DNA of 64,000 nt from Alphaproteobacteria bacterium (GTDB lineage Bacteria; Pseudomonadota; Alphaproteobacteria; UBA828), in NCBI GenBank assembly GCA_050173345.1, contig JBFXKW010000003.1, positions 60,323 to 124,322 of the forward strand. The letters run 5' to 3'. Position numbers and translations under genes: made by a program. Numbering within the stretch: position 1 is the stretch's first letter; each line of letters starts with the position of its first letter. The notes beneath the pieces were generated by a model. The model searched no databases and was not told the DNA's origin. It saw only the letters and a program-made list of their open reading frames with translations. Shown here piece after piece: positions 1 to 64,000 of this stretch.

Positions 1-836
1 GCTTCCTCGAGTTCGCCGAGGAAATCTCGCAGACCGGCTCCGTGGTCGGCACCTTCGAGAGCACCGAGCGGCTGCTCATGAAGGTGCTCGATCCCTCCCG
101 GGTCAAGAACATCATGGAGGAGATCAGGGGCCCGGCCGGCCGCACCATGTGGGACAAGCTGAGCAACGTGAACGACGAGGTGCTCGCCGCCTACCTGAAG
201 AACGAATACCCGCAGACGGTCGCCGTCGTGCTGTCGAAGATCAGGCCGGAGAACGCCGCCGGCGTGCTCGCGGCGCTGCCCGAGGAGTTCGCCATGGAGG
301 TCGTGATGCGTCTCCTGCGCATGGAAACCGTGCAGAAGGAGATCATCGACGACATCGAGATGACGCTTCGCACCGAGTTCATGAGCAATCTCGCACGCAC
401 CAACCGGCGCGACAGCCACGAGGTCATCGCGGAAATCTTCAACAGCCTCGACCGCAACGCCGAGGGCCGCTTCATCACCTCGCTCGAGGAGCGCGACCGG
501 GACGCAGCGGAGAAGGTCAAGTCGCTGATGTTCACCTTCGACGACCTCGCGAAGCTCGACCCGAGCGGCGTGCAGACGCTCTTGCGCAAGATCGAGAAGG
601 ACAAGCTCGCGCTCGCCCTCAAGGGCGCCTCCGAGGTCATCAGGGATCTCTTCTTCACCAACATGTCGGAGCGCGCCGGCAAGCTGCTCCGCGAGGAGAT
701 GCAGTCGATGGGCCCGGTCAGGCTCTCGGACGTCGACGAGGCGCAGGCCTATATCGTCTCGGTCGCGAAGGAGCTCGCGGGCAGCGGCGAGATCATGCTG
801 ATCGATGCCAAGGACGATGATGAGCTTATCTACTGA
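1..836 (+). CDS. fliG: Flagellar motor switch protein FliG (5' end outside window)
   Basis: The reading frame is open from the window edge. The translation (..[37 protein letters not shown].. [11 protein letters not shown].. [11 protein letters not shown]..) matches FliG middle and C-terminal domains, and flagellar genes follow it. Confidence 0.9.
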
Positions 837-1467
837 GGCATCGCGGGCAGCCATGGCAAGCCACCGCAAGTTCCTCTTCGACAAGGAGTTCGACCCCGCC
901 GGGCTCGGCGGCCGGCCGGTCGAGGAGGCCCCGACGCGCCAGGATGTCGAGCTGGCGCGGCAGCAGGGCTATGAGGAGGGCCGCGCCGCCGGCCGCAGCG
1001 AGGCCGAGGCGGAGCGCGCGAAGCTCGAAGCCGAGGCGCTCGCCCGCATCGCGCGCGAGGTCGGCGCGCTCGCGCAGCGCCATGCCGCGAGCCTCGAGCA
1101 GCTGCGCAACGAGAACCTCGCGCTCGCGCTCAGCATCGGGCGCAAGCTCGCGAGCCGGCTCATGGCGGCCCAGCCGCTCGCCGAGATCGAGGGCGTGGTC
1201 GAGAGCAGCCTGCAACGGCTGCTCGGCGAGGCGCGCATCGTGATCCGGCTGCATCACAGCCTGCTCGATGCCATGCAGGCGCGCGTCGATGCGCTGGCGC
1301 GCCGCACGGGCTTCGACGGCCAGGTCATCCTGCTCGGCGAGGACGACATCGCGCCGGGCGATTGCCGCGTCGAATGGGCCGATGGCGGCGCGACGCGCTC
1401 GGCCGCGGCGATCGAGAACGAGATCGACGCGCTGTTCGAGCGCGTGCTTGGCGCATCAGGCGCGTAA
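805..1467 (+). CDS. fliH: Flagellar assembly protein FliH/FlbE-like
   Basis: It sits between fliG and fliN. It has a charged Ala/Glu/Arg-rich coiled-coil region and a C-terminal FliH-like domain. The start is uncertain; an alternative ATG lies at 853. Confidence 0.6.
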
Positions 1468-1521
1468 CGACGCAATGAACGTCTCGCGCGGCCGCGGCGC
1501 CCGCGATTGTTGGAGGAAGCG

Positions 1522-1908
1522 ATGGCTGGTAACGACGAACTCAATCTCGAAGAGCTGAAAGACGCCCAGGCAGCGGGCACGCCGGCCGATCCGGCGCAGC
1601 CGGCGGACGACGGGCCCCTGCTCGGGACGAGCACCGGGCAGGCCGAGCCGCAGCCGCGCTCGGCGCGCGACCTCGAAGCGGTCTACGACATCCCGGTCCA
1701 GGTCCAGGCCGTGCTCGGCCGCGCCACCATGCAGGTCAGCCAGCTCCTCAAGCTCGGCCGCGGCGCGGTGGTCGAGCTCGATCGCAAGGTCGGCGAGGCG
1801 GTCGACATCTACGTCAACAACCGCCTGGTGGCGCGCGGCGAGGTGGTCGTGGTCGAGGACCGGCTCGGCGTCACCATGACCGAGATCATCAAGAGCGACC
1901 GCGGCTGA
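1522..1908 (+). CDS. fliN: Flagellar motor switch protein FliN
   Basis: The C-terminal SpoA/FliN domain is present (IPVQVQAVLGRATMQVSQLLKLGRGAVVELDRKVGEAVDIYVNNRLVARGEVVVVEDRLGVTMTEII). The ATG at 1522 is preceded by GGAGGAAG. Confidence 0.85.
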   Translation: MAGNDELNLEELKDAQAAGTPADPAQPADDGPLLGTSTGQAEPQPRSARDLEAVYDIPVQVQAVLGRATMQVSQLLKLGRGAVVELDRKVGEAVDIYVNNRLVARGEVVVVEDRLGVTMTEIIKSDRG

Positions 1909-1951
1909 GACGCCCGCGCCGCCGGCAAATTTTGGCTTCTGGGGATTGACC

Positions 1952-3316
<1,365 letters not shown>

Positions 3317-3340
3317 GCGAGCATCCGGGAACTACGCGTC

Positions 3341-5446
3341 ATGGCCGCCGACGGCATGCCGAAACAGGCCGCCGCAGCCTCGCCGCTGAGCCGGCTCGCC
3401 GCGCTCAAGCGCGGCGACCTGACGCTCGCGATCGGCGTCATCGGGATCCTGGTGATCCTGATCCTGCCGATGCCGGCCTGGATGCTCGACATCGCGCTCA
3501 CCTTCTCGATCGCGATCTCGGCGCTGATCCTCCTGACCGTGCTGTTCGTCAACCGGGCGCTCGACCTCTCGGCGTTCCCGACCATCCTGCTCATCGTCAC
3601 GATGCTGCGCCTCGCGTTGAACCTCGCCTCGACGCGGCTCATCCTCTCCCACGGCCACGAGGGCACGCACGCCGCCGGCAAGGTGATCGAGGCGTTCGGC
3701 AATTTCGTGATGGGCGGCAACTTCCTGATCGGGATCATCGTATTCGCGATCCTGATCATCGTGAACTTCATTGTCATCACCAAGGGCGCCGGCCGCATCG
3801 CCGAGGTCTCGGCGCGCTTCAGCCTGGACGCCATGCCGGGCAAGCAGATGGCGATCGACGCCGACCTCTCGGCCGGCCTGATCACCGAGGAGCAGGCGCG
3901 CGCCCGGCGCAAGGAGCTGGAAGACGAAAGCGGCTTCTTCGGCTCGATGGACGGCGCTTCCAAGTTCGTGCGCGGCGACGCCATCGCCGGCCTCCTGATC
4001 ACCGCGATCAACATCATCGCCGGCGTCGTCATCGGCGTCGCGCAGGAGGGCATCAGCTTCGACGAGGCGCTGAAGAGCTATACCCTCTTGACCGTCGGCG
4101 ACGGCCTGGTCGCGCAAATCCCGGCGCTGATCGTCTCGACCGCGGCCGGCATGCTGGTCACCAAGTCGGGCAGCACGGAATCGGCCGACAAGGCGGTGTT
4201 CGGTCAGCTCTCCGCCTTCCCCCGCGCGCTCGGCATGACCGCGGCGCTGCTCGGCGCGCTGGCGCTCTTGCCCGGCATCCCGATCCTGCCCTTCGCGATC
4301 CTCGGCGGCGGCGCGGGGTATCTGGCATGGCGCACCGCCAAGCAGCGCGTCGTCAAGGATGCGCAGGCCGCCCATGCGGCGGCGCAGGAGGCGCAGGCGC
4401 CCGAGCCGGTCGAGCAGCCGATCACCGCCGCGCTCCACATCGATTCCCTGAGGCTCGAGCTCGGCTACGGGCTCCTGAACATGATCGATTCGGCCAAGGG
4501 CCAGCGGCTGACCGACCAGATCAAGGCGCTGCGCCGGCAGATCGCGAGCGAGCTTGGCTTCGTGATGCCCTCGGTGCGCATCCAGGACAACATGCAGCTC
4601 CCTGCCAACAGCTATGTCGTCTGCGTCAAGGACATCGAGGCCGGGCGCGGCGAGCTCAGGCCCGACATGCTGCTCGTGATGGACCCGAAAGGCGAATCCA
4701 TCCCGCTCGCCGGCGAGGAGACGGTCGAGCCGACCTTCGGGATGCCGGCCAAGTGGGTCAATGCCGCCGAGCGCGAGGAGGCCATGTTCCGCGGCTACAC
4801 GGTGGTCGATGCCGCGACCGTCATCACCACGCACCTGACCGAGGTGGTGAAGGACAACATGGCCGAGCTGCTCTCCTATGGCGAGACGCAGAAGCTCTTG
4901 GAAGACATCGACGCCGACCACAAGAAGCTGGTCGACGACCTCATCCCCTCGCGCATCTCGGTGGGCGGGCTGCAGCGCGTGCTGCAGAACCTGCTGCGCG
5001 AGCGCATCTCGATCCGCGACCTGCCGACGATCCTGGAGGGCGTCGCCGAGGCCGTGCTGCATACCCAGAACGTCACCTTCATCACCGAGATCGTGCGCGC
5101 GCGCCTCGGCCGCCAGATCTGCGCGATGGCGGCCGGGCCGGACGGCGTGATCCCGCTCGTCGCGCTGTCGCCCGCCTGGGAGCAGGCCTTTGCCGACGGC
5201 CTGATCGGCGCGGGCGAGGAGAAGCAGCTCTCCATGGCGCCGAGCAAGCTGCAGGAGTTCATCGGCCTGGTGCGCTCGACCTTCGAGCGGCACGCCATGA
5301 TGGGCGACCTGCCGGTGCTGCTGACCAGCCCCGGCATCCGCCCCTATGTGCGCTCGATCGTCGAGCGCTTCCGCCCGATCACGCTGGTGATGTCGCAGAA
5401 CGAAATCCACCCGAAGGCGAGGCTCAAGACGCTGGGCCAGCTCTAG
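3341..5446 (+). CDS. flhA: Flagellar type III export protein FlhA
   Basis: It is 701 aa with an N-terminal multi-TM region, the FHIPEP signature region (FSLDAMPGKQMAIDADL) and a large cytoplasmic C-domain. Confidence 0.95.
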   Translation: MAADGMPKQAAAASPLSRLAALKRGDLTLAIGVIGILVILILPMPAWMLDIALTFSIAISALILLTVLFVNRALDLSAFPTILLIVTMLRLALNLASTRLILSHGHEGTHAAGKVIEAFGNFVMGGNFLIGIIVFAILIIVNFIVITKGAGRIAEVSARFSLDAMPGKQMAIDADLSAGLITEEQARARRKELEDESGFFGSMDGASKFVRGDAIAGLLITAINIIAGVVIGVAQEGISFDEALKSYTLLTVGDGLVAQIPALIVSTAAGMLVTKSGSTESADKAVFGQLSAFPRALGMTAALLGALALLPGIPILPFAILGGGAGYLAWRTAKQRVVKDAQAAHAAAQEAQAPEPVEQPITAALHIDSLRLELGYGLLNMIDSAKGQRLTDQIKALRRQIASELGFVMPSVRIQDNMQLPANSYVVCVKDIEAGRGELRPDMLLVMDPKGESIPLAGEETVEPTFGMPAKWVNAAEREEAMFRGYTVVDAATVITTHLTEVVKDNMAELLSYGETQKLLEDIDADHKKLVDDLIPSRISVGGLQRVLQNLLRERISIRDLPTILEGVAEAVLHTQNVTFITEIVRARLGRQICAMAAGPDGVIPLVALSPAWEQAFADGLIGAGEEKQLSMAPSKLQEFIGLVRSTFERHAMMGDLPVLLTSPGIRPYVRSIVERFRPITLVMSQNEIHPKARLKTLGQL

Positions 5447-5482
5447 GCCTGACGTCCGCCGCGCCGCGGAGGCTACACCGCC

Positions 5483-6481
5483 ATGTCCACCGCCCCGATC
5501 GCGCCAGTCGCCTTTGCCCAGGGCGTCAACCCGGTAACGGGCGGACAGGGCCTGCTGCCGCTGAGCGCCGGCATGCGGCTCGACGGGCTGGTCACCGGAC
5601 ACGACCGCGACGGCAATGCCCTGGTGCGGACCTCGCACGGCATGCTCGCGCTGCCGCCCTCCCCCGCGCTCACGCCCGGCGCCCGGACGAGCTTCGAGCT
5701 GGTGCCGCTCAGCAGCGGGCTCGGCGCCAAGCTGATCGCCGTGGTGCAGCCGGATGCCAACGCGACGAGCCGGCCCGCGGGCCCACCCGAGGCGCTGCTG
5801 CCGCGCACCGCGCCGGCGCCCATCCCTTCACCACCTAATGTGGGCTTCCCGGCGCTCGCCGAGGCGCTGGCGCGGCTCGATGCGCATGCGCCGCGCCTCG
5901 CGCTCCAGGCCCTGCATGCGCTGCCCGGCGGCGACGGCAGCTTCGTCTCGGCGCTGCTCTCGGTGGTCGGCGCGCTGCGCCGCGGCGACGTCTTCAGCCT
6001 GCTCGGTGTGCAGGGAACGCGCTCGCTCGACCGGCCGACGCTGGCCGCGCTGAAGCGCGAGATCGACGGCGCGGCGCGCGCCGAGGTGCAGGACGCGAAC
6101 GGCGAGGCGTGGCGCACGCTGCTCGTTCCGGTGCTCGACGGCGAGGCGCTCGGCCATCTCGGCATCTTCCTGCATCGCCAGCCGCGGCAGGATGAGGCCG
6201 ACGGCACGCCGCAGCCGGTGCGCTTCCTAGTCGAGGCCAGCCCGAGCACGCTTGGCCCGCTCCAGATCGACGGGTTCTCGATGGAGCGGCGGCTCGACCT
6301 GATCCTGCGCAGCCACAAGCCGCTGCCCGAAGCCTGGCGCGACGACATCCGCGCCCTGTATGGGGAAACGCTTGCGACGCTCGGCCTGAGCGGCGGCATC
6401 GTCTTCCAGGTCGTGCCGCACTTCCCGGTGAGCGGCATGGCCGCGCTGCACGCGACCAGCCACGCCTCGCTCACGGCCTGA
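5483..6481 (+). CDS. Flagellar-cluster hypothetical protein with a FliK-like (hook-length control) C-terminal pattern
   Basis: It is a 332 aa Ala/Pro-rich ORF between flhA and fliJ. The C-terminal segment (FLVEASPSTLGPLQIDGFSMERRLDLILRSHKPLPEAWRDDIRALYGETLATLGLSGGIVFQV) fits the L-x-P-x2-LG-x-L-x-I ... G-L pattern of Flg_hook domains. The functional call is inference only. Confidence 0.4.
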   Translation: MSTAPIAPVAFAQGVNPVTGGQGLLPLSAGMRLDGLVTGHDRDGNALVRTSHGMLALPPSPALTPGARTSFELVPLSSGLGAKLIAVVQPDANATSRPAGPPEALLPRTAPAPIPSPPNVGFPALAEALARLDAHAPRLALQALHALPGGDGSFVSALLSVVGALRRGDVFSLLGVQGTRSLDRPTLAALKREIDGAARAEVQDANGEAWRTLLVPVLDGEALGHLGIFLHRQPRQDEADGTPQPVRFLVEASPSTLGPLQIDGFSMERRLDLILRSHKPLPEAWRDDIRALYGETLATLGLSGGIVFQVVPHFPVSGMAALHATSHASLTA

Positions 6482-6483
6482 GC

Positions 6484-6903
6484 CTATGCCGTCTCGCGCC
6501 GGCGATACATGACGAGGCCGAGCTCGTTCTGACGGGCCTGCTCATGGCGCAGCGCCTCGCGGCGCGCCGCCTCCCGCTTGCGTTCGAGCGTCACCTCGAA
6601 GCGCTTCAATTCGGTGAAGGCGGCGAGCACCGCCGCGCGCGCCGCCTCGATCTCGCGATCGACATCGGCGACGGCGTGCTCCAGCAGCTTCCGGCGGTAG
6701 CGCACGCCTTCGGCATAGCGTGGGAACGCGACCATGGCGTCGAGCGAGGTTTCGGCGAGCGCGCGCTCGGCCCTGAGCTCGGCGTCCAGCCCCTCGATGG
6801 CAGCCACGATGCCGGCGCGGCGGCGCTCCAGCACGCCGAGCGCGGCGCGCTTGGCGTCGAGCTCGGCCTTGTGGACGCGGATCAGCCGCTGGAGGCTCTT
6901 CAC
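6484..6903 (-). CDS. fliJ: Flagellar export chaperone FliJ
   Basis: It is a 139 aa all-helical charged protein directly downstream of fliI with a 4-nt overlap. This is the typical alphaproteobacterial FliJ size and position. Confidence 0.75.
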
Positions 6904-8258
6904 GCCGTAGCCTTGCCGGCCGCCGCTTCGTCGGCGACCTCGAGGATCCTGGCGAGCTCGCCATAGCCTTCGGCGAGCGTCGCCCGTTCGCTCTTGTCCT
7001 GCGACAGGAACGTCTCGAGCGCGGGCTGGTACTTGATCGCCTCGTCGACCAGCCGGTCCGAGCCCGCGCGATAGGCGCCGAGGCGGATCATCTCGGCCAT
7101 GTCCTCATAGGTCGAGAGCAGGCCGCGAGCGCGGCTGACCAGCATGTTCTCATGCTTGCCGTTGCAGCCCGGCATGGTGCGCGACACGCTGCGCAGGATG
7201 TTGATCGCAGGGTAGCGGCCGCGCTCGCCGATGCGGCGCTCCAGCACGATATGGCCGTCCAGGATGCCGCGCACCGCGTCCGCGATCGGCTCGTCATGGT
7301 CATCGCCCTCGACCAGCACGGTGAAGAGCCCGGTGATGCTGCCCGCACCGCTGCCGGGTCCGGCCCGCTCCAGGAGCTTGGGCAGCTCGGCGAAGACGGT
7401 CGGCGTGTAGCCCTTGGCGGCCGGCGGCTCGCCCGCCGAGAGCCCGATCTCGCGCTGCGCCATGGCGAAGCGGGTGACGCTATCCATCAGGCAGAGGACA
7501 TGTTGGTCGAGGTCGCGGAAATATTCGGCGAGGGTCAAGGTGAGCAGCGCGGCGCGGCGGCGCATCAGCGCCGATTCGTCCGAGGTCGCGACCACGACCA
7601 CGCTGCGCTCCAGGCCGTCGACGCCGAGATCGTCCTCGATGAACTCCTGGACCTCGCGGCCGCGCTCGCCGATCAGGCCGATCACGGCGGTATCCGCCGC
7701 GGTGTAGCGGGCCAGCATCGAGAGCAGCACCGACTTGCCGACGCCGGACGCCGCGAAGATGCCCATGCGCTGGCCGCGGCAGCAGCTGATGAAGGTATTG
7801 ATGGCGCGCACGCCGAGATCGACCTTCTCGCCGACCCGCTGGCGCGCATGCGCCGCCGGCGGCTTGGCCCTCAGGTGATAGCCGAGCGCGCCGCGCTTGA
7901 GCGGCCCCTTGCCGTCGATCGGCTCGCCGAAGGCGTTGACGACGCGGCCGAGCCACGACGGATGCGGATAGACCGCGGGCTCGGCATCGCCGTGGATCAC
8001 CCGGCAGCCGAGGCCGACGCCATCGAGCGCGCCGAACGGCATGAGCAGCGCCTGGCCGTCCCGGAAGCCGACCACCTCGGAAGGCACGCGCCGCCCGCCG
8101 CGGGCCACCACGTCGCAGCGCGCGCCGATGGCGAGCGCACCCTGCAGCCCCGCGCACTCGACCAGCATGCCGAGCACGGAGGAAACCCGGCCATAGAGCT
8201 CGAAGGCAGGGATGCGATCGATCTCTGCCGCGAGTTGCTGCGCGGTACTGTCGCTCAT
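6900..8258 (-). CDS. fliI: Flagellum-specific ATPase FliI
   Basis: It has Walker A ([11 protein letters not shown]), Walker B ([12 protein letters not shown]) and an F1/T3SS ATPase fold. Confidence 0.95.
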
Positions 8259-8316
8259 GTATTCGTATTCGTTCTGTTCTTGCGATCCGGTACGGGCGGA
8301 TTTTCGCCGGACGGCC

Positions 8317-8331
8317 TTAAGCCGTGGTAAA
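8317..8331. promoter_or_regulatory. Near-consensus CtrA box (TTAA-N7-TAAA)
   Basis: The sequence ttaagccgtggtaaa lies in the AT-richer fliI/ctrA divergent intergenic region. Confidence 0.35.
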
Positions 8332-8379
8332 CGATGAGTTATCGGTTTTCCCTACCCGATTGCCGCATCGTTAACGATT

Positions 8380-8395
8380 TTAATGGTATGTTAAC
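8380..8395. promoter_or_regulatory. Consensus CtrA box (TTAA-N7-TTAAC)
   Basis: The sequence ttaatggtatgttaac is a perfect match to the Caulobacter-type full CtrA site. It lies ~90 bp upstream of the ctrA ATG and ~120 bp upstream of the fliI start. Confidence 0.55.
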
Positions 8396-8483
8396 CGGGT
8401 TATTGTCCTATACCTAAGCAATAACCTTAACGCGGTGTCAGCCCCGCGATTTTCGGCGCTGTCGTTATGAGGGATGAGTCCAA

Positions 8484-9194
8484 ATGAGAGTTCTTTTGGT
8501 CGAAGATGATTCTGCTATGGCGCACGGGATCAGCTCGATCCTCAGCGCCGAAGGTTATGTCTGCGACACGACGGATCTCGGCGAGGACGGCCTCGAGATC
8601 GGCAAGCTTTACGATTACGACATCATCGTGCTCGACCTCATGCTGCCCGACATGGACGGCTACGAGGTATTGCGCCGGTTGCGCGCGGGCCGCGTCAAGA
8701 CGCCGATCCTGATCCTCTCGGGCCTCTCCGAGCCGGACCAAAAGATCAAGGGCCTCGGCTTCGGCGCCGACGACTATCTGACCAAGCCGTTCGACCGGCG
8801 CGAGCTGGTCGCCCGCATCCAGGCCATCGTGCGCCGCGCCAAGGGCCATGCCCACTCGGTCATCCGCACCGGCAAGCTGGTGGTCAACCTCGACAACCGC
8901 ACGGTCGAGGTCGATGGCGCGCCAATCCACCTGACCGGCAAGGAATACGGCATTCTCGAGCTGCTCTCGCTGCGCAAGGGCACCACGCTGACCAAGGAGA
9001 TGTTCCTCAACCATCTCTATGGCGGCATGGATGAGCCGGAGCTCAAGATCATCGACGTGTTCGTCTGCAAGCTGCGCAAGAAGCTGGCCTCCGCCTCGGG
9101 CGGCGAGAGCTACATCCATACCGTCTGGGGCCGCGGCTACGTGCTGAAGGAGCCGGCGGGCGAAGGCCAGGAAGCGGCCCGCAGCGTCGCCTGA
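8484..9194 (+). CDS. ctrA: Cell-cycle response regulator CtrA (OmpR family)
   Basis: The translation [52 protein letters not shown] plus the winged-helix region ([53 protein letters not shown]) shows very strong resemblance to CtrA orthologues. Confidence 0.92.
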
Positions 9195-9279
9195 CCGGGC
9201 GGCTACGCCCCAAGACCCGATGAAACTCGCCCCTGCCCAGGATGGTCGGGGGCGACGTATCTAAATTTAAGCAACGACA

Positions 9280-10173
9280 TCAAACGCCGAGCGGCGCAGC
9301 TCCGCGCGAAGCTGGCGCGACCGGCCGACGCCTCGACCTCCCTCCCCGTGATGCACCTGACGCCCCGCCGCCGCGCTTGATCGCGAAATAGGCGCTCGGC
9401 GTCGCGCCGAGCGTGCGGTGGAACATGGCGGTGAACGCGCTCGGGCTGTCATAGCCAAGGTCGAGCGCGACATCGAGTATCGGCTCGCCGCGTGCGATGC
9501 GCGGCAGGCTCGCGACCAGGCGTGCCTGCCGGCGCCAGCGGGCGAACGACATGCCGGTCGCCGCCAGAAAGTGCCGCTCGAGCGTGCGTTCGCTGAGCCC
9601 GGTGCGGCCCGACCAGAGACGGAGCGCATGCGGCGCGCCGGGCCGGTCGATGATGGCGCGCGCGATCGGCGCGATCAGCTCGTCCTCGGGGATCGGCAGG
9701 TGCAGCGGCACGGCGGGCAGCGCCCTGATCTCGGCCGGGATGAGCTTGGCGATGTGGGCGTGCCGCCCGGCCGGCCGCCGGTCGAGCGGAATGTCGAGCG
9801 CCGCGATGATCAGCTCGCGCAGCAGCGCCGACACGTGGATCACGAAGCAGCGCGCCGGCATGCGCGGTACGCAGGCCGGCTCCAGGTAGATCGTGCGCAT
9901 CTGCACCGCGCCTGAATAGGCGATCCAGTGCTCGACGCCGGCCGGCATCCAGACGCCGCGATCGGGCGGCACCACCCAGGCGCCGCCGGCCGCGAACACG
10001 GTCATCACCCCGCTGCAGGCGTAGATGAGCTGGGCGCGCCGATGCCGGTGCGGCGAGCAGATGGAGCCGTCGGGAAAATCGTAGGCGGCGGCCGCGATCG
10101 GGCTTCGCGTATCCTGCAGCCGAGCCGCCGTTTCGAGAAGCCTCCGGCCGATGTCGGAATCGCGACGGCCCAT
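9280..10173 (-). CDS. AraC family transcriptional regulator (cupin + HTH)
   Basis: It has an N-terminal cupin-like region and a C-terminal AraC HTH (LSERTLERHFLAATGMSFARWRRQARLVASL..GYDSPSAFTAMFHRTLGATPSAYF). Confidence 0.8.
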   Translation of the reverse strand: MGRRDSDIGRRLLETAARLQDTRSPIAAAAYDFPDGSICSPHRHRRAQLIYACSGVMTVFAAGGAWVVPPDRGVWMPAGVEHWIAYSGAVQMRTIYLEPACVPRMPARCFVIHVSALLRELIIAALDIPLDRRPAGRHAHIAKLIPAEIRALPAVPLHLPIPEDELIAPIARAIIDRPGAPHALRLWSGRTGLSERTLERHFLAATGMSFARWRRQARLVASLPRIARGEPILDVALDLGYDSPSAFTAMFHRTLGATPSAYFAIKRGGGASGASRGGRSRRRPVAPASRGAAPLGV

Positions 10174-10270
10174 GTCCCGATCACGCGCGACAGACGCTTC
10201 GCGTATGCGCTACCACCAGCATCGCCATCCCATGATGTGGCCGCTTGATGCGGAAAGGGAAACAGAGTTC

Positions 10271-11107
10271 ATGCCGAGACGCAAGCTGAGCTGGTACAAC
10301 ATGGTCGGCCTTGCCGCAGCGCTGGTCTTCGCGCTGTTCCCGATCTTCTGGATGGTCTCGACCTCGTTCAAGCCGGCCGGCGAGTGGGCGTCGATCCCGC
10401 CGACCTGGATCTCCGGCCAGGCCACCTTCGACAACTATTCGACGCTGTTCGCCTCCTATGACAGCCTGTTCAAGATGGCCGGGCGCCCGGCCTGGCGCGC
10501 GCTGCTCGATTCGTTCGTGGTCGCGGGCAGCGCCACCGTGCTCGCGCTGGTCATCGGGCTGATGGGCGCCATCGGGCTGTCGCGCCACAGGGCGGGCGGC
10601 GAGCTGTTCGGCGTCGCGGTGCTCAGCGTGCGCGCCATCCAGGCGGTCACGCTGGCGATCCCGCTCGTCATCCTGTTCAGCTGGATGCGGCTGCTCGACA
10701 GCTATATCGGGCTGATCCTGGCCGATCTCGTGTTCACCATGCCGCTCGCCTTCTGGATGCTGAAGAGCTTCCTCGACGAGCTGCCGAAGGAGATCGAGGA
10801 GGCCGGCATGATGGACGGGCTGTCGCGCTGGGGCGCCTATTTCCGCATCACGGTGCCGCTGATCCGCGGCGGTCTGCTCGCCACCGCCCTCTTCATCTTC
10901 ATCGTGAACTGGAGCGAGTTCCTGTTCGCGAGCGTGCTGACCGAGAAGAACGTCGTGCCGATCTCCGTCTACCTGCGCTTCCACGAAGGCTTGATCGGGG
11001 TGCAGGCCGCGATCGCCACCATGGCAGCGCTGCCCATCGTCGTGGTCGGCTTCGCCATCCAGAAGCAGCTTGCCCGCGCCTTCACGCTCGGCGCGGTGAA
11101 GCGTTAG
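10271..11107 (+). CDS. Orphan ABC transporter permease (MalG/CUT1 type)
   Basis: It has 6 predicted TM segments and the EAA loop (LPKEIEEAGMMDGLSRWGAYFRITVPL). It is a clear paralogue of the permease at 32344..33276. No cognate ATPase, substrate-binding protein or second permease is adjacent. Confidence 0.85.
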   Translation: MPRRKLSWYNMVGLAAALVFALFPIFWMVSTSFKPAGEWASIPPTWISGQATFDNYSTLFASYDSLFKMAGRPAWRALLDSFVVAGSATVLALVIGLMGAIGLSRHRAGGELFGVAVLSVRAIQAVTLAIPLVILFSWMRLLDSYIGLILADLVFTMPLAFWMLKSFLDELPKEIEEAGMMDGLSRWGAYFRITVPLIRGGLLATALFIFIVNWSEFLFASVLTEKNVVPISVYLRFHEGLIGVQAAIATMAALPIVVVGFAIQKQLARAFTLGAVKR

Positions 11108-11160
11108 GGCAGGATCGTTCGGGATGGGCCGCTTGCGCCGCCGCCGTCCGGCCGTGCAGG

Positions 11161-11691
11161 ATGGCGGGCCGGTCCATTCGGAAGGCGCCCATGGCCACCA
11201 GTCTCCTTGCCCATTTCCGGATGCTCGCCCGCTACAACCGCCTCGCCAACGAGCGGCTGTACGAAGCCAGCGCCGGCCTGCCGGACGGCGAGCGCAAGCG
11301 GGATCGCAAAGGGTTCTTCAGGTCGATCCACGGCACCCTCAACCACATCCTGGTGGGCGACCGCATCTGGCTCGGGCGCTTCGAGGGCAAGGCGATGCCC
11401 TCGACCGATCTCGACGCCATCCTCTACGAGGACTTCGACGCGCTCCGCATCGCCCGCGCAGCCGAAGACCGCCGCATCGAGGCCTTCGCAGCGGGTCTCA
11501 CGGACGATGTCCTCGCCGGCAGCTTCCGCTACGTCAACAACGAGGGCCGCGACCTCGAAGATCCCGCGGTCCTGATCGTGGCGCATTTCTTCAACTACCA
11601 GACCCACCATCGCGGCCAGGTGCACGACATGCTGTCCCAGGCCGGCGCGAGGATGCCGGTGCTCGACATGCATCGGGTGATTCGCCCCTGA
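11161..11691 (+). CDS. DinB family protein
   Basis: The pattern LLAHFRMLARYNRLANERLYEA..FFRSIHGTLNHILVGDRIW..HFFNYQTHHRGQVHDML is typical of the DinB/YfiT four-helix metal-binding family. An alternative start lies at 11191. Confidence 0.75.
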   Translation: MAGRSIRKAPMATSLLAHFRMLARYNRLANERLYEASAGLPDGERKRDRKGFFRSIHGTLNHILVGDRIWLGRFEGKAMPSTDLDAILYEDFDALRIARAAEDRRIEAFAAGLTDDVLAGSFRYVNNEGRDLEDPAVLIVAHFFNYQTHHRGQVHDMLSQAGARMPVLDMHRVIRP

Positions 11692-11712
11692 GGGGCGAGG
11701 AGCGACCCTGCG

Positions 11713-12537
11713 CTAGTGTGCGGTGCGGCCGGCCGGGGTGTAGATGCTGCGCTCGGTCTTGTGCGGCACGAACTTGTCGGTGACGCCGATCACCGTCTCC
11801 GCGCCGCCGAGGAAGAGGAAGCCGTCCTGCGGCATCATCTGCGCGATGCGCTGCAGCACGTCGGCCTTGGCGGCCTGGTCGAAATAGATCAGCACGTTGC
11901 GGCAGAACACGACGTCGAACACGCCAAGCTCGCCGAACGGGCGGAGCAGGTTGAGCTCCTTGAACTGCACCATGGCGCGCAGCGACGGATCGACCTGCCA
12001 CATCTCGCCGACCTTGGCGAAATACTTGACCAGCAATTGGATCGGCAGGCCGCGCTGCACCTCGAACTGCGAGTAGATGCCGCTCAGCGCCTTCTGGAGC
12101 ACCTCGCGCGAGATGTCGGTGCCGACGATCTCGACCCGCCAGCCATTGAGGCGCGCGGCCTCCTCGCGCAGGATCATGGCGAGCGAGTACGGCTCCTGCC
12201 CGTTGGAGCAGGCGGCGCACCAGATGCGGATGCGCTTCTGTGCCTCGCGCGCCTGGAGCAGCGCCGGCAGCACGATCTTGCGAAAATTGTCGAACGGCTT
12301 GGTGTCGCGAAAGAAGAACGACTCGTTCGTCGTCATCGCCTCGGTGATGTCGCGCAGCAGCGGCTCGTTGAGCTTCGAGCGGATCGCGCTCACGAGATCG
12401 TCGAGCCCCGCCATGCCGTGCTTGCGGGCAAGCGGCACCAGGCGGCTCTCCAGCAGATAGCCCTTGTCGGGGGTCAGGACGAGGCCTGACCGCTCGCGCA
12501 GGAGCCCGCTCAGCAGGTTGAAGTCCTCGGGCTTCAC
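11713..12537 (-). CDS. cheR: Chemotaxis protein methyltransferase CheR
   Basis: It has the CheR N-domain plus a SAM-binding domain (FFRDTKPF, IWCAACSNGQEPYSLAM, FCRNVLIYFD). It is the last gene of the che operon. Confidence 0.93.
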   Translation of the reverse strand: MKPEDFNLLSGLLRERSGLVLTPDKGYLLESRLVPLARKHGMAGLDDLVSAIRSKLNEPLLRDITEAMTTNESFFFRDTKPFDNFRKIVLPALLQAREAQKRIRIWCAACSNGQEPYSLAMILREEAARLNGWRVEIVGTDISREVLQKALSGIYSQFEVQRGLPIQLLVKYFAKVGEMWQVDPSLRAMVQFKELNLLRPFGELGVFDVVFCRNVLIYFDQAAKADVLQRIAQMMPQDGFLFLGGAETVIGVTDKFVPHKTERSIYTPAGRTAH

Positions 12538-12538
12538 C

Positions 12539-13696
12539 TCAGCCCTCCCCGATGAGCGCGCGCAGGTGCGATGCGATCCGGCCGAGCGGCAGCACTGCGC
12601 TGCACAGCCCGTTGGAGGCCACCGCGCCCGGCATGCCCCACACCACGCTGCTCGCTTCGTCCTGCGCGACGACGGTGCCGCCGGCCCTCACGATCTCGTG
12701 GCTGCCTGACAGGCCGTCATGGCCCATGCCGGTCAGGATGAGGACGAGACTGCGGGCGCCGAAGCACCTGGCGACGCTGCGCAGCATCGGATCGACCGAG
12801 GGCCGGCAGAAATTCTCGGGCGGCGCCTTGGTGGTGCGCAGCACGGCCTTGCCGGCCTCCTGCTCGACGATCATGTGATAGTCGCCCGGCGCGACATAGA
12901 TGCGCGCGCCGAGCAGCGGCTCGCCGTCGACCGCCTCGTGCGCCGCCATGCCGGAGAGCTTCGAGAGATGCTCGGCGAGCAGCGCCGTGAAATGCGGCGG
13001 CATGTGCTGGGTCAAGAGCACCGGCAGCCTGATGCCCTTCAGCCCGTCGAGCAGCGCGAAGAGCGCCTGGGGTCCGCCGGTCGAGCTGCCGATGGCGAGG
13101 ACGCCCGGCCGCTCGCGCGAGGCCTGGCGCAGCACGATGGGGGCGCCGCCATAGAGCCCGGGCCGCTTCGCCGGAGCCGTCGGCAGCGTCGCGAGCCTGC
13201 CGTCGGCAGCGGCCGCCCGGTTGCTCGGCGAAGCGCGATGCTCGCCGCCGCCGCCGAGCGCCAGCACCTTGCCGATCAGCTCGCGCGCGAATTCCTGGCT
13301 CGAGCCCACCTCGCTCTTCGAGGTCGGCTTGGGCACGAAATCGGCCGCGCCCTTGCGCAGCGCCTCGAGGCTCACCGCGGCGCCGCGCCGGGTCAGCGTG
13401 GACGCCATGATCACCTTGATCCCGGGCACCGCCTTGACGATCAGCGGCAGCGCCTCGAGGCCGGTCATCACCGGCATCTCGATGTCGAGAATGACCACGT
13501 CAACCGGGTCGCGCTCGAGTTGCTCCAGCGCGGCCCGCCCGTTCGGCATCGACGACGCCACCCTGATGCGCGGCTCGGCGGCCAGGATGCGCGCGATCAT
13601 GCCGCGGATGACCGCCGAATCATCGACGATCATCACGCGGATCGGCGCATCCTCGCTGTCCAGCCTGCCCAGGCTGGCTGATCCGGCCGCCGTCAT
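12539..13696 (-). CDS. cheB: Chemotaxis response regulator protein-glutamate methylesterase CheB
   Basis: It has a REC domain (VMIVDDS.. DVVILDIEMPVMTG) plus a methylesterase domain (GSSTGGPQAL, TGMGHDG). Confidence 0.93.
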   Translation of the reverse strand: MTAAGSASLGRLDSEDAPIRVMIVDDSAVIRGMIARILAAEPRIRVASSMPNGRAALEQLERDPVDVVILDIEMPVMTGLEALPLIVKAVPGIKVIMASTLTRRGAAVSLEALRKGAADFVPKPTSKSEVGSSQEFARELIGKVLALGGGGEHRASPSNRAAAADGRLATLPTAPAKRPGLYGGAPIVLRQASRERPGVLAIGSSTGGPQALFALLDGLKGIRLPVLLTQHMPPHFTALLAEHLSKLSGMAAHEAVDGEPLLGARIYVAPGDYHMIVEQEAGKAVLRTTKAPPENFCRPSVDPMLRSVARCFGARSLVLILTGMGHDGLSGSHEIVRAGGTVVAQDEASSVVWGMPGAVASNGLCSAVLPLGRIASHLRALIGEG

Positions 13697-13697
13697 G

Positions 13698-14063
13698 TCA
13701 GATCAGGCCGACCTGGGCGAACTTCGACTCGATGATGTCGGCGTCGAACGGCTTCATGATGAATTCGTTGGCGCCGGCCTCGATCGCCTCCTTGATGCGC
13801 GTGAGGTCGTTCTCGGTGGTGCAGAACACGACGAGCGGGTGCTCGCCATTGCTGGACTGGCGCAGCGCCCGCAGGAACTCGATGCCGTTCATCACCGGCA
13901 TGTGCCAGTCGAGCAGGATCACGTCCGGCATGGCGGCCTGGCAGGCGCTGAGCGCCTCGGCGCCGTTCTCGGCCTCGAGCGTCGCGAAGTGCAGGCCCTC
14001 GATCATGCGCCGGGCCACGGACCGGATGGTCCTCGAATCGTCGACGATAAGACAGGTCTTCAT
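13698..14063 (-). CDS. cheY: Chemotaxis response regulator CheY
   Basis: It is a 121 aa single REC domain (LIVDDS.. DVILLDWHMPVMNG.. FIMKPF) within the che operon. Confidence 0.9.
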   Translation of the reverse strand: MKTCLIVDDSRTIRSVARRMIEGLHFATLEAENGAEALSACQAAMPDVILLDWHMPVMNGIEFLRALRQSSNGEHPLVVFCTTENDLTRIKEAIEAGANEFIMKPFDADIIESKFAQVGLI

Positions 14064-14127
14064 GACTCAACTCCGGTCGGCGCTCGGATGGAGGCGGCCG
14101 GCAACGAACCGGCGTTGCCGCCGTTCC

Positions 14128-14637
14128 TCAAGCTGCGTGCGCCTCGCTGCCGCTGTCGAGGACGCGCTCCACGTCGAGCACCACGAGCAGCTTGTCCGAC
14201 AGCCGGTAGATGCCCTTGGAGAGCTCGCGCAGCCGGGGCTTGATGGTCGGCGGGTTGTGCTCGAAATCGGCGGCCGAGAGCTTGACCACCTCGCCCACGG
14301 TGTCGATCACCAGGCTGTAGAGCTCGCCCCGATGATCGACCACGACGCTCATCTGGCTCTGCCCTTGCGGCCGCGGCGTCATGCCGAGGCGCGTGCGGAT
14401 GTCGATCGCGGTCGCGATCCGCCCGCGCAGGTTGAGGTTGCCCGCGACCTCGCCCGGCGCCAGCGGGATGCGCGCGATCTTCTGCGGCCCCAGCACCTCC
14501 TGCACGCCGAGCACCGGGATGCCGAACCACTGGTCGCCGATCAGCATCGAGACGTACTCGTCCGTCGCGTCCTTGTCGTCGCCGGCGGCGCGGTTCGCCG
14601 CCTTCTTCTCCTTGTTGGTCACGGCCGAGTCGCTCAT
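14128..14637 (-). CDS. cheW: Chemotaxis coupling protein CheW
   Basis: It is a 169 aa single CheW-like domain. Its start overlaps the cheA stop by 4 nt. Confidence 0.9.
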   Translation of the reverse strand: MSDSAVTNKEKKAANRAAGDDKDATDEYVSMLIGDQWFGIPVLGVQEVLGPQKIARIPLAPGEVAGNLNLRGRIATAIDIRTRLGMTPRPQGQSQMSVVVDHRGELYSLVIDTVGEVVKLSAADFEHNPPTIKPRLRELSKGIYRLSDKLLVVLDVERVLDSGSEAHAA

Positions 14638-17318
14638 GCGGCACCTTTGACAAGCTCGAGAGATTGATTCAGGGCGGAAAGCAGCGCGTCACGGTCGAAC
14701 TTCGCAACATAGTCGGTGAAGCCCGCCTCGCGGCCACGGTCGAAATCGGCCGGCTCGGTGCGGGACGACAGGGCGACGATCGGCAGGCCAGCCCAGCGGT
14801 CGCTGGTGCGGCAGGCGCGCGCGAACTCGAAGCCGTTCTTGCCGGGCATTTCGATGTCGCTGACGATGACGTCGAAGCCGGTTTCCTCATCCAGCAGCCG
14901 GAGCGCTTCGTCGGCGTCAGCGGCCGCGGTCACCTGATAGCCCGCGGCGGTGAGCACCGGGGTCAGCATGTTGCGGAAGAACGGGCTGTCATCGACCAGC
15001 AGCAGCCGGCGCCCGGCATCGCGCCCGCTGGGCGGCGCCTGCTGGAACCAGTCGCTCGAGGCCTGCTGCAGATAGCAGGCGACGTCGATCACGTCGGTCG
15101 CCTTGCCGTTCACCACGGCACTGCCGAGCAGGCCGGTGTGCTGGGACGCCACCTCGAAGTCGAGATGCTCCTCCACGATGTCGATGATCTCATCCACGAT
15201 GAGGCCCATGCTGCGCGCGCGGTCGGCGAAGACGAGCACCGGCTGGCGGCCCTCGGCCCTGATCTCCTGGCTGGGATCGACCGAGACAAGCGGCATGAGC
15301 TGGCCGCGATACTGCACGACCGGGCGCCCGTCCGACCTCTCGATCGAGCCGACCTCGATCTCCTCGAGGCGCGCGACGAGCGAGAGCGGCACCGCCTTCG
15401 GCGTATCCGAGGCGGCGCGGAACAGCAGGAGCGCGGTGCGCTCCTGGCTGGTGGGGACGCGACTCCTCGCCGCCTCGGATTCGCGGAAATCTTCGCTGGC
15501 ATGGCGCTGGCCCGAATTGGCCGCGATGCCGTTCGGATCGAGGATCATGATCACACTGCCATCGCCCAGGATCGTGTTGCCCGAGAACATCGAGATGTTC
15601 CGGAGGATCGGCGAGACCGGCTTGACCACGATTTCTTCGGTGTCGAACACGCGGTCGACGATGATGCCGAAGCTGTAGGTGCCGACCTGCGTAACCACGA
15701 TGAAAGCCTCGCCGAGCGCCGCGCCCTGCACCGCCGCTTCGCCGGCCGCGCCGCCGAGCCCGAGGCTCTGGGCGAGCGAGACGAGCGGCAGCAGTCGGTT
15801 GCGCAGGCGCAGCACCGGCGTGCCGTTGATCACCTCGATCTTGTTGTGCTCCGAATCCGAGGTGGTGCGGACCAGCTCGACCACGGCGATCTGCGGGATG
15901 GCGAAGCGCTCGCCCGCCACTTCGACGATGAGCGCCGAGACGATCGCGAGCGTGAGCGGAATCTTGATGGTGAAGACCGAGCCCTTGCCGAACGCGGTTG
16001 ACAGCTCGATGGTGCCGCCGATCTTCTCGATGTTGGTGCGCACCACGTCCATGCCGACGCCACGGCCGGAGACGCTGGTGACGTTCTTCGCCGTCGAGAA
16101 GCCCGCGCGGAAGATGAACTGGAGAATCTGCTTCTCCGCCATGCCGTCGAGCTCGGCCTCGGAGGCGAGGCCGTTCTCGACCGCCTTGGCACGCACGCGG
16201 GCGATGTCGATGCCGCGGCCGTCATCCGAAACCTGGATGATGATGTGGCCGCCTTCATGATAGGCGTTGAGCCTGACCTTGCCGGTCTCCGGCTTGCCGG
16301 CCGCCTTGCGCTCGGCCGGCGTCTCGAGCCCGTGATCGCCCGAGTTGCGCACCATGTGGGTGAGCGGATCCTTGATCAGCTCGAGCACCTGGCGGTCGAG
16401 CTCGGTTTCGGCGCCCACCATCTCGAGGTCGATCTTCTTGCCGAGGTCGTGGGCGAGCGAGCGCACGATGCGCGGCAGCTTGGCCCAGGCATTGCCGATC
16501 GGCTGCATGCGCGTCTTCATCACCCCTTCCTGAAGGTCGGTGGTGATGTGGCTGAGCCGCTGCAGCGGCACCTTGAACTCGCTGTCCTCGTCGACCGAAC
16601 GTATCATCTGGAGGAGCTGGTTGCGGGTCAGCACCAGCTCGCTGACCGTGGTCATCAGGTTTTCGAGGAGCTGGACGCTGACGCGGATGCTCTGGTTGGC
16701 GATGCTCGATTCGCCGCCGGCGGCGCCCGCCGCCTCGGCCACGAGCTTGTCGGCGACCTCGCGCGCCTGCTCGTCGGTGACCGTCTGCGCGACCGGCTCG
16801 GCCGGCGCGGCGGCGTCCTCGACGCCGGGCGCTTCTGTCTCGGGCGCGGCGTCGCTACGAAGATTCAAGCGGCCGCGACCGGGGCTCTTTTTCTTCGTTG
16901 CCGGTTTGGCCGGCGGTGCGGGCTCCGCCACGGGCGGCGCGCTCTTGCCTTCGGCAAGAGCGTCGAGCCTGGCGATCAGTTCGGCGTCATCGCCGGCCGG
17001 CTCCGCCTCGGTCTGCTCGATCACCGCCAGGATCTCCTTGATCTTGTCGATCGAGAGCAGGATCAGAGAGACGGCATCGGAGGTGACCTCGAGCTCGCCG
17101 TCGCGAATCTTGCCGAGCACGTTCTCGGCCGAGTGCGCCAGCGTTTCGAGCCTGGGCAGGCCGATGAAGCCGCAGGTTCCCTTGATGGTGTGGACCAGGC
17201 GAAAGATGCTGCTGATCAGTGCCGGCTCCGGGTTCTGTTCGAGCTTGACGAGCTCGACATCGAGCGTCGCGAGGCTTTCGGCACTCTCGGTGAGAAATTC
17301 GCTGAGCAGGTCGTCCAT
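14634..17318 (-). CDS. cheA: Chemotaxis histidine kinase CheA, hybrid form with a second CheW-like domain and C-terminal receiver
   Basis: It has Hpt (RLVHTIKGTCG), an HATPase (DDGRGID, GRGVGMDVV), two consecutive CheW-like segments and a terminal REC (LLLVDDS.. DVIVSDIEMPGKNG.. DYVAKF). Confidence 0.93.
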   Translation of the reverse strand: MDDLLSEFLTESAESLATLDVELVKLEQNPEPALISSIFRLVHTIKGTCGFIGLPRLETLAHSAENVLGKIRDGELEVTSDAVSLILLSIDKIKEILAVIEQTEAEPAGDDAELIARLDALAEGKSAPPVAEPAPPAKPATKKKSPGRGRLNLRSDAAPETEAPGVEDAAAPAEPVAQTVTDEQAREVADKLVAEAAGAAGGESSIANQSIRVSVQLLENLMTTVSELVLTRNQLLQMIRSVDEDSEFKVPLQRLSHITTDLQEGVMKTRMQPIGNAWAKLPRIVRSLAHDLGKKIDLEMVGAETELDRQVLELIKDPLTHMVRNSGDHGLETPAERKAAGKPETGKVRLNAYHEGGHIIIQVSDDGRGIDIARVRAKAVENGLASEAELDGMAEKQILQFIFRAGFSTAKNVTSVSGRGVGMDVVRTNIEKIGGTIELSTAFGKGSVFTIKIPLTLAIVSALIVEVAGERFAIPQIAVVELVRTTSDSEHNKIEVINGTPVLRLRNRLLPLVSLAQSLGLGGAAGEAAVQGAALGEAFIVVTQVGTYSFGIIVDRVFDTEEIVVKPVSPILRNISMFSGNTILGDGSVIMILDPNGIAANSGQRHASEDFRESEAARSRVPTSQERTALLLFRAASDTPKAVPLSLVARLEEIEVGSIERSDGRPVVQYRGQLMPLVSVDPSQEIRAEGRQPVLVFADRARSMGLIVDEIIDIVEEHLDFEVASQHTGLLGSAVVNGKATDVIDVACYLQQASSDWFQQAPPSGRDAGRRLLLVDDSPFFRNMLTPVLTAAGYQVTAAADADEALRLLDEETGFDVIVSDIEMPGKNGFEFARACRTSDRWAGLPIVALSSRTEPADFDRGREAGFTDYVAKFDRDALLSALNQSLELVKGAA

Positions 17319-17419
17319 GGTGTTCCCTCGTGACGCGCGGGCCGCGGGGCCGTGCCGCGCGAGCAGCCGGCCGGGCCCGACTTGGACCTCCGGTCGAGGG
17401 AAGGATGGCCGGCGAGCCG

Positions 17420-17434
17420 TTAAATAGGGGTAAA
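17420..17434. promoter_or_regulatory. Near-consensus CtrA box (TTAA-N7-TAAA) upstream of cheA
   Basis: The sequence ttaaataggggtaaa lies ~100 bp upstream of the cheA start, in the chpT-cheA gap. Confidence 0.3.
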
Positions 17435-17470
17435 GTAAACGCTGCGAAATCGCGCCGGCGCGGGGCGCGC

Positions 17471-18130
17471 TCAGCCGGGCTCGGCGCGGATCGCCAGGCT
17501 GTCGGCCTCGGGCGGCGAGACGCTGATCGAGAGCCCCCGCTCGGCCGCGAGCCGACCGGCATAGTAGGCATGGACCGCGCGCGGATCGAGGCCGGCGATC
17601 GCCGCCCGGTCAACCTTGGCGCCGGCGAGCAGCGCGGCGCGGCCGGCCTCGTCCAGCTTGAAGCGCTGCGCGTTGCCGAGCACCGCGATGCGCGGGGCCG
17701 CCGCCTCGCCCGAGAGCTGCACCGCGATCGCGCCGCCGCCGATGATGGTATGGCCGGCGATATAGGCGAGGTTGAGCGCAACCTTGAGCAGCGCCGGCGC
17801 CGCATCGCCCGCCTTGGCCGACAGCGTGTCGTCCCACTGGGTCGTGACGCGGGATTCGGCCAGCACCTTCTCTATCAGGCCGCGCGCCTCGTCGGAGCCG
17901 AGGTTCTGGCCGCGGCCGACCGCCGCCCGGAAGAAGCTCAGCCGGTTGATCGCCTTGGCCGCGCTGTCCAGGATCATGGTGCGCGAGGTGGCGACCGTGT
18001 CGGGGTCCTCGTCCTCCAGGCTCTCCGCGATCATGCTGAGGGCGCTCAAGGGCCCGAGCAGGTCGTGGCACAGCTTGGCGCTCACCAGGGAAACCAGCCT
18101 GATTTCATCGGATTGCCCGGCGATCGTCAC
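17471..18130 (-). CDS. chpT: ChpT-like histidine phosphotransferase
   Basis: The KLCHDLLGPLSAL motif around the phospho-His, followed by ..FFRAAVG.., and the ~220 aa length match the ChpT (HPTransfase) family. Confidence 0.7.
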   Translation of the reverse strand: MTIAGQSDEIRLVSLVSAKLCHDLLGPLSALSMIAESLEDEDPDTVATSRTMILDSAAKAINRLSFFRAAVGRGQNLGSDEARGLIEKVLAESRVTTQWDDTLSAKAGDAAPALLKVALNLAYIAGHTIIGGGAIAVQLSGEAAAPRIAVLGNAQRFKLDEAGRAALLAGAKVDRAAIAGLDPRAVHAYYAGRLAAERGLSISVSPPEADSLAIRAEPG

Positions 18131-18304
18131 GAATCCACCCCGCGCCGTTGCTGCCGGCTGAAGCTCTTATCAACTCGAAACGGCCGGGGCAAGGCCGCGC
18201 CCGGGCACGCAACGCCGCGCCCGGCTTCGATTCCGGCCGGCCGATGGGTTAGACTGCCGCCGCAACTCGCCGCACAGGCCGAGCACGGTGGAGCCTCGAT
18301 CAGC

Positions 18305-18496
18305 ATGACGGTGACGCTCGCGCCAGGCGCCTGGGTACGCCTTTCCGACGCGCCCGAATGGGGCGCCGGGCAGATTCAATCGGTGATCGGCCATCGGGTG
18401 ACGGTCAATTTCGAGCATGCCGGCAAGCGGCTCGTCGATGCCAAGCTCGCCACGCTCGTCGAGGCCGAGGCGCCCGGCGGCAGCGAAGATGGTTGA
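18305..18496 (+). CDS. DUF3553-like small protein
   Basis: It is a 63 aa ORF (PGAWVRLSDAPEWGAGQIQSVIGHRVTVNFEHAGKRLVD) resembling the DUF3553 pattern. Only the 3' end of the long ORF 17330..18496 is plausibly coding. Confidence 0.55.
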   Translation: MTVTLAPGAWVRLSDAPEWGAGQIQSVIGHRVTVNFEHAGKRLVDAKLATLVEAEAPGGSEDG

Positions 18497-18533
18497 GCAG
18501 CGTTAAGGCTGGGCGCCGCGGCAGGCCATCCGG

Positions 18534-19451
18534 ATGTTTCTCAGGCAATTCGCCTACCTGGTCGCGCTCTCGCGCGAGCGCCATTTCGGCCGCGCCGCGG
18601 ACCAGTGCAAGGTGTCGCAGCCCACCCTCTCGACCGCCATCCGCCAGCTCGAAGAGGAGCTCGGCGTGCCCATCGTGCGGCGCGGCCGCCGCTTCGAGGG
18701 CTTCACGCCCGAGGGCGAGCGGGTGCTGGCCTGGGCCGAGCGCATCCTCGCCGGCCGCGACTCGCTGCTGCAGGATCTGAGCGACATGCGCGGCAGCCTG
18801 CACGGGCACCTACGCATCAGTGTGGTGCCGACCGCCGTGCCGGTGGTGGCGCGGCTCACCGGGCCGTTCAACCAGCGCCATCCGCGCGTCACCGTCTCTG
18901 CGACCGTCGCGAGCTCGATCCGCATCCAGCGCGGGCTTGATAGCTTTGAGTTGGACCTCGGCGTCACCTATCTCGACAACGAGCCGATCCTCAAGGTGCG
19001 CTCGATCCCGCTCTATCGCGAGCACTACTGCCTCTTGGTGCCGAGCGCGAGCCCGCTCGCCGCGCGCCAGACCATCACCTGGCACGAGGCGGCCGCGCAG
19101 AACCTCTGCCTGCTGACGCCCGACATGCAGAACCGCCGCATCGTGGACGCCGCGTTCCGCGCCGCCGGCAGCGCGCCCGAGCCGCACGCCGAGACCAACT
19201 CGATCACCAGCCTCGTCCTGCATGCCCAGAGCGGGCAATGGGCGAGCGTGGCGCCGCGCCACCTGCTCATCGCGCCCGGCCTGCCCGCCGGGGTCCACGC
19301 GCTGGATCTGATCGAGCCCGAGGTGAGCCACACGGTCGGCCTCGTCGTCGCCGACCGCGACCCCGTGCTGCCCACCGCCAAGGCGATGCTCGATGTCGTG
19401 AAGACCTTCGCGGGACGCGACCTGTTCGACGGCGCCGCGCTGGCGATCTAG
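18534..19451 (+). CDS. LysR family transcriptional regulator
   Basis: It has an N-terminal LysR HTH (LRQFAYLVALSRERHFGRAADQCKVSQPTLSTAIRQLEEELGVPIV) plus a substrate-binding domain. Confidence 0.85.
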   Translation: MFLRQFAYLVALSRERHFGRAADQCKVSQPTLSTAIRQLEEELGVPIVRRGRRFEGFTPEGERVLAWAERILAGRDSLLQDLSDMRGSLHGHLRISVVPTAVPVVARLTGPFNQRHPRVTVSATVASSIRIQRGLDSFELDLGVTYLDNEPILKVRSIPLYREHYCLLVPSASPLAARQTITWHEAAAQNLCLLTPDMQNRRIVDAAFRAAGSAPEPHAETNSITSLVLHAQSGQWASVAPRHLLIAPGLPAGVHALDLIEPEVSHTVGLVVADRDPVLPTAKAMLDVVKTFAGRDLFDGAALAI

Positions 19452-20080
19452 CCGCCCGCCAATTCCGGGTGGGCTGCGATCAGCCGCTCGGCGGCTGCGA
19501 GATCGGCCGGCGTGTTGACGTTGAAGAAGGGATCGAGCGCGCCCGCCTCGAACGCGACGATGGCGGCGTCCTCGCGCATGACCCAGGCCTCGGCCTTGCG
19601 CACGCCTTCCTCGACCAGCGCGCGGCGCAGTGCCGTCGCGAGGTTGAGCGACCACAGCGCCATGACCGGGTGGGTGCGGCCACCCGAGGCAGCGCAGGAA
19701 AGCTTCCGCCCTTGCCCCTCCGCCGCGTCGCGCAGCCGGGCGACGAGATCGCGCGGCACGAACGGCGCATCGGTCGCAACGCTCGCGAGCCATGTCGCGC
19801 CCGGCACATTCTCCCTTGCCCAGGTCATGCCGGTCAGCACGCCGGCGAGCGGGCCGGCGAAGCCCTCGACGACGTCGGGTACCACCGGCAGGCCATAGGG
19901 CGCGAAGCGGCCGGGATCGCCATTGGCGTTCAGGATCAGCGCGCCGACCTGCGGCCGCACCCGTTCGATGATGCGCGCAATGATCGGCCGGCCGCCGAGC
20001 AGGCGTGAGCCCTTGTCGCCGCCGCCCATGCGGCGCGCGAGCCCGCCGGCGAGCAGCACGCCGACCACGTCAGCCGGCAT
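19448..20080 (-). CDS. mobA: Molybdenum cofactor guanylyltransferase MobA
   Basis: It has the N-terminal GVLLAGGLARRMGGGDKG motif and is ~210 aa. Confidence 0.85.
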   Translation of the reverse strand: MPADVVGVLLAGGLARRMGGGDKGSRLLGGRPIIARIIERVRPQVGALILNANGDPGRFAPYGLPVVPDVVEGFAGPLAGVLTGMTWARENVPGATWLASVATDAPFVPRDLVARLRDAAEGQGRKLSCAASGGRTHPVMALWSLNLATALRRALVEEGVRKAEAWVMREDAAIVAFEAGALDPFFNVNTPADLAAAERLIAAHPELAGG

Positions 20081-20184
20081 CGATAGCCTCGGCTGCGCGA
20101 GTCAGGTGCGGGTCATCGGGGTCGGGCGAGACGAGAGAGGTGGACATGGCCGCTGGCCTCCCGGCGTCGACACCAATCTCGGGC

Positions 20185-20260
20185 GTCATGCCCGGCCTTG
20201 AGCCGGGCATCCAGCTTCCGTGATGAATCCTGGATTGCCGGGTCAAGCCCGGCAATGACG
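20185..20260. repeat. Interspersed palindromic repeat, family A (..gtcatgcccggc..gccgggcat.. / ..ggattgccgggtcaagcccggcaatgac..)
   Basis: Two adjacent short hairpins are present. Related copies lie at 30085..30129 and 61582..61673. Confidence 0.7.
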
Positions 20261-20303
20261 AATTTGGAGCTTGAAGGCGGGCCTTGTCCGCCCTTCGACC
20301 CTC

Positions 20304-20351
20304 CCACCCCTGCCCTCCCTCCCGCAACAGCGGGAGGGAGGGCAGGGGTGG
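20304..20351. terminator. Perfect 22-bp GC-rich hairpin 5 nt downstream of the substrate-binding protein gene stop
   Basis: The sequence is ccacccctgccctccctcccgc aaca gcgggagggagggcaggggtgg. There is no U-tract, so it may act as a terminator, an RNA-stabilising element or a repeat element. Confidence 0.45.
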
Positions 20352-20356
20352 AAAGC

Positions 20357-21970
20357 TTACGCCTGGTCGATCAGCGTGGGCCAGCCGGACTTGGCGGCGT
20401 TGATCGCCTCGATCATGCGGTCCTCGCCCTTCTTCTTGATGAACTTGCGCCACTCCTCGGCGGCCTTGGTCATGGCCTCCTTGACGGTCGCGGTCCCGGT
20501 CATCGCGGCCGAGATGTTCTCGTCCAGGATGTTGTGCAGGCCGAACGCGCCGGGGATCGCCAAGGTCGGTACCGAGCGCTTGATCGTCTCGCGGATCGCC
20601 GGTACGTGATAGTCTTTGTAGGTCTTGATCACGAGCGGGTCCTCGAAGTTGGCGAGCTGGAACGGGTCGAAGAAGCCGCCCGGGTTCGCGGTGAGCCAGG
20701 TGAAGATGCGGGTCGAGCCGGTCCACTGCAGGAACAGGTAGGCCGCCTCCTTGTACTGGCTCTGGCTCGACACGCTGCCATTGTTGCCGAGATAGAGCGT
20801 CGAGCGCCGTACCAGGTTGCTGCCGAACAGCTTGCCGGGCGGCAGGAAGGAGCCGATCTTGCCGACCACCGCGCTGGTCGGCTCGCCGTTCTCGCCGATC
20901 TGGTCGTTGAACTTGGGGAAGTTGGTGAAGGTCGCCATCATCACCGACTTGCCACCCGCCATCGAGCCGTAATACTCGGACCAGCTCCAGGCGAGGCCGT
21001 CCTTGGTCGACCATTCGAGGCTCCTGACGTGCTCCTCGGTCGCCTGGATGCCGATGTCGGTGTCGATCAGCGGGTTGCCCGCGTCGTCGAACAGGAAGTA
21101 GTTCGGCTCGGCCTTGCTGACATAGCGGTTGTACCAGTTCGAGATGCCCCAGAACGGGCTCAGCATGTTGCCGTTGCCGAACAGGCCCTTCTGGGTGAAG
21201 AACGAGGCGATCTGGTCGGTTTCCTCCCAGGTGCGCGGCGGGCCGAGCTCCCAGCCATACTTGTCGCTGAACGCCTTGACGTTTTCGGGATCCTCGAACA
21301 GGTCCTTGCGGTACACCCAGGTCTGGAAGTCGCCGTCGAGCGACACCGTCATGACCTTGCCGTTGTACTTGTAGAGCAGGTCGTAGATCTCGGGCGTCGG
21401 CGTACCGCGCTGCGGATCCGCGAAGTCCGGCTGGTACTTGGCGATGAACTCGTCGAGCTCGGCGATGCCGTTCGCCTCGGCGAGATCGCCGGTGTTGTTG
21501 TAGGCATGGGTGTAGACGTCGAACGCGCCCGACTGGGTGGTGACGTCCTGCAGCACCTTCTTGAACTGCTCCTCCGGCGAGACGCCGGTGAACACCAGCT
21601 CGATGCCGGTCTCGCGTTCCCAGACCTCCTTGATGGTCGGCGCGTCCGACGGATAGGGCCGCGTATAGTGGCCGATGGCGCCGTCGGTCATCAGCACGTT
21701 GAGCTTGTCGGGCGCCTTGCCCTCCGCCTTCAGCTTCTTGATGCCCTCGATCGCGCGGCCTTCCGAGATGTCGCCGTTGTACTGGTAGCGCTCGGCGCCG
21801 GCGAAGCCGGTCGGCCCGCCGGTCATGCCCGGCGCATAGTCGGCGGCGAACGCGCCGTTGGGCGCGCCGAAGCGCAAGCCTATGCCCGCGGCGGCGGTAA
21901 GCGCGGCTGCAGCCGAACCCGCCTTGAGCACGCCGCGACGCGAAATGCCTCGAACGTTCTTGGTCGTCAT
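20357..21970 (-). CDS. Orphan ABC transporter substrate-binding protein (large, Tat signal)
   Basis: It has a twin-arginine signal (MTTKNVRGISRRGVLKAGSAAAALTAAAG) after a GGGAGG RBS. It is a ~537 aa periplasmic binding protein resembling the substrate-binding protein at 34401..36014. No permease or ATPase is adjacent. Confidence 0.8.
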   Translation of the reverse strand: MTTKNVRGISRRGVLKAGSAAAALTAAAGIGLRFGAPNGAFAADYAPGMTGGPTGFAGAERYQYNGDISEGRAIEGIKKLKAEGKAPDKLNVLMTDGAIGHYTRPYPSDAPTIKEVWERETGIELVFTGVSPEEQFKKVLQDVTTQSGAFDVYTHAYNNTGDLAEANGIAELDEFIAKYQPDFADPQRGTPTPEIYDLLYKYNGKVMTVSLDGDFQTWVYRKDLFEDPENVKAFSDKYGWELGPPRTWEETDQIASFFTQKGLFGNGNMLSPFWGISNWYNRYVSKAEPNYFLFDDAGNPLIDTDIGIQATEEHVRSLEWSTKDGLAWSWSEYYGSMAGGKSVMMATFTNFPKFNDQIGENGEPTSAVVGKIGSFLPPGKLFGSNLVRRSTLYLGNNGSVSSQSQYKEAAYLFLQWTGSTRIFTWLTANPGGFFDPFQLANFEDPLVIKTYKDYHVPAIRETIKRSVPTLAIPGAFGLHNILDENISAAMTGTATVKEAMTKAAEEWRKFIKKKGEDRMIEAINAAKSGWPTLIDQA

Positions 21971-22189
21971 TCTCGATGCCTCCCGTTGACTAGGATGCGT
22001 TGCCGCCCGCTGGCGAAGCCGGCCGGCCGCTCGCGTCTCCCACATTCTGGTGCAGCCAGCCTAGCACGCCACGGGCAACCGCGTAGCCCAGGAAACCCGA
22101 TTCTCGCAATAAAATTGGGGAGGAAATGAGGCGGCAAACGCCTATATAGTTTACAGAATTTGCAACCGGACTACGCCCTTCCTACCGCC

Positions 22190-23182
22190 ATGCTCATCGA
22201 TCCTTTCGCGCGCCCCATCAGCTATCTGCGGGTCTCCGTCACCGACCGCTGCGACTTCCGCTGCGTCTACTGCATGTCGGAGCACATGACCTTCCTGCCC
22301 AAGGCCGAGCTGCTAAGCTTAGAGGAGCTCGATCGCCTGTGCAGCGCGTTCGTCGAGCTCGGCGTGAGGAAGCTGCGCATCACCGGCGGCGAGCCGCTGG
22401 TGCGCCGCGATGTGATGACCCTGTTCCACAGCCTCGGCCGCCACTTGCGCTCGGGCAAGCTCGAAGAGCTGACGCTGACCACCAATGGCAGCCAGCTCGG
22501 GCGCTTCGCCGACGAGCTGGTCGAGGCCGGCGTCAGGCGCGTCAACGTCTCGCTCGATACGCTCGACCCCGCCAAGTTCGAGGCCATCACGCGCTGGGGC
22601 CGCTTCGACCGGGTGCTCGACGGCATCCGGGCGGCCAAGGCCGCGGGGCTCCGCGTCAAGATCAACACCGTCGCGCTCAAGGGCGTGAACGAGGACGAGA
22701 TCGAGGACATGGTGCGCTGGTGCGGCGAGATGGGCTACGACCTGACCCTGATCGAGACCATGCCGCTCGGCGAGATCGAGGAAGACCGGACCGAGCAATA
22801 CCTGCCGCTCTCGCTGGTGCGCGCGCGGCTCGCCAAGCGATTCACCCTGGAGGACAGCAACCATCGCACCGGCGGCCCCGCGCGCTACGTGACGGTGCGC
22901 GAGACCGGCCGGCGGCTCGGCTTCATCACGCCGCTCACGCACAATTTCTGCGAGGCATGCAACCGGGTGCGGCTGACCTGCACCGGCACGCTCTACATGT
23001 GCCTGGGCCAGGATGATGCCGCCGACCTGCGCGCGCCGCTGCGCGCGGACCCCACCGACCGGCAGCTCGTCGAGGCGATCCGCGAGGCGATCGGGCGCAA
23101 GCCCAAGGGCCATGACTTCATCATCGACCGCCGCCACAAGGGCCCCGCGGTCGGCCGCCATATGAGCGTCACCGGCGGCTGA
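22190..23182 (+). CDS. moaA: GTP 3',8-cyclase MoaA (radical SAM)
   Basis: It has the [17 protein letters not shown] radical-SAM cluster motif and the C-terminal CxxCxxxRLT cluster region ([14 protein letters not shown]). Confidence 0.93.
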
Positions 23183-23224
23183 ACCCCGCCGCCGGGCCTG
23201 CTCTTGGCAGCGTACCCGCTCCCT

Positions 23225-23295
23225 CTCATGCTTCGACAAGCTCAGCATGAGGACTTGGAGTTTCGGCCTCATCCTGAGCCTGTCGAAGGATGAGG
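23225..23295. repeat. Interspersed palindromic repeat, family B (two hairpins: cctcatgcttcgacaagctcagcatgagg / cctcatcctgagcctgtcgaaggatgagg)
   Basis: A near-identical copy in inverted orientation lies at 45722..45790. Confidence 0.75.
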
Positions 23296-23396
23296 CTGTC
23301 GGACCGCTTCACCGCCTCCTCCCTACGCCGCTATGGGATCGCGGCCGGGCTCGGCTATAATCCGCCGGCCATTCGGCCCAGCTCCGCGCGATCCCC

Positions 23397-24170
23397 ATGA
23401 AAAAGCCCCGCAAGACGATTGCGCTGGTCGCCTCGACCGCTCCCGAGGCGAAAGCCGCGCTCAACAGCCTGAAGCGGCGCTACAAGGCGGTCGCGCCGGA
23501 AGACGCCGACGTCATCGTCGCGATCGGCGGCGACGGCTTCATGCTCGAGACGCTGCATCGCTATCTCGAACTGGGCACGCCGATCTACGGCATGAACCGC
23601 GGCTCGATCGGCTTCCTGATGAACGAGTATAGGCCGGGCGGCCTGCTCGAGCGCGTCGCCAAGGCGCAGCTCACGCCGCTCTGCCCCCTGCGCATGTCGG
23701 CGGTCACCGCGATGGGCACCAGCCATACCGCGCTCGCCATCAACGAGGTGTCGCTGCTGCGCGAGACCCGTCAGGCCGCCAAGATCGAGATCAGCGTCGA
23801 TGGGGTGGTCCGACTGCCCGAACTGATCTGCGACGGCATCCTGGCCTCGACGCCGGCCGGCAGCTCGGCCTACAACCTCTCGGCGCACGGCCCGATCATC
23901 CCGCTCGGCACGGAGCTGCTCGCGCTGACCCCGATCAGCGCGTTCCGGCCGCGGCGCTGGCGCGGCGCCCTGCTGCCGTTGAGCGCGCATGTCCGCTTCC
24001 GCGTGCTGGAGGCCGACAAGCGGCCGGTCAGCGCCGTCGCCGACTATACCGAGGTGCGCGACGTCGTCACGGTCGATGTCGCGGCCGATCCTGAGGTCGA
24101 GATCTGCCTGCTGTTCGACCCGGAGCACAATCTCGAAGAACGAATCCTGAGCGAGCAGTTTGCAGCCTGA
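23397..24170 (+). CDS. nadK: NAD kinase
   Basis: It has the GGDGFML motif, a NADK C-domain pattern ([16 protein letters not shown]) and is 257 aa. Confidence 0.9.
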
Positions 24171-25170
24171 ACCCGATTCCCCGGCCCGGCAGCGGCGACC
24201 TGGCGAGGCGTCTCGCCGCTTCGCCCGCCCCGACCTTCGCCGCTTCGCCGAGGCGGGCACCCCGCCCTATGTCGTGACGGCGGAGAGCGGCCGCGCCGGC
24301 CCGAACGTCGTGCTCAGCGCGCTGATGCACGGCAACGAGCTATGCGGCGCGATCGCGCTCTGCCGCCTGATCGAGCGCGGCTTTGTGCCGCTTCGCGGCC
24401 GCCTGAGCTTCGCCTTCGCCAACGTCGAAGCCTATGAGAGCTTCGATCCCGAGCGGCCTTTCGCCTCGCGCTATCTCGACGAGGATCTCAACCGGGTCTG
24501 GCGCGGGGACATCCTCGACCTGCCGAGCCGCTCGCGCGAGCATGCACGCGCCAAGGCGCTGCGTGCCCTGATGTCGGGGGCGGACGCGCTGCTCGACCTG
24601 CATTCGACCTCAAGCGATTCGGCACCGATGATCCTGTGCGGCCGCACCGCGAAGGGTCTCCGCCTCGCCGGACGGCTGGGCCTCGCGGCCGAGATCGTGC
24701 GCGACGACGGGCACGCCAAGGGCCCGCGGCTGATCGATTTCGATGCGTTCGCGGACAACGACCGGCCGGAGCTCGCCCTGCTCGTCGAATGCGGCCAGCA
24801 TTTCGACCCGTCGAGCGCCGAGGTCGCGCTCGAAGCAGTCCTGCGCTTCCTCCTCGCGGTCGGCTCGATCGAGGCGGCGCCCGCCTGGGCGGCGCTGCCG
24901 GGCCATGCGGCCCCGCAACACTTCCTGGACGTGACCCATCCGGTCACCATCCAGTCCGACGGCTTCGTCTTCGTCCGGCCGCTGCGCTCGCTCGAACGGA
25001 TCGCGCGCGCCGGCACCCTGATCGCCTATGACGGCGGCCGGCCGATCGCAACGCCCTATGACGACTGCGTCGCGGTGATGCCGAGCCTCGCGCCGGCACG
25101 CGGCGAGACCGCGGTCAGGCTGGCGCGCGTGCTGCGCTTTCCGGCGGAGGCTGGAGCGCCGCCGCGCTGA
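24160..25170 (+). CDS. Succinylglutamate desuccinylase/aspartoacylase (AstE/AspA, M14-like) family protein
   Basis: It has the HGNELCG zinc-ligand motif and DLHS further on. The start codon is uncertain: the ORF begins with TTG overlapping the nadK end. Confidence 0.65.
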
Positions 25171-26246
25171 TGCTGGACCGGTTGCTGCATCGCTTCGGTC
25201 TTCCGCCGTTCCAGCCGATCCGCGTTCGCCGGCTTGCGCTCGCGCTTGCGATCGGCGCGGTCGGCGGGACCGCCTTCTTCCTCGGCGGCCTGCCGCTGCC
25301 CTGGATGCTCGGCGCCATGGCCTTCGCGACCGTCGCCGCGCTCGCCGGCGCGCCGATCGCCGTGCCGGTCATGCTGCGCTCCGGCATGGTCTCGATCCTC
25401 GGCGTGCTGCTTGGCAGCCAGTTCACGTCGGCGCTCTTCGCAAACCTGTCGCAATGGTATGTCGGCATGGCCGCCGTCGCGGTCTCGACGCTGCTGATGG
25501 CGTGCCTCTGCATCCTCTATTTCCGCGTCGTCGGCGGCTATGATCGCACCACCGCCTATTTCGCCTCGATGCCGGGCGGCCTTAGCGAGATGATGGTGCT
25601 GGGCGAGAGCATGGGCGGCGACGCCCGCACCATCTCGCTCACGCACGGGGTACGTATCCTTCTCGCGGTCTTCCTGATCGCGTTCTACTTCCGCATCTTC
25701 GAGGGCTACACGGCGAACCCGGCCGCGCTGGGCGGCGCCTCCGCCATGCCGGTCTGGGAGATCGCGGCGCTGATCGGCTGCGCCTTCGCGGGCCTCGCCG
25801 CCGGCCAGAAGCTCAGGCTGCCGGCGCCCCAACTGGTCGGGCCGATGGTCTTGAGCGCGGCGCTGCATCTCGGCGGCGTGCTCGAGCACCGGCCGCCGGT
25901 CGAGCTCATCGCGCTTGCCCAGGTGATCCTCGGCGCCGCGATCGGCGCGCGCTTCGCCGGCATGGCGCTCGGCCGGATCTGGCGCGCCGTCCTGATCGCC
26001 GCCGGCGCCACCGTCATCATGGTCGGCGTCGCCGTCGGCATGGCCTATGGCCTCGCGCCGCTCGCCGGCAGCGAGGGCGATCTGCTGCTATTGGCGCTCG
26101 CGCCCGGCGGGCTCGCCGAGATGAGCCTGATCGCGCTGTCGTTCGGCTCGGCCGCGGCCTTCGTCTCGACCCATCACGTCGTGCGCATCGTGATCGTTGT
26201 GATCCTCGCGCCGCTGTTCTTCCGCCTCGCCTATCGGTCGCGCTAG
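25170..26246 (+). CDS. AbrB-family membrane protein (putative ammonia monooxygenase-like duplication)
   Basis: It is polytopic with two similar halves, each with LP.PWMLG / PGGL.EM motifs. Its start overlaps the upstream stop (TGATG). Confidence 0.7.
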   Translation: MLDRLLHRFGLPPFQPIRVRRLALALAIGAVGGTAFFLGGLPLPWMLGAMAFATVAALAGAPIAVPVMLRSGMVSILGVLLGSQFTSALFANLSQWYVGMAAVAVSTLLMACLCILYFRVVGGYDRTTAYFASMPGGLSEMMVLGESMGGDARTISLTHGVRILLAVFLIAFYFRIFEGYTANPAALGGASAMPVWEIAALIGCAFAGLAAGQKLRLPAPQLVGPMVLSAALHLGGVLEHRPPVELIALAQVILGAAIGARFAGMALGRIWRAVLIAAGATVIMVGVAVGMAYGLAPLAGSEGDLLLLALAPGGLAEMSLIALSFGSAAAFVSTHHVVRIVIVVILAPLFFRLAYRSR

Positions 26247-26291
26247 ATCACGATCCGATCAGGTTGCTTCAACATGATCGGATCGTGATCT
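26245..26291. terminator. Perfect 17-bp hairpin between convergent genes
   Basis: The sequence is agatcacgatccgatca - 13 nt loop - tgatcggatcgtgatct, beginning within the stop codon of the upstream gene. Confidence 0.5.
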
Positions 26292-26304
26292 ACTTTGATG
26301 AAAA

Positions 26305-26363
26305 GAGCAGGATTCACGTTTGAGATGGAATCGCTCCGCGATCCATCTCAAACGACCCTGCTC
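26305..26363. terminator. Second composite hairpin between convergent genes
   Basis: The arms are gagcagg..tttgagatgga - loop - tccatctcaaa..cctgctc. The hairpin abuts the tetR-family stop codon. Confidence 0.45.
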
Positions 26364-27040
26364 TATAGCCCGCTGTAGGAAAGCCCCCGATAGAGCACGT
26401 CCGCGACGCGGTCGGTCAGCTCCTGCAGCTCGGCATCGGTGGCGGGCGGCTGGCCGAGCTGATCGTCGACCAGGAGCGTGGCGAGGCCGTGCAGGGTCGA
26501 CCACGCGGCGACCGCGAGCTGGCGCGGCTCGACGCCGCCGATCAGGTCGGGCCGCTGGCAGCCGCGGATCATCTCGGTCAAGAGGTCGAGCGACCGCTCA
26601 GTGCTCTCCCTCAGCCCCGGATAGCGCGAATGGTCGGTAATGTCGGGGCCGAACATGACGCGGAAATGCGAGGGGTGGACCGCCGCGAACTTCACATAGG
26701 CAAAGGTCACGGCGCGGAAGCTGGCGAGCGGCAGTTCCTTGTTGGCCTCGACCGCCGCCTCCATCGCCGCATTCATCGCATGAAAGCCTTCTTCCGCAAC
26801 GGAAGCGAGCAGGCCTTCCTTGCCGGGAAAATGCCGGTAGGGGGCGGCGGGCGATACGCCGGCCAGACGGGCCACGGAGCGCAGCGAAACGCCCTTCGGC
26901 CCCTCGCGTTCCACCAGCATCAACGCAGCATCCAGCAGGGCCCGGCGCAGATTGCCGTGATGATAACGGCCCTCCTTGTGGGTCTTGCGGCGGCGGCTCT
27001 TGCGGCGCGGCCGCGATGCGGTCGCCAGATCGTTGCTCAC
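26363..27040 (-). CDS. TetR/AcrR family transcriptional regulator
   Basis: It has an N-terminal TetR HTH (LRRALLDAALMLVEREGPKGVSLRSVARLAGVSPAAPYRHFPGKEGL). Confidence 0.85.
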   Translation of the reverse strand: MSNDLATASRPRRKSRRRKTHKEGRYHHGNLRRALLDAALMLVEREGPKGVSLRSVARLAGVSPAAPYRHFPGKEGLLASVAEEGFHAMNAAMEAAVEANKELPLASFRAVTFAYVKFAAVHPSHFRVMFGPDITDHSRYPGLRESTERSLDLLTEMIRGCQRPDLIGGVEPRQLAVAAWSTLHGLATLLVDDQLGQPPATDAELQELTDRVADVLYRGLSYSGL

Positions 27041-27074
27041 GCCTCCCCCTCTTTCGTCAGGGTGACCAGCGATG

Positions 27075-27113
27075 TGTGATCACAGTTACAACCGATTTCC
27101 GCACATTTGTGCG
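27075..27113. promoter_or_regulatory. Two short perfect palindromes upstream of tetR (candidate operator)
   Basis: The palindromes are tgtgatcaca (27075-27084) and cgcaca-tt-tgtgcg (27100-27113). They lie 35-75 bp upstream of the divergent TetR start. Confidence 0.25.
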
Positions 27114-27419
27114 AAGAATCCAAAGGAATCTAGACGCTTCGCTTGTTCGATGCCAAGCGGCGCGCCTCGCGGACGAGCCGAACCTGACCACTAGGGTATG
27201 CCTTTTGATCTATAATAGCGCCGACCATTACCGGGCTGCCGAGCGGCGCTGCATGTAATCATGAGATACATCCAGGTGCGGTAAGTCGCGGTGATGCGAA
27301 TAAGTATAGGTCACAGCATTGTTCGATCGCCGTATCCGCTTTGATCGTGCACAATATTGGGCCAGTTCTTCGAAGATCGCCCGGGTCACCACGTCCACTG
27401 TCCACTGTTCGAGAGAGCG

Positions 27420-27860
27420 ATGAGTATCACGGAAGGCGAAACGCAAGACGACATCATCGTGCGTGTCACGGGAAAGATCATCACGGCTTACGTGACGAAC
27501 AACCGGGTCGATCGGCTGCGCATCGGCGAGCTGATCGAGTCGGTGCGGAATTCGCTGGCCGCTCTGGCGAATGGCGAGCCCAGCGTCGGCCCCGGCGAAG
27601 CGCTCCGGCCCGCGGTGCCGATCAAGCGTTCGGTCACGCCTGACTATCTCATCTGCCTCGAGGACGGCGCTCGGCTCAAGATGCTCAAGCGGCATCTGCG
27701 CACGCACTACGGCCTGAGCCCCCAGGAATACCGCGAGAAGTGGAGCTTGCCGGCCGACTATCCGATGGTCGCGCCGAACTACGCGGCCAAGCGGAGCGAG
27801 CTGGCCCGCCAGATCGGGCTCGGCGGCCCGGAGCCCGCGAAGCGCCGCAAGCGGAGCTAG
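27420..27860 (+). CDS. mucR: MucR/Ros family transcriptional regulator
   Basis: It has the Ros/MucR zinc-finger region (SVTPDYLICLEDGARLKMLKRHLRTHYGLSPQEYREKWSLPADYPMVAPNYAAKRSELA) and is ~146 aa from the ATG at 27420. Confidence 0.9.
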   Translation: MSITEGETQDDIIVRVTGKIITAYVTNNRVDRLRIGELIESVRNSLAALANGEPSVGPGEALRPAVPIKRSVTPDYLICLEDGARLKMLKRHLRTHYGLSPQEYREKWSLPADYPMVAPNYAAKRSELARQIGLGGPEPAKRRKRS

Positions 27861-27967
27861 AGGCGCGGCGCTCGTGGCGGGGGATGACGCGGAGCGGCCG
27901 GGGGTCTATCATTAAAAATTAAAGCGTTTCGCCGCGGTGGCGGAGCGCGGGACCCCTTGCCCGACCG

Positions 27968-30028
27968 ATGACCGTGACCAGCGACATCGTCTTCTCCGCC
28001 TGCCCGCACGACTGCCCGAGCACCTGCGCGCTCGAGGTCGAACGGCTCGACGCGCACCACATCGGCCGCGTGCGCGGCGCCAAGGACCAGAGCTATACCG
28101 CCGGCGTGATCTGCGCCAAGGTCGCGCGCTATGCCGAGCGGGTCCATCACCCGGACCGGCTCGCCTACCCGATGCGCCGCGTCGGCGCCAAGGGCAGCGG
28201 CCGCTTCGAGCGCATCGGCTGGGACTCGGCGCTCGACCTCCTGGCCGAGAAGTTCGTCGCGGCAACGCAAAAGCACGGCAGCGAGAGCGTCTGGCCCTAC
28301 TACTACGCGGGGACCATGGGCCTGGTGCAGCGCGACGGCATCAACCGGCTGCGCCACGTCATGCGCTATTCGGGCCAGAAGACCACGATCTGCACGACGC
28401 TTGCCGATGCCGGCTGGCTCGCGGGCGCCGGCGGCTTCGTCGGCCCGGACCCGCGCGAGATGGGCGAGGCCGACCTGATCGTCATGTGGGGCGGCAACCC
28501 GGCCTCGACCCAGGTCAACGTGATGCATCATGTCAGTCGCGCGCGGAAGGAGCGCGGCGCCAAGTTCGTCGTGATCGACCCCTACCGGACGCGCACGGCG
28601 GCCGTCGCCGACAAGCACCTCGCGCTCAGGCCCGGCACCGATGGCGCGCTCGCCTGCGCCGTCATGCACGTGCTGTTCCGCGACGGCTACGCCGATCTCG
28701 ACTATCTCAGGCGCTATACCGACTTCCCGGACGAGCTGCGCCAGCACTTGAGCGCCCGCGACCCCGCCTGGGCCGCCGCGATCACCGGCCTCAGCGAAGC
28801 CGAGATCATCGAATTCGCGCGGCTCTACGGCAGCACCAAGCGGAGCTACATCCGGCTCGGCTACGGCTTCACCCGCTCGCGCAACGGCGCGGCCAACATG
28901 CACGCGGCGACCTGCCTGCCCTCGGTGACCGGCGCGTGGCGACATCTCGGCGGCGGCGCCTTCTACAGCAACCGCGAGATCTTCCACTGGGACAAGACCG
29001 TCATCGAGGGGCTCGACGCGCGCGACCCGAGCGTGCGCGTGCTCGACATGTCGCGGATCGGGCCGGTGCTGACCAACGACCCGAAGGACGTCGGCGCGGG
29101 CCCGCCGGTGACCGCGATGCTGATCCAGAACTGCAATCCCGTGGTGGTCGCGCCGGAGGCGAACCGGGTGCGCGCCGGCTTCCTGCGCGACGACCTGTTC
29201 GTCTGCGTGCACGAGCAGTTCATGACGAACACGGCGGCGATGGCCGACCTCGTGCTGCCGGCGACCACCTTCCTCGAGCATGACGACATCTACCAGGGCG
29301 GCGGCCACCAGCATATCGAGCTCGGGCCCAAGGTGATCGAGCCCTATGCCGAGACGCGCTCCAATCACGACGTGCTGTGCGGGCTCGCCGCGCGGCTGGG
29401 CGCCGAGCATCCCGGCTTCCGGATGAGCGCGATCGAACTCGTGGACGACCTGCTGCGCCGCTCGGGCTGGCCGGACGTCGAATACTTCCGGCGCGAGCAC
29501 TGGCTCGACTGCCAGCCGGACTTCGAGACCTCGCATCATCTGAAGGGCTTCCGGACGCCGGACGGCAAGTTCCGCTTCTCGCCGGACTGGGCGAAGCTCG
29601 GGCCCTACCATGCCGGCATGCCCAGCCTGCCCGACCATCACGCGATCATCGAGGCAGCCGACGCCGACCATCCGTTCCGCATGATCGCGCCGCCGGCGCA
29701 CAACTTCCTGAACTCGACCTTCAGCGAGACCAAGACCGGGCGGCGCATCGAGGCGCGCCCCGCCGTGCTCGTGCATCCTGAGGATTGCGCGCGCCTCGGC
29801 ATCGCGGAGGGCGACCTGGTGCGCCTCGGCAACCGGCGCGGCGAGGTCAGGATTCACGCCAAGACGTTCGACGGCATGCAGCCCGGCGTGCTGGTCGTCG
29901 AAGGCATCTGGCCCAACAGCGACTATGTGGGCGGCATGGGCATCAACGCGCTGACCTCCGCCGACGCGGCGCCGCCCATGGGGGGCGCCGTGTTCCACGA
30001 CGCGGCGGTCTGGCTCAGGCCGGCCTGA
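27968..30028 (+). CDS. Molybdopterin-dependent oxidoreductase (DMSO reductase superfamily)
   Basis: It has an N-terminal Fe-S cysteine cluster (CPHDCPSTCAL), molybdopterin oxidoreductase domains and a C-terminal MopB barrel (VHPEDCARLGIAEGDLVRLGNRRGE). Substrate is unknown. Confidence 0.85.
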   Translation: MTVTSDIVFSACPHDCPSTCALEVERLDAHHIGRVRGAKDQSYTAGVICAKVARYAERVHHPDRLAYPMRRVGAKGSGRFERIGWDSALDLLAEKFVAATQKHGSESVWPYYYAGTMGLVQRDGINRLRHVMRYSGQKTTICTTLADAGWLAGAGGFVGPDPREMGEADLIVMWGGNPASTQVNVMHHVSRARKERGAKFVVIDPYRTRTAAVADKHLALRPGTDGALACAVMHVLFRDGYADLDYLRRYTDFPDELRQHLSARDPAWAAAITGLSEAEIIEFARLYGSTKRSYIRLGYGFTRSRNGAANMHAATCLPSVTGAWRHLGGGAFYSNREIFHWDKTVIEGLDARDPSVRVLDMSRIGPVLTNDPKDVGAGPPVTAMLIQNCNPVVVAPEANRVRAGFLRDDLFVCVHEQFMTNTAAMADLVLPATTFLEHDDIYQGGGHQHIELGPKVIEPYAETRSNHDVLCGLAARLGAEHPGFRMSAIELVDDLLRRSGWPDVEYFRREHWLDCQPDFETSHHLKGFRTPDGKFRFSPDWAKLGPYHAGMPSLPDHHAIIEAADADHPFRMIAPPAHNFLNSTFSETKTGRRIEARPAVLVHPEDCARLGIAEGDLVRLGNRRGEVRIHAKTFDGMQPGVLVVEGIWPNSDYVGGMGINALTSADAAPPMGGAVFHDAAVWLRPA

Positions 30029-30084
30029 AGAAGGCGCGGCGCGGCGCGCCGTGACCCGGTGATCCATCCGCCCTGCGAACAGGC

Positions 30085-30129
30085 TGGATTGCCGGGCTGA
30101 TCCCCGGTCAAGCCGGGGGACGGCAATGA
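30085..30129. repeat. Family A palindromic repeat (nested hairpin)
   Basis: The sequence is tggattgccgggctgatccccggtcaagccgggggacggcaatgac, between convergent genes. Confidence 0.65.
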
Positions 30130-30139
30130 CCGGCGTTGG

Positions 30140-31234
30140 TCAGCCGCCGATGCGGCGCCCGGTCACCAGGTCGAAGAAGACCAGCCGGTCGGAGACGATG
30201 CTGAGCGAGACCGGCTGACTCTCCTCGAACTCGCGCTCGCCGGCGATGGTGGCCGTCAGGGTTGCGCCCTGGATATCGACGCCGAGCGCGGTGTGCATGC
30301 CGAGCGGCTCGACGTCGCTGACCCGCCCGAGCATGGCGCCCGTATTGGCCTGACGCTGGACCAGCACGTTCTCGGGCCGGATACCGACCTCGACCTGGGT
30401 CACGGCGGAAGGCAGCCGCTTCTCGGCCTCGGGCGAGATCGGAATGGTCAGCCCGCCGATCCGCACCATGGCTTGGCCGTTGGAACGCCCGATCTCGCCG
30501 CGCACCAGGTTGATCGGCGGGTTGCCGACGAAGCGCGCCACGTCGCGGTCGGCCGGCGCGTCGTAAAGCGTCTGCGCGGGCGCCATCTGGCGCGCCTTGC
30601 CGTCGAGCAGCACGCAGACCATGTCGCCGAGCGCCAGCGCCTCGGTGTAGTCGGGCGTCGCGTAGAGGAAGGTCTTGCCGACCTCCTTCTGAAGCCGCTT
30701 CAGCTCGGTGCGCAGCTCGATGCGGAGCATGAAGTCGAGGCTCGACAGCGGCTCGTCGAGCAGGAACATGCGCGGGTCGCGCACCATGGCGCGGCCGAGC
30801 GCGACGCGCTGGCGCTCGCCGCCGCTGAAGGTCGCCGGCAGGCGGTGCAGGATGTGCGAGATCCGCAAGGTATCCGCGATCGCCTTGACCCGCCGCTCGA
30901 TGTCAGCCTTCGGCGCCTTCGCGAGCATCAGCGGGAACGCGATGTTCTGAAAGCCGGTGCGGTTCGGATAGAGCGCGAGATTGTCGAAGATCATGGCGAG
31001 GTCGCGCTGGTTGGGCTGCCAGCGGGTCACGTCCTGGCCTTCGAGCCAGATCGTACCCTTGTCGGGCGCCTCGAGGCCGGCGGCAAGCCGTAGCGTCGTC
31101 GTCTTGCCGGCACCCGCGGGGCCGAGCAGCACGAGCAGGCTGCCGGGCCCGAGCTCAAGCGTCAGCTCGTCGACGGCCGAGGTCGAGCCGAAGTTCTTGG
31201 TGACCGAGCGGAGTTCGAGGAGATTGTCGGTCAC
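30140..31234 (-). CDS. ABC transporter ATP-binding protein (MalK/UgpC type)
   Basis: It has Walker A (GPAGAGKTT), the signature LSGGERQRVALGRA, Walker B (FLLDEPLS) and a C-terminal TOBE-like domain. Confidence 0.9.
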   Translation of the reverse strand: MTDNLLELRSVTKNFGSTSAVDELTLELGPGSLLVLLGPAGAGKTTTLRLAAGLEAPDKGTIWLEGQDVTRWQPNQRDLAMIFDNLALYPNRTGFQNIAFPLMLAKAPKADIERRVKAIADTLRISHILHRLPATFSGGERQRVALGRAMVRDPRMFLLDEPLSSLDFMLRIELRTELKRLQKEVGKTFLYATPDYTEALALGDMVCVLLDGKARQMAPAQTLYDAPADRDVARFVGNPPINLVRGEIGRSNGQAMVRIGGLTIPISPEAEKRLPSAVTQVEVGIRPENVLVQRQANTGAMLGRVSDVEPLGMHTALGVDIQGATLTATIAGEREFEESQPVSLSIVSDRLVFFDLVTGRRIGG

Positions 31235-32334
31235 GACGCGGCTCCATTCATGAGGCGGACGCCGCTTTCGGCGTCGAACAAGGCAAGCAGGTTGGCGTGC
31301 GGCAGCAGCGTGATCCGCCCGCTGCCGGCCGGCACGGCCGAGGTCGGCACGACGAACTTGATCAGCGTGGAGCCGAACCTGGCGGTGACCACGGCCTCGG
31401 GCCCCTGCGGCTCGACCGCGAAGATCTCGGCCTGGAAGGAATCCGGCGTCCCCGGCTCGACGACGTCGACCGTCTCGGCGCGGATGCCGACGTTGACCGC
31501 CGCACCGTCCACCACGCCGGCAACTTTCACCGAAGCCGGCAGCGGGATGCGGGCGCCTTCCTGCTCGACATAGCGCCGCCCGCCCTCGGTTCCGAGGCTG
31601 CCCTTGACGAAGTTCATCGGCGGGTTGCCGAGGAAGCTGCCGACGAAGGTGGAGCGCGGATAGTGATAGACGTTGTAGGCGGTGTCGTACTGCTGGAGCA
31701 CGCCCTGGTTCATCACCGCGATCCGGTGGGCGAGAGACAGCGCCTCGATCTGGTCGTGCGTGACGTAGATGATGGTCTGCCTGGTTTCGAGCTGGATGCG
31801 GTGCAGCTCGCGCCGCATCTGGTGGCGCATCTCCGCCTCGAGGTTCGACAGCGGCTCGTCGAGCAGCAGGATCTGCGGGTTGGTGACGAGCGTGCGGCCG
31901 ATCGCGACGCGCTGCATCTCGCTCGCCGACAGCTCGCCGGGCTTGCGTTCGAGCTTGTCGCCGAGGCCGACGAACTCGGCCATCTTGTCGACCTGCTGGC
32001 GCAGCTCGGGATGGCGGACGCCGCGCACGCGCAAGCCGTATTCGAGGTTGCTGCGCACGGTCATGTGGGTGAACACGGCATAATCCTGGAACACCAGGCC
32101 GACATTGCGCTTGCCGACCGGCACCCTGCCGACGGGCTGGCCGTCGATCAGGATCTCGCCGCTGGTCGGCGTCTCCAGGCCGACGATCATGTTGAGCGTC
32201 GTCGACTTGCCGCAGCCCGACGGGCCGAGGAGGGCCATGGTCTCGCCCTCCTCCACCTGCAGCGACATGTCGTCAACGGCGACGAGCTGGCCGTATTCCT
32301 TGCGGAGGTTCTTCAGTTCGAGCTTGATCGCCAT
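31231..32334 (-). CDS. ABC transporter ATP-binding protein (MalK/UgpC type), second copy
   Basis: It has Walker A (GPSGCGKST), LSASEMQRVAIGRT and LLLDEPLS. It overlaps the downstream ATPase by 4 nt. Confidence 0.9.
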   Translation of the reverse strand: MAIKLELKNLRKEYGQLVAVDDMSLQVEEGETMALLGPSGCGKSTTLNMIVGLETPTSGEILIDGQPVGRVPVGKRNVGLVFQDYAVFTHMTVRSNLEYGLRVRGVRHPELRQQVDKMAEFVGLGDKLERKPGELSASEMQRVAIGRTLVTNPQILLLDEPLSNLEAEMRHQMRRELHRIQLETRQTIIYVTHDQIEALSLAHRIAVMNQGVLQQYDTAYNVYHYPRSTFVGSFLGNPPMNFVKGSLGTEGGRRYVEQEGARIPLPASVKVAGVVDGAAVNVGIRAETVDVVEPGTPDSFQAEIFAVEPQGPEAVVTARFGSTLIKFVVPTSAVPAGSGRITLLPHANLLALFDAESGVRLMNGAAS

Positions 32335-32343
32335 GGCCGGTGC

Positions 32344-33276
32344 CTAACGCTTGATCGCGCCGAGCGTCAGCCCGCGCACGAGATGCTTCTGGATGAAGAA
32401 GCCGATCACCACCAGCGGCACGATCGATACCGTCGCGAGCGCCGCCTGCACGCCGTAGAGCGCGCCCTCGGTCGCCGAGAAGTACTTGCTGAGCTGCACC
32501 GGGATGGTGGTCACCTTCGTATAGGTCAGCACCAGGGCGAACAGGAACTCGCTCCAGTTCAGGATCAGGATGAACAGCGTGGTCGCGATGATGCCGCCCT
32601 TGATCAGCGGTATGGTGATGCGCAGGTGCGCGCCCCATCGCGACATGCCGTCCATCATCGCGGCTTCCTCGATCTCCTTGGGCAGGTCGTCGATGAAGCT
32701 CTTCAGCATCCAGGTCGAGAACGGCACGGTGACCGCCGCATAGGCCAATATCAGGCCCCAGTAGGTGTCGGTGGCGCCGACATTGCTGAACATCACGACG
32801 AACGGTATCGCGATCGCTATGGGCGGGAACATTCGTCCCGATAATATGAAGAAGGGCGTCACGTTGCCGCCGAATCGGTATCGCGAGATCGATATCGCGG
32901 ACATCAGGCCGACGATGATCGAAAGCGCCGTCGCCGCGGTCGAGATGATAATCGAGCCCCAGATCGACTGCCAGGCGGACTTGGTGAGGATGTCGCCGAC
33001 CGCGCCGCCGATGCCGGTGCTCTCGGTGCGCTCGCCCTCGCCTCCCTCGTCGTACTGCCTGAGGCCGCCACGCTTCTCGAGGAGGACCGAAGGCCACAGC
33101 ACGGTCAGGTAGTTCTCGACCGTGGCCTGCCCGGAAACCCAGACCGGCGGCTTCTTGACCCATTCGCTCTGCGGCTTGAAGGAAGTCGAGACCATCCAGA
33201 AGACCGGGAACAGCGCGAAGATCAGCGCCAGGGTCAGGCCGATGCCGTTGTACCAGGTGAATCTGCGTTCCGGCAT
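32344..33276 (-). CDS. ABC transporter permease (MalG type) with an enlarged first periplasmic loop
   Basis: It has the EAA loop (LPKEIEEAAMMDGMSRWGAHLRITIPL). The ATG at 33276 overlaps the upstream stop (ATGA). Confidence 0.88.
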   Translation of the reverse strand: MPERRFTWYNGIGLTLALIFALFPVFWMVSTSFKPQSEWVKKPPVWVSGQATVENYLTVLWPSVLLEKRGGLRQYDEGGEGERTESTGIGGAVGDILTKSAWQSIWGSIIISTAATALSIIVGLMSAISISRYRFGGNVTPFFILSGRMFPPIAIAIPFVVMFSNVGATDTYWGLILAYAAVTVPFSTWMLKSFIDDLPKEIEEAAMMDGMSRWGAHLRITIPLIKGGIIATTLFILILNWSEFLFALVLTYTKVTTIPVQLSKYFSATEGALYGVQAALATVSIVPLVVIGFFIQKHLVRGLTLGAIKR

Positions 33277-34337
33277 CAGCGCTTCTCCAGGAGCTGATAG
33301 CGGATCGGGCGCAGCATCACGTTGATCAGCACGACGGTGATCACGAGCACGATGAAGCCGGCCGCGCCCGCGTATGCAAGGCGGAAATCTTCGAAGGCGA
33401 GCTTGTAGAGGTAGAGGCTGAGGGTTTCGGTCGCGGTGCCGGGGCCGCCGCGGGTGAGCAGGTAGATTTCGTCGAACAGCTTGATCACCTCCATGCCGCG
33501 GATCACGAAGGCGATGATGATGATGCCCTTCATGCTCGGCATCACCACCGTCCAGAAGATCCGCCAGTCGCTTGCGCCAAGCACCATGGCGGCACGCAGC
33601 GGATTCTGCGGCACGGCGTTGAGGCCGGAGAGCAGGATCAGGAAGAACAGCGGCGTCCAGTGCCAGACCTCGGTGATGACCACCGCGAAGAAGGCCGGCA
33701 GGCTGGTGTTGAGCCATTGCAGCTCGACCGGGCCGCCGGCGATCCAGCCGAGCACCTGGTTGATCGGGCCGGTGACCTGGAACAGCATGTACCAGGTGTA
33801 GCCGACCACGACCGGCATGATCATCATCGGCGTCAGCAGCGCGGTGAAGAACACGCGCTTCGCCGGGAACGCCTTGAGGAACAGCGTCGCGAGCCCGAGG
33901 CCGAGCAGGAACTCGAGCACGAGGGAGGTCACCGAGATCAGCGCGGTGCGGCCGAGCGCTTCCAGGAAGCGCGGCTCGTCCGTGATCAGGAAGTTGTAGT
34001 TGATGCCCTGGGCGAGGTCCTCGGTGAAAACGGTCCCCACCGCTTCCCAAAGGCCCAGGCCGGAAACTGGCGTCCACTCGGAAAAGCTGAGGATCAGCTC
34101 AAGGACGAAAGGAAATACCAGCAGCGCCATCAGAAGAATCTGAATTGGCGTGATCAGCAGGCCGCCTATGTATTTCTTGTCGTTCGGGTCAAACCGGCGC
34201 GTCGTCACCCGGGTAGCACCGGCTGCCAGCGCGCGGTTTTCAGCTTGATTGATTGCCACGGTCTGTCGATCCGAGATTATGTCTTGAGGCCGCTGGTGGC
34301 GCGCGCCGCCCCAAGCAACGGGACGGCGACGCGCCAC
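33276..34337 (-). CDS. ABC transporter permease (MalF type)
   Basis: It has six TM segments and an EAA-like loop (LRAAMVLGASDWRIFWTVVMP). The start is uncertain: GTG at 34337 or GTG at 34259. Confidence 0.85.
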   Translation of the reverse strand: MARRRPVAWGGARHQRPQDIISDRQTVAINQAENRALAAGATRVTTRRFDPNDKKYIGGLLITPIQILLMALLVFPFVLELILSFSEWTPVSGLGLWEAVGTVFTEDLAQGINYNFLITDEPRFLEALGRTALISVTSLVLEFLLGLGLATLFLKAFPAKRVFFTALLTPMMIMPVVVGYTWYMLFQVTGPINQVLGWIAGGPVELQWLNTSLPAFFAVVITEVWHWTPLFFLILLSGLNAVPQNPLRAAMVLGASDWRIFWTVVMPSMKGIIIIAFVIRGMEVIKLFDEIYLLTRGGPGTATETLSLYLYKLAFEDFRLAYAGAAGFIVLVITVVLINVMLRPIRYQLLEKR

Positions 34338-34400
34338 CTCACGGAACAGTGCCTATTCGCAGCCTTCTAAATCAGGCAGCCAAAGCCCGAAGGGCCCGGC

Positions 34401-36014
34401 CTACGCCCCCCAGTTGGCCACGCCGGCCGCCTTCTGCAGCGGCTCGGGATACATCTTCGCCAGCGCGATCCAGGACTCTTTCTGCTTGTCCAGGCCCCGG
34501 CGCCGGGTGATGCGGTCCATTTCCTTGGCCGCGTCCTTCATCGCCTCTTCCGGCGTCTTCTGCTTGTTGTAGGCCGCCTGGAGGTTCTTATCGATCGCGT
34601 CGTGATACTCGGCGGCGCCCGGCATGATAATCTCGGGCACGGCCTGCGTCATTTCGTCGAACTGCACGGCGAGATAGTCGCCCGGGTAGCCGGCATAGAA
34701 CTCCGGCGACGGCGCGAGGAAGTGATTACGCCGCCACGGATCGAAGTAGCCGCCCTCGTTCGGGATCGAGCGCATCGACATGGTCGGCCCGGTGAGCCAC
34801 TGCGCGTAGAGGTACGCCGCCTCCGGGATCTCGGAGTGCTTGTTGACCACGAAGTCCCACGCGATCGGCATGATCACCGCGCTGATCAACTCGCCGTTGA
34901 CCTCCGTGCCCGGGGGAGCCGACGGCGCGCTCTGGATCGGCCAGCCGTTCTCGTCGCGACCGGCGACAATCGACTTGGCGCCTTGCGCGTCCATGCTGTA
35001 GCGCCAGAGCGACGGCCAGCCGAACTGGCAGAAGCCGCGGCCCGCGGAGTAGTACTGGGCGTAGTTCTCGGTGAAGCCGTATGTGAAGTTCTCGGTCGGG
35101 TTGACCTCCTGAAGCGCGACCAGCTCCTCGACGGTCTTGATGCTCTCCGGCGAGGCGGCCATCGAGTTCATGTCGCCGTCGAAGTAGAGCACGCCCTTCG
35201 ACTGGAAGCGCATTTGCCAATGGAACTTGTTCCAGAACGGCGAGCGGTATTCCATCGCGCCGTAGAAGTCGTTCGCCTTGTCGTGCATGTCATGGCAGAG
35301 CTGGTCGTATTCGTCCCAGGTCCGCACCAGAAGCTTGTTGGAGACCGGCGCCTTGCCCTTCTCCTTCAGCTTGTCGATGCGGTAGCTCAGGTGCCAGACG
35401 TCGCCGTCGCAATAGAGACCGTAGTAGCGGCCCTTGTACTTCTGGCCGAACTCGCGGACCGGGAACTCGAGCTGGTTCGGCCCGTGGCTGTCCTCCGGGT
35501 CGTACTTCTCGACGTATTCCGTGATGTCGAGCGCCGCGCCGGCTTCGGCGAGCTCGGGCAGGCTGAGCGGCGCCGGGATCATCAGATCGTAGCGGCCGGT
35601 CTTGGCGACCGCTTCCTGCATGGCCTTCTGATGGGTCTGCGTCACCGGCACCTCGAGCAGCTCGACGTCGAAGCCGGTGAGCTCCTTCCACTCGGCGGTG
35701 AACGGCGCCATGTTGCCGCCCGAGCCCGAGGGATGCATGATCGAGATCGTCTTCTTCGGCGAATTCGCGTACAGCTCCTTCGCCGCTGCGATGGCCCGCG
35801 ATTCGGGCGTATCGCCCTCCTGCGCCCAGGCCCGGCGAACGCCGAGCGGTGCGCCCTGCATGAGATACTTTGCCGCACCGGCGCTCAGGCCGAGAGCAGC
35901 CATCCCCTTCATCAGGTCGCGGCGCGACACCTTGTAGTTCTTCTTGTCCAGGTGCATCGACCACAGCCGATGCAGCTCTTTGTAGATACGGCGCTTCTTG
36001 TCCTCGTAAGACAT
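34401..36014 (-). CDS. ABC transporter substrate-binding protein (large, Tat signal)
   Basis: It has the twin-arginine motif SRRDLMKGMAALGLSAGAA. The ATG at 36014 is preceded by AGGGGG, with an alternative ATG at 35957. It is the first gene of a 5-gene transporter operon. Confidence 0.8.
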   Translation of the reverse strand: MSYEDKKRRIYKELHRLWSMHLDKKNYKVSRRDLMKGMAALGLSAGAAKYLMQGAPLGVRRAWAQEGDTPESRAIAAAKELYANSPKKTISIMHPSGSGGNMAPFTAEWKELTGFDVELLEVPVTQTHQKAMQEAVAKTGRYDLMIPAPLSLPELAEAGAALDITEYVEKYDPEDSHGPNQLEFPVREFGQKYKGRYYGLYCDGDVWHLSYRIDKLKEKGKAPVSNKLLVRTWDEYDQLCHDMHDKANDFYGAMEYRSPFWNKFHWQMRFQSKGVLYFDGDMNSMAASPESIKTVEELVALQEVNPTENFTYGFTENYAQYYSAGRGFCQFGWPSLWRYSMDAQGAKSIVAGRDENGWPIQSAPSAPPGTEVNGELISAVIMPIAWDFVVNKHSEIPEAAYLYAQWLTGPTMSMRSIPNEGGYFDPWRRNHFLAPSPEFYAGYPGDYLAVQFDEMTQAVPEIIMPGAAEYHDAIDKNLQAAYNKQKTPEEAMKDAAKEMDRITRRRGLDKQKESWIALAKMYPEPLQKAAGVANWGA

Positions 36015-36290
36015 GGATAACCCCCTGCTTTTCCTCGTGACGGTCAATCCCAGACGCGCCACGAAACTTACACAACAGTTCCTCCACCGCAAGTCCCAGG
36101 CCGCTCCCAGGCCGGCCAGGCTAACGGTGCTCACTCCGAATGGCGGCGAAGCTACTCACGAAACCCCCTCAATGCAAATAGGAATCCACGGGCGGCGCCC
36201 GGGCCTGCTAGGTTCGCGCCGAGACGGCAGGAATGGCCGAACGCCCGCGGTTGTTCGCAGGCGTGGCGATCATATGGCCGGGGAACCTCG

Positions 36291-36863
36291 ATGCGCTGGA
36301 TCAGGGAGTATCGGATGCCCTCGCCGTCGCTGTGCGACGAGCTGATCAAGGGCTTCAAGAAGACGCGCCGACTCGGCCTGACCCATCCAGGCTTGAGCGC
36401 CAAGGGCGTCGATCCGTCCTGGAAGGATTCGGAGGACGCCAGCCTCACCTGTCTGCCATACGACATATATGCGAGCGCGGTGCGTGCCTACCGGGAGCAC
36501 GTCATGCTGTCGCTGCAGGCCTATCTGAAGGAGTTCCCGGTGCTGACCGAGGCGAGCAGCCGGCTCGGCTTCCTGGAGCCGCCGCAGATTCAGTACTACA
36601 AACCCGGCGGCGGCTTCCACGGCGCCCATTTCGAGACCAGCGGCATGGACATCGCGCATCGCGTGCTCGCCTTCCAGACCTTCCTCAACGACATCGAGGA
36701 AGGCGGCGGCACCTATTTCCTGTACCAGGACCACACGGTCAAACCGCAGAGGGGCAAGACCGTGATCTGGCCGGGCGGCTTCACCCACACCCATCGCGGT
36801 GTGGTCGCGCCACGGGAGGAGAAATACATCATCACCGGCTGGATCAGCTTCATCGGCGGGTGA
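36291..36863 (+). CDS. Prolyl 4-hydroxylase-like 2OG-Fe(II) oxygenase
   Basis: It shows the P4H-type pattern IQYYKPGGGFHGAHFE (HxE) .. AFQTFLNDIEEGGGTYF .. THTHRG .. KYIITGW. Confidence 0.7.
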   Translation: MRWIREYRMPSPSLCDELIKGFKKTRRLGLTHPGLSAKGVDPSWKDSEDASLTCLPYDIYASAVRAYREHVMLSLQAYLKEFPVLTEASSRLGFLEPPQIQYYKPGGGFHGAHFETSGMDIAHRVLAFQTFLNDIEEGGGTYFLYQDHTVKPQRGKTVIWPGGFTHTHRGVVAPREEKYIITGWISFIGG

Positions 36864-36897
36864 TCGATGGCGGGTTTCGGGTGGCTGCTCTGCCTGG

Positions 36898-36910
36898 AAT
36901 ATGAAAGCAA
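36898..36910 (+). promoter_or_regulatory. Candidate Ada box (AAT-N6-GCAA)
   Basis: The sequence aatatgaaagcaa lies ~90 bp upstream of the ada ATG and matches the E. coli Ada operator consensus AAT(N6)GCAA. The motif is short, so a chance match is possible. Confidence 0.3.
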
Positions 36911-37000
36911 GGGACGGAGTGCGCGGATCGATTGGCGCTCATAGGGTGTCGAGCCAAGCGAGCGAGACCTCGCCATTCGAAACCTGAGGAGCGTAGCACC

Positions 37001-38086
37001 ATGATGTCTTTGACGAGCGAGCATGCAGCCGCTTCGCCGGCCTTCGCGGACGACGACGCCCGCTGGGCCGCGATCGTACGCCGCGACCCGGCCGCCGATG
37101 GCTGGTTCTACACCGCGGTGAAGACCACCGGAATCTATTGCCGGCCGTCCTGCACGGCGCGCCTGCCGCGCCGCGAGAACGTCAGCTTCCATCAGACCTG
37201 CGCCGAAGCGGAGGCCGCTGGTTTCCGCCCGTGCAAGCGCTGCCGGCCCAACGAGGCGCCGCCCGCCGAGCGCCGCGCGGCTGTCATCGCCAAGGCGTGC
37301 CGGCTGATCGAGGCGGCCGAGGAGACACCCGACCTCGACGCCGTGGCGTCCGCGGTCGGCATGAGCCGGTTCCATTTCCAGCGCGTCTTCAAGGCGGTCA
37401 CCGGGCTGACGCCCCGCGCCTATGCCGCGGGCCATCGCGCGAACCGGCTGCGCGACGGCCTCACGCAGGCGCGCACGGTGACCGATGCGATCTACGACGC
37501 CGGCTTCAACTCGAGCGGACGCTTCTACGCCGGCTCGGCCGCGATGCTCGGCATGACGCCGACCAGTTACCGCACCGGCGGCCGCGGCGCCGAAATCCGC
37601 TTCGCGGTCGGCCAATGCTCGCTCGGCGCGATCCTGGTCGCGGCGAGCCCGGCCGGCATCTGCGCCATCATGCTGGGCGACGACCCGGACGGCCTGGCGC
37701 GCGAGCTTCAGCGGCGCTTCCCGAAGGCCGCGCTGGTCGGCGGCGACGCCGCGTTCGAACGCTGGGTCGCCCAGGTGATCGGCCTGGTCGAGGCGCCGCG
37801 GCTCGGCCTCGACCTGCCGCTCGACGTGCGCGGCACGGCGTTCCAGCGTCGCGTCTGGCAGGCGCTCCGCGCCATCCCGCCCGGCGAGACGGCGAGCTAT
37901 GCCGAGATTGCCGCCAAGATCGGCGCACCCAAGGCGGTACGCGCGGTCGCCCAGGCCTGCGCCGCCAACCCGCTCGCGGTCGCGATCCCCTGCCACCGTG
38001 TCGTCAGGACCGACAGCGCGTTGTCCGGCTATCGCTGGGGCGTCGAGCGCAAGCGCGCCTTGCTCGAGCGCGAGGCCGCGGCGTGA
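37001..38086 (+). CDS. ada: Bifunctional transcriptional activator / methylphosphotriester- and O6-methylguanine-DNA methyltransferase Ada
   Basis: It has Ada Zn-binding cysteines (YCRPSC .. CKRC), an AraC HTH and a C-terminal MGMT active site (IPCHRVV). Confidence 0.9.
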   Translation: MMSLTSEHAAASPAFADDDARWAAIVRRDPAADGWFYTAVKTTGIYCRPSCTARLPRRENVSFHQTCAEAEAAGFRPCKRCRPNEAPPAERRAAVIAKACRLIEAAEETPDLDAVASAVGMSRFHFQRVFKAVTGLTPRAYAAGHRANRLRDGLTQARTVTDAIYDAGFNSSGRFYAGSAAMLGMTPTSYRTGGRGAEIRFAVGQCSLGAILVAASPAGICAIMLGDDPDGLARELQRRFPKAALVGGDAAFERWVAQVIGLVEAPRLGLDLPLDVRGTAFQRRVWQALRAIPPGETASYAEIAAKIGAPKAVRAVAQACAANPLAVAIPCHRVVRTDSALSGYRWGVERKRALLEREAAA

Positions 38087-38817
38087 CGGCGTCCGCGCGA
38101 TCGAAGCCGCCGGCCGACGCGGCGCCACTCGCCGCGCTCGACTGGCGGGGCATCGAAGGCCAGCTCGACGAGCATGGCTGCGCGCTGGCCGGCGGCGTGC
38201 TGTCCGCCGACGCCTGCGCCTCGCTCGCGGCGATCTACCGCTCGGACGGGCCGTTCCGCCGCCATGTGGTGATGGAGCGCCACGGCTATGGCCGCGGCGA
38301 GTACCGCTACTTCGCCTACCCCCTGCCCGGCCTGGTGGCCGCGCTGCGCGAGGCGTTCTATCCGCCGCTTGCCGAGATCGCCAACCGCTGGAGCGCCGCG
38401 CTCCGCATCGAGACGCGCTACCCGGCTGACCATGTGGCCTATCTCGCGCGCTGCCACGCCGCCGGGCAGACCAAGCCGACGCCGCTGCTCCTGCAATACG
38501 CCGAGGGCGACTACAACTGCCTGCACCAGGACCTCTATGGCGAGCACGTCTTCCCGCTGCAGGTCGCGATCCTGCTCTCGGAGCCGGGCCGCGACTTCGA
38601 GGGCGGCGAGTTCGTGCTGACCGAGCAGCGCCCGCGCATGCAGTCGCGCGTCGAGGTGGTGCCGCTCGGCCAGGGCGACGCCGTGATCTTCCCGGTGCGC
38701 GAGCGGCCGGTGCCGGGCGCGCGCGGCATACGGCGGGTAAACTTGCGCCACGGCGTGAGCCGCCTGCGCGCCGGCCACCGCATGACCCTCGGCCTCATCT
38801 TCCACGACGCCAAGTGA
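38083..38817 (+). CDS. 2OG-Fe(II) oxygenase (non-AlkB, P4H-like) translationally coupled to ada
   Basis: The GTG start overlaps the ada stop (GTGA). It has an HxD triad (CLHQD), a distal His (LRHGVS) and the pattern FEGGEFVL. Confidence 0.75.
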   Translation: MTASARSKPPADAAPLAALDWRGIEGQLDEHGCALAGGVLSADACASLAAIYRSDGPFRRHVVMERHGYGRGEYRYFAYPLPGLVAALREAFYPPLAEIANRWSAALRIETRYPADHVAYLARCHAAGQTKPTPLLLQYAEGDYNCLHQDLYGEHVFPLQVAILLSEPGRDFEGGEFVLTEQRPRMQSRVEVVPLGQGDAVIFPVRERPVPGARGIRRVNLRHGVSRLRAGHRMTLGLIFHDAK

Positions 38818-38902
38818 GCGCCGCGGCTCCCACGGACGCGGCGAACAGCTCGGCCTGGAGGGCCGCGCCGTTCCCTAACATGGTCATGCCCGGCGGCTTC
38901 AT

Positions 38903-39751
38903 TTAATCTATAATGAAAGAATCTGCCGCTACCTCGACACAATACCTACAACTATCATCGCCAGTACCAAACAGTGTGATTCGATGCCCTGAGGTTATAT
39001 TGCTACGATTGAGTCCTTTTGAACGGAAAAAATGCAAAAACTCTTTTCTTTTATTTTCTGAAATTTTCATAGGAAACCGATTTGTGTAAAAATATACCAG
39101 CCAAATATGCGTTCCATCAGAGCGGGGGCCTGCCGAGAGAAAGCGTGTTCCTAAAGAATCCCTCCCAGGCCAATTTCTAACTTGGCCGTCATTGTCAATG
39201 TGCTTTATGTTCTTTCCACCAGCGAGAAGTATCACTTCAGTCGCTTGGTGTTGTGGCGCAGGGGTGAGCCATGTCGATTTACTTACGTCACGGGGACGAA
39301 GCTCGAAATGCCTCAGATCGTCACTCGGGAAGCGTATCCGAAACTGAATAAAAAGATCGTGGTGGCCCGTTGGAGCGTCCCCCTCCCACTTTTCTTCATG
39401 CCTTTCTATGCCAAAATTTAAACCCTCGGCGCCATAATTTTTCCAATACTCTTGAGTGATTCCGTAGTGTCGTTTGCCACTTCCGTGTATACTTATCTTT
39501 CTTATTCTCTGAAATCCCGATGAATAAATATATACATCTGGCTGATTCCTGCTGGCCCAGATTTTCCAAACATCACTGTGTTGCCCACTTGGATCACCCA
39601 CACCAAATCTGCACTCAAACGAACGATTTTTCATCTTCTTCCCACTTATATCATACACTAACAATTCAGAATTCGCTATCAGTAGCGTGCTGTTTTTCCC
39701 AGAGTCAAATCCGGACTTCCCGATAGCCGTTACAGCAGAGTGAAAAGCCAC
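38903..39751 (-). CDS. Orphan hypothetical protein encoded on a low-GC insert
   Basis: It is the only long ORF in a ~0.85 kb AT-rich block. The GTG at 39751 is bounded by an in-frame TAG. The first ATG at 39634 is preceded by GGGAAGAAG. Codons are rich in ATA/AGA/TTA/AAA. I recognise no motif. Confidence 0.6.
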   Translation of the reverse strand: MAFHSAVTAIGKSGFDSGKNSTLLIANSELLVYDISGKKMKNRSFECRFGVGDPSGQHSDVWKIWASRNQPDVYIYSSGFQRIRKISIHGSGKRHYGITQEYWKNYGAEGLNFGIERHEEKWEGDAPTGHHDLFIQFRIRFPSDDLRHFELRPRDVSKSTWLTPAPQHQATEVILLAGGKNIKHIDNDGQVRNWPGRDSLGTRFLSAGPRSDGTHIWLVYFYTNRFPMKISENKRKEFLHFFRSKGLNRSNITSGHRITLFGTGDDSCRYCVEVAADSFIID

Positions 39752-39760
39752 GCACTACGT

Positions 39761-40321
39761 TCACGGCGGCGGCTCGGCTTCCCACAACTCCGGATAGCGC
39801 CGCACGAAGCCGTCGGGCGCGAGCTCGAGCAGGCCCCGATAGCCGAAGCGCGGCGCCTCGTACCAGTAGGCGTGCTCGCCGCGCCGCTGGTAGGTCTGCG
39901 CCAGCTCGCTCAGCGTGCCGGCGTCGATGTCGAGCCAGGCCGCGGGCAGATGGGCGGTCTCGCCATCCGGGATCGGCACGCGGCGGAGCGGCAGGAGGTT
40001 GGTCGCCGGCGTGAAGCCGAGGTCGAGATCGGTCAGGTGATCGAGCCCCGGCACCAACGCGCCGTTCAGCGCCCAGGCGCCGTCCCGGCGCACCGCCGCA
40101 TAGTCGATGCGGCGCGTGCCGAGCAGGCCGTGCACCTGCCCCGCCATCGTCTCCCAGTCGGCAGCGCAATCGACCGCGTAGGCGAGGCTCGCCGGCCCGG
40201 CCTCGTGGCGGAACACGGCGACGCCGTCGAGCCGCCAGCCGGTATCGGTCCGCTGCAGCCGGCTCGCCTCGTGGCCCGGCACATCGAGCCGTCGCCAGAA
40301 CGCGGAAGCCACGATCGTCAT
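39761..40321 (-). CDS. Putative glycolipid-binding domain (PF06475-like) protein
   Basis: The pattern FWRRLDVPGHE .. LDLGFTPATNLLPLRR .. LAPDGFVRRYPELWE resembles that family. The ATG at 40321 is preferred over 40381. Confidence 0.6.
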   Translation of the reverse strand: MTIVASAFWRRLDVPGHEASRLQRTDTGWRLDGVAVFRHEAGPASLAYAVDCAADWETMAGQVHGLLGTRRIDYAAVRRDGAWALNGALVPGLDHLTDLDLGFTPATNLLPLRRVPIPDGETAHLPAAWLDIDAGTLSELAQTYQRRGEHAYWYEAPRFGYRGLLELAPDGFVRRYPELWEAEPPP

Positions 40322-40430
40322 GAGGCCTTGCCTCTGAAGTTGGAGCGTACACGCCAGGGTTGCCCGCGGCCATCCCTGCAAGCCTCCTCAACGTTCGGGC
40401 GCTGGAATCCGTTCAACAATCGGGCGTAAT

Positions 40431-40458
40431 CGCCTATTGATTGGCGCCTATTGATTGG
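40431..40458. repeat. Perfect 14-bp tandem direct repeat (cgcctattgattgg x2) in a divergent promoter region
   Basis: It was read directly from the sequence. It lies 33 bp upstream of the DUF853 ATG. Confidence 0.8.
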
Positions 40459-40490
40459 TCCTTCAGGCGCTACGATCGAGGGATGTGGCG

Positions 40491-42077
40491 ATGGCGAACC
40501 CCGACCGCGACGATGCGATCTTCGTCGGCAAAGGCGGCGAGACCGCCGAATTCCTGACGCTCCACCTCGCCAACCGCCACGGCCTCGTCACCGGCGCGAC
40601 CGGCACCGGCAAGACCGTCACGCTCCAGGTGCTCGCCGAAGGCTTCTCGCGCGCCGGCGTGCCCGTGTTCGCGGCGGACATCAAGGGCGACCTCTCCGGC
40701 ATCGGCGCCGCGGGCGAGGCCAAGGAGGCGCTGGTCAAGCGCGCCCAGGGCATGGGCATCGGCTACGAGCCGGACCGCTTCCCCGTGGTGTTCTGGGATT
40801 TGTTCGGCGAGCAGGGCCACCCGATGCGCACCACCGTCTCCGAGGTCGGTCCGGTGCTGCTGTCGCGGCTCATGGACCTGAACGACGTGCAGGAGGGCGT
40901 CCTCAACATCGCGTTCCGCGTCGCCGACGAGCAGGGCCTGCTGCTGCTCGACCTCAAGGACTTCCGCGCCATCCTCGGCTACATCGCCGAGCACGCCGCC
41001 GAGCTGACCACGCAATACGGCAACGTCTCCAAGGCGACCATCGGCGCGATCCAGCGCCAGATCCTCGTGCTGGAGAACCAGGGCGGCGCCAAGTTCTTCA
41101 GCGAGCCGGCGCTCGCCTTGAAGGACTTCCTGCGCACCGACCGCAACGGCCGCGGCGTCATCAACATCCTCGCCGCCGACAAGCTGATGGAGAGCCCGCG
41201 GCTCTACGCCACGTTCCTGCTCTGGCTGCTCTCCGAGCTGTTCGAGGAGTTGCCCGAGGTCGGCGACCTCGACAAGCCGAAGCTCTGCTTCTTCTTCGAC
41301 GAGGCGCATCTCCTCTTCACCGACGCGCCAAAGGCGCTGCTCGACATAATCGAGCAGGTGGTGCGCATGATCCGCTCGAAGGGCGTCGGCGTCTATTTCG
41401 TGACGCAGAACCCGCTCGACGTGCCGGACAGGGTGCTGTCGCAGCTCGGCAACCGCGTCCAGCACGCGCTCCGCGCCTTCACGCCGCGCGACCAGAAGGC
41501 GGTGAACGCGGCGGCGCAGACCTTCCGCCAGAACCCGGCGCTCGACACGGCGCGGGTCATCACGGAGCTCGGCAAGGGCGAGGCGCTGGTCTCCTTCCTC
41601 GAAGGCAACGGCACGCCCCGGATCGTCGAGCGGGTCATGGTCAGGCCGCCCGCGGCGCGCATGGGGCCGATCACGCCGGAGGAGCGCAAGGCCCTCATCG
41701 ACGCCTCGCCCGTCAGGGGGCGCTACGAGCGGGCGATCGATTCCGAGTCCGCCTACGAACTGCTCCAGAGCCGCGTGCAATCCGCCGCCGCGCCGTCGCC
41801 CGGCCAGCCTGCGCCGCAAGGGGAAGCCGCGCCCGCGGGCGGCGGCGTGCTTGGCCAGCTCGGCGCCATCGTCGGCTCGATCTTCGGCACCAACCGGCCG
41901 CGCGGCCGGCGTCTCTCCTCCGGCCAGCTGATCGCGCGCAGCGTGGCGCGCACCGTCACCAACCAGGTCGCCGGCAAGATGGCAGCCGAGCTCGGCAAGT
42001 CGGTCGGCGGCCCGATCGGCGCCTCGGTCGGCCGCGCCATCGTGCGCGGTGCGCTCGGCAGCATCCTGAGGCGCTAG
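40491..42077 (+). CDS. DUF853 / HerA-like P-loop ATPase (YjgR family)
   Basis: It has Walker A (GATGTGKT), Walker B ([10 protein letters not shown]) and a C-terminal Gly/Ala-rich tail. The ATG is preceded by GAGGGA. Confidence 0.85.
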
Positions 42078-42079
42078 AC

Positions 42080-42913
42080 GTGACGGACCGCGCGCGGCAC
42101 GTCGTCGACTTCTATTCGCGCCACCCGATCTCGGCGGAGCACATCCTAGCCAAGCTCGCGGCCGAGCGCGGGAACCTCGACGATCTGCGCCCCGACGAGC
42201 TGTTCCCGCACGACCAGGACCACTATGGCGGCCTCGCGGTGAACGATGCGATCGCGGAGCGCGCCGGCATCGGCCAGAGCACCAGGGTCGCCGATTTCTG
42301 CGCCGGCCTCGGCGGCCCGGCGCGCTACATGGCGCACCGCTACGGCGCCGAGGTCACCGGCATCGAGCTCAATCCCTCGCGCGCCGAGGGCGCGGAGGCG
42401 CTGACCCGGCGCGTCGGCCTCGCCGGCCGCGTGCGCGTCATCGAAGGCGACGTGACCGGCACCAGCCTGCCCGCCGCCTCGTTCGACGTGGTGATGAGCC
42501 AGGAGGCCTTCCTGCACATTCCCGACAAGGCGGCTGCCGTGCGCGAGGCCCATCGCCTGCTGAAGGACGGCGGCCGGCTCTGCTTCACCGACTGGGTCGT
42601 GCACCGCCCGCTCAGCGCGGACGAGGCCGAGACCATGTGGCGCGGCATCGCCGCGCAGACGCTGCAAAGCGTCGAGAGCTATCGCACGATGCTGGAAAGT
42701 GCGGGCTTCGGCGTCGAGAGCATCGACGACCTCACCGCCGACTGGGGCACGATCCTCGCCGAGCGCCTCGCCATGTATCGCAAGCTGCGCGAGGAGACGC
42801 TGGCGCGCGGCATGCCCGCGGGCGACGAGGCGTTCTATTCGGCCTATGTGCGCCTCGTCGAGCTGGTGCAGAGCCGCGCGCTCGGCGGCGCGAGGTTCAC
42901 CGCGGTCAAATGA
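42080..42913 (+). CDS. Class I SAM-dependent methyltransferase
   Basis: It has motif I (VADFCAGLGGPARYMA) and post-I/II motifs (VIEGDV, DVVMSQEAFLHI). The GTG start lies 2 nt after the DUF853 stop. Confidence 0.8.
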   Translation: MTDRARHVVDFYSRHPISAEHILAKLAAERGNLDDLRPDELFPHDQDHYGGLAVNDAIAERAGIGQSTRVADFCAGLGGPARYMAHRYGAEVTGIELNPSRAEGAEALTRRVGLAGRVRVIEGDVTGTSLPAASFDVVMSQEAFLHIPDKAAAVREAHRLLKDGGRLCFTDWVVHRPLSADEAETMWRGIAAQTLQSVESYRTMLESAGFGVESIDDLTADWGTILAERLAMYRKLREETLARGMPAGDEAFYSAYVRLVELVQSRALGGARFTAVK

Positions 42914-43069
42914 TCCCAAAACCGTCCCAGGAATCCTGTCATCGAGAGTCACATTCCGGCGCCGCCGGTGCTGTGTTAGCGTAATCAATAGGGGCTGCAC
43001 GAACGCGTACGGCGCGCGCAAACTTCGGCGAACCTGGCGAAAGTGCTTCCGCCTGCTCTGGAGGGTGGA

Positions 43070-44527
43070 ATGCTGCGAATGCTGCTGACTCTGCTGGCGA
43101 TAGTGTCGCTGGTCGCCAGCGCCTGGTGTGCCTCCGCTCGAGCCGAAAATGAAGACGCCGGCGAAGACGACGACCTGCCGCCGCTCGTAGAGCTCGCCCT
43201 GCAGCCATGGACCGGCACCTTCGATCAAATGGTCGAACGGAAGATGATCCGCGTCGTCATGCCGGTCGGGCTGACCACCTATTTCCTGGACGGCAAGGAG
43301 CAGAGCGGCCTCACCTACGAGTTCACGCAGGAGTTCGAGAAGCACCTGCGGAAGACTCTCGGGAAACGCGGGCGCGATCTGCAAGTGGTCGTGATTCCGA
43401 GCCGGCGCGACCGGCTGCTCGACATGGTGGTCGAGGGGCGTGCCGACATCGCGGCCGGCAGCGTCACCGTCACCGAGGATCGTGCCGCCATCGTCGATTT
43501 CAGCGCGCCGTTCCAGTCCAACGTCAAGGAGCTGATCGTCACCGGAACCGGGACGCCGCCGGCCAAGAGCCTCGATGAGCTGGTTGGGATCGAACTGCAT
43601 GTGCGCAAGTCGACGAGCCACTGGCACAGCCTCGAGCAGATCAATGCCGAGCGGAAGGCGCGCGGCGCGCCGCCGCTCACGGTCGTGCCGGCGGACGAAC
43701 TGCTGCGCATCGAGGACCTTCTCGAGATGGTCAGCGCCGGCGTGATCCCGGCGACCGTTTCCGATGACGGCGTCGCCGACGTGTTCGCACGCTATTTCGG
43801 CAGCATCGTCCTGCATCGCGACGTGCCGCTCGCCGAGGGGCGCCGCCTGGCCTGGGCCTATCGCAAGGGCGATGCCGAGCTGGGCAAGGCGATCAACGGC
43901 TTCGTCAAGACGGCGAGCCAGGGCACGGCGCTGCGCAACATCATCGTGGCCAAATACTGGAAAAACACGAAGTGGCTGGACAGGGTGCGCGACCCGGAGG
44001 ATCGGGACAGGCTCCAGCAGCTGAGCGAGTATTTCCGGAAATATGCCGGGCAGTACGACTTCGACTGGCTGATGGTTGCGGCGCAAGGCTACCAGGAATC
44101 GCGCCTCGACCAGTCGGTGCGCAGCCATGCCGGCGCCGTCGGCATCATGCAGCTCTTGCCGGCGACGGCCGCCGATGCGTCGGTCGGCATCCCGGACATC
44201 CACATCGCCGAGCACAACATCCACGCCGGCGTGAAGTACCTCCGTCACCTGCGCGACCAGTATCTGAGCGACCCGGCCCTGAGCGACCTGGACCGCACGC
44301 TGATGAGCTTCGCCGCCTACAACGCCGGCCCCGGAAACCTCCGCAAGGCCCAGAAGCGGGCGGACAAGCTGACGCTCGACCGCAATGTCTGGTTCGACAA
44401 TGTGGAGATCGCGATGGGCCAAACCGTCGGCCGCGAGCCGGTCAACTATGTGCGCAGCATCTTCAAGTACTACACCGCGTTCAAGCTCATCGCCGCCGAA
44501 ACCGAGGCACGCCACGCCCGAGAATAG
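43070..44527 (+). CDS. MltF-like lytic transglycosylase (solute-binding-like domain + SLT domain)
   Basis: It has a signal peptide (MLRMLLTLLAIVSLVASAWCASA), an SBP_bac_3-like N-domain and an SLT motif (ESRLDQSVRSHAGAVGIMQLLPATA .. AAYNAGPGN). Confidence 0.8.
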   Translation: MLRMLLTLLAIVSLVASAWCASARAENEDAGEDDDLPPLVELALQPWTGTFDQMVERKMIRVVMPVGLTTYFLDGKEQSGLTYEFTQEFEKHLRKTLGKRGRDLQVVVIPSRRDRLLDMVVEGRADIAAGSVTVTEDRAAIVDFSAPFQSNVKELIVTGTGTPPAKSLDELVGIELHVRKSTSHWHSLEQINAERKARGAPPLTVVPADELLRIEDLLEMVSAGVIPATVSDDGVADVFARYFGSIVLHRDVPLAEGRRLAWAYRKGDAELGKAINGFVKTASQGTALRNIIVAKYWKNTKWLDRVRDPEDRDRLQQLSEYFRKYAGQYDFDWLMVAAQGYQESRLDQSVRSHAGAVGIMQLLPATAADASVGIPDIHIAEHNIHAGVKYLRHLRDQYLSDPALSDLDRTLMSFAAYNAGPGNLRKAQKRADKLTLDRNVWFDNVEIAMGQTVGREPVNYVRSIFKYYTAFKLIAAETEARHARE

Positions 44528-44628
44528 GCAGGCCGAAGGCGGAGCCTCTTATGGCGAGCGGTTTCGCCTGCGCCGCCCGCACCGCCACACCGAGGCCGCC
44601 AGCACGCTTCGACGACGGTGCCAAGCAG

Positions 44629-44715
44629 TGGTGGCCCCTCCGGGAGTCGAACCCGGACCTTCTTGCGAAGAACGGATTTTAAGTCCGTTGCGTCTACCGG
44701 TTCCGCCAAGGGGCC
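44629..44715 (-). tRNA. tRNA-Leu (anticodon UAA)
   Basis: The reverse complement folds as a cloverleaf: acceptor GGCCCCT/AGGGGCC, anticodon stem ACGGA/TCCGT with loop CTTAAAA, a long variable arm, T-arm CCGGG-TTCGACT-CCCGG and an encoded CCA. Confidence 0.9.
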
Positions 44716-44755
44716 GCTGTCCGGGGCAGCTTCAGCGAACGTTCCCTCACCCTAA

Positions 44756-44779
44756 CCCTCTCCGCTCGGCGGGAGAGGG
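44756..44779. repeat. Short GC hairpin repeat (ccctctccgc..gcgggagaggg type)
   Basis: It is of the same sequence class as the 20304..20351 hairpin and lies in the tRNA-cinA gap. Confidence 0.4.
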
Positions 44780-44865
44780 ATACGGAGGCTTGGCGAGCGA
44801 TCAGCGAGCCTAGCCGCAGTTGGGCGAGGGGTGGTCCGGCCCGATCCTATCCCACCTCCGATGCT

Positions 44866-45627
44866 CTAGACACTCTCCTCCATCGGCTCGGCGCCGAGGG
44901 TTCGGATCAGGGCGGCGAGCTCGTCGGCCGCCCTGTCGAGCGCCGCCTTGTCCGTGCCGCGCAGGACCAGCGTGGTGCCGATCTTGCCGTCGCGCACGAA
45001 CGGGTAGCTGCCGATCTCGAGCATGGCGTAGCGCGCCTGCAATTCGCCGAGCCCCTTCGCAATCTCGCCCTCGGGCAGGTAGGTCGCGATCGAACGCGAG
45101 CCGACCGTGGGCCCGGTCCGCAAGGTGGGCACCGCGGCCTCGAACATGGCGCGCATCACCGCCGGGATGCCGGCCATGACATAGACGTTGCCGACGCGGA
45201 AGCCCGGCGCGCGGCTCAGCTTGTTCTCGATCAGCACGGCGCCTTCCGGTGCGTGCGCCATGCGCTGGCGCGCCTCGTTGAACTCGCGACCGGTCTCCTC
45301 ATAGAACGCGGCGAGAACGCGATAGGCATCGGGGTGGATCACGTTCCTGACGCCGAACGCCTTGGCCACGCTGTCCGCCGTGATGTCGTCATGGGTCGGG
45401 CCGATGCCGCCCGTGGTGAAGACGTAGGTATAGCGCGTGCGCAGCGCGTTCACCGCTTCGACGATGGCGTCCTCCTCGTCCGTCACCACGCGGACCTCCT
45501 TGAGCCGGATGCCGAGCACCGCGAGCTGGCGGGCGATGTAGTTGAGGTTGGCGTCCTGCGTGCGGCCCGAGAGGATCTCGTTGCCGATCAGGAGGATCGC
45601 GGCGGTCGGCGCAGCGGGCTCGGTCAT
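44866..45627 (-). CDS. CinA-like / MoCF-biosynthesis (MoaB/Mog-like) domain protein
   Basis: The translation LLIGNEILSGRTQDANLNYIARQLAVLGI .. VFTTGGIGPTHDDIT supports the call. The ATG at 45627 is preferred because the longer ORF runs into repeat family B. Confidence 0.8.
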   Translation of the reverse strand: MTEPAAPTAAILLIGNEILSGRTQDANLNYIARQLAVLGIRLKEVRVVTDEEDAIVEAVNALRTRYTYVFTTGGIGPTHDDITADSVAKAFGVRNVIHPDAYRVLAAFYEETGREFNEARQRMAHAPEGAVLIENKLSRAPGFRVGNVYVMAGIPAVMRAMFEAAVPTLRTGPTVGSRSIATYLPEGEIAKGLGELQARYAMLEIGSYPFVRDGKIGTTLVLRGTDKAALDRAADELAALIRTLGAEPMEESV

Positions 45628-45721
45628 GACGGTTCCATCGTGCCGTTCTCTTGGTGCGGGCCGATCATAGCGGAACGCCGGGGGAACCCGACAGCCCGCC
45701 GTCAACCGTGCGGCGGCGGCC

Positions 45722-45790
45722 CCGTCCTTCGACAGGCTCAGGACGAGGCCGAAACCCCAAGCCCTCATGCTGAGCTTGTCGAAGCATGAG
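45722..45790. repeat. Family B palindromic repeat, inverted copy
   Basis: Its reverse complement aligns with 23225..23295 with only a few mismatches over ~70 nt. Confidence 0.75.
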
Positions 45791-45898
45791 GACGCCGCAT
45801 CTCCCCACCCGCCCCACCCGCCGTCAGCGAGGTTGAAGCCGCCGCCGGTTGCTTTACATTCTGTGCCAACCGGACCACAGCCAGATCGGACCAGCTTC

Positions 45899-46762
45899 AT
45901 GTGGCGATCCGCCGAGAAACCCGAGAGCGCCGCGCCGGCGCCGGCCGAACGCCAAGCGGCCAGGAGCGACGCCGCCTATGAGCGCAGCGTCAAGGTACAT
46001 CCGCCCGAGGCGTTCGCGGCGATGCGCGTCGCCGGCCGGCTCGCCGCCGAGACGCTCGACTTCATCACGCCCCACGTCGAGCCCGGCATCACCACCGGCG
46101 AACTCGACCGGCTGTGCCATGACTTCATCGTCGAGCGCGGCGCGATCCCGGCGCCGCTCGGCTATCGCGGCTACCCGAAGTCGATCTGCACCTCGGTCAA
46201 CCATGTGGTCTGCCACGGCATCCCGGGCGAGAAGAAGCTGCACAAGGGCGACATCCTCAACATCGACGTGACCGTGATCGTCGATGGCTGGCACGGCGAT
46301 TCGAGCCGCATGTACGGCGCGGGCGACGCGCCGGTGAAGGCGAGGCGCCTGATCGACATCACCTACGAGGCGATGATGCGGGGGATCGAGGTGGTTAGGC
46401 CCGGCGCGCGGCTTGGCGACATCGGCCACGCCATCCAGTCCTATGCCGAGGGCCATCGCTGCGCGGTGGTGCGTGATTTCTGCGGCCACGGCATCGGCCG
46501 CGTCTTCCACGACGCGCCGAACATCCTGCACTATGGCGAGCCGGGCACCGGGCCGGAGCTGGTCGAGGGCATGTTCTTCACCGTCGAGCCGATGATCAAC
46601 CTCGGCACCTGGGAAGTGACGCTGCTCAAGGACGGCTGGACCGCGGTGACGCGGGACCGCTCGCTCTCGGCGCAGTTCGAACACACGCTCGGCGTCACCC
46701 GCGACGGCTACGAGATCTTCACCCTGTCGCCGGCGGGCTATACGCGGCCGCCCTATAGCTGA
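45899..46762 (+). CDS. map: Type I methionine aminopeptidase
   Basis: It has the motifs SVNHVVCHGIP, DIVNID-like (DILNIDVTV), HGIGRVFHD and FTVEPM. Confidence 0.92.
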   Translation: MWRSAEKPESAAPAPAERQAARSDAAYERSVKVHPPEAFAAMRVAGRLAAETLDFITPHVEPGITTGELDRLCHDFIVERGAIPAPLGYRGYPKSICTSVNHVVCHGIPGEKKLHKGDILNIDVTVIVDGWHGDSSRMYGAGDAPVKARRLIDITYEAMMRGIEVVRPGARLGDIGHAIQSYAEGHRCAVVRDFCGHGIGRVFHDAPNILHYGEPGTGPELVEGMFFTVEPMINLGTWEVTLLKDGWTAVTRDRSLSAQFEHTLGVTRDGYEIFTLSPAGYTRPPYS

Positions 46763-46771
46763 GCGCCGGCC

Positions 46772-47470
46772 GTGGGCGAGGCCCGCAAGCCGGATGACAA
46801 GCCGCACTATCTCGGCCATCGTGACCGGTTGCGCGAACGCTTCGCCAGAAGCGGCGCGGACGCGCTCGCCGATTACGAGCTGCTCGAGCTCTACCTTTAT
46901 CTCGCCATCCCACGCCGCGATGTGAAGCCGCTGGCGAAGGCGCTGATCGCCCGCTTCGGCAGCCTCGGCGCCGTGCTCGCCGCGCCCGAGGACCGGCTCG
47001 TCGAGGTCAAGGGCCTCGGGCCGCACGGCGCGCAGGCGCTCAAGCTCGCCCACGCGCTCAGGCTGCGCGGCCTCAAGGAGGAGATCGCGGGGCGCACCGT
47101 GATCGGCTCGTGGGACGCGCTCCTCGACTATTGCCGGGCGCAGATGGCGTACCATGCGAGCGAGCAGCTCCGCGTGCTGTTCCTCGACGTCAAGAACGGC
47201 CTGATTGCCGACGAAGTGCAGCAGGAGGGCAGCATCAACCATGTCATGCTTTACCCGCGCGAGGTGGTGCGCCGGGCGCTGGCGCTCGGTGCCGCCGCGG
47301 TGATCCTGGTCCACAACCACCCGAGCGGCGACCCGACGCCATCGCAGGCCGACATCAAGCTGACCGGCGAGATGGTCGCGGCGGCCAAGGCGCTCGGCAT
47401 CGCGGTGCATGACCACCTGATCATCGGCCGCGGCAGCCACAGCTCCTTTCGCACGCTCGGCCTGCTGTAG
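46772..47470 (+). CDS. radC: RadC-family JAB-domain protein
   Basis: It has a helix-hairpin-helix N-region and the JAMM motif ([17 protein letters not shown]). Confidence 0.9.
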
Positions 47471-47691
47471 CCGCACGCCCCATGTAAACGCGGCTTGCTT
47501 TTCGCAAGGTGCTGGGTGAATCTTTCATGAATCCAGATTTCTACAGGCGACAGGCTGAGTCCTGGCCTGTACGATTCGAGGCAAGCCACTGAACCAGCGA
47601 GGTTGCGGCCTGTCCCATGGGTAATCCGTCACGACCCGCCGATCGCCGCGCCCGATCCCGCTTCCCCCGTTCGAGCGACGCCAAGTGCCAA

Positions 47692-47719
47692 GGACGCTTC
47701 CCGTGAAGCGTCCTTTTTT
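47692..47719 (+). terminator. Canonical intrinsic terminator 29 nt upstream of the phoH start codon
   Basis: The sequence is ggacgcttc-ccgt-gaagcgtcc followed by tttttt. It has terminator geometry only on the + strand. Confidence 0.7.
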
Positions 47720-47747
47720 CATGTCCGTCCAACACTGAGGGAATGCC

Positions 47748-48479
47748 ATGGCCAAGCGTGCCGCACGCCAATCCGCCGCGCAGTTCGGGGTCGTCGAGGA
47801 TTTCCCGCCGTTTCCGGAGCGCTGGAACCTGCCTGACGACGAGCGCCGGGAGCAGCGCTATGTCCGGCGCGTGCGGCCCAAGAGCGAGGGCCAGCAGCGC
47901 CTGGTCGATGCGATCGACGGCTATGGCGTGGTGCTCGCGCTCGGCCCCGCCGGCACCGGCAAGACCTATCTCGCCATCGCCAAGGCGGTCGAGGCGCTGG
48001 AGGAAGGCGCGGTCGAGCGCATCGTGCTGTCGCGGCCCGCGGTCGGCGCGGGCGAAGACCTCGGCTACCTCCCCGGCCATATCGAGGACAAGCTCGCGCC
48101 CTATCTGCGGCCGCTCTACGACGCGCTGACCGAGCGGCTCGGCGGCAAGCGGCTGAAGAAGCTGCTCGCCGACGGCGCGATCGAGATCGCGCCGGTCGCC
48201 TATATGCGCGGGCGCACGCTCAACAACGCCTTCGTCGTGATCGACGAGGCGCAGAACTGCACCGCGACCCAGATCAAGATGCTGCTCACCCGGCTCGGCT
48301 GGCACTCGACCATGGTGGTGACCGGCGACCCGGACCAGAGCGACCTCTTGCCCGGCCTCTCCGGCATCGCCGAGGTCGCCGCGCGCCTCGCCGCCCTCGA
48401 CACCGTCGCGGTCATCCGGCTCGGCGAACGCGACATCGTGCGCCACCCCCTGGTCGCGGAGATGCTGAGCGTGCTGTAG
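47748..48479 (+). CDS. phoH: PhoH-family ATPase
   Basis: It has Walker A (GPAGTGKTYLA), Walker B (FVVIDEAQN) and the PhoH motif VVTGDPDQSD. A GAGGGA RBS is present. Confidence 0.9.
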   Translation: MAKRAARQSAAQFGVVEDFPPFPERWNLPDDERREQRYVRRVRPKSEGQQRLVDAIDGYGVVLALGPAGTGKTYLAIAKAVEALEEGAVERIVLSRPAVGAGEDLGYLPGHIEDKLAPYLRPLYDALTERLGGKRLKKLLADGAIEIAPVAYMRGRTLNNAFVVIDEAQNCTATQIKMLLTRLGWHSTMVVTGDPDQSDLLPGLSGIAEVAARLAALDTVAVIRLGERDIVRHPLVAEMLSVL

Positions 48480-48491
48480 GCTGGTCTTCTC

Positions 48492-48642
48492 GATGCGCGC
48501 TATCGGCCTTCGGCCTGCTTGAGCGCGCTCCATCCGGGTGAATGGCGACGGCACGGGCTCGTCTCTTTGATGCGCGCTATCTGCCTTCGGCCTACTTGAG
48601 CGCGCTCCATCCGGGTGAATGGCGGCGGCACGGGCTCGTCTT
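48492..48642. repeat. 77-bp tandem direct repeat, 2 copies (about 3 mismatches)
   Basis: The unit is gatgcgcgctatcggccttcggcctgcttgagcgcgctccatccgggtgaatggcgacggcacgggctcgtct. Copies start at 48492 and 48569. Each unit contains a gcgcgct..agcgcgc / ggcc-ttc-ggcc hairpin. Confidence 0.85.
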
Positions 48643-48712
48643 CCGGGCCGGCGCCGTATATCGTTCCGCATGGTCCTCGGCTACCGGGGGGCTTCAGATC
48701 GGGATTCCAGCC

Positions 48713-49945
48713 ATGGCCGTGACGTCAAGCCGCATGAGCCGTTGGAGGCGGGCGTCGATCGTCCTCGCACTCCTGCTGCTTCCTGTCCTCAGCCATTGCG
48801 GCATGTTCTCCGGGACCGAGGAGCCCGAGACCGAAGCTCCCAAGGCCGAGGCACCCGAGGCCGAACCGGCCGAGGCAGTCGAGGGCGAGGCGGTCGAGGA
48901 GACCGGCCGGGCGGGCTTGGCGCGCGCCTGCGAGGCGGGCGACGCCGCGCACTGCTTCGAACTCGGCAACATGCTCTATACCGGGACGGACGGCCCGGCG
49001 GACAAGGCGCAGGCGCGGCTGTTCTACGAGCGGGCCTGCACGGGCGGCGCCTCAGTCGCCTGCGTCAACCTCGGCACCATGCTGCGCGGCGGCGAAGGCG
49101 GCGCGCCGGACGAGCCGCGCGCGCGGGAACTCTACGCGGTCGCCTGCGGCCAAAACCTCGCCGACGGCTGCTACGCGTTCGCCACCATGCTCGATGCGGG
49201 CCAGGGCGGCGCGCAGGACAGGCCGCGCGCGCGGGAGCTGTTTGACGAGGCCTGCCGCGAGGGCGTCGCCAGCGCCTGCGTCAACCTCGGCAACATGCTG
49301 CTCACCGGCGGCGGCGCGGTGCCGCAGGACGAGCCGCGCGCCCGACTGCTCTACGGCCAGGCCTGCGAACGCGGCGCCGCGATCGGCTGCCGGAACCTCG
49401 GCGTCATGTTCGAGAACGGCCAGGGCGGCGAGCCGGACCCGTGGAATGCGCGGCAGCTCTACAGCAAGGCCTGCGAGGCGGGCGACGCCGATGGCTGCTC
49501 CTTCCTCGCCAATCTGTTCGTCACCGGCCAGGGCGGCGCGCAGGACGAGACGCGCGCCCGCGCGCTCTATGGCCAGGCCTGCAAGGGCGGCTCGGCGCTC
49601 GGCTGCTTCAACCTGGGCGGCCGGCTGCACAGCGGCGAAGGCGGGCCGCAGGACATGGCGGCGGCGCGCGAGCTGTTCGACGCGGCCTGCCGGGGCGGCT
49701 ATGCCTCGGGCTGCTTCAACCTCGCGACCATGCTGATCCGTGGCGAAGGCGGCGCGCCGGACGAGCCGCGCGCGCTCGAGATGTTCGGCCACGCCTGCAA
49801 GGGCGGCAACGTGGTCGGCTGCCACAACATGGCGGTGATGTTCGAGACCGGCCGCGGCGGCGTGCTCGACCAGCCGCGCGCGATGAAGCTCTTCGAGGTC
49901 GCCTGCAAGGGCGGCTACCAGAAGAGCTGCGCGAAGCTGCAGTGA
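48713..49945 (+). CDS. Secreted cysteine-rich Sel1-like repeat (SLR/Hcp-type) protein
   Basis: It has a signal-like N-terminus (RRASIVLALLLLPVLSHCG). About 10 tandem ~36-aa units follow, of the form AC..G...(A/G)C.NLG.M...G.GG..D..RAR.L(Y/F).. Confidence 0.85.
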   Translation: MAVTSSRMSRWRRASIVLALLLLPVLSHCGMFSGTEEPETEAPKAEAPEAEPAEAVEGEAVEETGRAGLARACEAGDAAHCFELGNMLYTGTDGPADKAQARLFYERACTGGASVACVNLGTMLRGGEGGAPDEPRARELYAVACGQNLADGCYAFATMLDAGQGGAQDRPRARELFDEACREGVASACVNLGNMLLTGGGAVPQDEPRARLLYGQACERGAAIGCRNLGVMFENGQGGEPDPWNARQLYSKACEAGDADGCSFLANLFVTGQGGAQDETRARALYGQACKGGSALGCFNLGGRLHSGEGGPQDMAAARELFDAACRGGYASGCFNLATMLIRGEGGAPDEPRALEMFGHACKGGNVVGCHNMAVMFETGRGGVLDQPRAMKLFEVACKGGYQKSCAKLQ

Positions 49946-49955
49946 GGCTCGCACC

Positions 49956-50543
49956 TTGCGCCGGAAGGTCCGTGCCGGCCTTGCCGCGCTTTTCTGCGCC
50001 ACGTTTCTCGTCGCCGAACCGGCCGAGGCCGCGGTCGACGAGACCGGCTTTCTCGGCATCAGGCTCGGCACGCCGCTTGAAGACGTGCTGACGGCGCAGC
50101 CGACCGCGCGCATCTGGCAGAAGACCAAGACCGAGCTGAACGGCTGCTATTTCCAGTATTCGATCCCGACCATCCTGGCGCTCGCGCCGGCCGAGGCGTG
50201 GCTGTGCGAGGCGCGCGGCCACCCGGATAAGCTTGTCACCGCGATCAGCGTCGAGGCATGGGCCAGCAAGCAGGGCTATCTGCAACTGGTCGATGCGCTG
50301 ACCGCGCGCTGGGGCCTCGCCCATTATTTCTGGGGCGGCTGCCTCAATTCGGCGGGCCACCCGACCGAGCAATACACCTGGCACCTGCCGTCGAGCCTGG
50401 TGCGCCTGATCAACCTCGACCTGCTCGAAGGCAAGCTGATGCTGCGCATCGAGCAGGCCGGCGACATCCTCGACTTCGGCCCAGGCGTCTGCCGCACGCC
50501 GCCCCTGGAGCTGCACCGTCTCGGCGAGGGGCGGCCGAGCTAG
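49956..50543 (+). CDS. Hypothetical secreted protein
   Basis: It has a signal peptide (AGLAALFCATFLVAEPAEA) and lies 10 nt after the Sel1 gene stop. I recognise no family. Confidence 0.5.
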   Translation: MRRKVRAGLAALFCATFLVAEPAEAAVDETGFLGIRLGTPLEDVLTAQPTARIWQKTKTELNGCYFQYSIPTILALAPAEAWLCEARGHPDKLVTAISVEAWASKQGYLQLVDALTARWGLAHYFWGGCLNSAGHPTEQYTWHLPSSLVRLINLDLLEGKLMLRIEQAGDILDFGPGVCRTPPLELHRLGEGRPS

Positions 50544-50582
50544 GCGCCGCGCCGCCCCTGCCACGGGAGTCGCCCGATTGAT

Positions 50583-50635
50583 TTCCCGTCATCACCGGGT
50601 CGCGGCGCTTCGCGCCGGCCCGGTGATGACGGGAA
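50583..50635. terminator. Long perfect hairpin (17-bp stem) between convergent genes
   Basis: The arms are ttcccgtcatcaccggg ... cccggtgatgacgggaa, with an inner ggcgc-ttc-gcgcc stem. Confidence 0.5.
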
Positions 50636-50655
50636 CTGACCAGCCGAATCCAATG

Positions 50656-52932
50656 TCAAACGATCTCCTCGATCGGGCCGTCCTCGGCGAAGCGTTGGAG
50701 CACGTTGCGGGTGAGGGTCGAGACGTTGTTGTCGAAGCCGTTGTGCGAGAGGCTGCCGCACCACGCGATGGAGGATGTCGAGAACACCGCGCCGCCCTGT
50801 GCCGTCGTGAAGAACACCAGGTCGGCGCGCACGCCGGCATCCTCCTCGCCGTTCGCGCCCGGCCGGTTGAAGTAGAGCTCCTCCGGCACCAGCATGGCGT
50901 TGGCCCTGTGGCCGAACGAGCAGGCGATCAGCATGGCGTTCGGCGGCGTGCCTTGCGCGTAGTCGATCCTGTCCATCTCGAGTCCGGCCGCGCCGCCGTT
51001 GATCCCGCCGAAATCGCCGATCATCTCGTCGCCGCCGACCCCGCGCATCAGCCAGGCGAGGCGCGGGTCGGCGGCGTCCGGCATCGGCACATAGCCGGTC
51101 GAGACGTCGAGGCCGTGCGAGCCGTAGCCGGTGCCGAAGATCTTCTGCGGCGGCCGGCCGCGCATGCGCCACAGCCCGCCGCGCTCGCCGGTCGTGCTGT
51201 GATGGTATTCGCCGCTGCGGGCGCGCCAAGCCTGATCGCCGCTCTCGCCCTTGCGCACCTCCATCAGCCACGGCTTGTCCGGATGCAGCGAAGTGATCCA
51301 GTAGAAGCCGTTGGCGCCGAGATACATGGCGCGGCCGCCGCCCGCGACATAGTCCTCGAAGGCGTCGAGCATGGCCTCGGTGCAGTATTCCGGGTGGCTG
51401 CCGGTCAGCACCACGTTGTAGCGGCGCAGCAGCGCCGCACCCTCGCGGTCGAGGTCGTGGTCGGTGATCACGTCGTAGGGCACGTCCTGGTGCTCCAGCC
51501 AGTCGACGAGCTGGAGGTCGGCCGGGAACGCCCAGACCATGCCGTATTCGTGGCGGTTGTGCGGGCGCATGGCGAGGATCGGCCGGCGCCAGCTCGAATA
51601 CTGCACGCCGCGCCCGTCGGCGTGATGCTCGTAGGTGGAGAGCCCGTACTTCGCCGGGTTCTCGTTGAGCTCGAGGTCGTGCGCGCTGAGCGTCGTGGTG
51701 ACGCCGATGATCGCCTGGGCGACCGGCGAGCTCTGCATCACCAGCGAATTGGCGTAGGCGAGGTAAGTCAGCGTCGAGACCAGGAACGCCGCCTTCGCCG
51801 TGGCGGTGCCGCGCGGCGGCGTGACGAAGAAGGGCACGCGGTCCACCTCGCCTTCGCTTTCGAGATGCACCGCATAGATGCCGCTCGGCAGGTCATCCGG
51901 CACGCGCAGGTGGAACGACGGCTGCCAGCGGCAATCGTCGAGCGAATCCTCGTGGAACCAGAGCGCGCCGTACTGCTCCGGGCAGTGGGTGAAACGCTCC
52001 TCATGGCCGTCCCAGTTCCAGCCGGTCATGGCACGATCCGGCTGGTTGATGCAGCGGCCATGCAACGCGTTGCCCGAAATATCGGTCGCCTCGTCGCTCG
52101 GGATGCCGCGCGGCGTGATGCCGTTCGCGAAGTCCCAATGGGCGAGGCGCGCGGCGCTCGGCACGGCGCCCGCGTGCAGCTCGTCGACCGAGGAGACGGC
52201 GCCGGGCCCGTAGAGCTTGGGGCTGTCGAGCTTGCCGTTGAAATTGCCGCGCGCGAGGCACTGCCCGTCGCGCCGGCCGGCCGCCTTGGCCGCGATCAGC
52301 AGCGGCGTGCCGGAATCGGCCGGCACGACGCGGAGCGCATCGCTCGCCGCCGCATTTGAATCGAGCGCGACGACGCGGCCGAGCCGGCTGTTCACCCGGT
52401 TGATCCTGGTTTCCTGCGAGAGCGCGAGGGTGCGGCGGGACAGGTCGAGCGTGACCGCGACGGAATACCAGATTTCGGGGAACAGGCGCTTCGGGCTGGC
52501 TATGCGCTGGGTTGTCGTGCCGTCGCCGGTGACAAAGCAAAGGAAACCGTCCTCGACGACGAGCGCCCAGCCGCGCGAGGCCGCCTCGTCGAAGCGGCCG
52601 ATGACGGTCTGCGTCTGGCCGGGCGTGGTCGCGTAGAGGAAGAGATGGAGCGCGCCGCCTTGCGCAAGCGCGAGGCTTGCCTTCGGGTCGGGCACCTCGA
52701 CGAAGCTCCCGGTCGTCGTCCATTGCGGGAAACCGTCATAGCCGCCGTCGATGTTCGACGGCACGCGGCGCGCCAGCGCTTCCGGCCCGCGCGGGTCGTC
52801 CCTGTCGTTCACGAGCCGGACCAGCGCGGCACTGTATTTCCGCGGCGTCCGGCAATCGACATGGAAGGCGAGCGTCTCGCCCGGCGCGACGTTCGGGCGG
52901 TCGCAATAGCCGGTGATCGCGAGATAGCTCAT
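50656..52932 (-). CDS. N,N-dimethylformamidase large (beta) subunit family protein
   Basis: It is 758 aa. The N-terminal pattern ITGYCDRPNVAPGETLAFHV..LVRL, the central region GWNWDGHEE.F.HCPEQYGALWFHEDSLDDCRW and the C-terminal amidotransferase-like region resemble the DmfA2 family, from memory of that family. Confidence 0.7.
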   Translation of the reverse strand: MSYLAITGYCDRPNVAPGETLAFHVDCRTPRKYSAALVRLVNDRDDPRGPEALARRVPSNIDGGYDGFPQWTTTGSFVEVPDPKASLALAQGGALHLFLYATTPGQTQTVIGRFDEAASRGWALVVEDGFLCFVTGDGTTTQRIASPKRLFPEIWYSVAVTLDLSRRTLALSQETRINRVNSRLGRVVALDSNAAASDALRVVPADSGTPLLIAAKAAGRRDGQCLARGNFNGKLDSPKLYGPGAVSSVDELHAGAVPSAARLAHWDFANGITPRGIPSDEATDISGNALHGRCINQPDRAMTGWNWDGHEERFTHCPEQYGALWFHEDSLDDCRWQPSFHLRVPDDLPSGIYAVHLESEGEVDRVPFFVTPPRGTATAKAAFLVSTLTYLAYANSLVMQSSPVAQAIIGVTTTLSAHDLELNENPAKYGLSTYEHHADGRGVQYSSWRRPILAMRPHNRHEYGMVWAFPADLQLVDWLEHQDVPYDVITDHDLDREGAALLRRYNVVLTGSHPEYCTEAMLDAFEDYVAGGGRAMYLGANGFYWITSLHPDKPWLMEVRKGESGDQAWRARSGEYHHSTTGERGGLWRMRGRPPQKIFGTGYGSHGLDVSTGYVPMPDAADPRLAWLMRGVGGDEMIGDFGGINGGAAGLEMDRIDYAQGTPPNAMLIACSFGHRANAMLVPEELYFNRPGANGEEDAGVRADLVFFTTAQGGAVFSTSSIAWCGSLSHNGFDNNVSTLTRNVLQRFAEDGPIEEIV

Positions 52933-53315
52933 GGCCGGGGCTCCTGCGCCAGGCCGAGCGCCGCGAGCCGGCGCCGGAACACCGCGCGCACCGCCTCCGC
53001 CTCGGTGCGGTAACGCTCGCCCTCGACGATCTCTGGCGCCCTGCCCCGCCCCTGCATGACCGCGACGCGATACGCCTCGCCCGGCTTCTCGGCATAGATA
53101 AAGAGCTTGCCCCCGATCGGCGCCGAGCGGACGAAGACGAGCAGCCGCTGGAGCGCCGGGCTGTGCCGGCGGGTCGCACCGGTCGGGTCCGCGTCGTATT
53201 CGGCGAGCAGCGCGGCTGTCACCGTCGGCCGCAGCGCCTTGACGCGCTCGGCGGTGAACCGCCTCACCCAGTCCTGCGTCTTGTCACGGTACTTGCCTGG
53301 ATCGTCGATCGGCAT
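52929..53315 (-). CDS. Candidate N,N-dimethylformamidase small (alpha) subunit-like protein
   Basis: It is a ~128 aa ORF whose stop overlaps the large-subunit start by 4 nt. The size and position fit DmfA1. The ATG at 53315 is preferred over 53378. Confidence 0.45.
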   Translation of the reverse strand: MPIDDPGKYRDKTQDWVRRFTAERVKALRPTVTAALLAEYDADPTGATRRHSPALQRLLVFVRSAPIGGKLFIYAEKPGEAYRVAVMQGRGRAPEIVEGERYRTEAEAVRAVFRRRLAALGLAQEPRP

Positions 53316-53466
53316 GCGCACGCCCCCCATCGCACCTGTCGAGCCCTGCGGCGTCGAAGTCGGGAGACAAGCATGCACTCCCCGCAGCGATCAACGCTCC
53401 GCCTTCCACCCTTGCCAAGCCGAGGTGGTTGCGATAGGTTACATGTAACCAGGAGCCGAGATTGGG

Positions 53467-53691
53467 ATGACCTCGACATCGAAGCGAAACGCCTCCCGCA
53501 CGAAGGTGCAGGCGCACCGGGCGCGTCTGCGCGCGCAAGGCCTGCGTCCCATTCAAATCTGGGTTCCCGACACAAGATCGCCGGAATTCGCGGCGGAGGC
53601 GCACCGCCAGGCTCTCGCGCTTGCCAAGAGCCCGCACGAACCCGACAACCAAGCCTTCATCGACAGCATTTCAGAGCTGAAGTTCAAGTGA
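53467..53691 (+). CDS. MazE-like antitoxin (DUF3018-type)
   Basis: It is 74 aa with a basic N-terminus (RARLRAQGLRPIQIWVPD). Its stop overlaps the start of the PemK/MazF toxin gene. Confidence 0.7.
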   Translation: MTSTSKRNASRTKVQAHRARLRAQGLRPIQIWVPDTRSPEFAAEAHRQALALAKSPHEPDNQAFIDSISELKFK

Positions 53692-54017
53692 AGCGTGGTG
53701 AGGTTTGGAGTGCTGCCGGTGGGGAGGACTATGCCGGCAAGCCGCGACCTGTCGTGATCATCCAGGACGATCGCTTTGATGCAACCCTATCCATCACGGT
53801 TTGCGCCCTGACGAGCAGTGCCACGGACGCACCACTTGCGCGCCCTATTGTCGAGCCCGATGGAACCAATGGGTTGCGGATAGCCTCCCGCCTGATGGTC
53901 GACAAGATCACCACGGTGCCGAAGACAAAGCTCGGAAAGCGCATCGGCAAGCTCGGCGATGCCGACATGCTCCGGCTCAACCGCGCGATCCTGGTGTGCC
54001 TCGGCCTTGCGGGATAG
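53688..54017 (+). CDS. mazF: PemK/MazF family type II toxin (endoribonuclease)
   Basis: The translation begins VKRGEVW..GKPRPVVIIQDD..ITVCALTS.. ..SRLMVDKITTV. The GTG start overlaps the antitoxin stop (GTGA). Confidence 0.85.
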   Translation: MKRGEVWSAAGGEDYAGKPRPVVIIQDDRFDATLSITVCALTSSATDAPLARPIVEPDGTNGLRIASRLMVDKITTVPKTKLGKRIGKLGDADMLRLNRAILVCLGLAG

Positions 54018-54128
54018 CGCCCTCGCCTTGACGGGGGCGGTTGCCGGAATCCAAACTGCGGCGAGCGTCACAGTGCAGCGCAGCAGGGCTTGCCGCCCCG
54101 GCGCGGACCAAGAAACACATAGGCCAGC

Positions 54129-56207
54129 ATGAAACTCGTCGGCGTGGACGTCGGGGGCACCTTCACCGACCTCATCATCACGGATACCGATAGCGACAGC
54201 ATCGCGATCCACAAGGTGCCGACCACGCCGGACGACCCCTCGGTCGGCGTCACCCAGGGCATCGTCGCGCTGTGCGAGCGCAACGGCATCGCGCCCGGCG
54301 CGATCGACCACGTCTTCCACGGCACCACGATCGCGACCAACGCCGTGCTCGAATATGACGGCGCGACCGCCGGCATGATCACGACCGAAGGCTATCGCGA
54401 CATCATCCATATCGGGCGCCACCAGCGGCCCGAGAACTACTCGATCATGCAGGACATCCCGTGGCAGGCGCGCCCGCTGGTGCGCCGCCGCCACCGCAAG
54501 ACCGTCGCCGAACGGCTGAGCCCGCCCAGGGGCGAGGTACTGAAGCCGCTCGACGAGGCCGCGGTGCGCACGGCCGCGCGCGAGCTGAAAGCCGCCGGCG
54601 TGCAGTCGATCGCGGTGTGCTTCCTGTTCTCCTACATCGACCCGCGCCACGAGGAGCGCGCCAAGGCGATCATCCTGGAGGAATTCCCGGACGCCTTCGT
54701 CACCACCTCGGCCGCGGTCGCGCCGCAGTTCCGCGAGTTCGAGCGCTTCACCACCGCGGCGATGAACGCCTTCATCGGCCCCAAGGTGCGCAACTATGTG
54801 CGGCGCTTCGAGGAGAGGCTCGGCGGCGCAGGCATCAAGGCCGATCTCCACATCATGGCCTCGAACGGCGGCGTCGCGACCGCCGCCACGGTCGCCGACC
54901 TACCGGTGGTGACGCTGCTCTCGGGGCCGGCCGCCGGCGTGCTCGGCGGCGCCTGGGCGGCGGCGCTCTCCGGCCGCGAGCGCCTGATCACCTTCGACGT
55001 CGGCGGCACCAGCGCCGACATCGGCATCGTGATCGAGGGCCGCTATGGCGAGGCGACCGCGCGCGACACCTGGATCGGCGGTTATCCGGTGCTGGTGCCG
55101 ATGATCGACATCCACACCATCGGCGCGGGCGGCGGCTCGATCGCCCATGTCGATGCCGGCGGGGCGTTCCGCGTCGGGCCGCAGAGCGCGGGCTCGCAGC
55201 CCGGCCCGGCCTGCTATGCGCGCGGCGGCGCGCGGCCGACCGTGACCGACGCCAATTTGGTGCTCGGCCGGCTCGACAAGGACAATTTCCTCGGCGGCGA
55301 GATGGCGCTCGACGAGGCGGCGGCGCACCGGGTGATCGCCGAGCTCGCAAGGCAGCTCAAGCTCGACAAGCTAGAGGCCGCCGAGGGCGTGCTGACCATC
55401 CTCAACTCCAACATGGCGAACGCGATCCGCGCCAAGACGGTGCAGAAGGGGCTCGACCCGCGCGACTTCGCGCTGGTCGCCTTCGGCGGCGCCGGCCCGC
55501 TGCACGGTGCCGAGGTCGCCGCCGTGCTCAACATCCCCGAGGTGGTGGTGCCGCCGCATCCCGGCATCACCTCGGCCGCCGGCCTCCTCACCACCGACAT
55601 CAAGTACGACCGCATCAAGACCGAGTTCCAGACCAAGGGCGGCGTCGACCTCGCGAAGCTCGGCGCGGACTTCGCCGGGCTCGAGGCGGCACTGATCGAG
55701 CAGTTCGAAAAGGACGGCATCGCGCGCGGCAAGATCCGGCTGCAACGCTTCGGCGACCTGCGCTATGTCGGCCAAGGCTACGAGCTGCGCGTGCCCTTCC
55801 CCGCCGAACCGCCAGACGAGGCGGTGCTGGAGGGCGTGTGGAACGCCTTTCACGAGCAGCACAAGCGCGAATACGGCCATTTCTTCGCCGCGAGCCCGAT
55901 CGAGATCGTCAACATCCGGGTCACCGGGATCGGCGGCACGCCGAAGATCGGCAAGCCCGCGCCCGCCAAGGGCGGCACGGTCGAGGCCGCACTGGTGCGC
56001 CGCGGCCAGAGCGTGTTCCGCGTCGAAGGCGTGCTCGGCAGCTACGAAACCGCGTATTATCGGCGCGAACTGCTGCCGCTCGGCGAGAAGGTACCGGGCC
56101 CCGCGATCATCCTGCAGCGCGACACCACGACGGTCGTGCCGCCGGGCTGGAGCGCCGAGGCCGATACCGGCGGCAACCTCATCCTGCGCGCGCAACCGAA
56201 AGGCTGA
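54129..56207 (+). CDS. hyuA: Hydantoinase/oxoprolinase family protein, A subunit
   Basis: It has the N-terminal [10 protein letters not shown] motif and is 692 aa. The HyuB partner follows. Confidence 0.9.
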
Positions 56208-56210
56208 ACG

Positions 56211-58001
56211 ATGGCCCAGGCACGCCCCGCAACCAAGCTCGGCTCGACGCCGATCGACCCGGTGACCGCGAGCGTCATCCAGGGCGCGCTCGAAAGCATC
56301 GCGGTCGAGATGGGCTACAAGCTGATGCGGATGTCCTATTCGAGCATCATCCGCGAGTCCGAGGATTTCGGCGCCGCGCTGCTCGACGCGCAAGGCCGCC
56401 AGCTCTGCGAATCGCGCCAATCGACGCCGCTGCAATCCGGCCCGATCCCCGGCTACGTCAAGGGCATGAATCGGCTGCTCGCGGTGCGCGGCGAGAGCCT
56501 GGGCCCGGGCGACGTGATCATGCACAACTCGGCCTATCACGGCGCCTCGCACGGGCCGGATGTCGCCTTCATCGTGCCGGCCTTCGTCAAGGGTGCGCTC
56601 GTCGGCTATTCGGTGACGACCGCGCACCATCTCGACATCGGCGCCGGCTCGCCGGGCAGCTGCGGCATCGTCGATTCGCTCGACGCCTATGCCGAGGGCC
56701 TGCAGTTCAAGGCGCTCAAGGTCTACGACAAGGGCGTGCTCAACAAGCCGCTCTGGCAGATGGTGCGCGACAACATCCGCGCCTCCGACCTCGTGGTCGG
56801 CGACATGGAAGCGCAGATCGCCGCGGCGCGCATCGGCGCCGAGCGCTACCTGGAGCTGATCGAGCGCTACGGCCTCGCGACCGTGGATGCCGCGGGTGAT
56901 GCGCTGATGGATCATTCGGAGCGCCTGATGCGCCAGGCGATCGCGGCGCTGCCCGACGGCAGCTACGGCGCCGAGGGCCATGTCGACGGCTTCGAGAACG
57001 ACCTCGAGCGGCGCGACCTCAAGATCAAGGTCACGGTCACCATCAAGGGCAGCGAGATGACCGTAGACCTGACCGGCACCGACAAACAGATCGACGACCG
57101 GCCGCTCAACATGCCGCTCGAAGGCACGGTCGATTGCGCGATCTGGCTCACCGTGCGCTCGATCCTGCTCGATTCCGCGGTGCACGGCCACATCCCGCAG
57201 AACAGCGGGCTGGTGCGCCCGATCAGCATCGTCGCGCCCGAAGGCACGCTGGTGAACCCGACCTTCCCGGCGCCCACCATCGCGCGCTTCTGCCCCGGCA
57301 ACATCGTGGCCGACACGCTGATGCGCGCGCTTGCGCAAGCCGTGCCGACGCAGGTCTCGGCCGGCGTCGGCAACCTCAAGGTGATCGCCTATAGCGGCAT
57401 TCGCGGCGGCGCGCATTGGGTGCACATGGACATCCACGAAGGCAGCTATGGCGGGCGCTACGGCAAGGACGGCATGGACACGGTGGACACGCTCTACGCC
57501 AACACCCGCAACAACCCGATAGAAGACATCGAATCGCACCTGCCGCTCCGCGTGCTGCGCTACGAGCTGCGCGAGGGCGAGGCGGCGCCCGGTAAATGGC
57601 GCGGCGGCATCGGCTCGGTGCGCGAGGTCGAGCTCCTGGAGGACGGCAGCTTCTCGATCGAGGGCGACGGCCACATGTTCCCGCCCTGGGGCTTCCGGGG
57701 CGGCGCGGCAGGCTACACCTCGCAGCTCCTGTTCCGGCCGAAGAAGGGCGGCGAGTTCTCGCTGCCCTCGATGATGCCGAACATGGCGGCCAAGGCCGGC
57801 GACCGGCTGGTCTTGACCGGCACCTGCGGCGGCGGCTATGGCGATCCCTTGAAACGCGATCCGGCGCAGGTGCTCTCCGACGTGCGCGACGGCTTCGTGA
57901 CACTCGAATCGGCAAAGGCCGATTACGGCGTCGTGATCACGCCCGACACGACCATCGACGCGGCGGCGACCGCCGCCGAGCGGCGCGCCCGCGGCGCCTG
58001 A
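56211..58001 (+). CDS. hyuB: Hydantoinase B/oxoprolinase family protein
   Basis: It is 596 aa with a HyuB-type pattern (DPVT..VIQGAL.. SIIRESEDFG ..GGGGYGDPL.RDP). Confidence 0.9.
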   Translation: MAQARPATKLGSTPIDPVTASVIQGALESIAVEMGYKLMRMSYSSIIRESEDFGAALLDAQGRQLCESRQSTPLQSGPIPGYVKGMNRLLAVRGESLGPGDVIMHNSAYHGASHGPDVAFIVPAFVKGALVGYSVTTAHHLDIGAGSPGSCGIVDSLDAYAEGLQFKALKVYDKGVLNKPLWQMVRDNIRASDLVVGDMEAQIAAARIGAERYLELIERYGLATVDAAGDALMDHSERLMRQAIAALPDGSYGAEGHVDGFENDLERRDLKIKVTVTIKGSEMTVDLTGTDKQIDDRPLNMPLEGTVDCAIWLTVRSILLDSAVHGHIPQNSGLVRPISIVAPEGTLVNPTFPAPTIARFCPGNIVADTLMRALAQAVPTQVSAGVGNLKVIAYSGIRGGAHWVHMDIHEGSYGGRYGKDGMDTVDTLYANTRNNPIEDIESHLPLRVLRYELREGEAAPGKWRGGIGSVREVELLEDGSFSIEGDGHMFPPWGFRGGAAGYTSQLLFRPKKGGEFSLPSMMPNMAAKAGDRLVLTGTCGGGYGDPLKRDPAQVLSDVRDGFVTLESAKADYGVVITPDTTIDAAATAAERRARGA

Positions 58002-58021
58002 ACTACCGGGAGGCCACCCCC

Positions 58022-58792
58022 ATGCGCATCAAGATCATCAACCCGAACACCACCCAGGCGATGACCGACACGATCGGCGCATGCGCGCGCAAGTTCGCGC
58101 GGCCGGGCACCGATGTCGTCTCGGTCAGCCCGAGCTTCGGTCCTGCCTCGATCGAATCCTATGTCGACGAGTACGTCTCGGCCTGCGGCGTGCTCGACGA
58201 GATCAAGAAGAGCGACGAGAACGACAATTTCGATGCCTATATCGTCGCCTGCTACGGCGACCCCGGCCTGCACGCCGCGCGCGAGCTGACCGAGAAGCCG
58301 GTGATCGGCATCGCCGAGGCCTCGCTCTACACCGCCTCCATGCTCGCCGCGCGCTTCTCGATCGTCACCATCATCCCGCGCGCGCGCACCCTGATGGAGG
58401 AGATGGTGCGCGGCTACGGCATGGAGCACCGCATCGTCTCGATCCGCACGCTCCCGCTCTACGTGCTCGACGTCGAGAAGGATTCCGTAAGCTCGTTCGA
58501 AAAGATCAGGGAAGGCGCGCGGCTCGCGGTCAAGGAGGACAATGCGGAGGCTGTCTGCCTCGGCTGCGCCGGCTTCGCCGAGTTCGCCCAATCGATCGAG
58601 GACGAGCTCAAGGTGCCTGTGCTCGACGGCGTGGTGTGCGCCACCAAGCAGGCCGAGGTGCTGGTCGAGCTCGGCAAGAAGACCTCGAAGCGCATGACCT
58701 ACCGGCCGCCCGAGCGCAAGGGCTATACCGGCATCTTCGCACACTTCTCGAGCGACGCGCCGAAGGCCCCCGGCAAGGCGGCGGCGGAATAG
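58022..58792 (+). CDS. Asp/Glu/hydantoin racemase family protein
   Basis: The N-terminus MRIKIINPNTTQAMTD is typical of HyuE-like racemases. It has two catalytic-Cys regions (IVACYGDPGL, VCLGCAG). Confidence 0.85.
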   Translation: MRIKIINPNTTQAMTDTIGACARKFARPGTDVVSVSPSFGPASIESYVDEYVSACGVLDEIKKSDENDNFDAYIVACYGDPGLHAARELTEKPVIGIAEASLYTASMLAARFSIVTIIPRARTLMEEMVRGYGMEHRIVSIRTLPLYVLDVEKDSVSSFEKIREGARLAVKEDNAEAVCLGCAGFAEFAQSIEDELKVPVLDGVVCATKQAEVLVELGKKTSKRMTYRPPERKGYTGIFAHFSSDAPKAPGKAAAE

Positions 58793-58843
58793 CGTGGCCC
58801 TCCTCTCGGCACGACCTCGCACGGGCGGCATGCGCGTGACTCC

Positions 58844-60198
<1,355 letters not shown>

Positions 60199-60202
<4 letters not shown>

Positions 60203-60957
60203 GCAAGCCGACCGTCATCATCACCGGCGCCGGCATCGGCATCGGCCATGCCGCCGCCCTCGCCTTCGCCAAGGCCGGCTACCATGTCGGTGTCACCGAC
60301 GTGATCGAGGCCGAGGGCAAGGACACGGTCAAAGAGATCGAGAAGGCTGGCGGCTCGGCCGAGTTCCACAAGGTCGACGTGACCGACACCGGCAACGTGA
60401 ACGCCGTGGTCGCCGCCTTCGAGAAGAAGCACGGCGCGATCGACGCCGCGATCGCCAATGCCGGCATCGCCCACAAGGTGAAGCTCGAGGAGATGACCGA
60501 CGAGAAGTGGGGCCACACGCTCGACGTCGACCTCAACGGCGTGTTCCGCCTGTGCCGCGCGGTCGCGCCGGGCATGCGCAAACGCAAGAAGGGCGCGATC
60601 GTCGCGACCTCCTCGATCATGGGCGTCGGCTATGGCTGGCACGACCATGTGCAGTACAACGCCGCGAAGACCGGCGTGGTCGGCCTGGTGCGCGGCCTCG
60701 CCTGCGACCTCGGCGCCGACCAGGTGCGGGTCAACGGCATCGCGCCCGGCTACATCCGCTCGGCGCAGTCGCTCTCGACGGTGCACTCGCTCGGGCCGGC
60801 CGGGCTCGAGAAGGCCGCCGAATACATCCCGCTCGGCCGTGTCGGCGAGCCCGACGACATCGCGGACGTGATGGTCTTCCTTTGCTCGCACGGGGCACGT
60901 TACATTAGCGGGCAGACCATCATCGTCGACGGCGGGCTGATGGTCGGAAGGTATTAG
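60199..60957 (+). CDS. SDR family oxidoreductase
   Basis: It has TGAGIGIG cofactor binding, NAG and the YNAAK catalytic motif. It overlaps the purB stop by 4 nt. Confidence 0.88.
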
Positions 60958-61541
60958 CCGCCGAGCAGCGCCGCCCTGAAGCGGTCCTTCAGATACGCGC
61001 CGTCCTTGGGCGGCAGCACGCGCGGCGCGGCCTCGGCCTTGACCTTGAAGACGCAGAGCAGCGGCCCCGGCCCCTGGCGCATCGCGCCGGCACAGCGCTC
61101 CAGCTCGTGAACGTCGCGCGCCGTCGCGGCCGAGGCGACGCCGCAGGCGCGCGCAATGCCGGCAACATCGATGCCCGAGGCGGTCAGGCCGCGCTGCATG
61201 CCGGTCTCGCCGTGCCGCTCATTGTCGAGCACGGCGATCGAGAGGTTGTCCGGCCGCTGCGCGCCGATCGCGGCGAGGCTGCCGAGCCCCATCATCAGCT
61301 CGCCGTCGCCGGTGACCACCAGGACGCGCCGCCCGGGCTGCGCGAGCGCGAGGCCGAGGCCGATCATCGAGGCCGAACCCATCGCGCCCCAGAGCGGGAA
61401 GTCGAGCGCGTTGTCCGCGACCGCGGCGACGTCCCACGCCGAGGAGCCGAGGCCTGCGACCACCAGCATATCGCCGCGCGCCGCGAGGAGCCGCGCGACA
61501 ACATCGCGCCGTTCGAGCGAGGTTTCGGGCTTGTCGCTCAT
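60954..61541 (-). CDS. Thiamine-diphosphate enzyme, beta subunit (sulfopyruvate/phosphonopyruvate decarboxylase-like)
   Basis: It has the TPP-binding motif GDGELMMGLGSLAAIGAQRPDNLSIAVLDNERHGETG and is ~195 aa. Confidence 0.7.
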   Translation of the reverse strand: MSDKPETSLERRDVVARLLAARGDMLVVAGLGSSAWDVAAVADNALDFPLWGAMGSASMIGLGLALAQPGRRVLVVTGDGELMMGLGSLAAIGAQRPDNLSIAVLDNERHGETGMQRGLTASGIDVAGIARACGVASAATARDVHELERCAGAMRQGPGPLLCVFKVKAEAAPRVLPPKDGAYLKDRFRAALLGG

Positions 61542-61581
61542 GGCCGGACCGTGTGAACGCCTTGGCCCCAATTCCCTAATT

Positions 61582-61673
61582 CGTCATTGCCCGGCTCGAC
61601 CGGGCAATCCAGGGGCGGCGGCACCGTCGCTTGCAGAGAAAGACTGGATGCCCCGGTCAAGCCGGGGCATGAC
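61582..61673. repeat. Family A palindromic repeats (two hairpins) between the two decarboxylase subunit genes
   Basis: The hairpins are cgtcattgcccggctcgaccgggcaatcc and ctggatgccccggtcaagccggggcatgacg. Confidence 0.7.
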
Positions 61674-61707
61674 GAAAGAGGAAGAGTGTCGTCGGCCATC
61701 ATCCCGC

Positions 61708-62232
61708 TCACCGCGTGAATGCCTTGGCGCCGATCACGCGTTGCGAGACCAGCACCGCGACGGCGACCTGGGATTCGAAGGCGAGCTGGGCCGCCGCCGC
61801 GACCGTCTCGCCCACCTCGGCCGCCTTGTCGACCGGATAGACGATGACGCCGCCGGCCTCCAGATGCTCAGGGCCAGCGAAGCCCATCGGCACCTGCCAT
61901 GGGTTCACCTCGCCCCAATTGCCGCGCATGGTGACGATGGTCAGGAACGGGAAGCGGCACGCCTTGACGAGCGAGAGCGGCGCGATGACGTTGCCGATGC
62001 CGCTCGACTGCATGAGCAGCACGCCGCGCTCGCCGCCGAGCCAGGCGCCGGCCAGCATGCCGATGCCGTCCTGTTCGTTCGAGAGCAGCACGTCCTTGAT
62101 GCCGGTGTCGGCTTCGCAGAATGCGATCAGCCGGGTCAGCCCAGCGTCCGGCACATAGGCGACCTGGCGCACCCGTGCCGCACTCAGCACGCGGTGCACG
62201 TCGGCCGCCCAGTCGACGACCTGCTCGGTCAT
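61708..62232 (-). CDS. Thiamine-diphosphate enzyme, alpha subunit (sulfopyruvate decarboxylase ComD-like, pyrimidine-binding domain)
   Basis: It is ~174 aa from the ATG at 62232 (VPDAGL..LSNEQDGIGMLAGAWLGG..LLMQSSGIGN). The longer ORF reaching 63576 is an artefact. Confidence 0.7.
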   Translation of the reverse strand: MTEQVVDWAADVHRVLSAARVRQVAYVPDAGLTRLIAFCEADTGIKDVLLSNEQDGIGMLAGAWLGGERGVLLMQSSGIGNVIAPLSLVKACRFPFLTIVTMRGNWGEVNPWQVPMGFAGPEHLEAGGVIVYPVDKAAEVGETVAAAAQLAFESQVAVAVLVSQRVIGAKAFTR

Positions 62233-62246
62233 CGCGGCAGGCCGGG

Positions 62247-62567
62247 CTATTCGGCCATCACCTGCTGGCGCGCGACGTCCAACAGGCGGGTCATCTCCTT
62301 GCGCAGCCGGTGCTCGTCGATGGCGACGCCCTTGGCGCCGAAATCCTTGAGCACCTTCTCGACCACGTCGGAATCGCCGGGTCGGTCGAAATCGGCCGCG
62401 ACCACCTCCTTGGCGTAGGCATCCGCGGCGTCGCCCTGGATGCCGAGCTGCTCGGCCGCCCACAGCCCCAGGAGCTTGTTGCGCCGGGCGTTGACCTTGA
62501 ACCTCAGCTCCTCGTCCCGCTTGTAGCGGGCTTCCTCTTCCTTCTTGCGCTTGTCGAAGGTGGTCAT
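62247..62567 (-). CDS. F1Fo-ATPase inhibitor zeta subunit (DUF1476)
   Basis: The translation MTTFDKRKKEEEARYKRDEELRFKVNARRNKLLGLWAAEQLG.. closely parallels the Paracoccus zeta subunit pattern. It is 106 aa. Confidence 0.8.
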   Translation of the reverse strand: MTTFDKRKKEEEARYKRDEELRFKVNARRNKLLGLWAAEQLGIQGDAADAYAKEVVAADFDRPGDSDVVEKVLKDFGAKGVAIDEHRLRKEMTRLLDVARQQVMAE

Positions 62568-62700
62568 GCGCTATGCTCCCTGGTGCCGGCGGCTGGCGGA
62601 GCGCGGTCCCCGAGCGAGGCCGCGCCTTCCGCGCTGTCCCGGCATATATACGGTTCAAGGCGCGTGCGTTCAATCGCGCTTGGCCAGATTGTGAGAGACC

Positions 62701-63471
62701 ATGTGCACGCTCGTCATCTTGCGCCGTCCCGGCCATGACTGGCCCGTCCTGATCGCGGCCAACCGCGACGAGATGCGCGACCGGCGCTGGCGCCCGCCCG
62801 GCCGCCACTGGCCCGACCGGCCCGAGGTGGTTGCCGGCCTCGACGAGCTCGCCGGCGGCTCCTGGCTCGGCATCAACGATCACGGCGTGGTCGCCGGCAT
62901 CCTCAACCGGGTCGGCTCGCTCGGCCCGGCGCCAGACAAGCGCTCGCGCGGCGAGCTGGTGCTCGAAGCGCTCGACCATGCCGACGCCGCGGAGGCGGCC
63001 GAGGCGCTGGCCGACCTCAACGGCGACGCCTACCGCTCGTTCAACATGCTGATCGCGGATTCGCGCGACGCGGTGTGGCTGCGCCATGATGGCGGCCGGG
63101 CGATCGAGCTCAGGCCGCTGCCGGCCGGCTTCTCGATGCTCACCGCCCATGACATCAATTCGACCGAATCGTCGCGCGTGCGCGAGCACCTGCCCCGCTT
63201 CGAGGCCGCACCCGTGCCCGATCCGGACGCCGGCGACTGGGCGGGCTGGGAAGCGCTGCTCGCCAGCCGCGACTCGGAACCCGGCCACGCACCGTTCGGC
63301 GCCATGCGCATCGAGACCGGCGACGGCTTCGGCACCGTCTCCTCCTCGCTGATTGCGCTGGCGCAGCCGAAGTCGGAGCCGCGCCGGCCGATCTGGCTGT
63401 TCGCGTCCGGGCCGGCGGGCGTGCATCACTTCGAGCCGGTCGAGCTCCGGCGCGCGGCAGCCATGCCGTGA
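62701..63471 (+). CDS. NRDE family protein (TANGO2-like, DUF833)
   Basis: It has the N-terminal nucleophile MCT and the eponymous NRDE motif (LIAANRDE). Confidence 0.8.
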   Translation: MCTLVILRRPGHDWPVLIAANRDEMRDRRWRPPGRHWPDRPEVVAGLDELAGGSWLGINDHGVVAGILNRVGSLGPAPDKRSRGELVLEALDHADAAEAAEALADLNGDAYRSFNMLIADSRDAVWLRHDGGRAIELRPLPAGFSMLTAHDINSTESSRVREHLPRFEAAPVPDPDAGDWAGWEALLASRDSEPGHAPFGAMRIETGDGFGTVSSSLIALAQPKSEPRRPIWLFASGPAGVHHFEPVELRRAAAMP

Positions 63472-63601
63472 CGGCTTGGTTGCGGTGCCTGGGGTGCCGT
63501 TGTATTGACGCCCCGAGTTGACTATCCTATGGCCGTTCGCGCCGGTTCGTCGGGCCGGTATTGCGGCCGAACGCAACCCGCTTGCATCATGGAGGACCGC
63601 T

Positions 63602-64000
63602 ATGGCTCGCCGCCGTCAGGTCTACGAGGGCAAGGCGAAGGTGCTCTATGAGGGCCCGGAACCCGGCACCCTGATCCAGTATTTTAAGGACGACGCCACC
63701 GCCTTCAACAACCAGAAGAAGGCGACCGTGGTCGGCAAGGGCGTGCTCAACAACCGGATCTCGGAGCACCTGATGACCCGGTTGAACGAGATCGGCGTGC
63801 CGACCCATTTCGTGCGCCGGCTCAACATGCGCGAGCAGCTCATCCGCGAGGTCGAGATCATCCCGGTCGAGGTGGTGATCCGCAACGTCGCGGCCGGCTC
63901 GCTCAGCCAGCGGCTCGGCATCGCGGAAGGCACCGTGCTGCCGCGCTCGATCGTCGAGTATTATTACAAGAACGACGCGCTCGGCGACCCGATGGTCTCG
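63602..64000 (+). CDS. purC: Phosphoribosylaminoimidazole-succinocarboxamide synthase PurC (3' end outside window)
   Basis: The translation [40 protein letters not shown].. [12 protein letters not shown] supports the call. The frame is open to the window end. Confidence 0.92.

Follow-up and report, generated by a model that had tools for sequence, protein, structure and literature searches.

Single genes that act against phages, abortive-infection genes among them, which turn up in defence islands and in the accessory loci of prophages, are the class of described systems closest to the gene analysed here. Its family resembles that class in being stand-alone and patchy, in having a GC content below that of the host, and in having copies beside BREX, type III restriction-modification (R-M), GmrSD/ApeA and TIR-like effector genes and one in the accessory region of a temperate phage. 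It differs in having no sequence or fold relation to catalogued defence proteins. A second comparison is with the TerY-P-type triad of VWA, PP2C phosphatase and Ser-Thr kinase genes, which Gao et al. reportedly described as a defence system in 2020. Such a triad lies directly upstream of the closest homologue, P0002, in that one context only; the window, by which we mean the whole 64,000-nt stretch of DNA analysed, has no such triad. Integron cassettes and small insertions borne by IS elements or MITEs offer a third parallel, namely a single-gene unit of ~0.9 kb in an intergenic terminator zone. The block described below differs in carrying its own 126-nt 5' region.

Among individual proteins, the true homologues include BeeGee gp32 (QTF81735.1), WP_146139357.1 (Simplicispira suum), WP_292756102.1 (Methanobacterium sp.), MCF8068296.1 (a Desulfobacterales MAG) and WP_138846297.1 (Rhodococcus plasmids; hhalign E 5e-18). 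They align with the window protein over their full lengths and share the core RF.VG / W..W / D.Y / K.S.H.SG / R...W. However, they are only 22-28% identical to it and their functions are uncharacterised. At its C-terminus the Rhodococcus protein carries a further ~110 aa, and BeeGee gp32 lacks the WPG motif.

The features at and around the gene are as follows.

37001..38817, plus strand: native convergent operon, Ada and oxygenase (from domain content)
38843..38873, no strand assigned: GC-rich native hairpin, GAACAGCTCGGCC-TGGAG-GGCCGCGCCGTTC (MFE -46.7 kcal/mol for 38812-38910, z -2.3)
38901..39760, no strand assigned: foreign block, ~0.86 kb, 44% GC (from the GC profile)
38903..39634, minus strand: intact coding sequence, 243 aa, ATG 39632-39634, TAA 38903-38905 (homologues begin there)
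39635..39751, minus strand: 39-codon N-terminal extension of the GTG reading, probably untranslated (from homologue alignment starts)
39635..39760, minus strand: 126-nt upstream region acquired with the gene (from the sequence)
39761..40321, minus strand: native Glycolipid_bind gene (PF06475), 186 aa, GC3 0.90, co-directional with the foreign gene and upstream of it

The foreign block, its gene and its insertion site

The GC content of the block (38903-39760) is 44.2%, compared with 68.4% in the rest of the window (sd 3.9 in 300-nt windows, z ~ -5.8). The GC3 of its ORF is 0.39 versus 0.87-0.95 in five flanking genes, and the codons ATA, AGA, AAA, AAT and TTT occur 20-49 times per 1000 in the ORF versus 0-2.6 in native genes. 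These windowed values and codon counts confirm the low-GC block and, for the first four of those codons, the non-native codon choice that an earlier note on this DNA had described by eye. Two other spots in the window fall below 55% GC (300-550 nt each, at ~8131-8686 and ~27016-27557), and each takes in a short intergenic region (8259-8483 and 27041-27356) and reaches into the neighbouring genes. Both boundaries of the block are sharp. The left edge is the gene's own TAA, and GC in 30-nt windows drops there from 0.73-0.80 at starts 38820-38850 to 0.40 at 38890 and 0.33 at 38900; the right edge adjoins the TGA of the Glycolipid_bind gene (39761-39763), with a rise from 0.50 to 0.70 between starts 39730 and 39750. 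The block is a segment of foreign DNA in a high-GC alphaproteobacterial chromosome, made up of a promoter-proximal region and a single intact gene of 243 aa. Its foreign composition (GC3 and codon usage) and sharp edges strongly support the proposal that a one-gene segment was acquired horizontally.

The single long minus-strand ORF reported earlier is that intact gene, full length and with no frameshift or stop. The ORF spans 38903-39751 and has 282 codons from a GTG and 243 from the ATG at 39634, both lengths being confirmed; the SD-like GGGAAGAAG at 39635-39643 stands just 5' of the ATG. We rejected the 282-aa form because homologues of ~235 aa start aligning, with their residues 1-6, at query residues 40-47. 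Homologues begin at ATG 39634, which makes the 243-aa form the true product; a gene caller also returned 243 aa on a Logan contig. Judged from these alignments, the 39-codon extension is probably not translated. This basic (pI 9.4), beta-rich protein is soluble and, as previously claimed, has no transmembrane segment (the highest Kyte-Doolittle 19-residue mean is 0.46).

The insert faces an operon made up of an Ada gene (37001-38086; Ada_Zn_binding, HTH_AraC and MGMT domains) and an Oxygenase-NA 2OG-Fe(II) oxygenase gene (38083-38817) that overlaps it by 4 nt. The hairpin at 38843..38873 sits in an 85-nt spacer of host composition that separates the insert from the oxygenase stop, and is likely a bidirectional terminator that now serves the foreign gene too. 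The original placement of the insert in a terminator zone between the ada operon and the Glycolipid_bind gene is thereby upheld, and so is the reported lack of mobility features. No integrase or transposase was found among the called genes within ~6 kb of the insert (33761-46321). No terminal repeats were found around the block, only GC-rich short repeats at chance level, and the single tRNA, a Leu-TAA at 44629-44715, lies beyond native genes at a distance of 4.9 kb. An Rfam search of the block gave no match.

Several kinds of vehicle were considered and rejected. An integron cassette does not fit, as there is no integrase in 33761-46321 and no attC-like imperfect inverted repeat 3' of the stop, since the foreign composition ends at the stop. 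An IS, MITE or transposon was set aside on finding no terminal inverted repeats, target duplication or transposase, and a tRNA-linked island or prophage remnant on the position of the tRNA beyond native genes and the lack of an integrase or direct repeats. Nor is this a type II toxin-antitoxin (TA) module, given that the block has no second ORF with coding support and that no conserved partner was found at 20 homologous loci. No empty site was found, the Glycolipid_bind gene having no close relative in GTDB species representatives (best 61%, without synteny). An exact-protein look-up matched the source genome alone (GCA_050185315.1).

The protein family and its predicted fold

Exhaustive HMMER searching found 540 cluster representatives at E<=1e-3, 83 of them at <=1e-10, with full-length alignments. 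The family has at least 540 such clusters, drawn at 50% identity. Because of these relatives, the earlier description of the gene as an orphan was wrong. Across 5.8 billion proteins, a word-indexed search returned the window gene alone, and querying in this way with sets of 41 and of 150 sequences brought few further matches and no domain fusions. Most long 'fusion' matches look like mis-called starts.

The best homologue, P0002, aligns with query residues 42-282 (E 1e-48, 41-43% identity), and the window protein scores 260 bits against the family profile. The family is patchy, with members in Bacteria and Archaea, on actinobacterial plasmids and in one temperate actinophage, Gordonia phage BeeGee (gp32). 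Members have a median length of 235 aa (interquartile range 228-244), are mostly basic (median pI 9.06) and soluble, and are labelled "hypothetical protein" in every case where a source name exists. On its full-length homology, core residues, length of ~235 aa and stand-alone gene, the window protein is a member of this BeeGee-gp32-like family, which is widespread, unnamed and unstudied.

All of the nearly invariant residues (W23, D33, Y35, K46, S48, H50, G53, R78 and W83) are present in the window protein, which also keeps the core residues R9, F10, W26, P103, W122, P156 and R218. Its departures from the consensus are R39S, L171R, G228S and a few others, at less critical sites, although R39 and L171 are more than 80% conserved among members. 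A loop insertion of ~8-10 aa at residues ~140-152 is peculiar to it. The C-terminal CxxC (CRYC) that the earlier note had singled out turned out not to be a family feature: Cys at positions 229 and 232 each occur in 3% of 150 homologues, and for that reason we rejected a zinc-ribbon or thioredoxin-like CxxC protein. The H50-x-S52-G53 sequence prompted us to consider a 2H phosphoesterase, which we also rejected, given that only one H-x-S is conserved, H79 is variable and there is no fold match.

The statement that the protein could not be assigned to any family holds for curated collections, as Pfam, PADLOC, NCBIfam and PHROGs gave no match for the window protein, to which the NCBIfam scan was confined. 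Pfam and PHROGs yielded nothing credible for 41 members. With PADLOC-DB v2.0.0, the window protein matched 0 families at E<=10 and the 41 members produced one spurious GajB match (E 0.005). A literature search on member accessions and on BeeGee found no paper.

AlphaFold2 gave a model of the 243-aa protein with a pLDDT of 91.6 and a pTM of 0.90, in which ~15 strands and 3 helices bear out the beta-rich character noticed before. Searches of the PDB by sequence (phmmer and profile) returned no match, and Foldseek searches of the PDB with full-length and N-terminal-domain models returned chance matches only, to Fab fragments and beta-propellers. As modelled, the predicted fold is unlike any solved structure. 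The same predicted fold was found in the BFVD phage protein A0A8A5LJB3 (TM 0.72/0.82, E 9e-20), which is probably BeeGee gp32; hhalign places BeeGee gp32 in the family with an E of 1.6e-29.

Genomic contexts of homologues

No conserved neighbour or partner gene was found across 20 family loci. The gene had a lower GC content than its flanks in 14 of 15 loci. In 4 of 12 chromosomal contexts, confirmed defence genes lay no more than ~5 kb away, a raw count from a small sample. These neighbours were BREX (PglZ/BrxL, accompanied by PIN and HigBA TA modules and IS elements), type III R-M (a methyltransferase with a ResIII helicase), GmrSD/ApeA in Methanobacterium (a GmrSD-like gene, ApeA-HEPN and an SLFN gene), and a TIR-like effector gene directly upstream of the family member, with an integrase and a primase near. 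One context was an island bounded by an integrase. Copies that stand alone among housekeeping genes number at least four: that in the window, L048 (beside RecD2), L054 and L067 (beside Rex/Alr/Lon).

The position of P0002 directly downstream of the VWA-PP2C-kinase triad, which was identified from Pfam domain content, suggested a recurrent tie. We rejected this because it occurs in one context only, the look-alike 736-aa gene upstream at L048 being RecD2. Run on the P0002 triad, PADLOC did not recognise the VWA and PP2C genes and matched the kinase weakly to other kinase models.

Mobile copies are of several kinds. BeeGee, a temperate Gordonia phage, carries gp32 in its accessory region, with tail genes on one side and the integrase on the other. 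Plasmid copies occur in Rhodococcus, just downstream of a MobF relaxase gene and a NYN gene, and in Mycobacterium, on an IS-rich plasmid. A family member was present in 1 of 50,697 phage records and 4 of 72,556 plasmid records, and none was found in four pattern-limited scans of IMG/VR with different queries. A host-side role is favoured by this rarity in viral collections.

Competing explanations and the meaning of the family

It is extremely improbable that the block lies outside the chromosome and arose as an assembly artefact or through contaminant read-through. Such an origin would suit the very sharp compositional break, and above 43% identity the gene is known from the source organism only. 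However, a separate Logan contig (1198 bp, SRR27751815, in 2 samples) crosses both junctions at 100% identity, and an NCBI assembly contig (289,732 bp; GCA_050185315.1) is identical over 12.5 kb. A different question is whether the gene is active. The upstream TTGACT mentioned in the earlier note is indeed there, at 39703-39708 on the minus strand. A promoter scan gave no match in 39635-39760 and only chance-level matches over the whole scanned stretch, and no convincing -10 element was found in 39635..39760. The source genome's gene calls leave the ORF out, probably owing to its very foreign composition. A ROS/MucR protein is encoded in the window at 27357-27860 (E 2.9e-44). In alpha-proteobacteria, MucR silences accessory genes that are rich in AT (PMC9410896). 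Because the host encodes this silencer, the foreign gene may be unexpressed, or MucR may damp its expression. Together with the extremely foreign codon usage, these observations speak for silent passenger DNA that is intact, unexpressed or useless here, xenogeneically silenced and decaying. We regard this as distinctly unlikely. The ORF is full length and keeps nearly all family-invariant residues, and since no terminator intervenes between the upstream co-directional gene and the foreign gene, read-through transcription out of the Glycolipid_bind gene is possible. The passenger explanation also concerns present activity and not identity, and is compatible with the one we prefer.

Our preferred reading, which we hold tentatively, is that the window gene is a horizontally acquired stand-alone conflict gene, probably one of defence, of uncharacterised mechanism. 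It draws on the foreign composition, the intact gene in a real family, the defence and mobile contexts, the low GC, the rarity in viruses and the basic character of the family. Against it stand the lack of homology to characterised defence proteins, the weak promoter evidence, the absence of the ORF from the annotation, the several lone copies among housekeeping genes, and R39S and L171R. The guess at defence or abortive infection in the earlier note gained contextual support from homologues' neighbourhoods and none from sequence-family searches. The family might instead have an accessory function outside conflict, such as stress, nucleic-acid repair or regulation, with its defence neighbours explained by the clustering of accessory genes in variable regions. 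The housekeeping-flanked singletons, the missing defence-family homology and a context sample that is small and has no baseline all leave room for this, but we think it unlikely: patchiness across phyla and a GC consistently below the flanks, repeated adjacency to BREX, R-M, ApeA or TIR-like genes and the one phage copy make up a distribution typical of conflict genes and not of metabolic or repair genes, and adjacency to ada was seen at no other family locus. Less probable still is that the family serves mobile elements in counter-defence or establishment, aiding phages and plasmids against host immunity, with the chromosomal copies as element remnants. The copy in the temperate phage's accessory region, the Rhodococcus copies behind a relaxase, those on the IS-rich Mycobacterium plasmid and those in integrase-bounded islands would suit it. 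Set against them are the very low counts in phage, IMG/VR and plasmid collections and the fact that most copies are chromosomal, often adjoining defence genes, and not on mobile elements. At ~235 aa the protein is also larger than most known anti-defence proteins.

If the gene is a stand-alone conflict gene, its product would most probably act in defence against phages or mobile elements, or as an abortive-infection factor. Its working part would be W23, D33, Y35, K46, S48, H50, G53, R78 and W83, which lie on strands in the N-terminal half. This set of nearly invariant residues, polar and aromatic, suggests along with the basic charge that the protein may bind or hydrolyse a nucleic-acid or nucleotide ligand. 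A bolder proposal, and a rather doubtful one, sees in the family a new module of immunity, or of counter-immunity, that is made of one protein and has an unseen predicted fold and a putative new nucleic-acid- or nucleotide-directed active site (D33, Y35, K46, S48, H50, R78, W23 and W83), spread by horizontal transfer among Bacteria, Archaea, plasmids and phages, the window copy being a fresh acquisition by an alpha-proteobacterium.

At present the family is one among many uncharacterised accessory families. Two practical lessons follow from it: in a word-indexed search the gene passed for an orphan, whereas exhaustive HMMER gave hundreds of relatives, and a compositionally foreign gene can be absent from its own genome's gene calls. 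If the conflict role is true, this would be a stand-alone immune protein whose fold and conserved residue set have no characterised relative, and proteins of this kind have earlier yielded both unfamiliar biochemistry and new tools. Lysogens of Gordonia terrae with BeeGee gp32 offer a tractable system in which to test it.

Composition and insertion site of the low-GC block

The GC content of 38903-39760 is 44.2%, compared with 68.4% (sd 3.9) for the rest of the 64-kb window in 300-nt windows (z ~ -5.8), so by windowed GC the block is real and far beyond chance. Its ORF (38903-39751, minus strand) has a GC3 of 0.39 against 0.87-0.95 in five neighbouring genes. ATA, AGA, AAA, AAT and TTT are 14 to more than 40 times commoner in it than in native genes, and codon counts found no TTT in the native gene set. 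The earlier note, which had read a low-GC block with foreign codon choice by eye and proposed the windowed GC and GC3 calculations, was right on both counts, and these values strongly support its proposal that a one-gene segment was acquired horizontally.

The edges are sharp. In 30-nt windows, GC on the left drops from 0.73-0.80 to 0.33-0.40 within about 40 nt and is lowest at the TAA of the gene (38903-38905); on the right it rises again beside the upstream gene's TGA (39761-39763). Logan contig SRR27751815 (1198 bp), an independent assembly, spans both junctions at 100% identity, and NCBI contig JBFWZO010000003.1 (GCA_050185315.1) is identical to the window across the 12.5 kb compared. This makes an assembly artefact very unlikely.

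Features around the insertion site
37001-38086, plus strand: Ada (domains Ada_Zn_binding, HTH_AraC, MGMT)
38083-38817, plus strand: Oxygenase-NA 2OG-Fe(II) oxygenase gene, overlapping ada by 4 nt
38843-38873: strong GC hairpin
39761-40321, minus strand: native Glycolipid_bind gene, directly upstream of the foreign gene and in the same direction

Ada and the oxygenase gene form a native plus-strand operon. The 85-nt spacer from the oxygenase stop to the foreign gene's stop has host composition, and the simplest reading of the hairpin within it is as the bidirectional terminator that originally served two convergent native units. This places the foreign DNA between the Glycolipid_bind stop codon and this terminator. 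No terminator was seen between Glycolipid_bind and the foreign gene, both on the minus strand, so read-through transcription into the latter is plausible. A consensus promoter scan of the 126-nt upstream region found no promoter; the two start codons, GGGAAGAAG preceding the ATG, and TTGACT at 39703-39708 are all as previously described.

The called genes of 33761-46321 include no integrase or transposase, and we found no terminal repeats at the insert and no tRNA adjoining it, in agreement with the absences first reported. Rfam gave no match inside the block. Classification as an integron cassette, as an IS/MITE insertion (no terminal repeats, no transposase) or as a tRNA island (no adjoining tRNA) failed. 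The block is a foreign, single-gene insertion without a mobility gene.

The Glycolipid_bind gene itself has native composition. Its best relatives (49-61% identity) are patchily distributed among a Roseiarcus MAG, Armatimonadota, Acidimicrobiia, Desulfobulbaceae, Polyangia, Variovorax and Gemmatimonadota (loci L010-L041). None among GTDB representatives is close or syntenic, the best being the Roseiarcus MAG at 61%, and an exact-protein look-up returned no genome beyond the source genome.

Other compositional and sequence features of the window
~8131-8686: below 55% GC; intergenic 8259-8483 plus parts of the adjoining genes
~27016-27557: below 55% GC; intergenic 27041-27356 plus parts of the adjoining genes
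32000-37000: 5 kb at 63-64% GC versus ~69-70%; encodes an SBP_bac_1 ABC-transporter binding protein and a small 2OG-FeII_Oxy_3 gene just upstream of ada
23225-23290 and 45725-45790: 66-nt repeat, 95% identity (secondary BLAST match)
20620-20855, plus strand: Ruegeria cis90 sRNA (RF02648) match in Rfam, 63.5 bits, above the gathering score

The second low-GC spot, 8259-8483 (minimum 49% in a 300-nt window), separates a divergent T3SS/flagellar-type ATPase gene (6900-8258, minus strand) from an OmpR-type response regulator gene (8484-9194, plus strand; CtrA-like by eye), and is apparently a regulatory region, not an insert. The 32000-37000 stretch could be DNA acquired longer ago that has since partly ameliorated. 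The cis90 match, taken with the MucR-family regulator described below, suggests that the host is an alphaproteobacterium.

Family membership and predicted structure

As a single query the protein matched no library model (Pfam, PADLOC, NCBIfam, PHROGs) and no PDB sequence, and a word-indexed search across 5.8 billion proteins gave back the gene itself and no other match. Exhaustive HMMER searching of 1.84 billion cluster representatives yielded 540 proteins at E<=1e-3, of which 83 reached <=1e-10 and 6 reached <=1e-30; apart from the gene itself, P0002 ranked first, with 43% identity (E 1e-48). The ORF is thus not the orphan it had been taken for. That it could not be assigned to a family holds for the model libraries, but it belongs to an unnamed family of at least 540 cluster representatives, with the named ones all annotated 'hypothetical protein'.

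Named family members
Simplicispira suum, WP_146139357.1
Methanobacterium, WP_292756102.1
Desulfobacterales, MCF8068296.1
Rhodococcus plasmid, WP_138846297.1
Gordonia phage BeeGee gp32, QTF81735.1

Searching 41 members against Pfam, PADLOC and PHROGs gave no credible match. Tests against PADLOC, Pfam, NCBIfam, PHROGs and PDB placed the insert in no named family; the window protein is a clear member of its own unnamed family only. It could not be classed as a 2H phosphoesterase, a TA module (no neighbour is conserved across loci) or a CxxC protein: the C-terminal CxxC previously singled out occurs in 3% of members.

Homologues are 235 aa long at the median, and their first residues align to residues 40-47 of the 282-aa reading. 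On this alignment the real product is therefore the 243-aa ATG form, and we rejected the 282-aa GTG form. Across 150 sequences W23, Y35, K46, S48, H50, G53, R78, W83, P103 and P156 (243-aa numbering) are near-invariant, and R9, F10, S20, W26, D33, W122 and R218 are 81-89% conserved. The window protein retains every one and is an intact member of a broad family.

The AlphaFold2 model (41-sequence alignment; pLDDT 91.6, pTM 0.90) has about 15 predicted strands and 3 helices, and the protein has no hydrophobic segment, as expected from the earlier description of a beta-rich protein without a TM segment. The modelling and Foldseek comparison suggested there gave a confident predicted fold with no detectable solved relative: Foldseek against PDB found nothing for the whole model (best TM <0.2) or for a separate model of the N-terminal 142 residues (pLDDT 92; best E 0.2, TM 0.26), and a profile search against PDB sequences was empty. 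The sole real match in BFVD was phage protein A0A8A5LJB3 (TM 0.72/0.82, E 9e-20), presumably BeeGee gp32. The window protein is basic (pI 9.4), with a family median pI of 9.06 and 67% of members above 8. Residues two apart on one strand face the same side of a sheet. Since conserved D33/Y35, K46/S48/H50 and R78/W83 alternate along strands of the model (residues 34-38, 45-49, 79-84), they may form a single pocket.

Genomic contexts of family members

We compared twelve non-redundant chromosomal contexts, one phage and four plasmid records. In 4 of the 12 chromosomal contexts, confirmed defence genes are found no more than ~5 kb away.

Contexts of family members
Defence: BREX PglZ (PADLOC 1e-291) and BrxL, with PIN, HigBA-like TA modules and IS1
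Defence: type III methyltransferase (3e-164) and ResIII helicase
Defence, Methanobacterium: GmrSD-like gene and ApeA/PDC-S58 (2e-75), with a SLFN_AlbA_2 gene nearby
Defence: TIR-effector-like gene directly upstream (1.7e-11), with an ORC/Cdc6-like gene, primase zinc-ribbon and integrase nearby
Other: integrase-bounded island of hypothetical genes
Other: small islet with a HI1420-downstream-type antitoxin-like gene
Other: P0002 (41-43% identity), directly downstream of a VWA / PP2C / Ser-Thr-kinase-plus-zinc-ribbon triad (L003 264-3922, Logan ERR14224705; L004)
Phage: BeeGee gp31-gp32 (L064 4893-6621), accessory region with tail and lysis genes on one side and integrase gp42 on the other
Plasmid: Rhodococcus plasmids, MobF relaxase, NYN gene, then the family gene
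Plasmid: Mycobacterium paragordonae NZ_CP025547.1 (L002 5932-6306), member cut off after ~124 aa where an IS1182 transposase has inserted

The triad upstream of P0002 resembles TerY-P in domain content, but PADLOC models fail to recognise it. BeeGee gp31, adjoining gp32, is a ClpP-like SDH-type serine protease (PF01972, E 2e-16). The region around the truncated plasmid member is dense in IS256, IS3 and IS1182. Gene GC is below locus GC in 14 of 15 cases, most extremely in the window copy (-0.24). The family gene stands alone in its organisation and is repeatedly associated with defence islands and mobile elements; the window insert behaves like a stand-alone defence-island gene.

Possible function and silencing

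We are highly confident of the structural description: an insert of foreign origin whose gene is genuine and belongs to a genuine family. Its function is a more tentative matter. The earlier guess of a defence, abortive-infection or toxin-like gene has no PADLOC match in its favour, but the defence genes in 4 of 12 homologue neighbourhoods move the defence reading from unsupported to contextually supported, if unproven. The family may take part in genetic conflict, serving the host through defence or abortive infection more probably than serving the mobile element, with the conserved polar and aromatic residues binding or processing nucleic acid or a nucleotide; we hold these two parts jointly as a possibility somewhat short of even. 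Phage and plasmid copies exist, and searches of phage and viral collections turned the family up very rarely; that the gene serves counter-defence or establishment seems quite improbable. Four members (window, L048, L054, L067) are singletons amid housekeeping genes, and an accessory function unrelated to conflict is rather unlikely, given the defence contexts of others.

A silenced passenger, a reading compatible with the others, is unlikely but has a candidate silencer in the window.

Candidate silencer
27357-27860, plus strand: ROS/MucR-family regulator (PF05443, E 2.9e-44), preceded by AT-rich intergenic 27041-27356

In alpha-proteobacteria MucR acts as a xenogeneic silencer, its targets being AT-rich accessory genes (PMC9410896), and the host protein could therefore silence the 44%-GC insert. 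The gene calls of GCA_050185315.1 (contig JBFWZO010000003.1) contain nothing in the 943-bp gap 38818-39760 (6562-7504 of the equivalent locus, L066); the gene caller probably skipped the ORF because of its strongly foreign composition. The 243-aa product is recorded solely from the short Logan contig. The finding is a sensible choice for follow-up at the bench.
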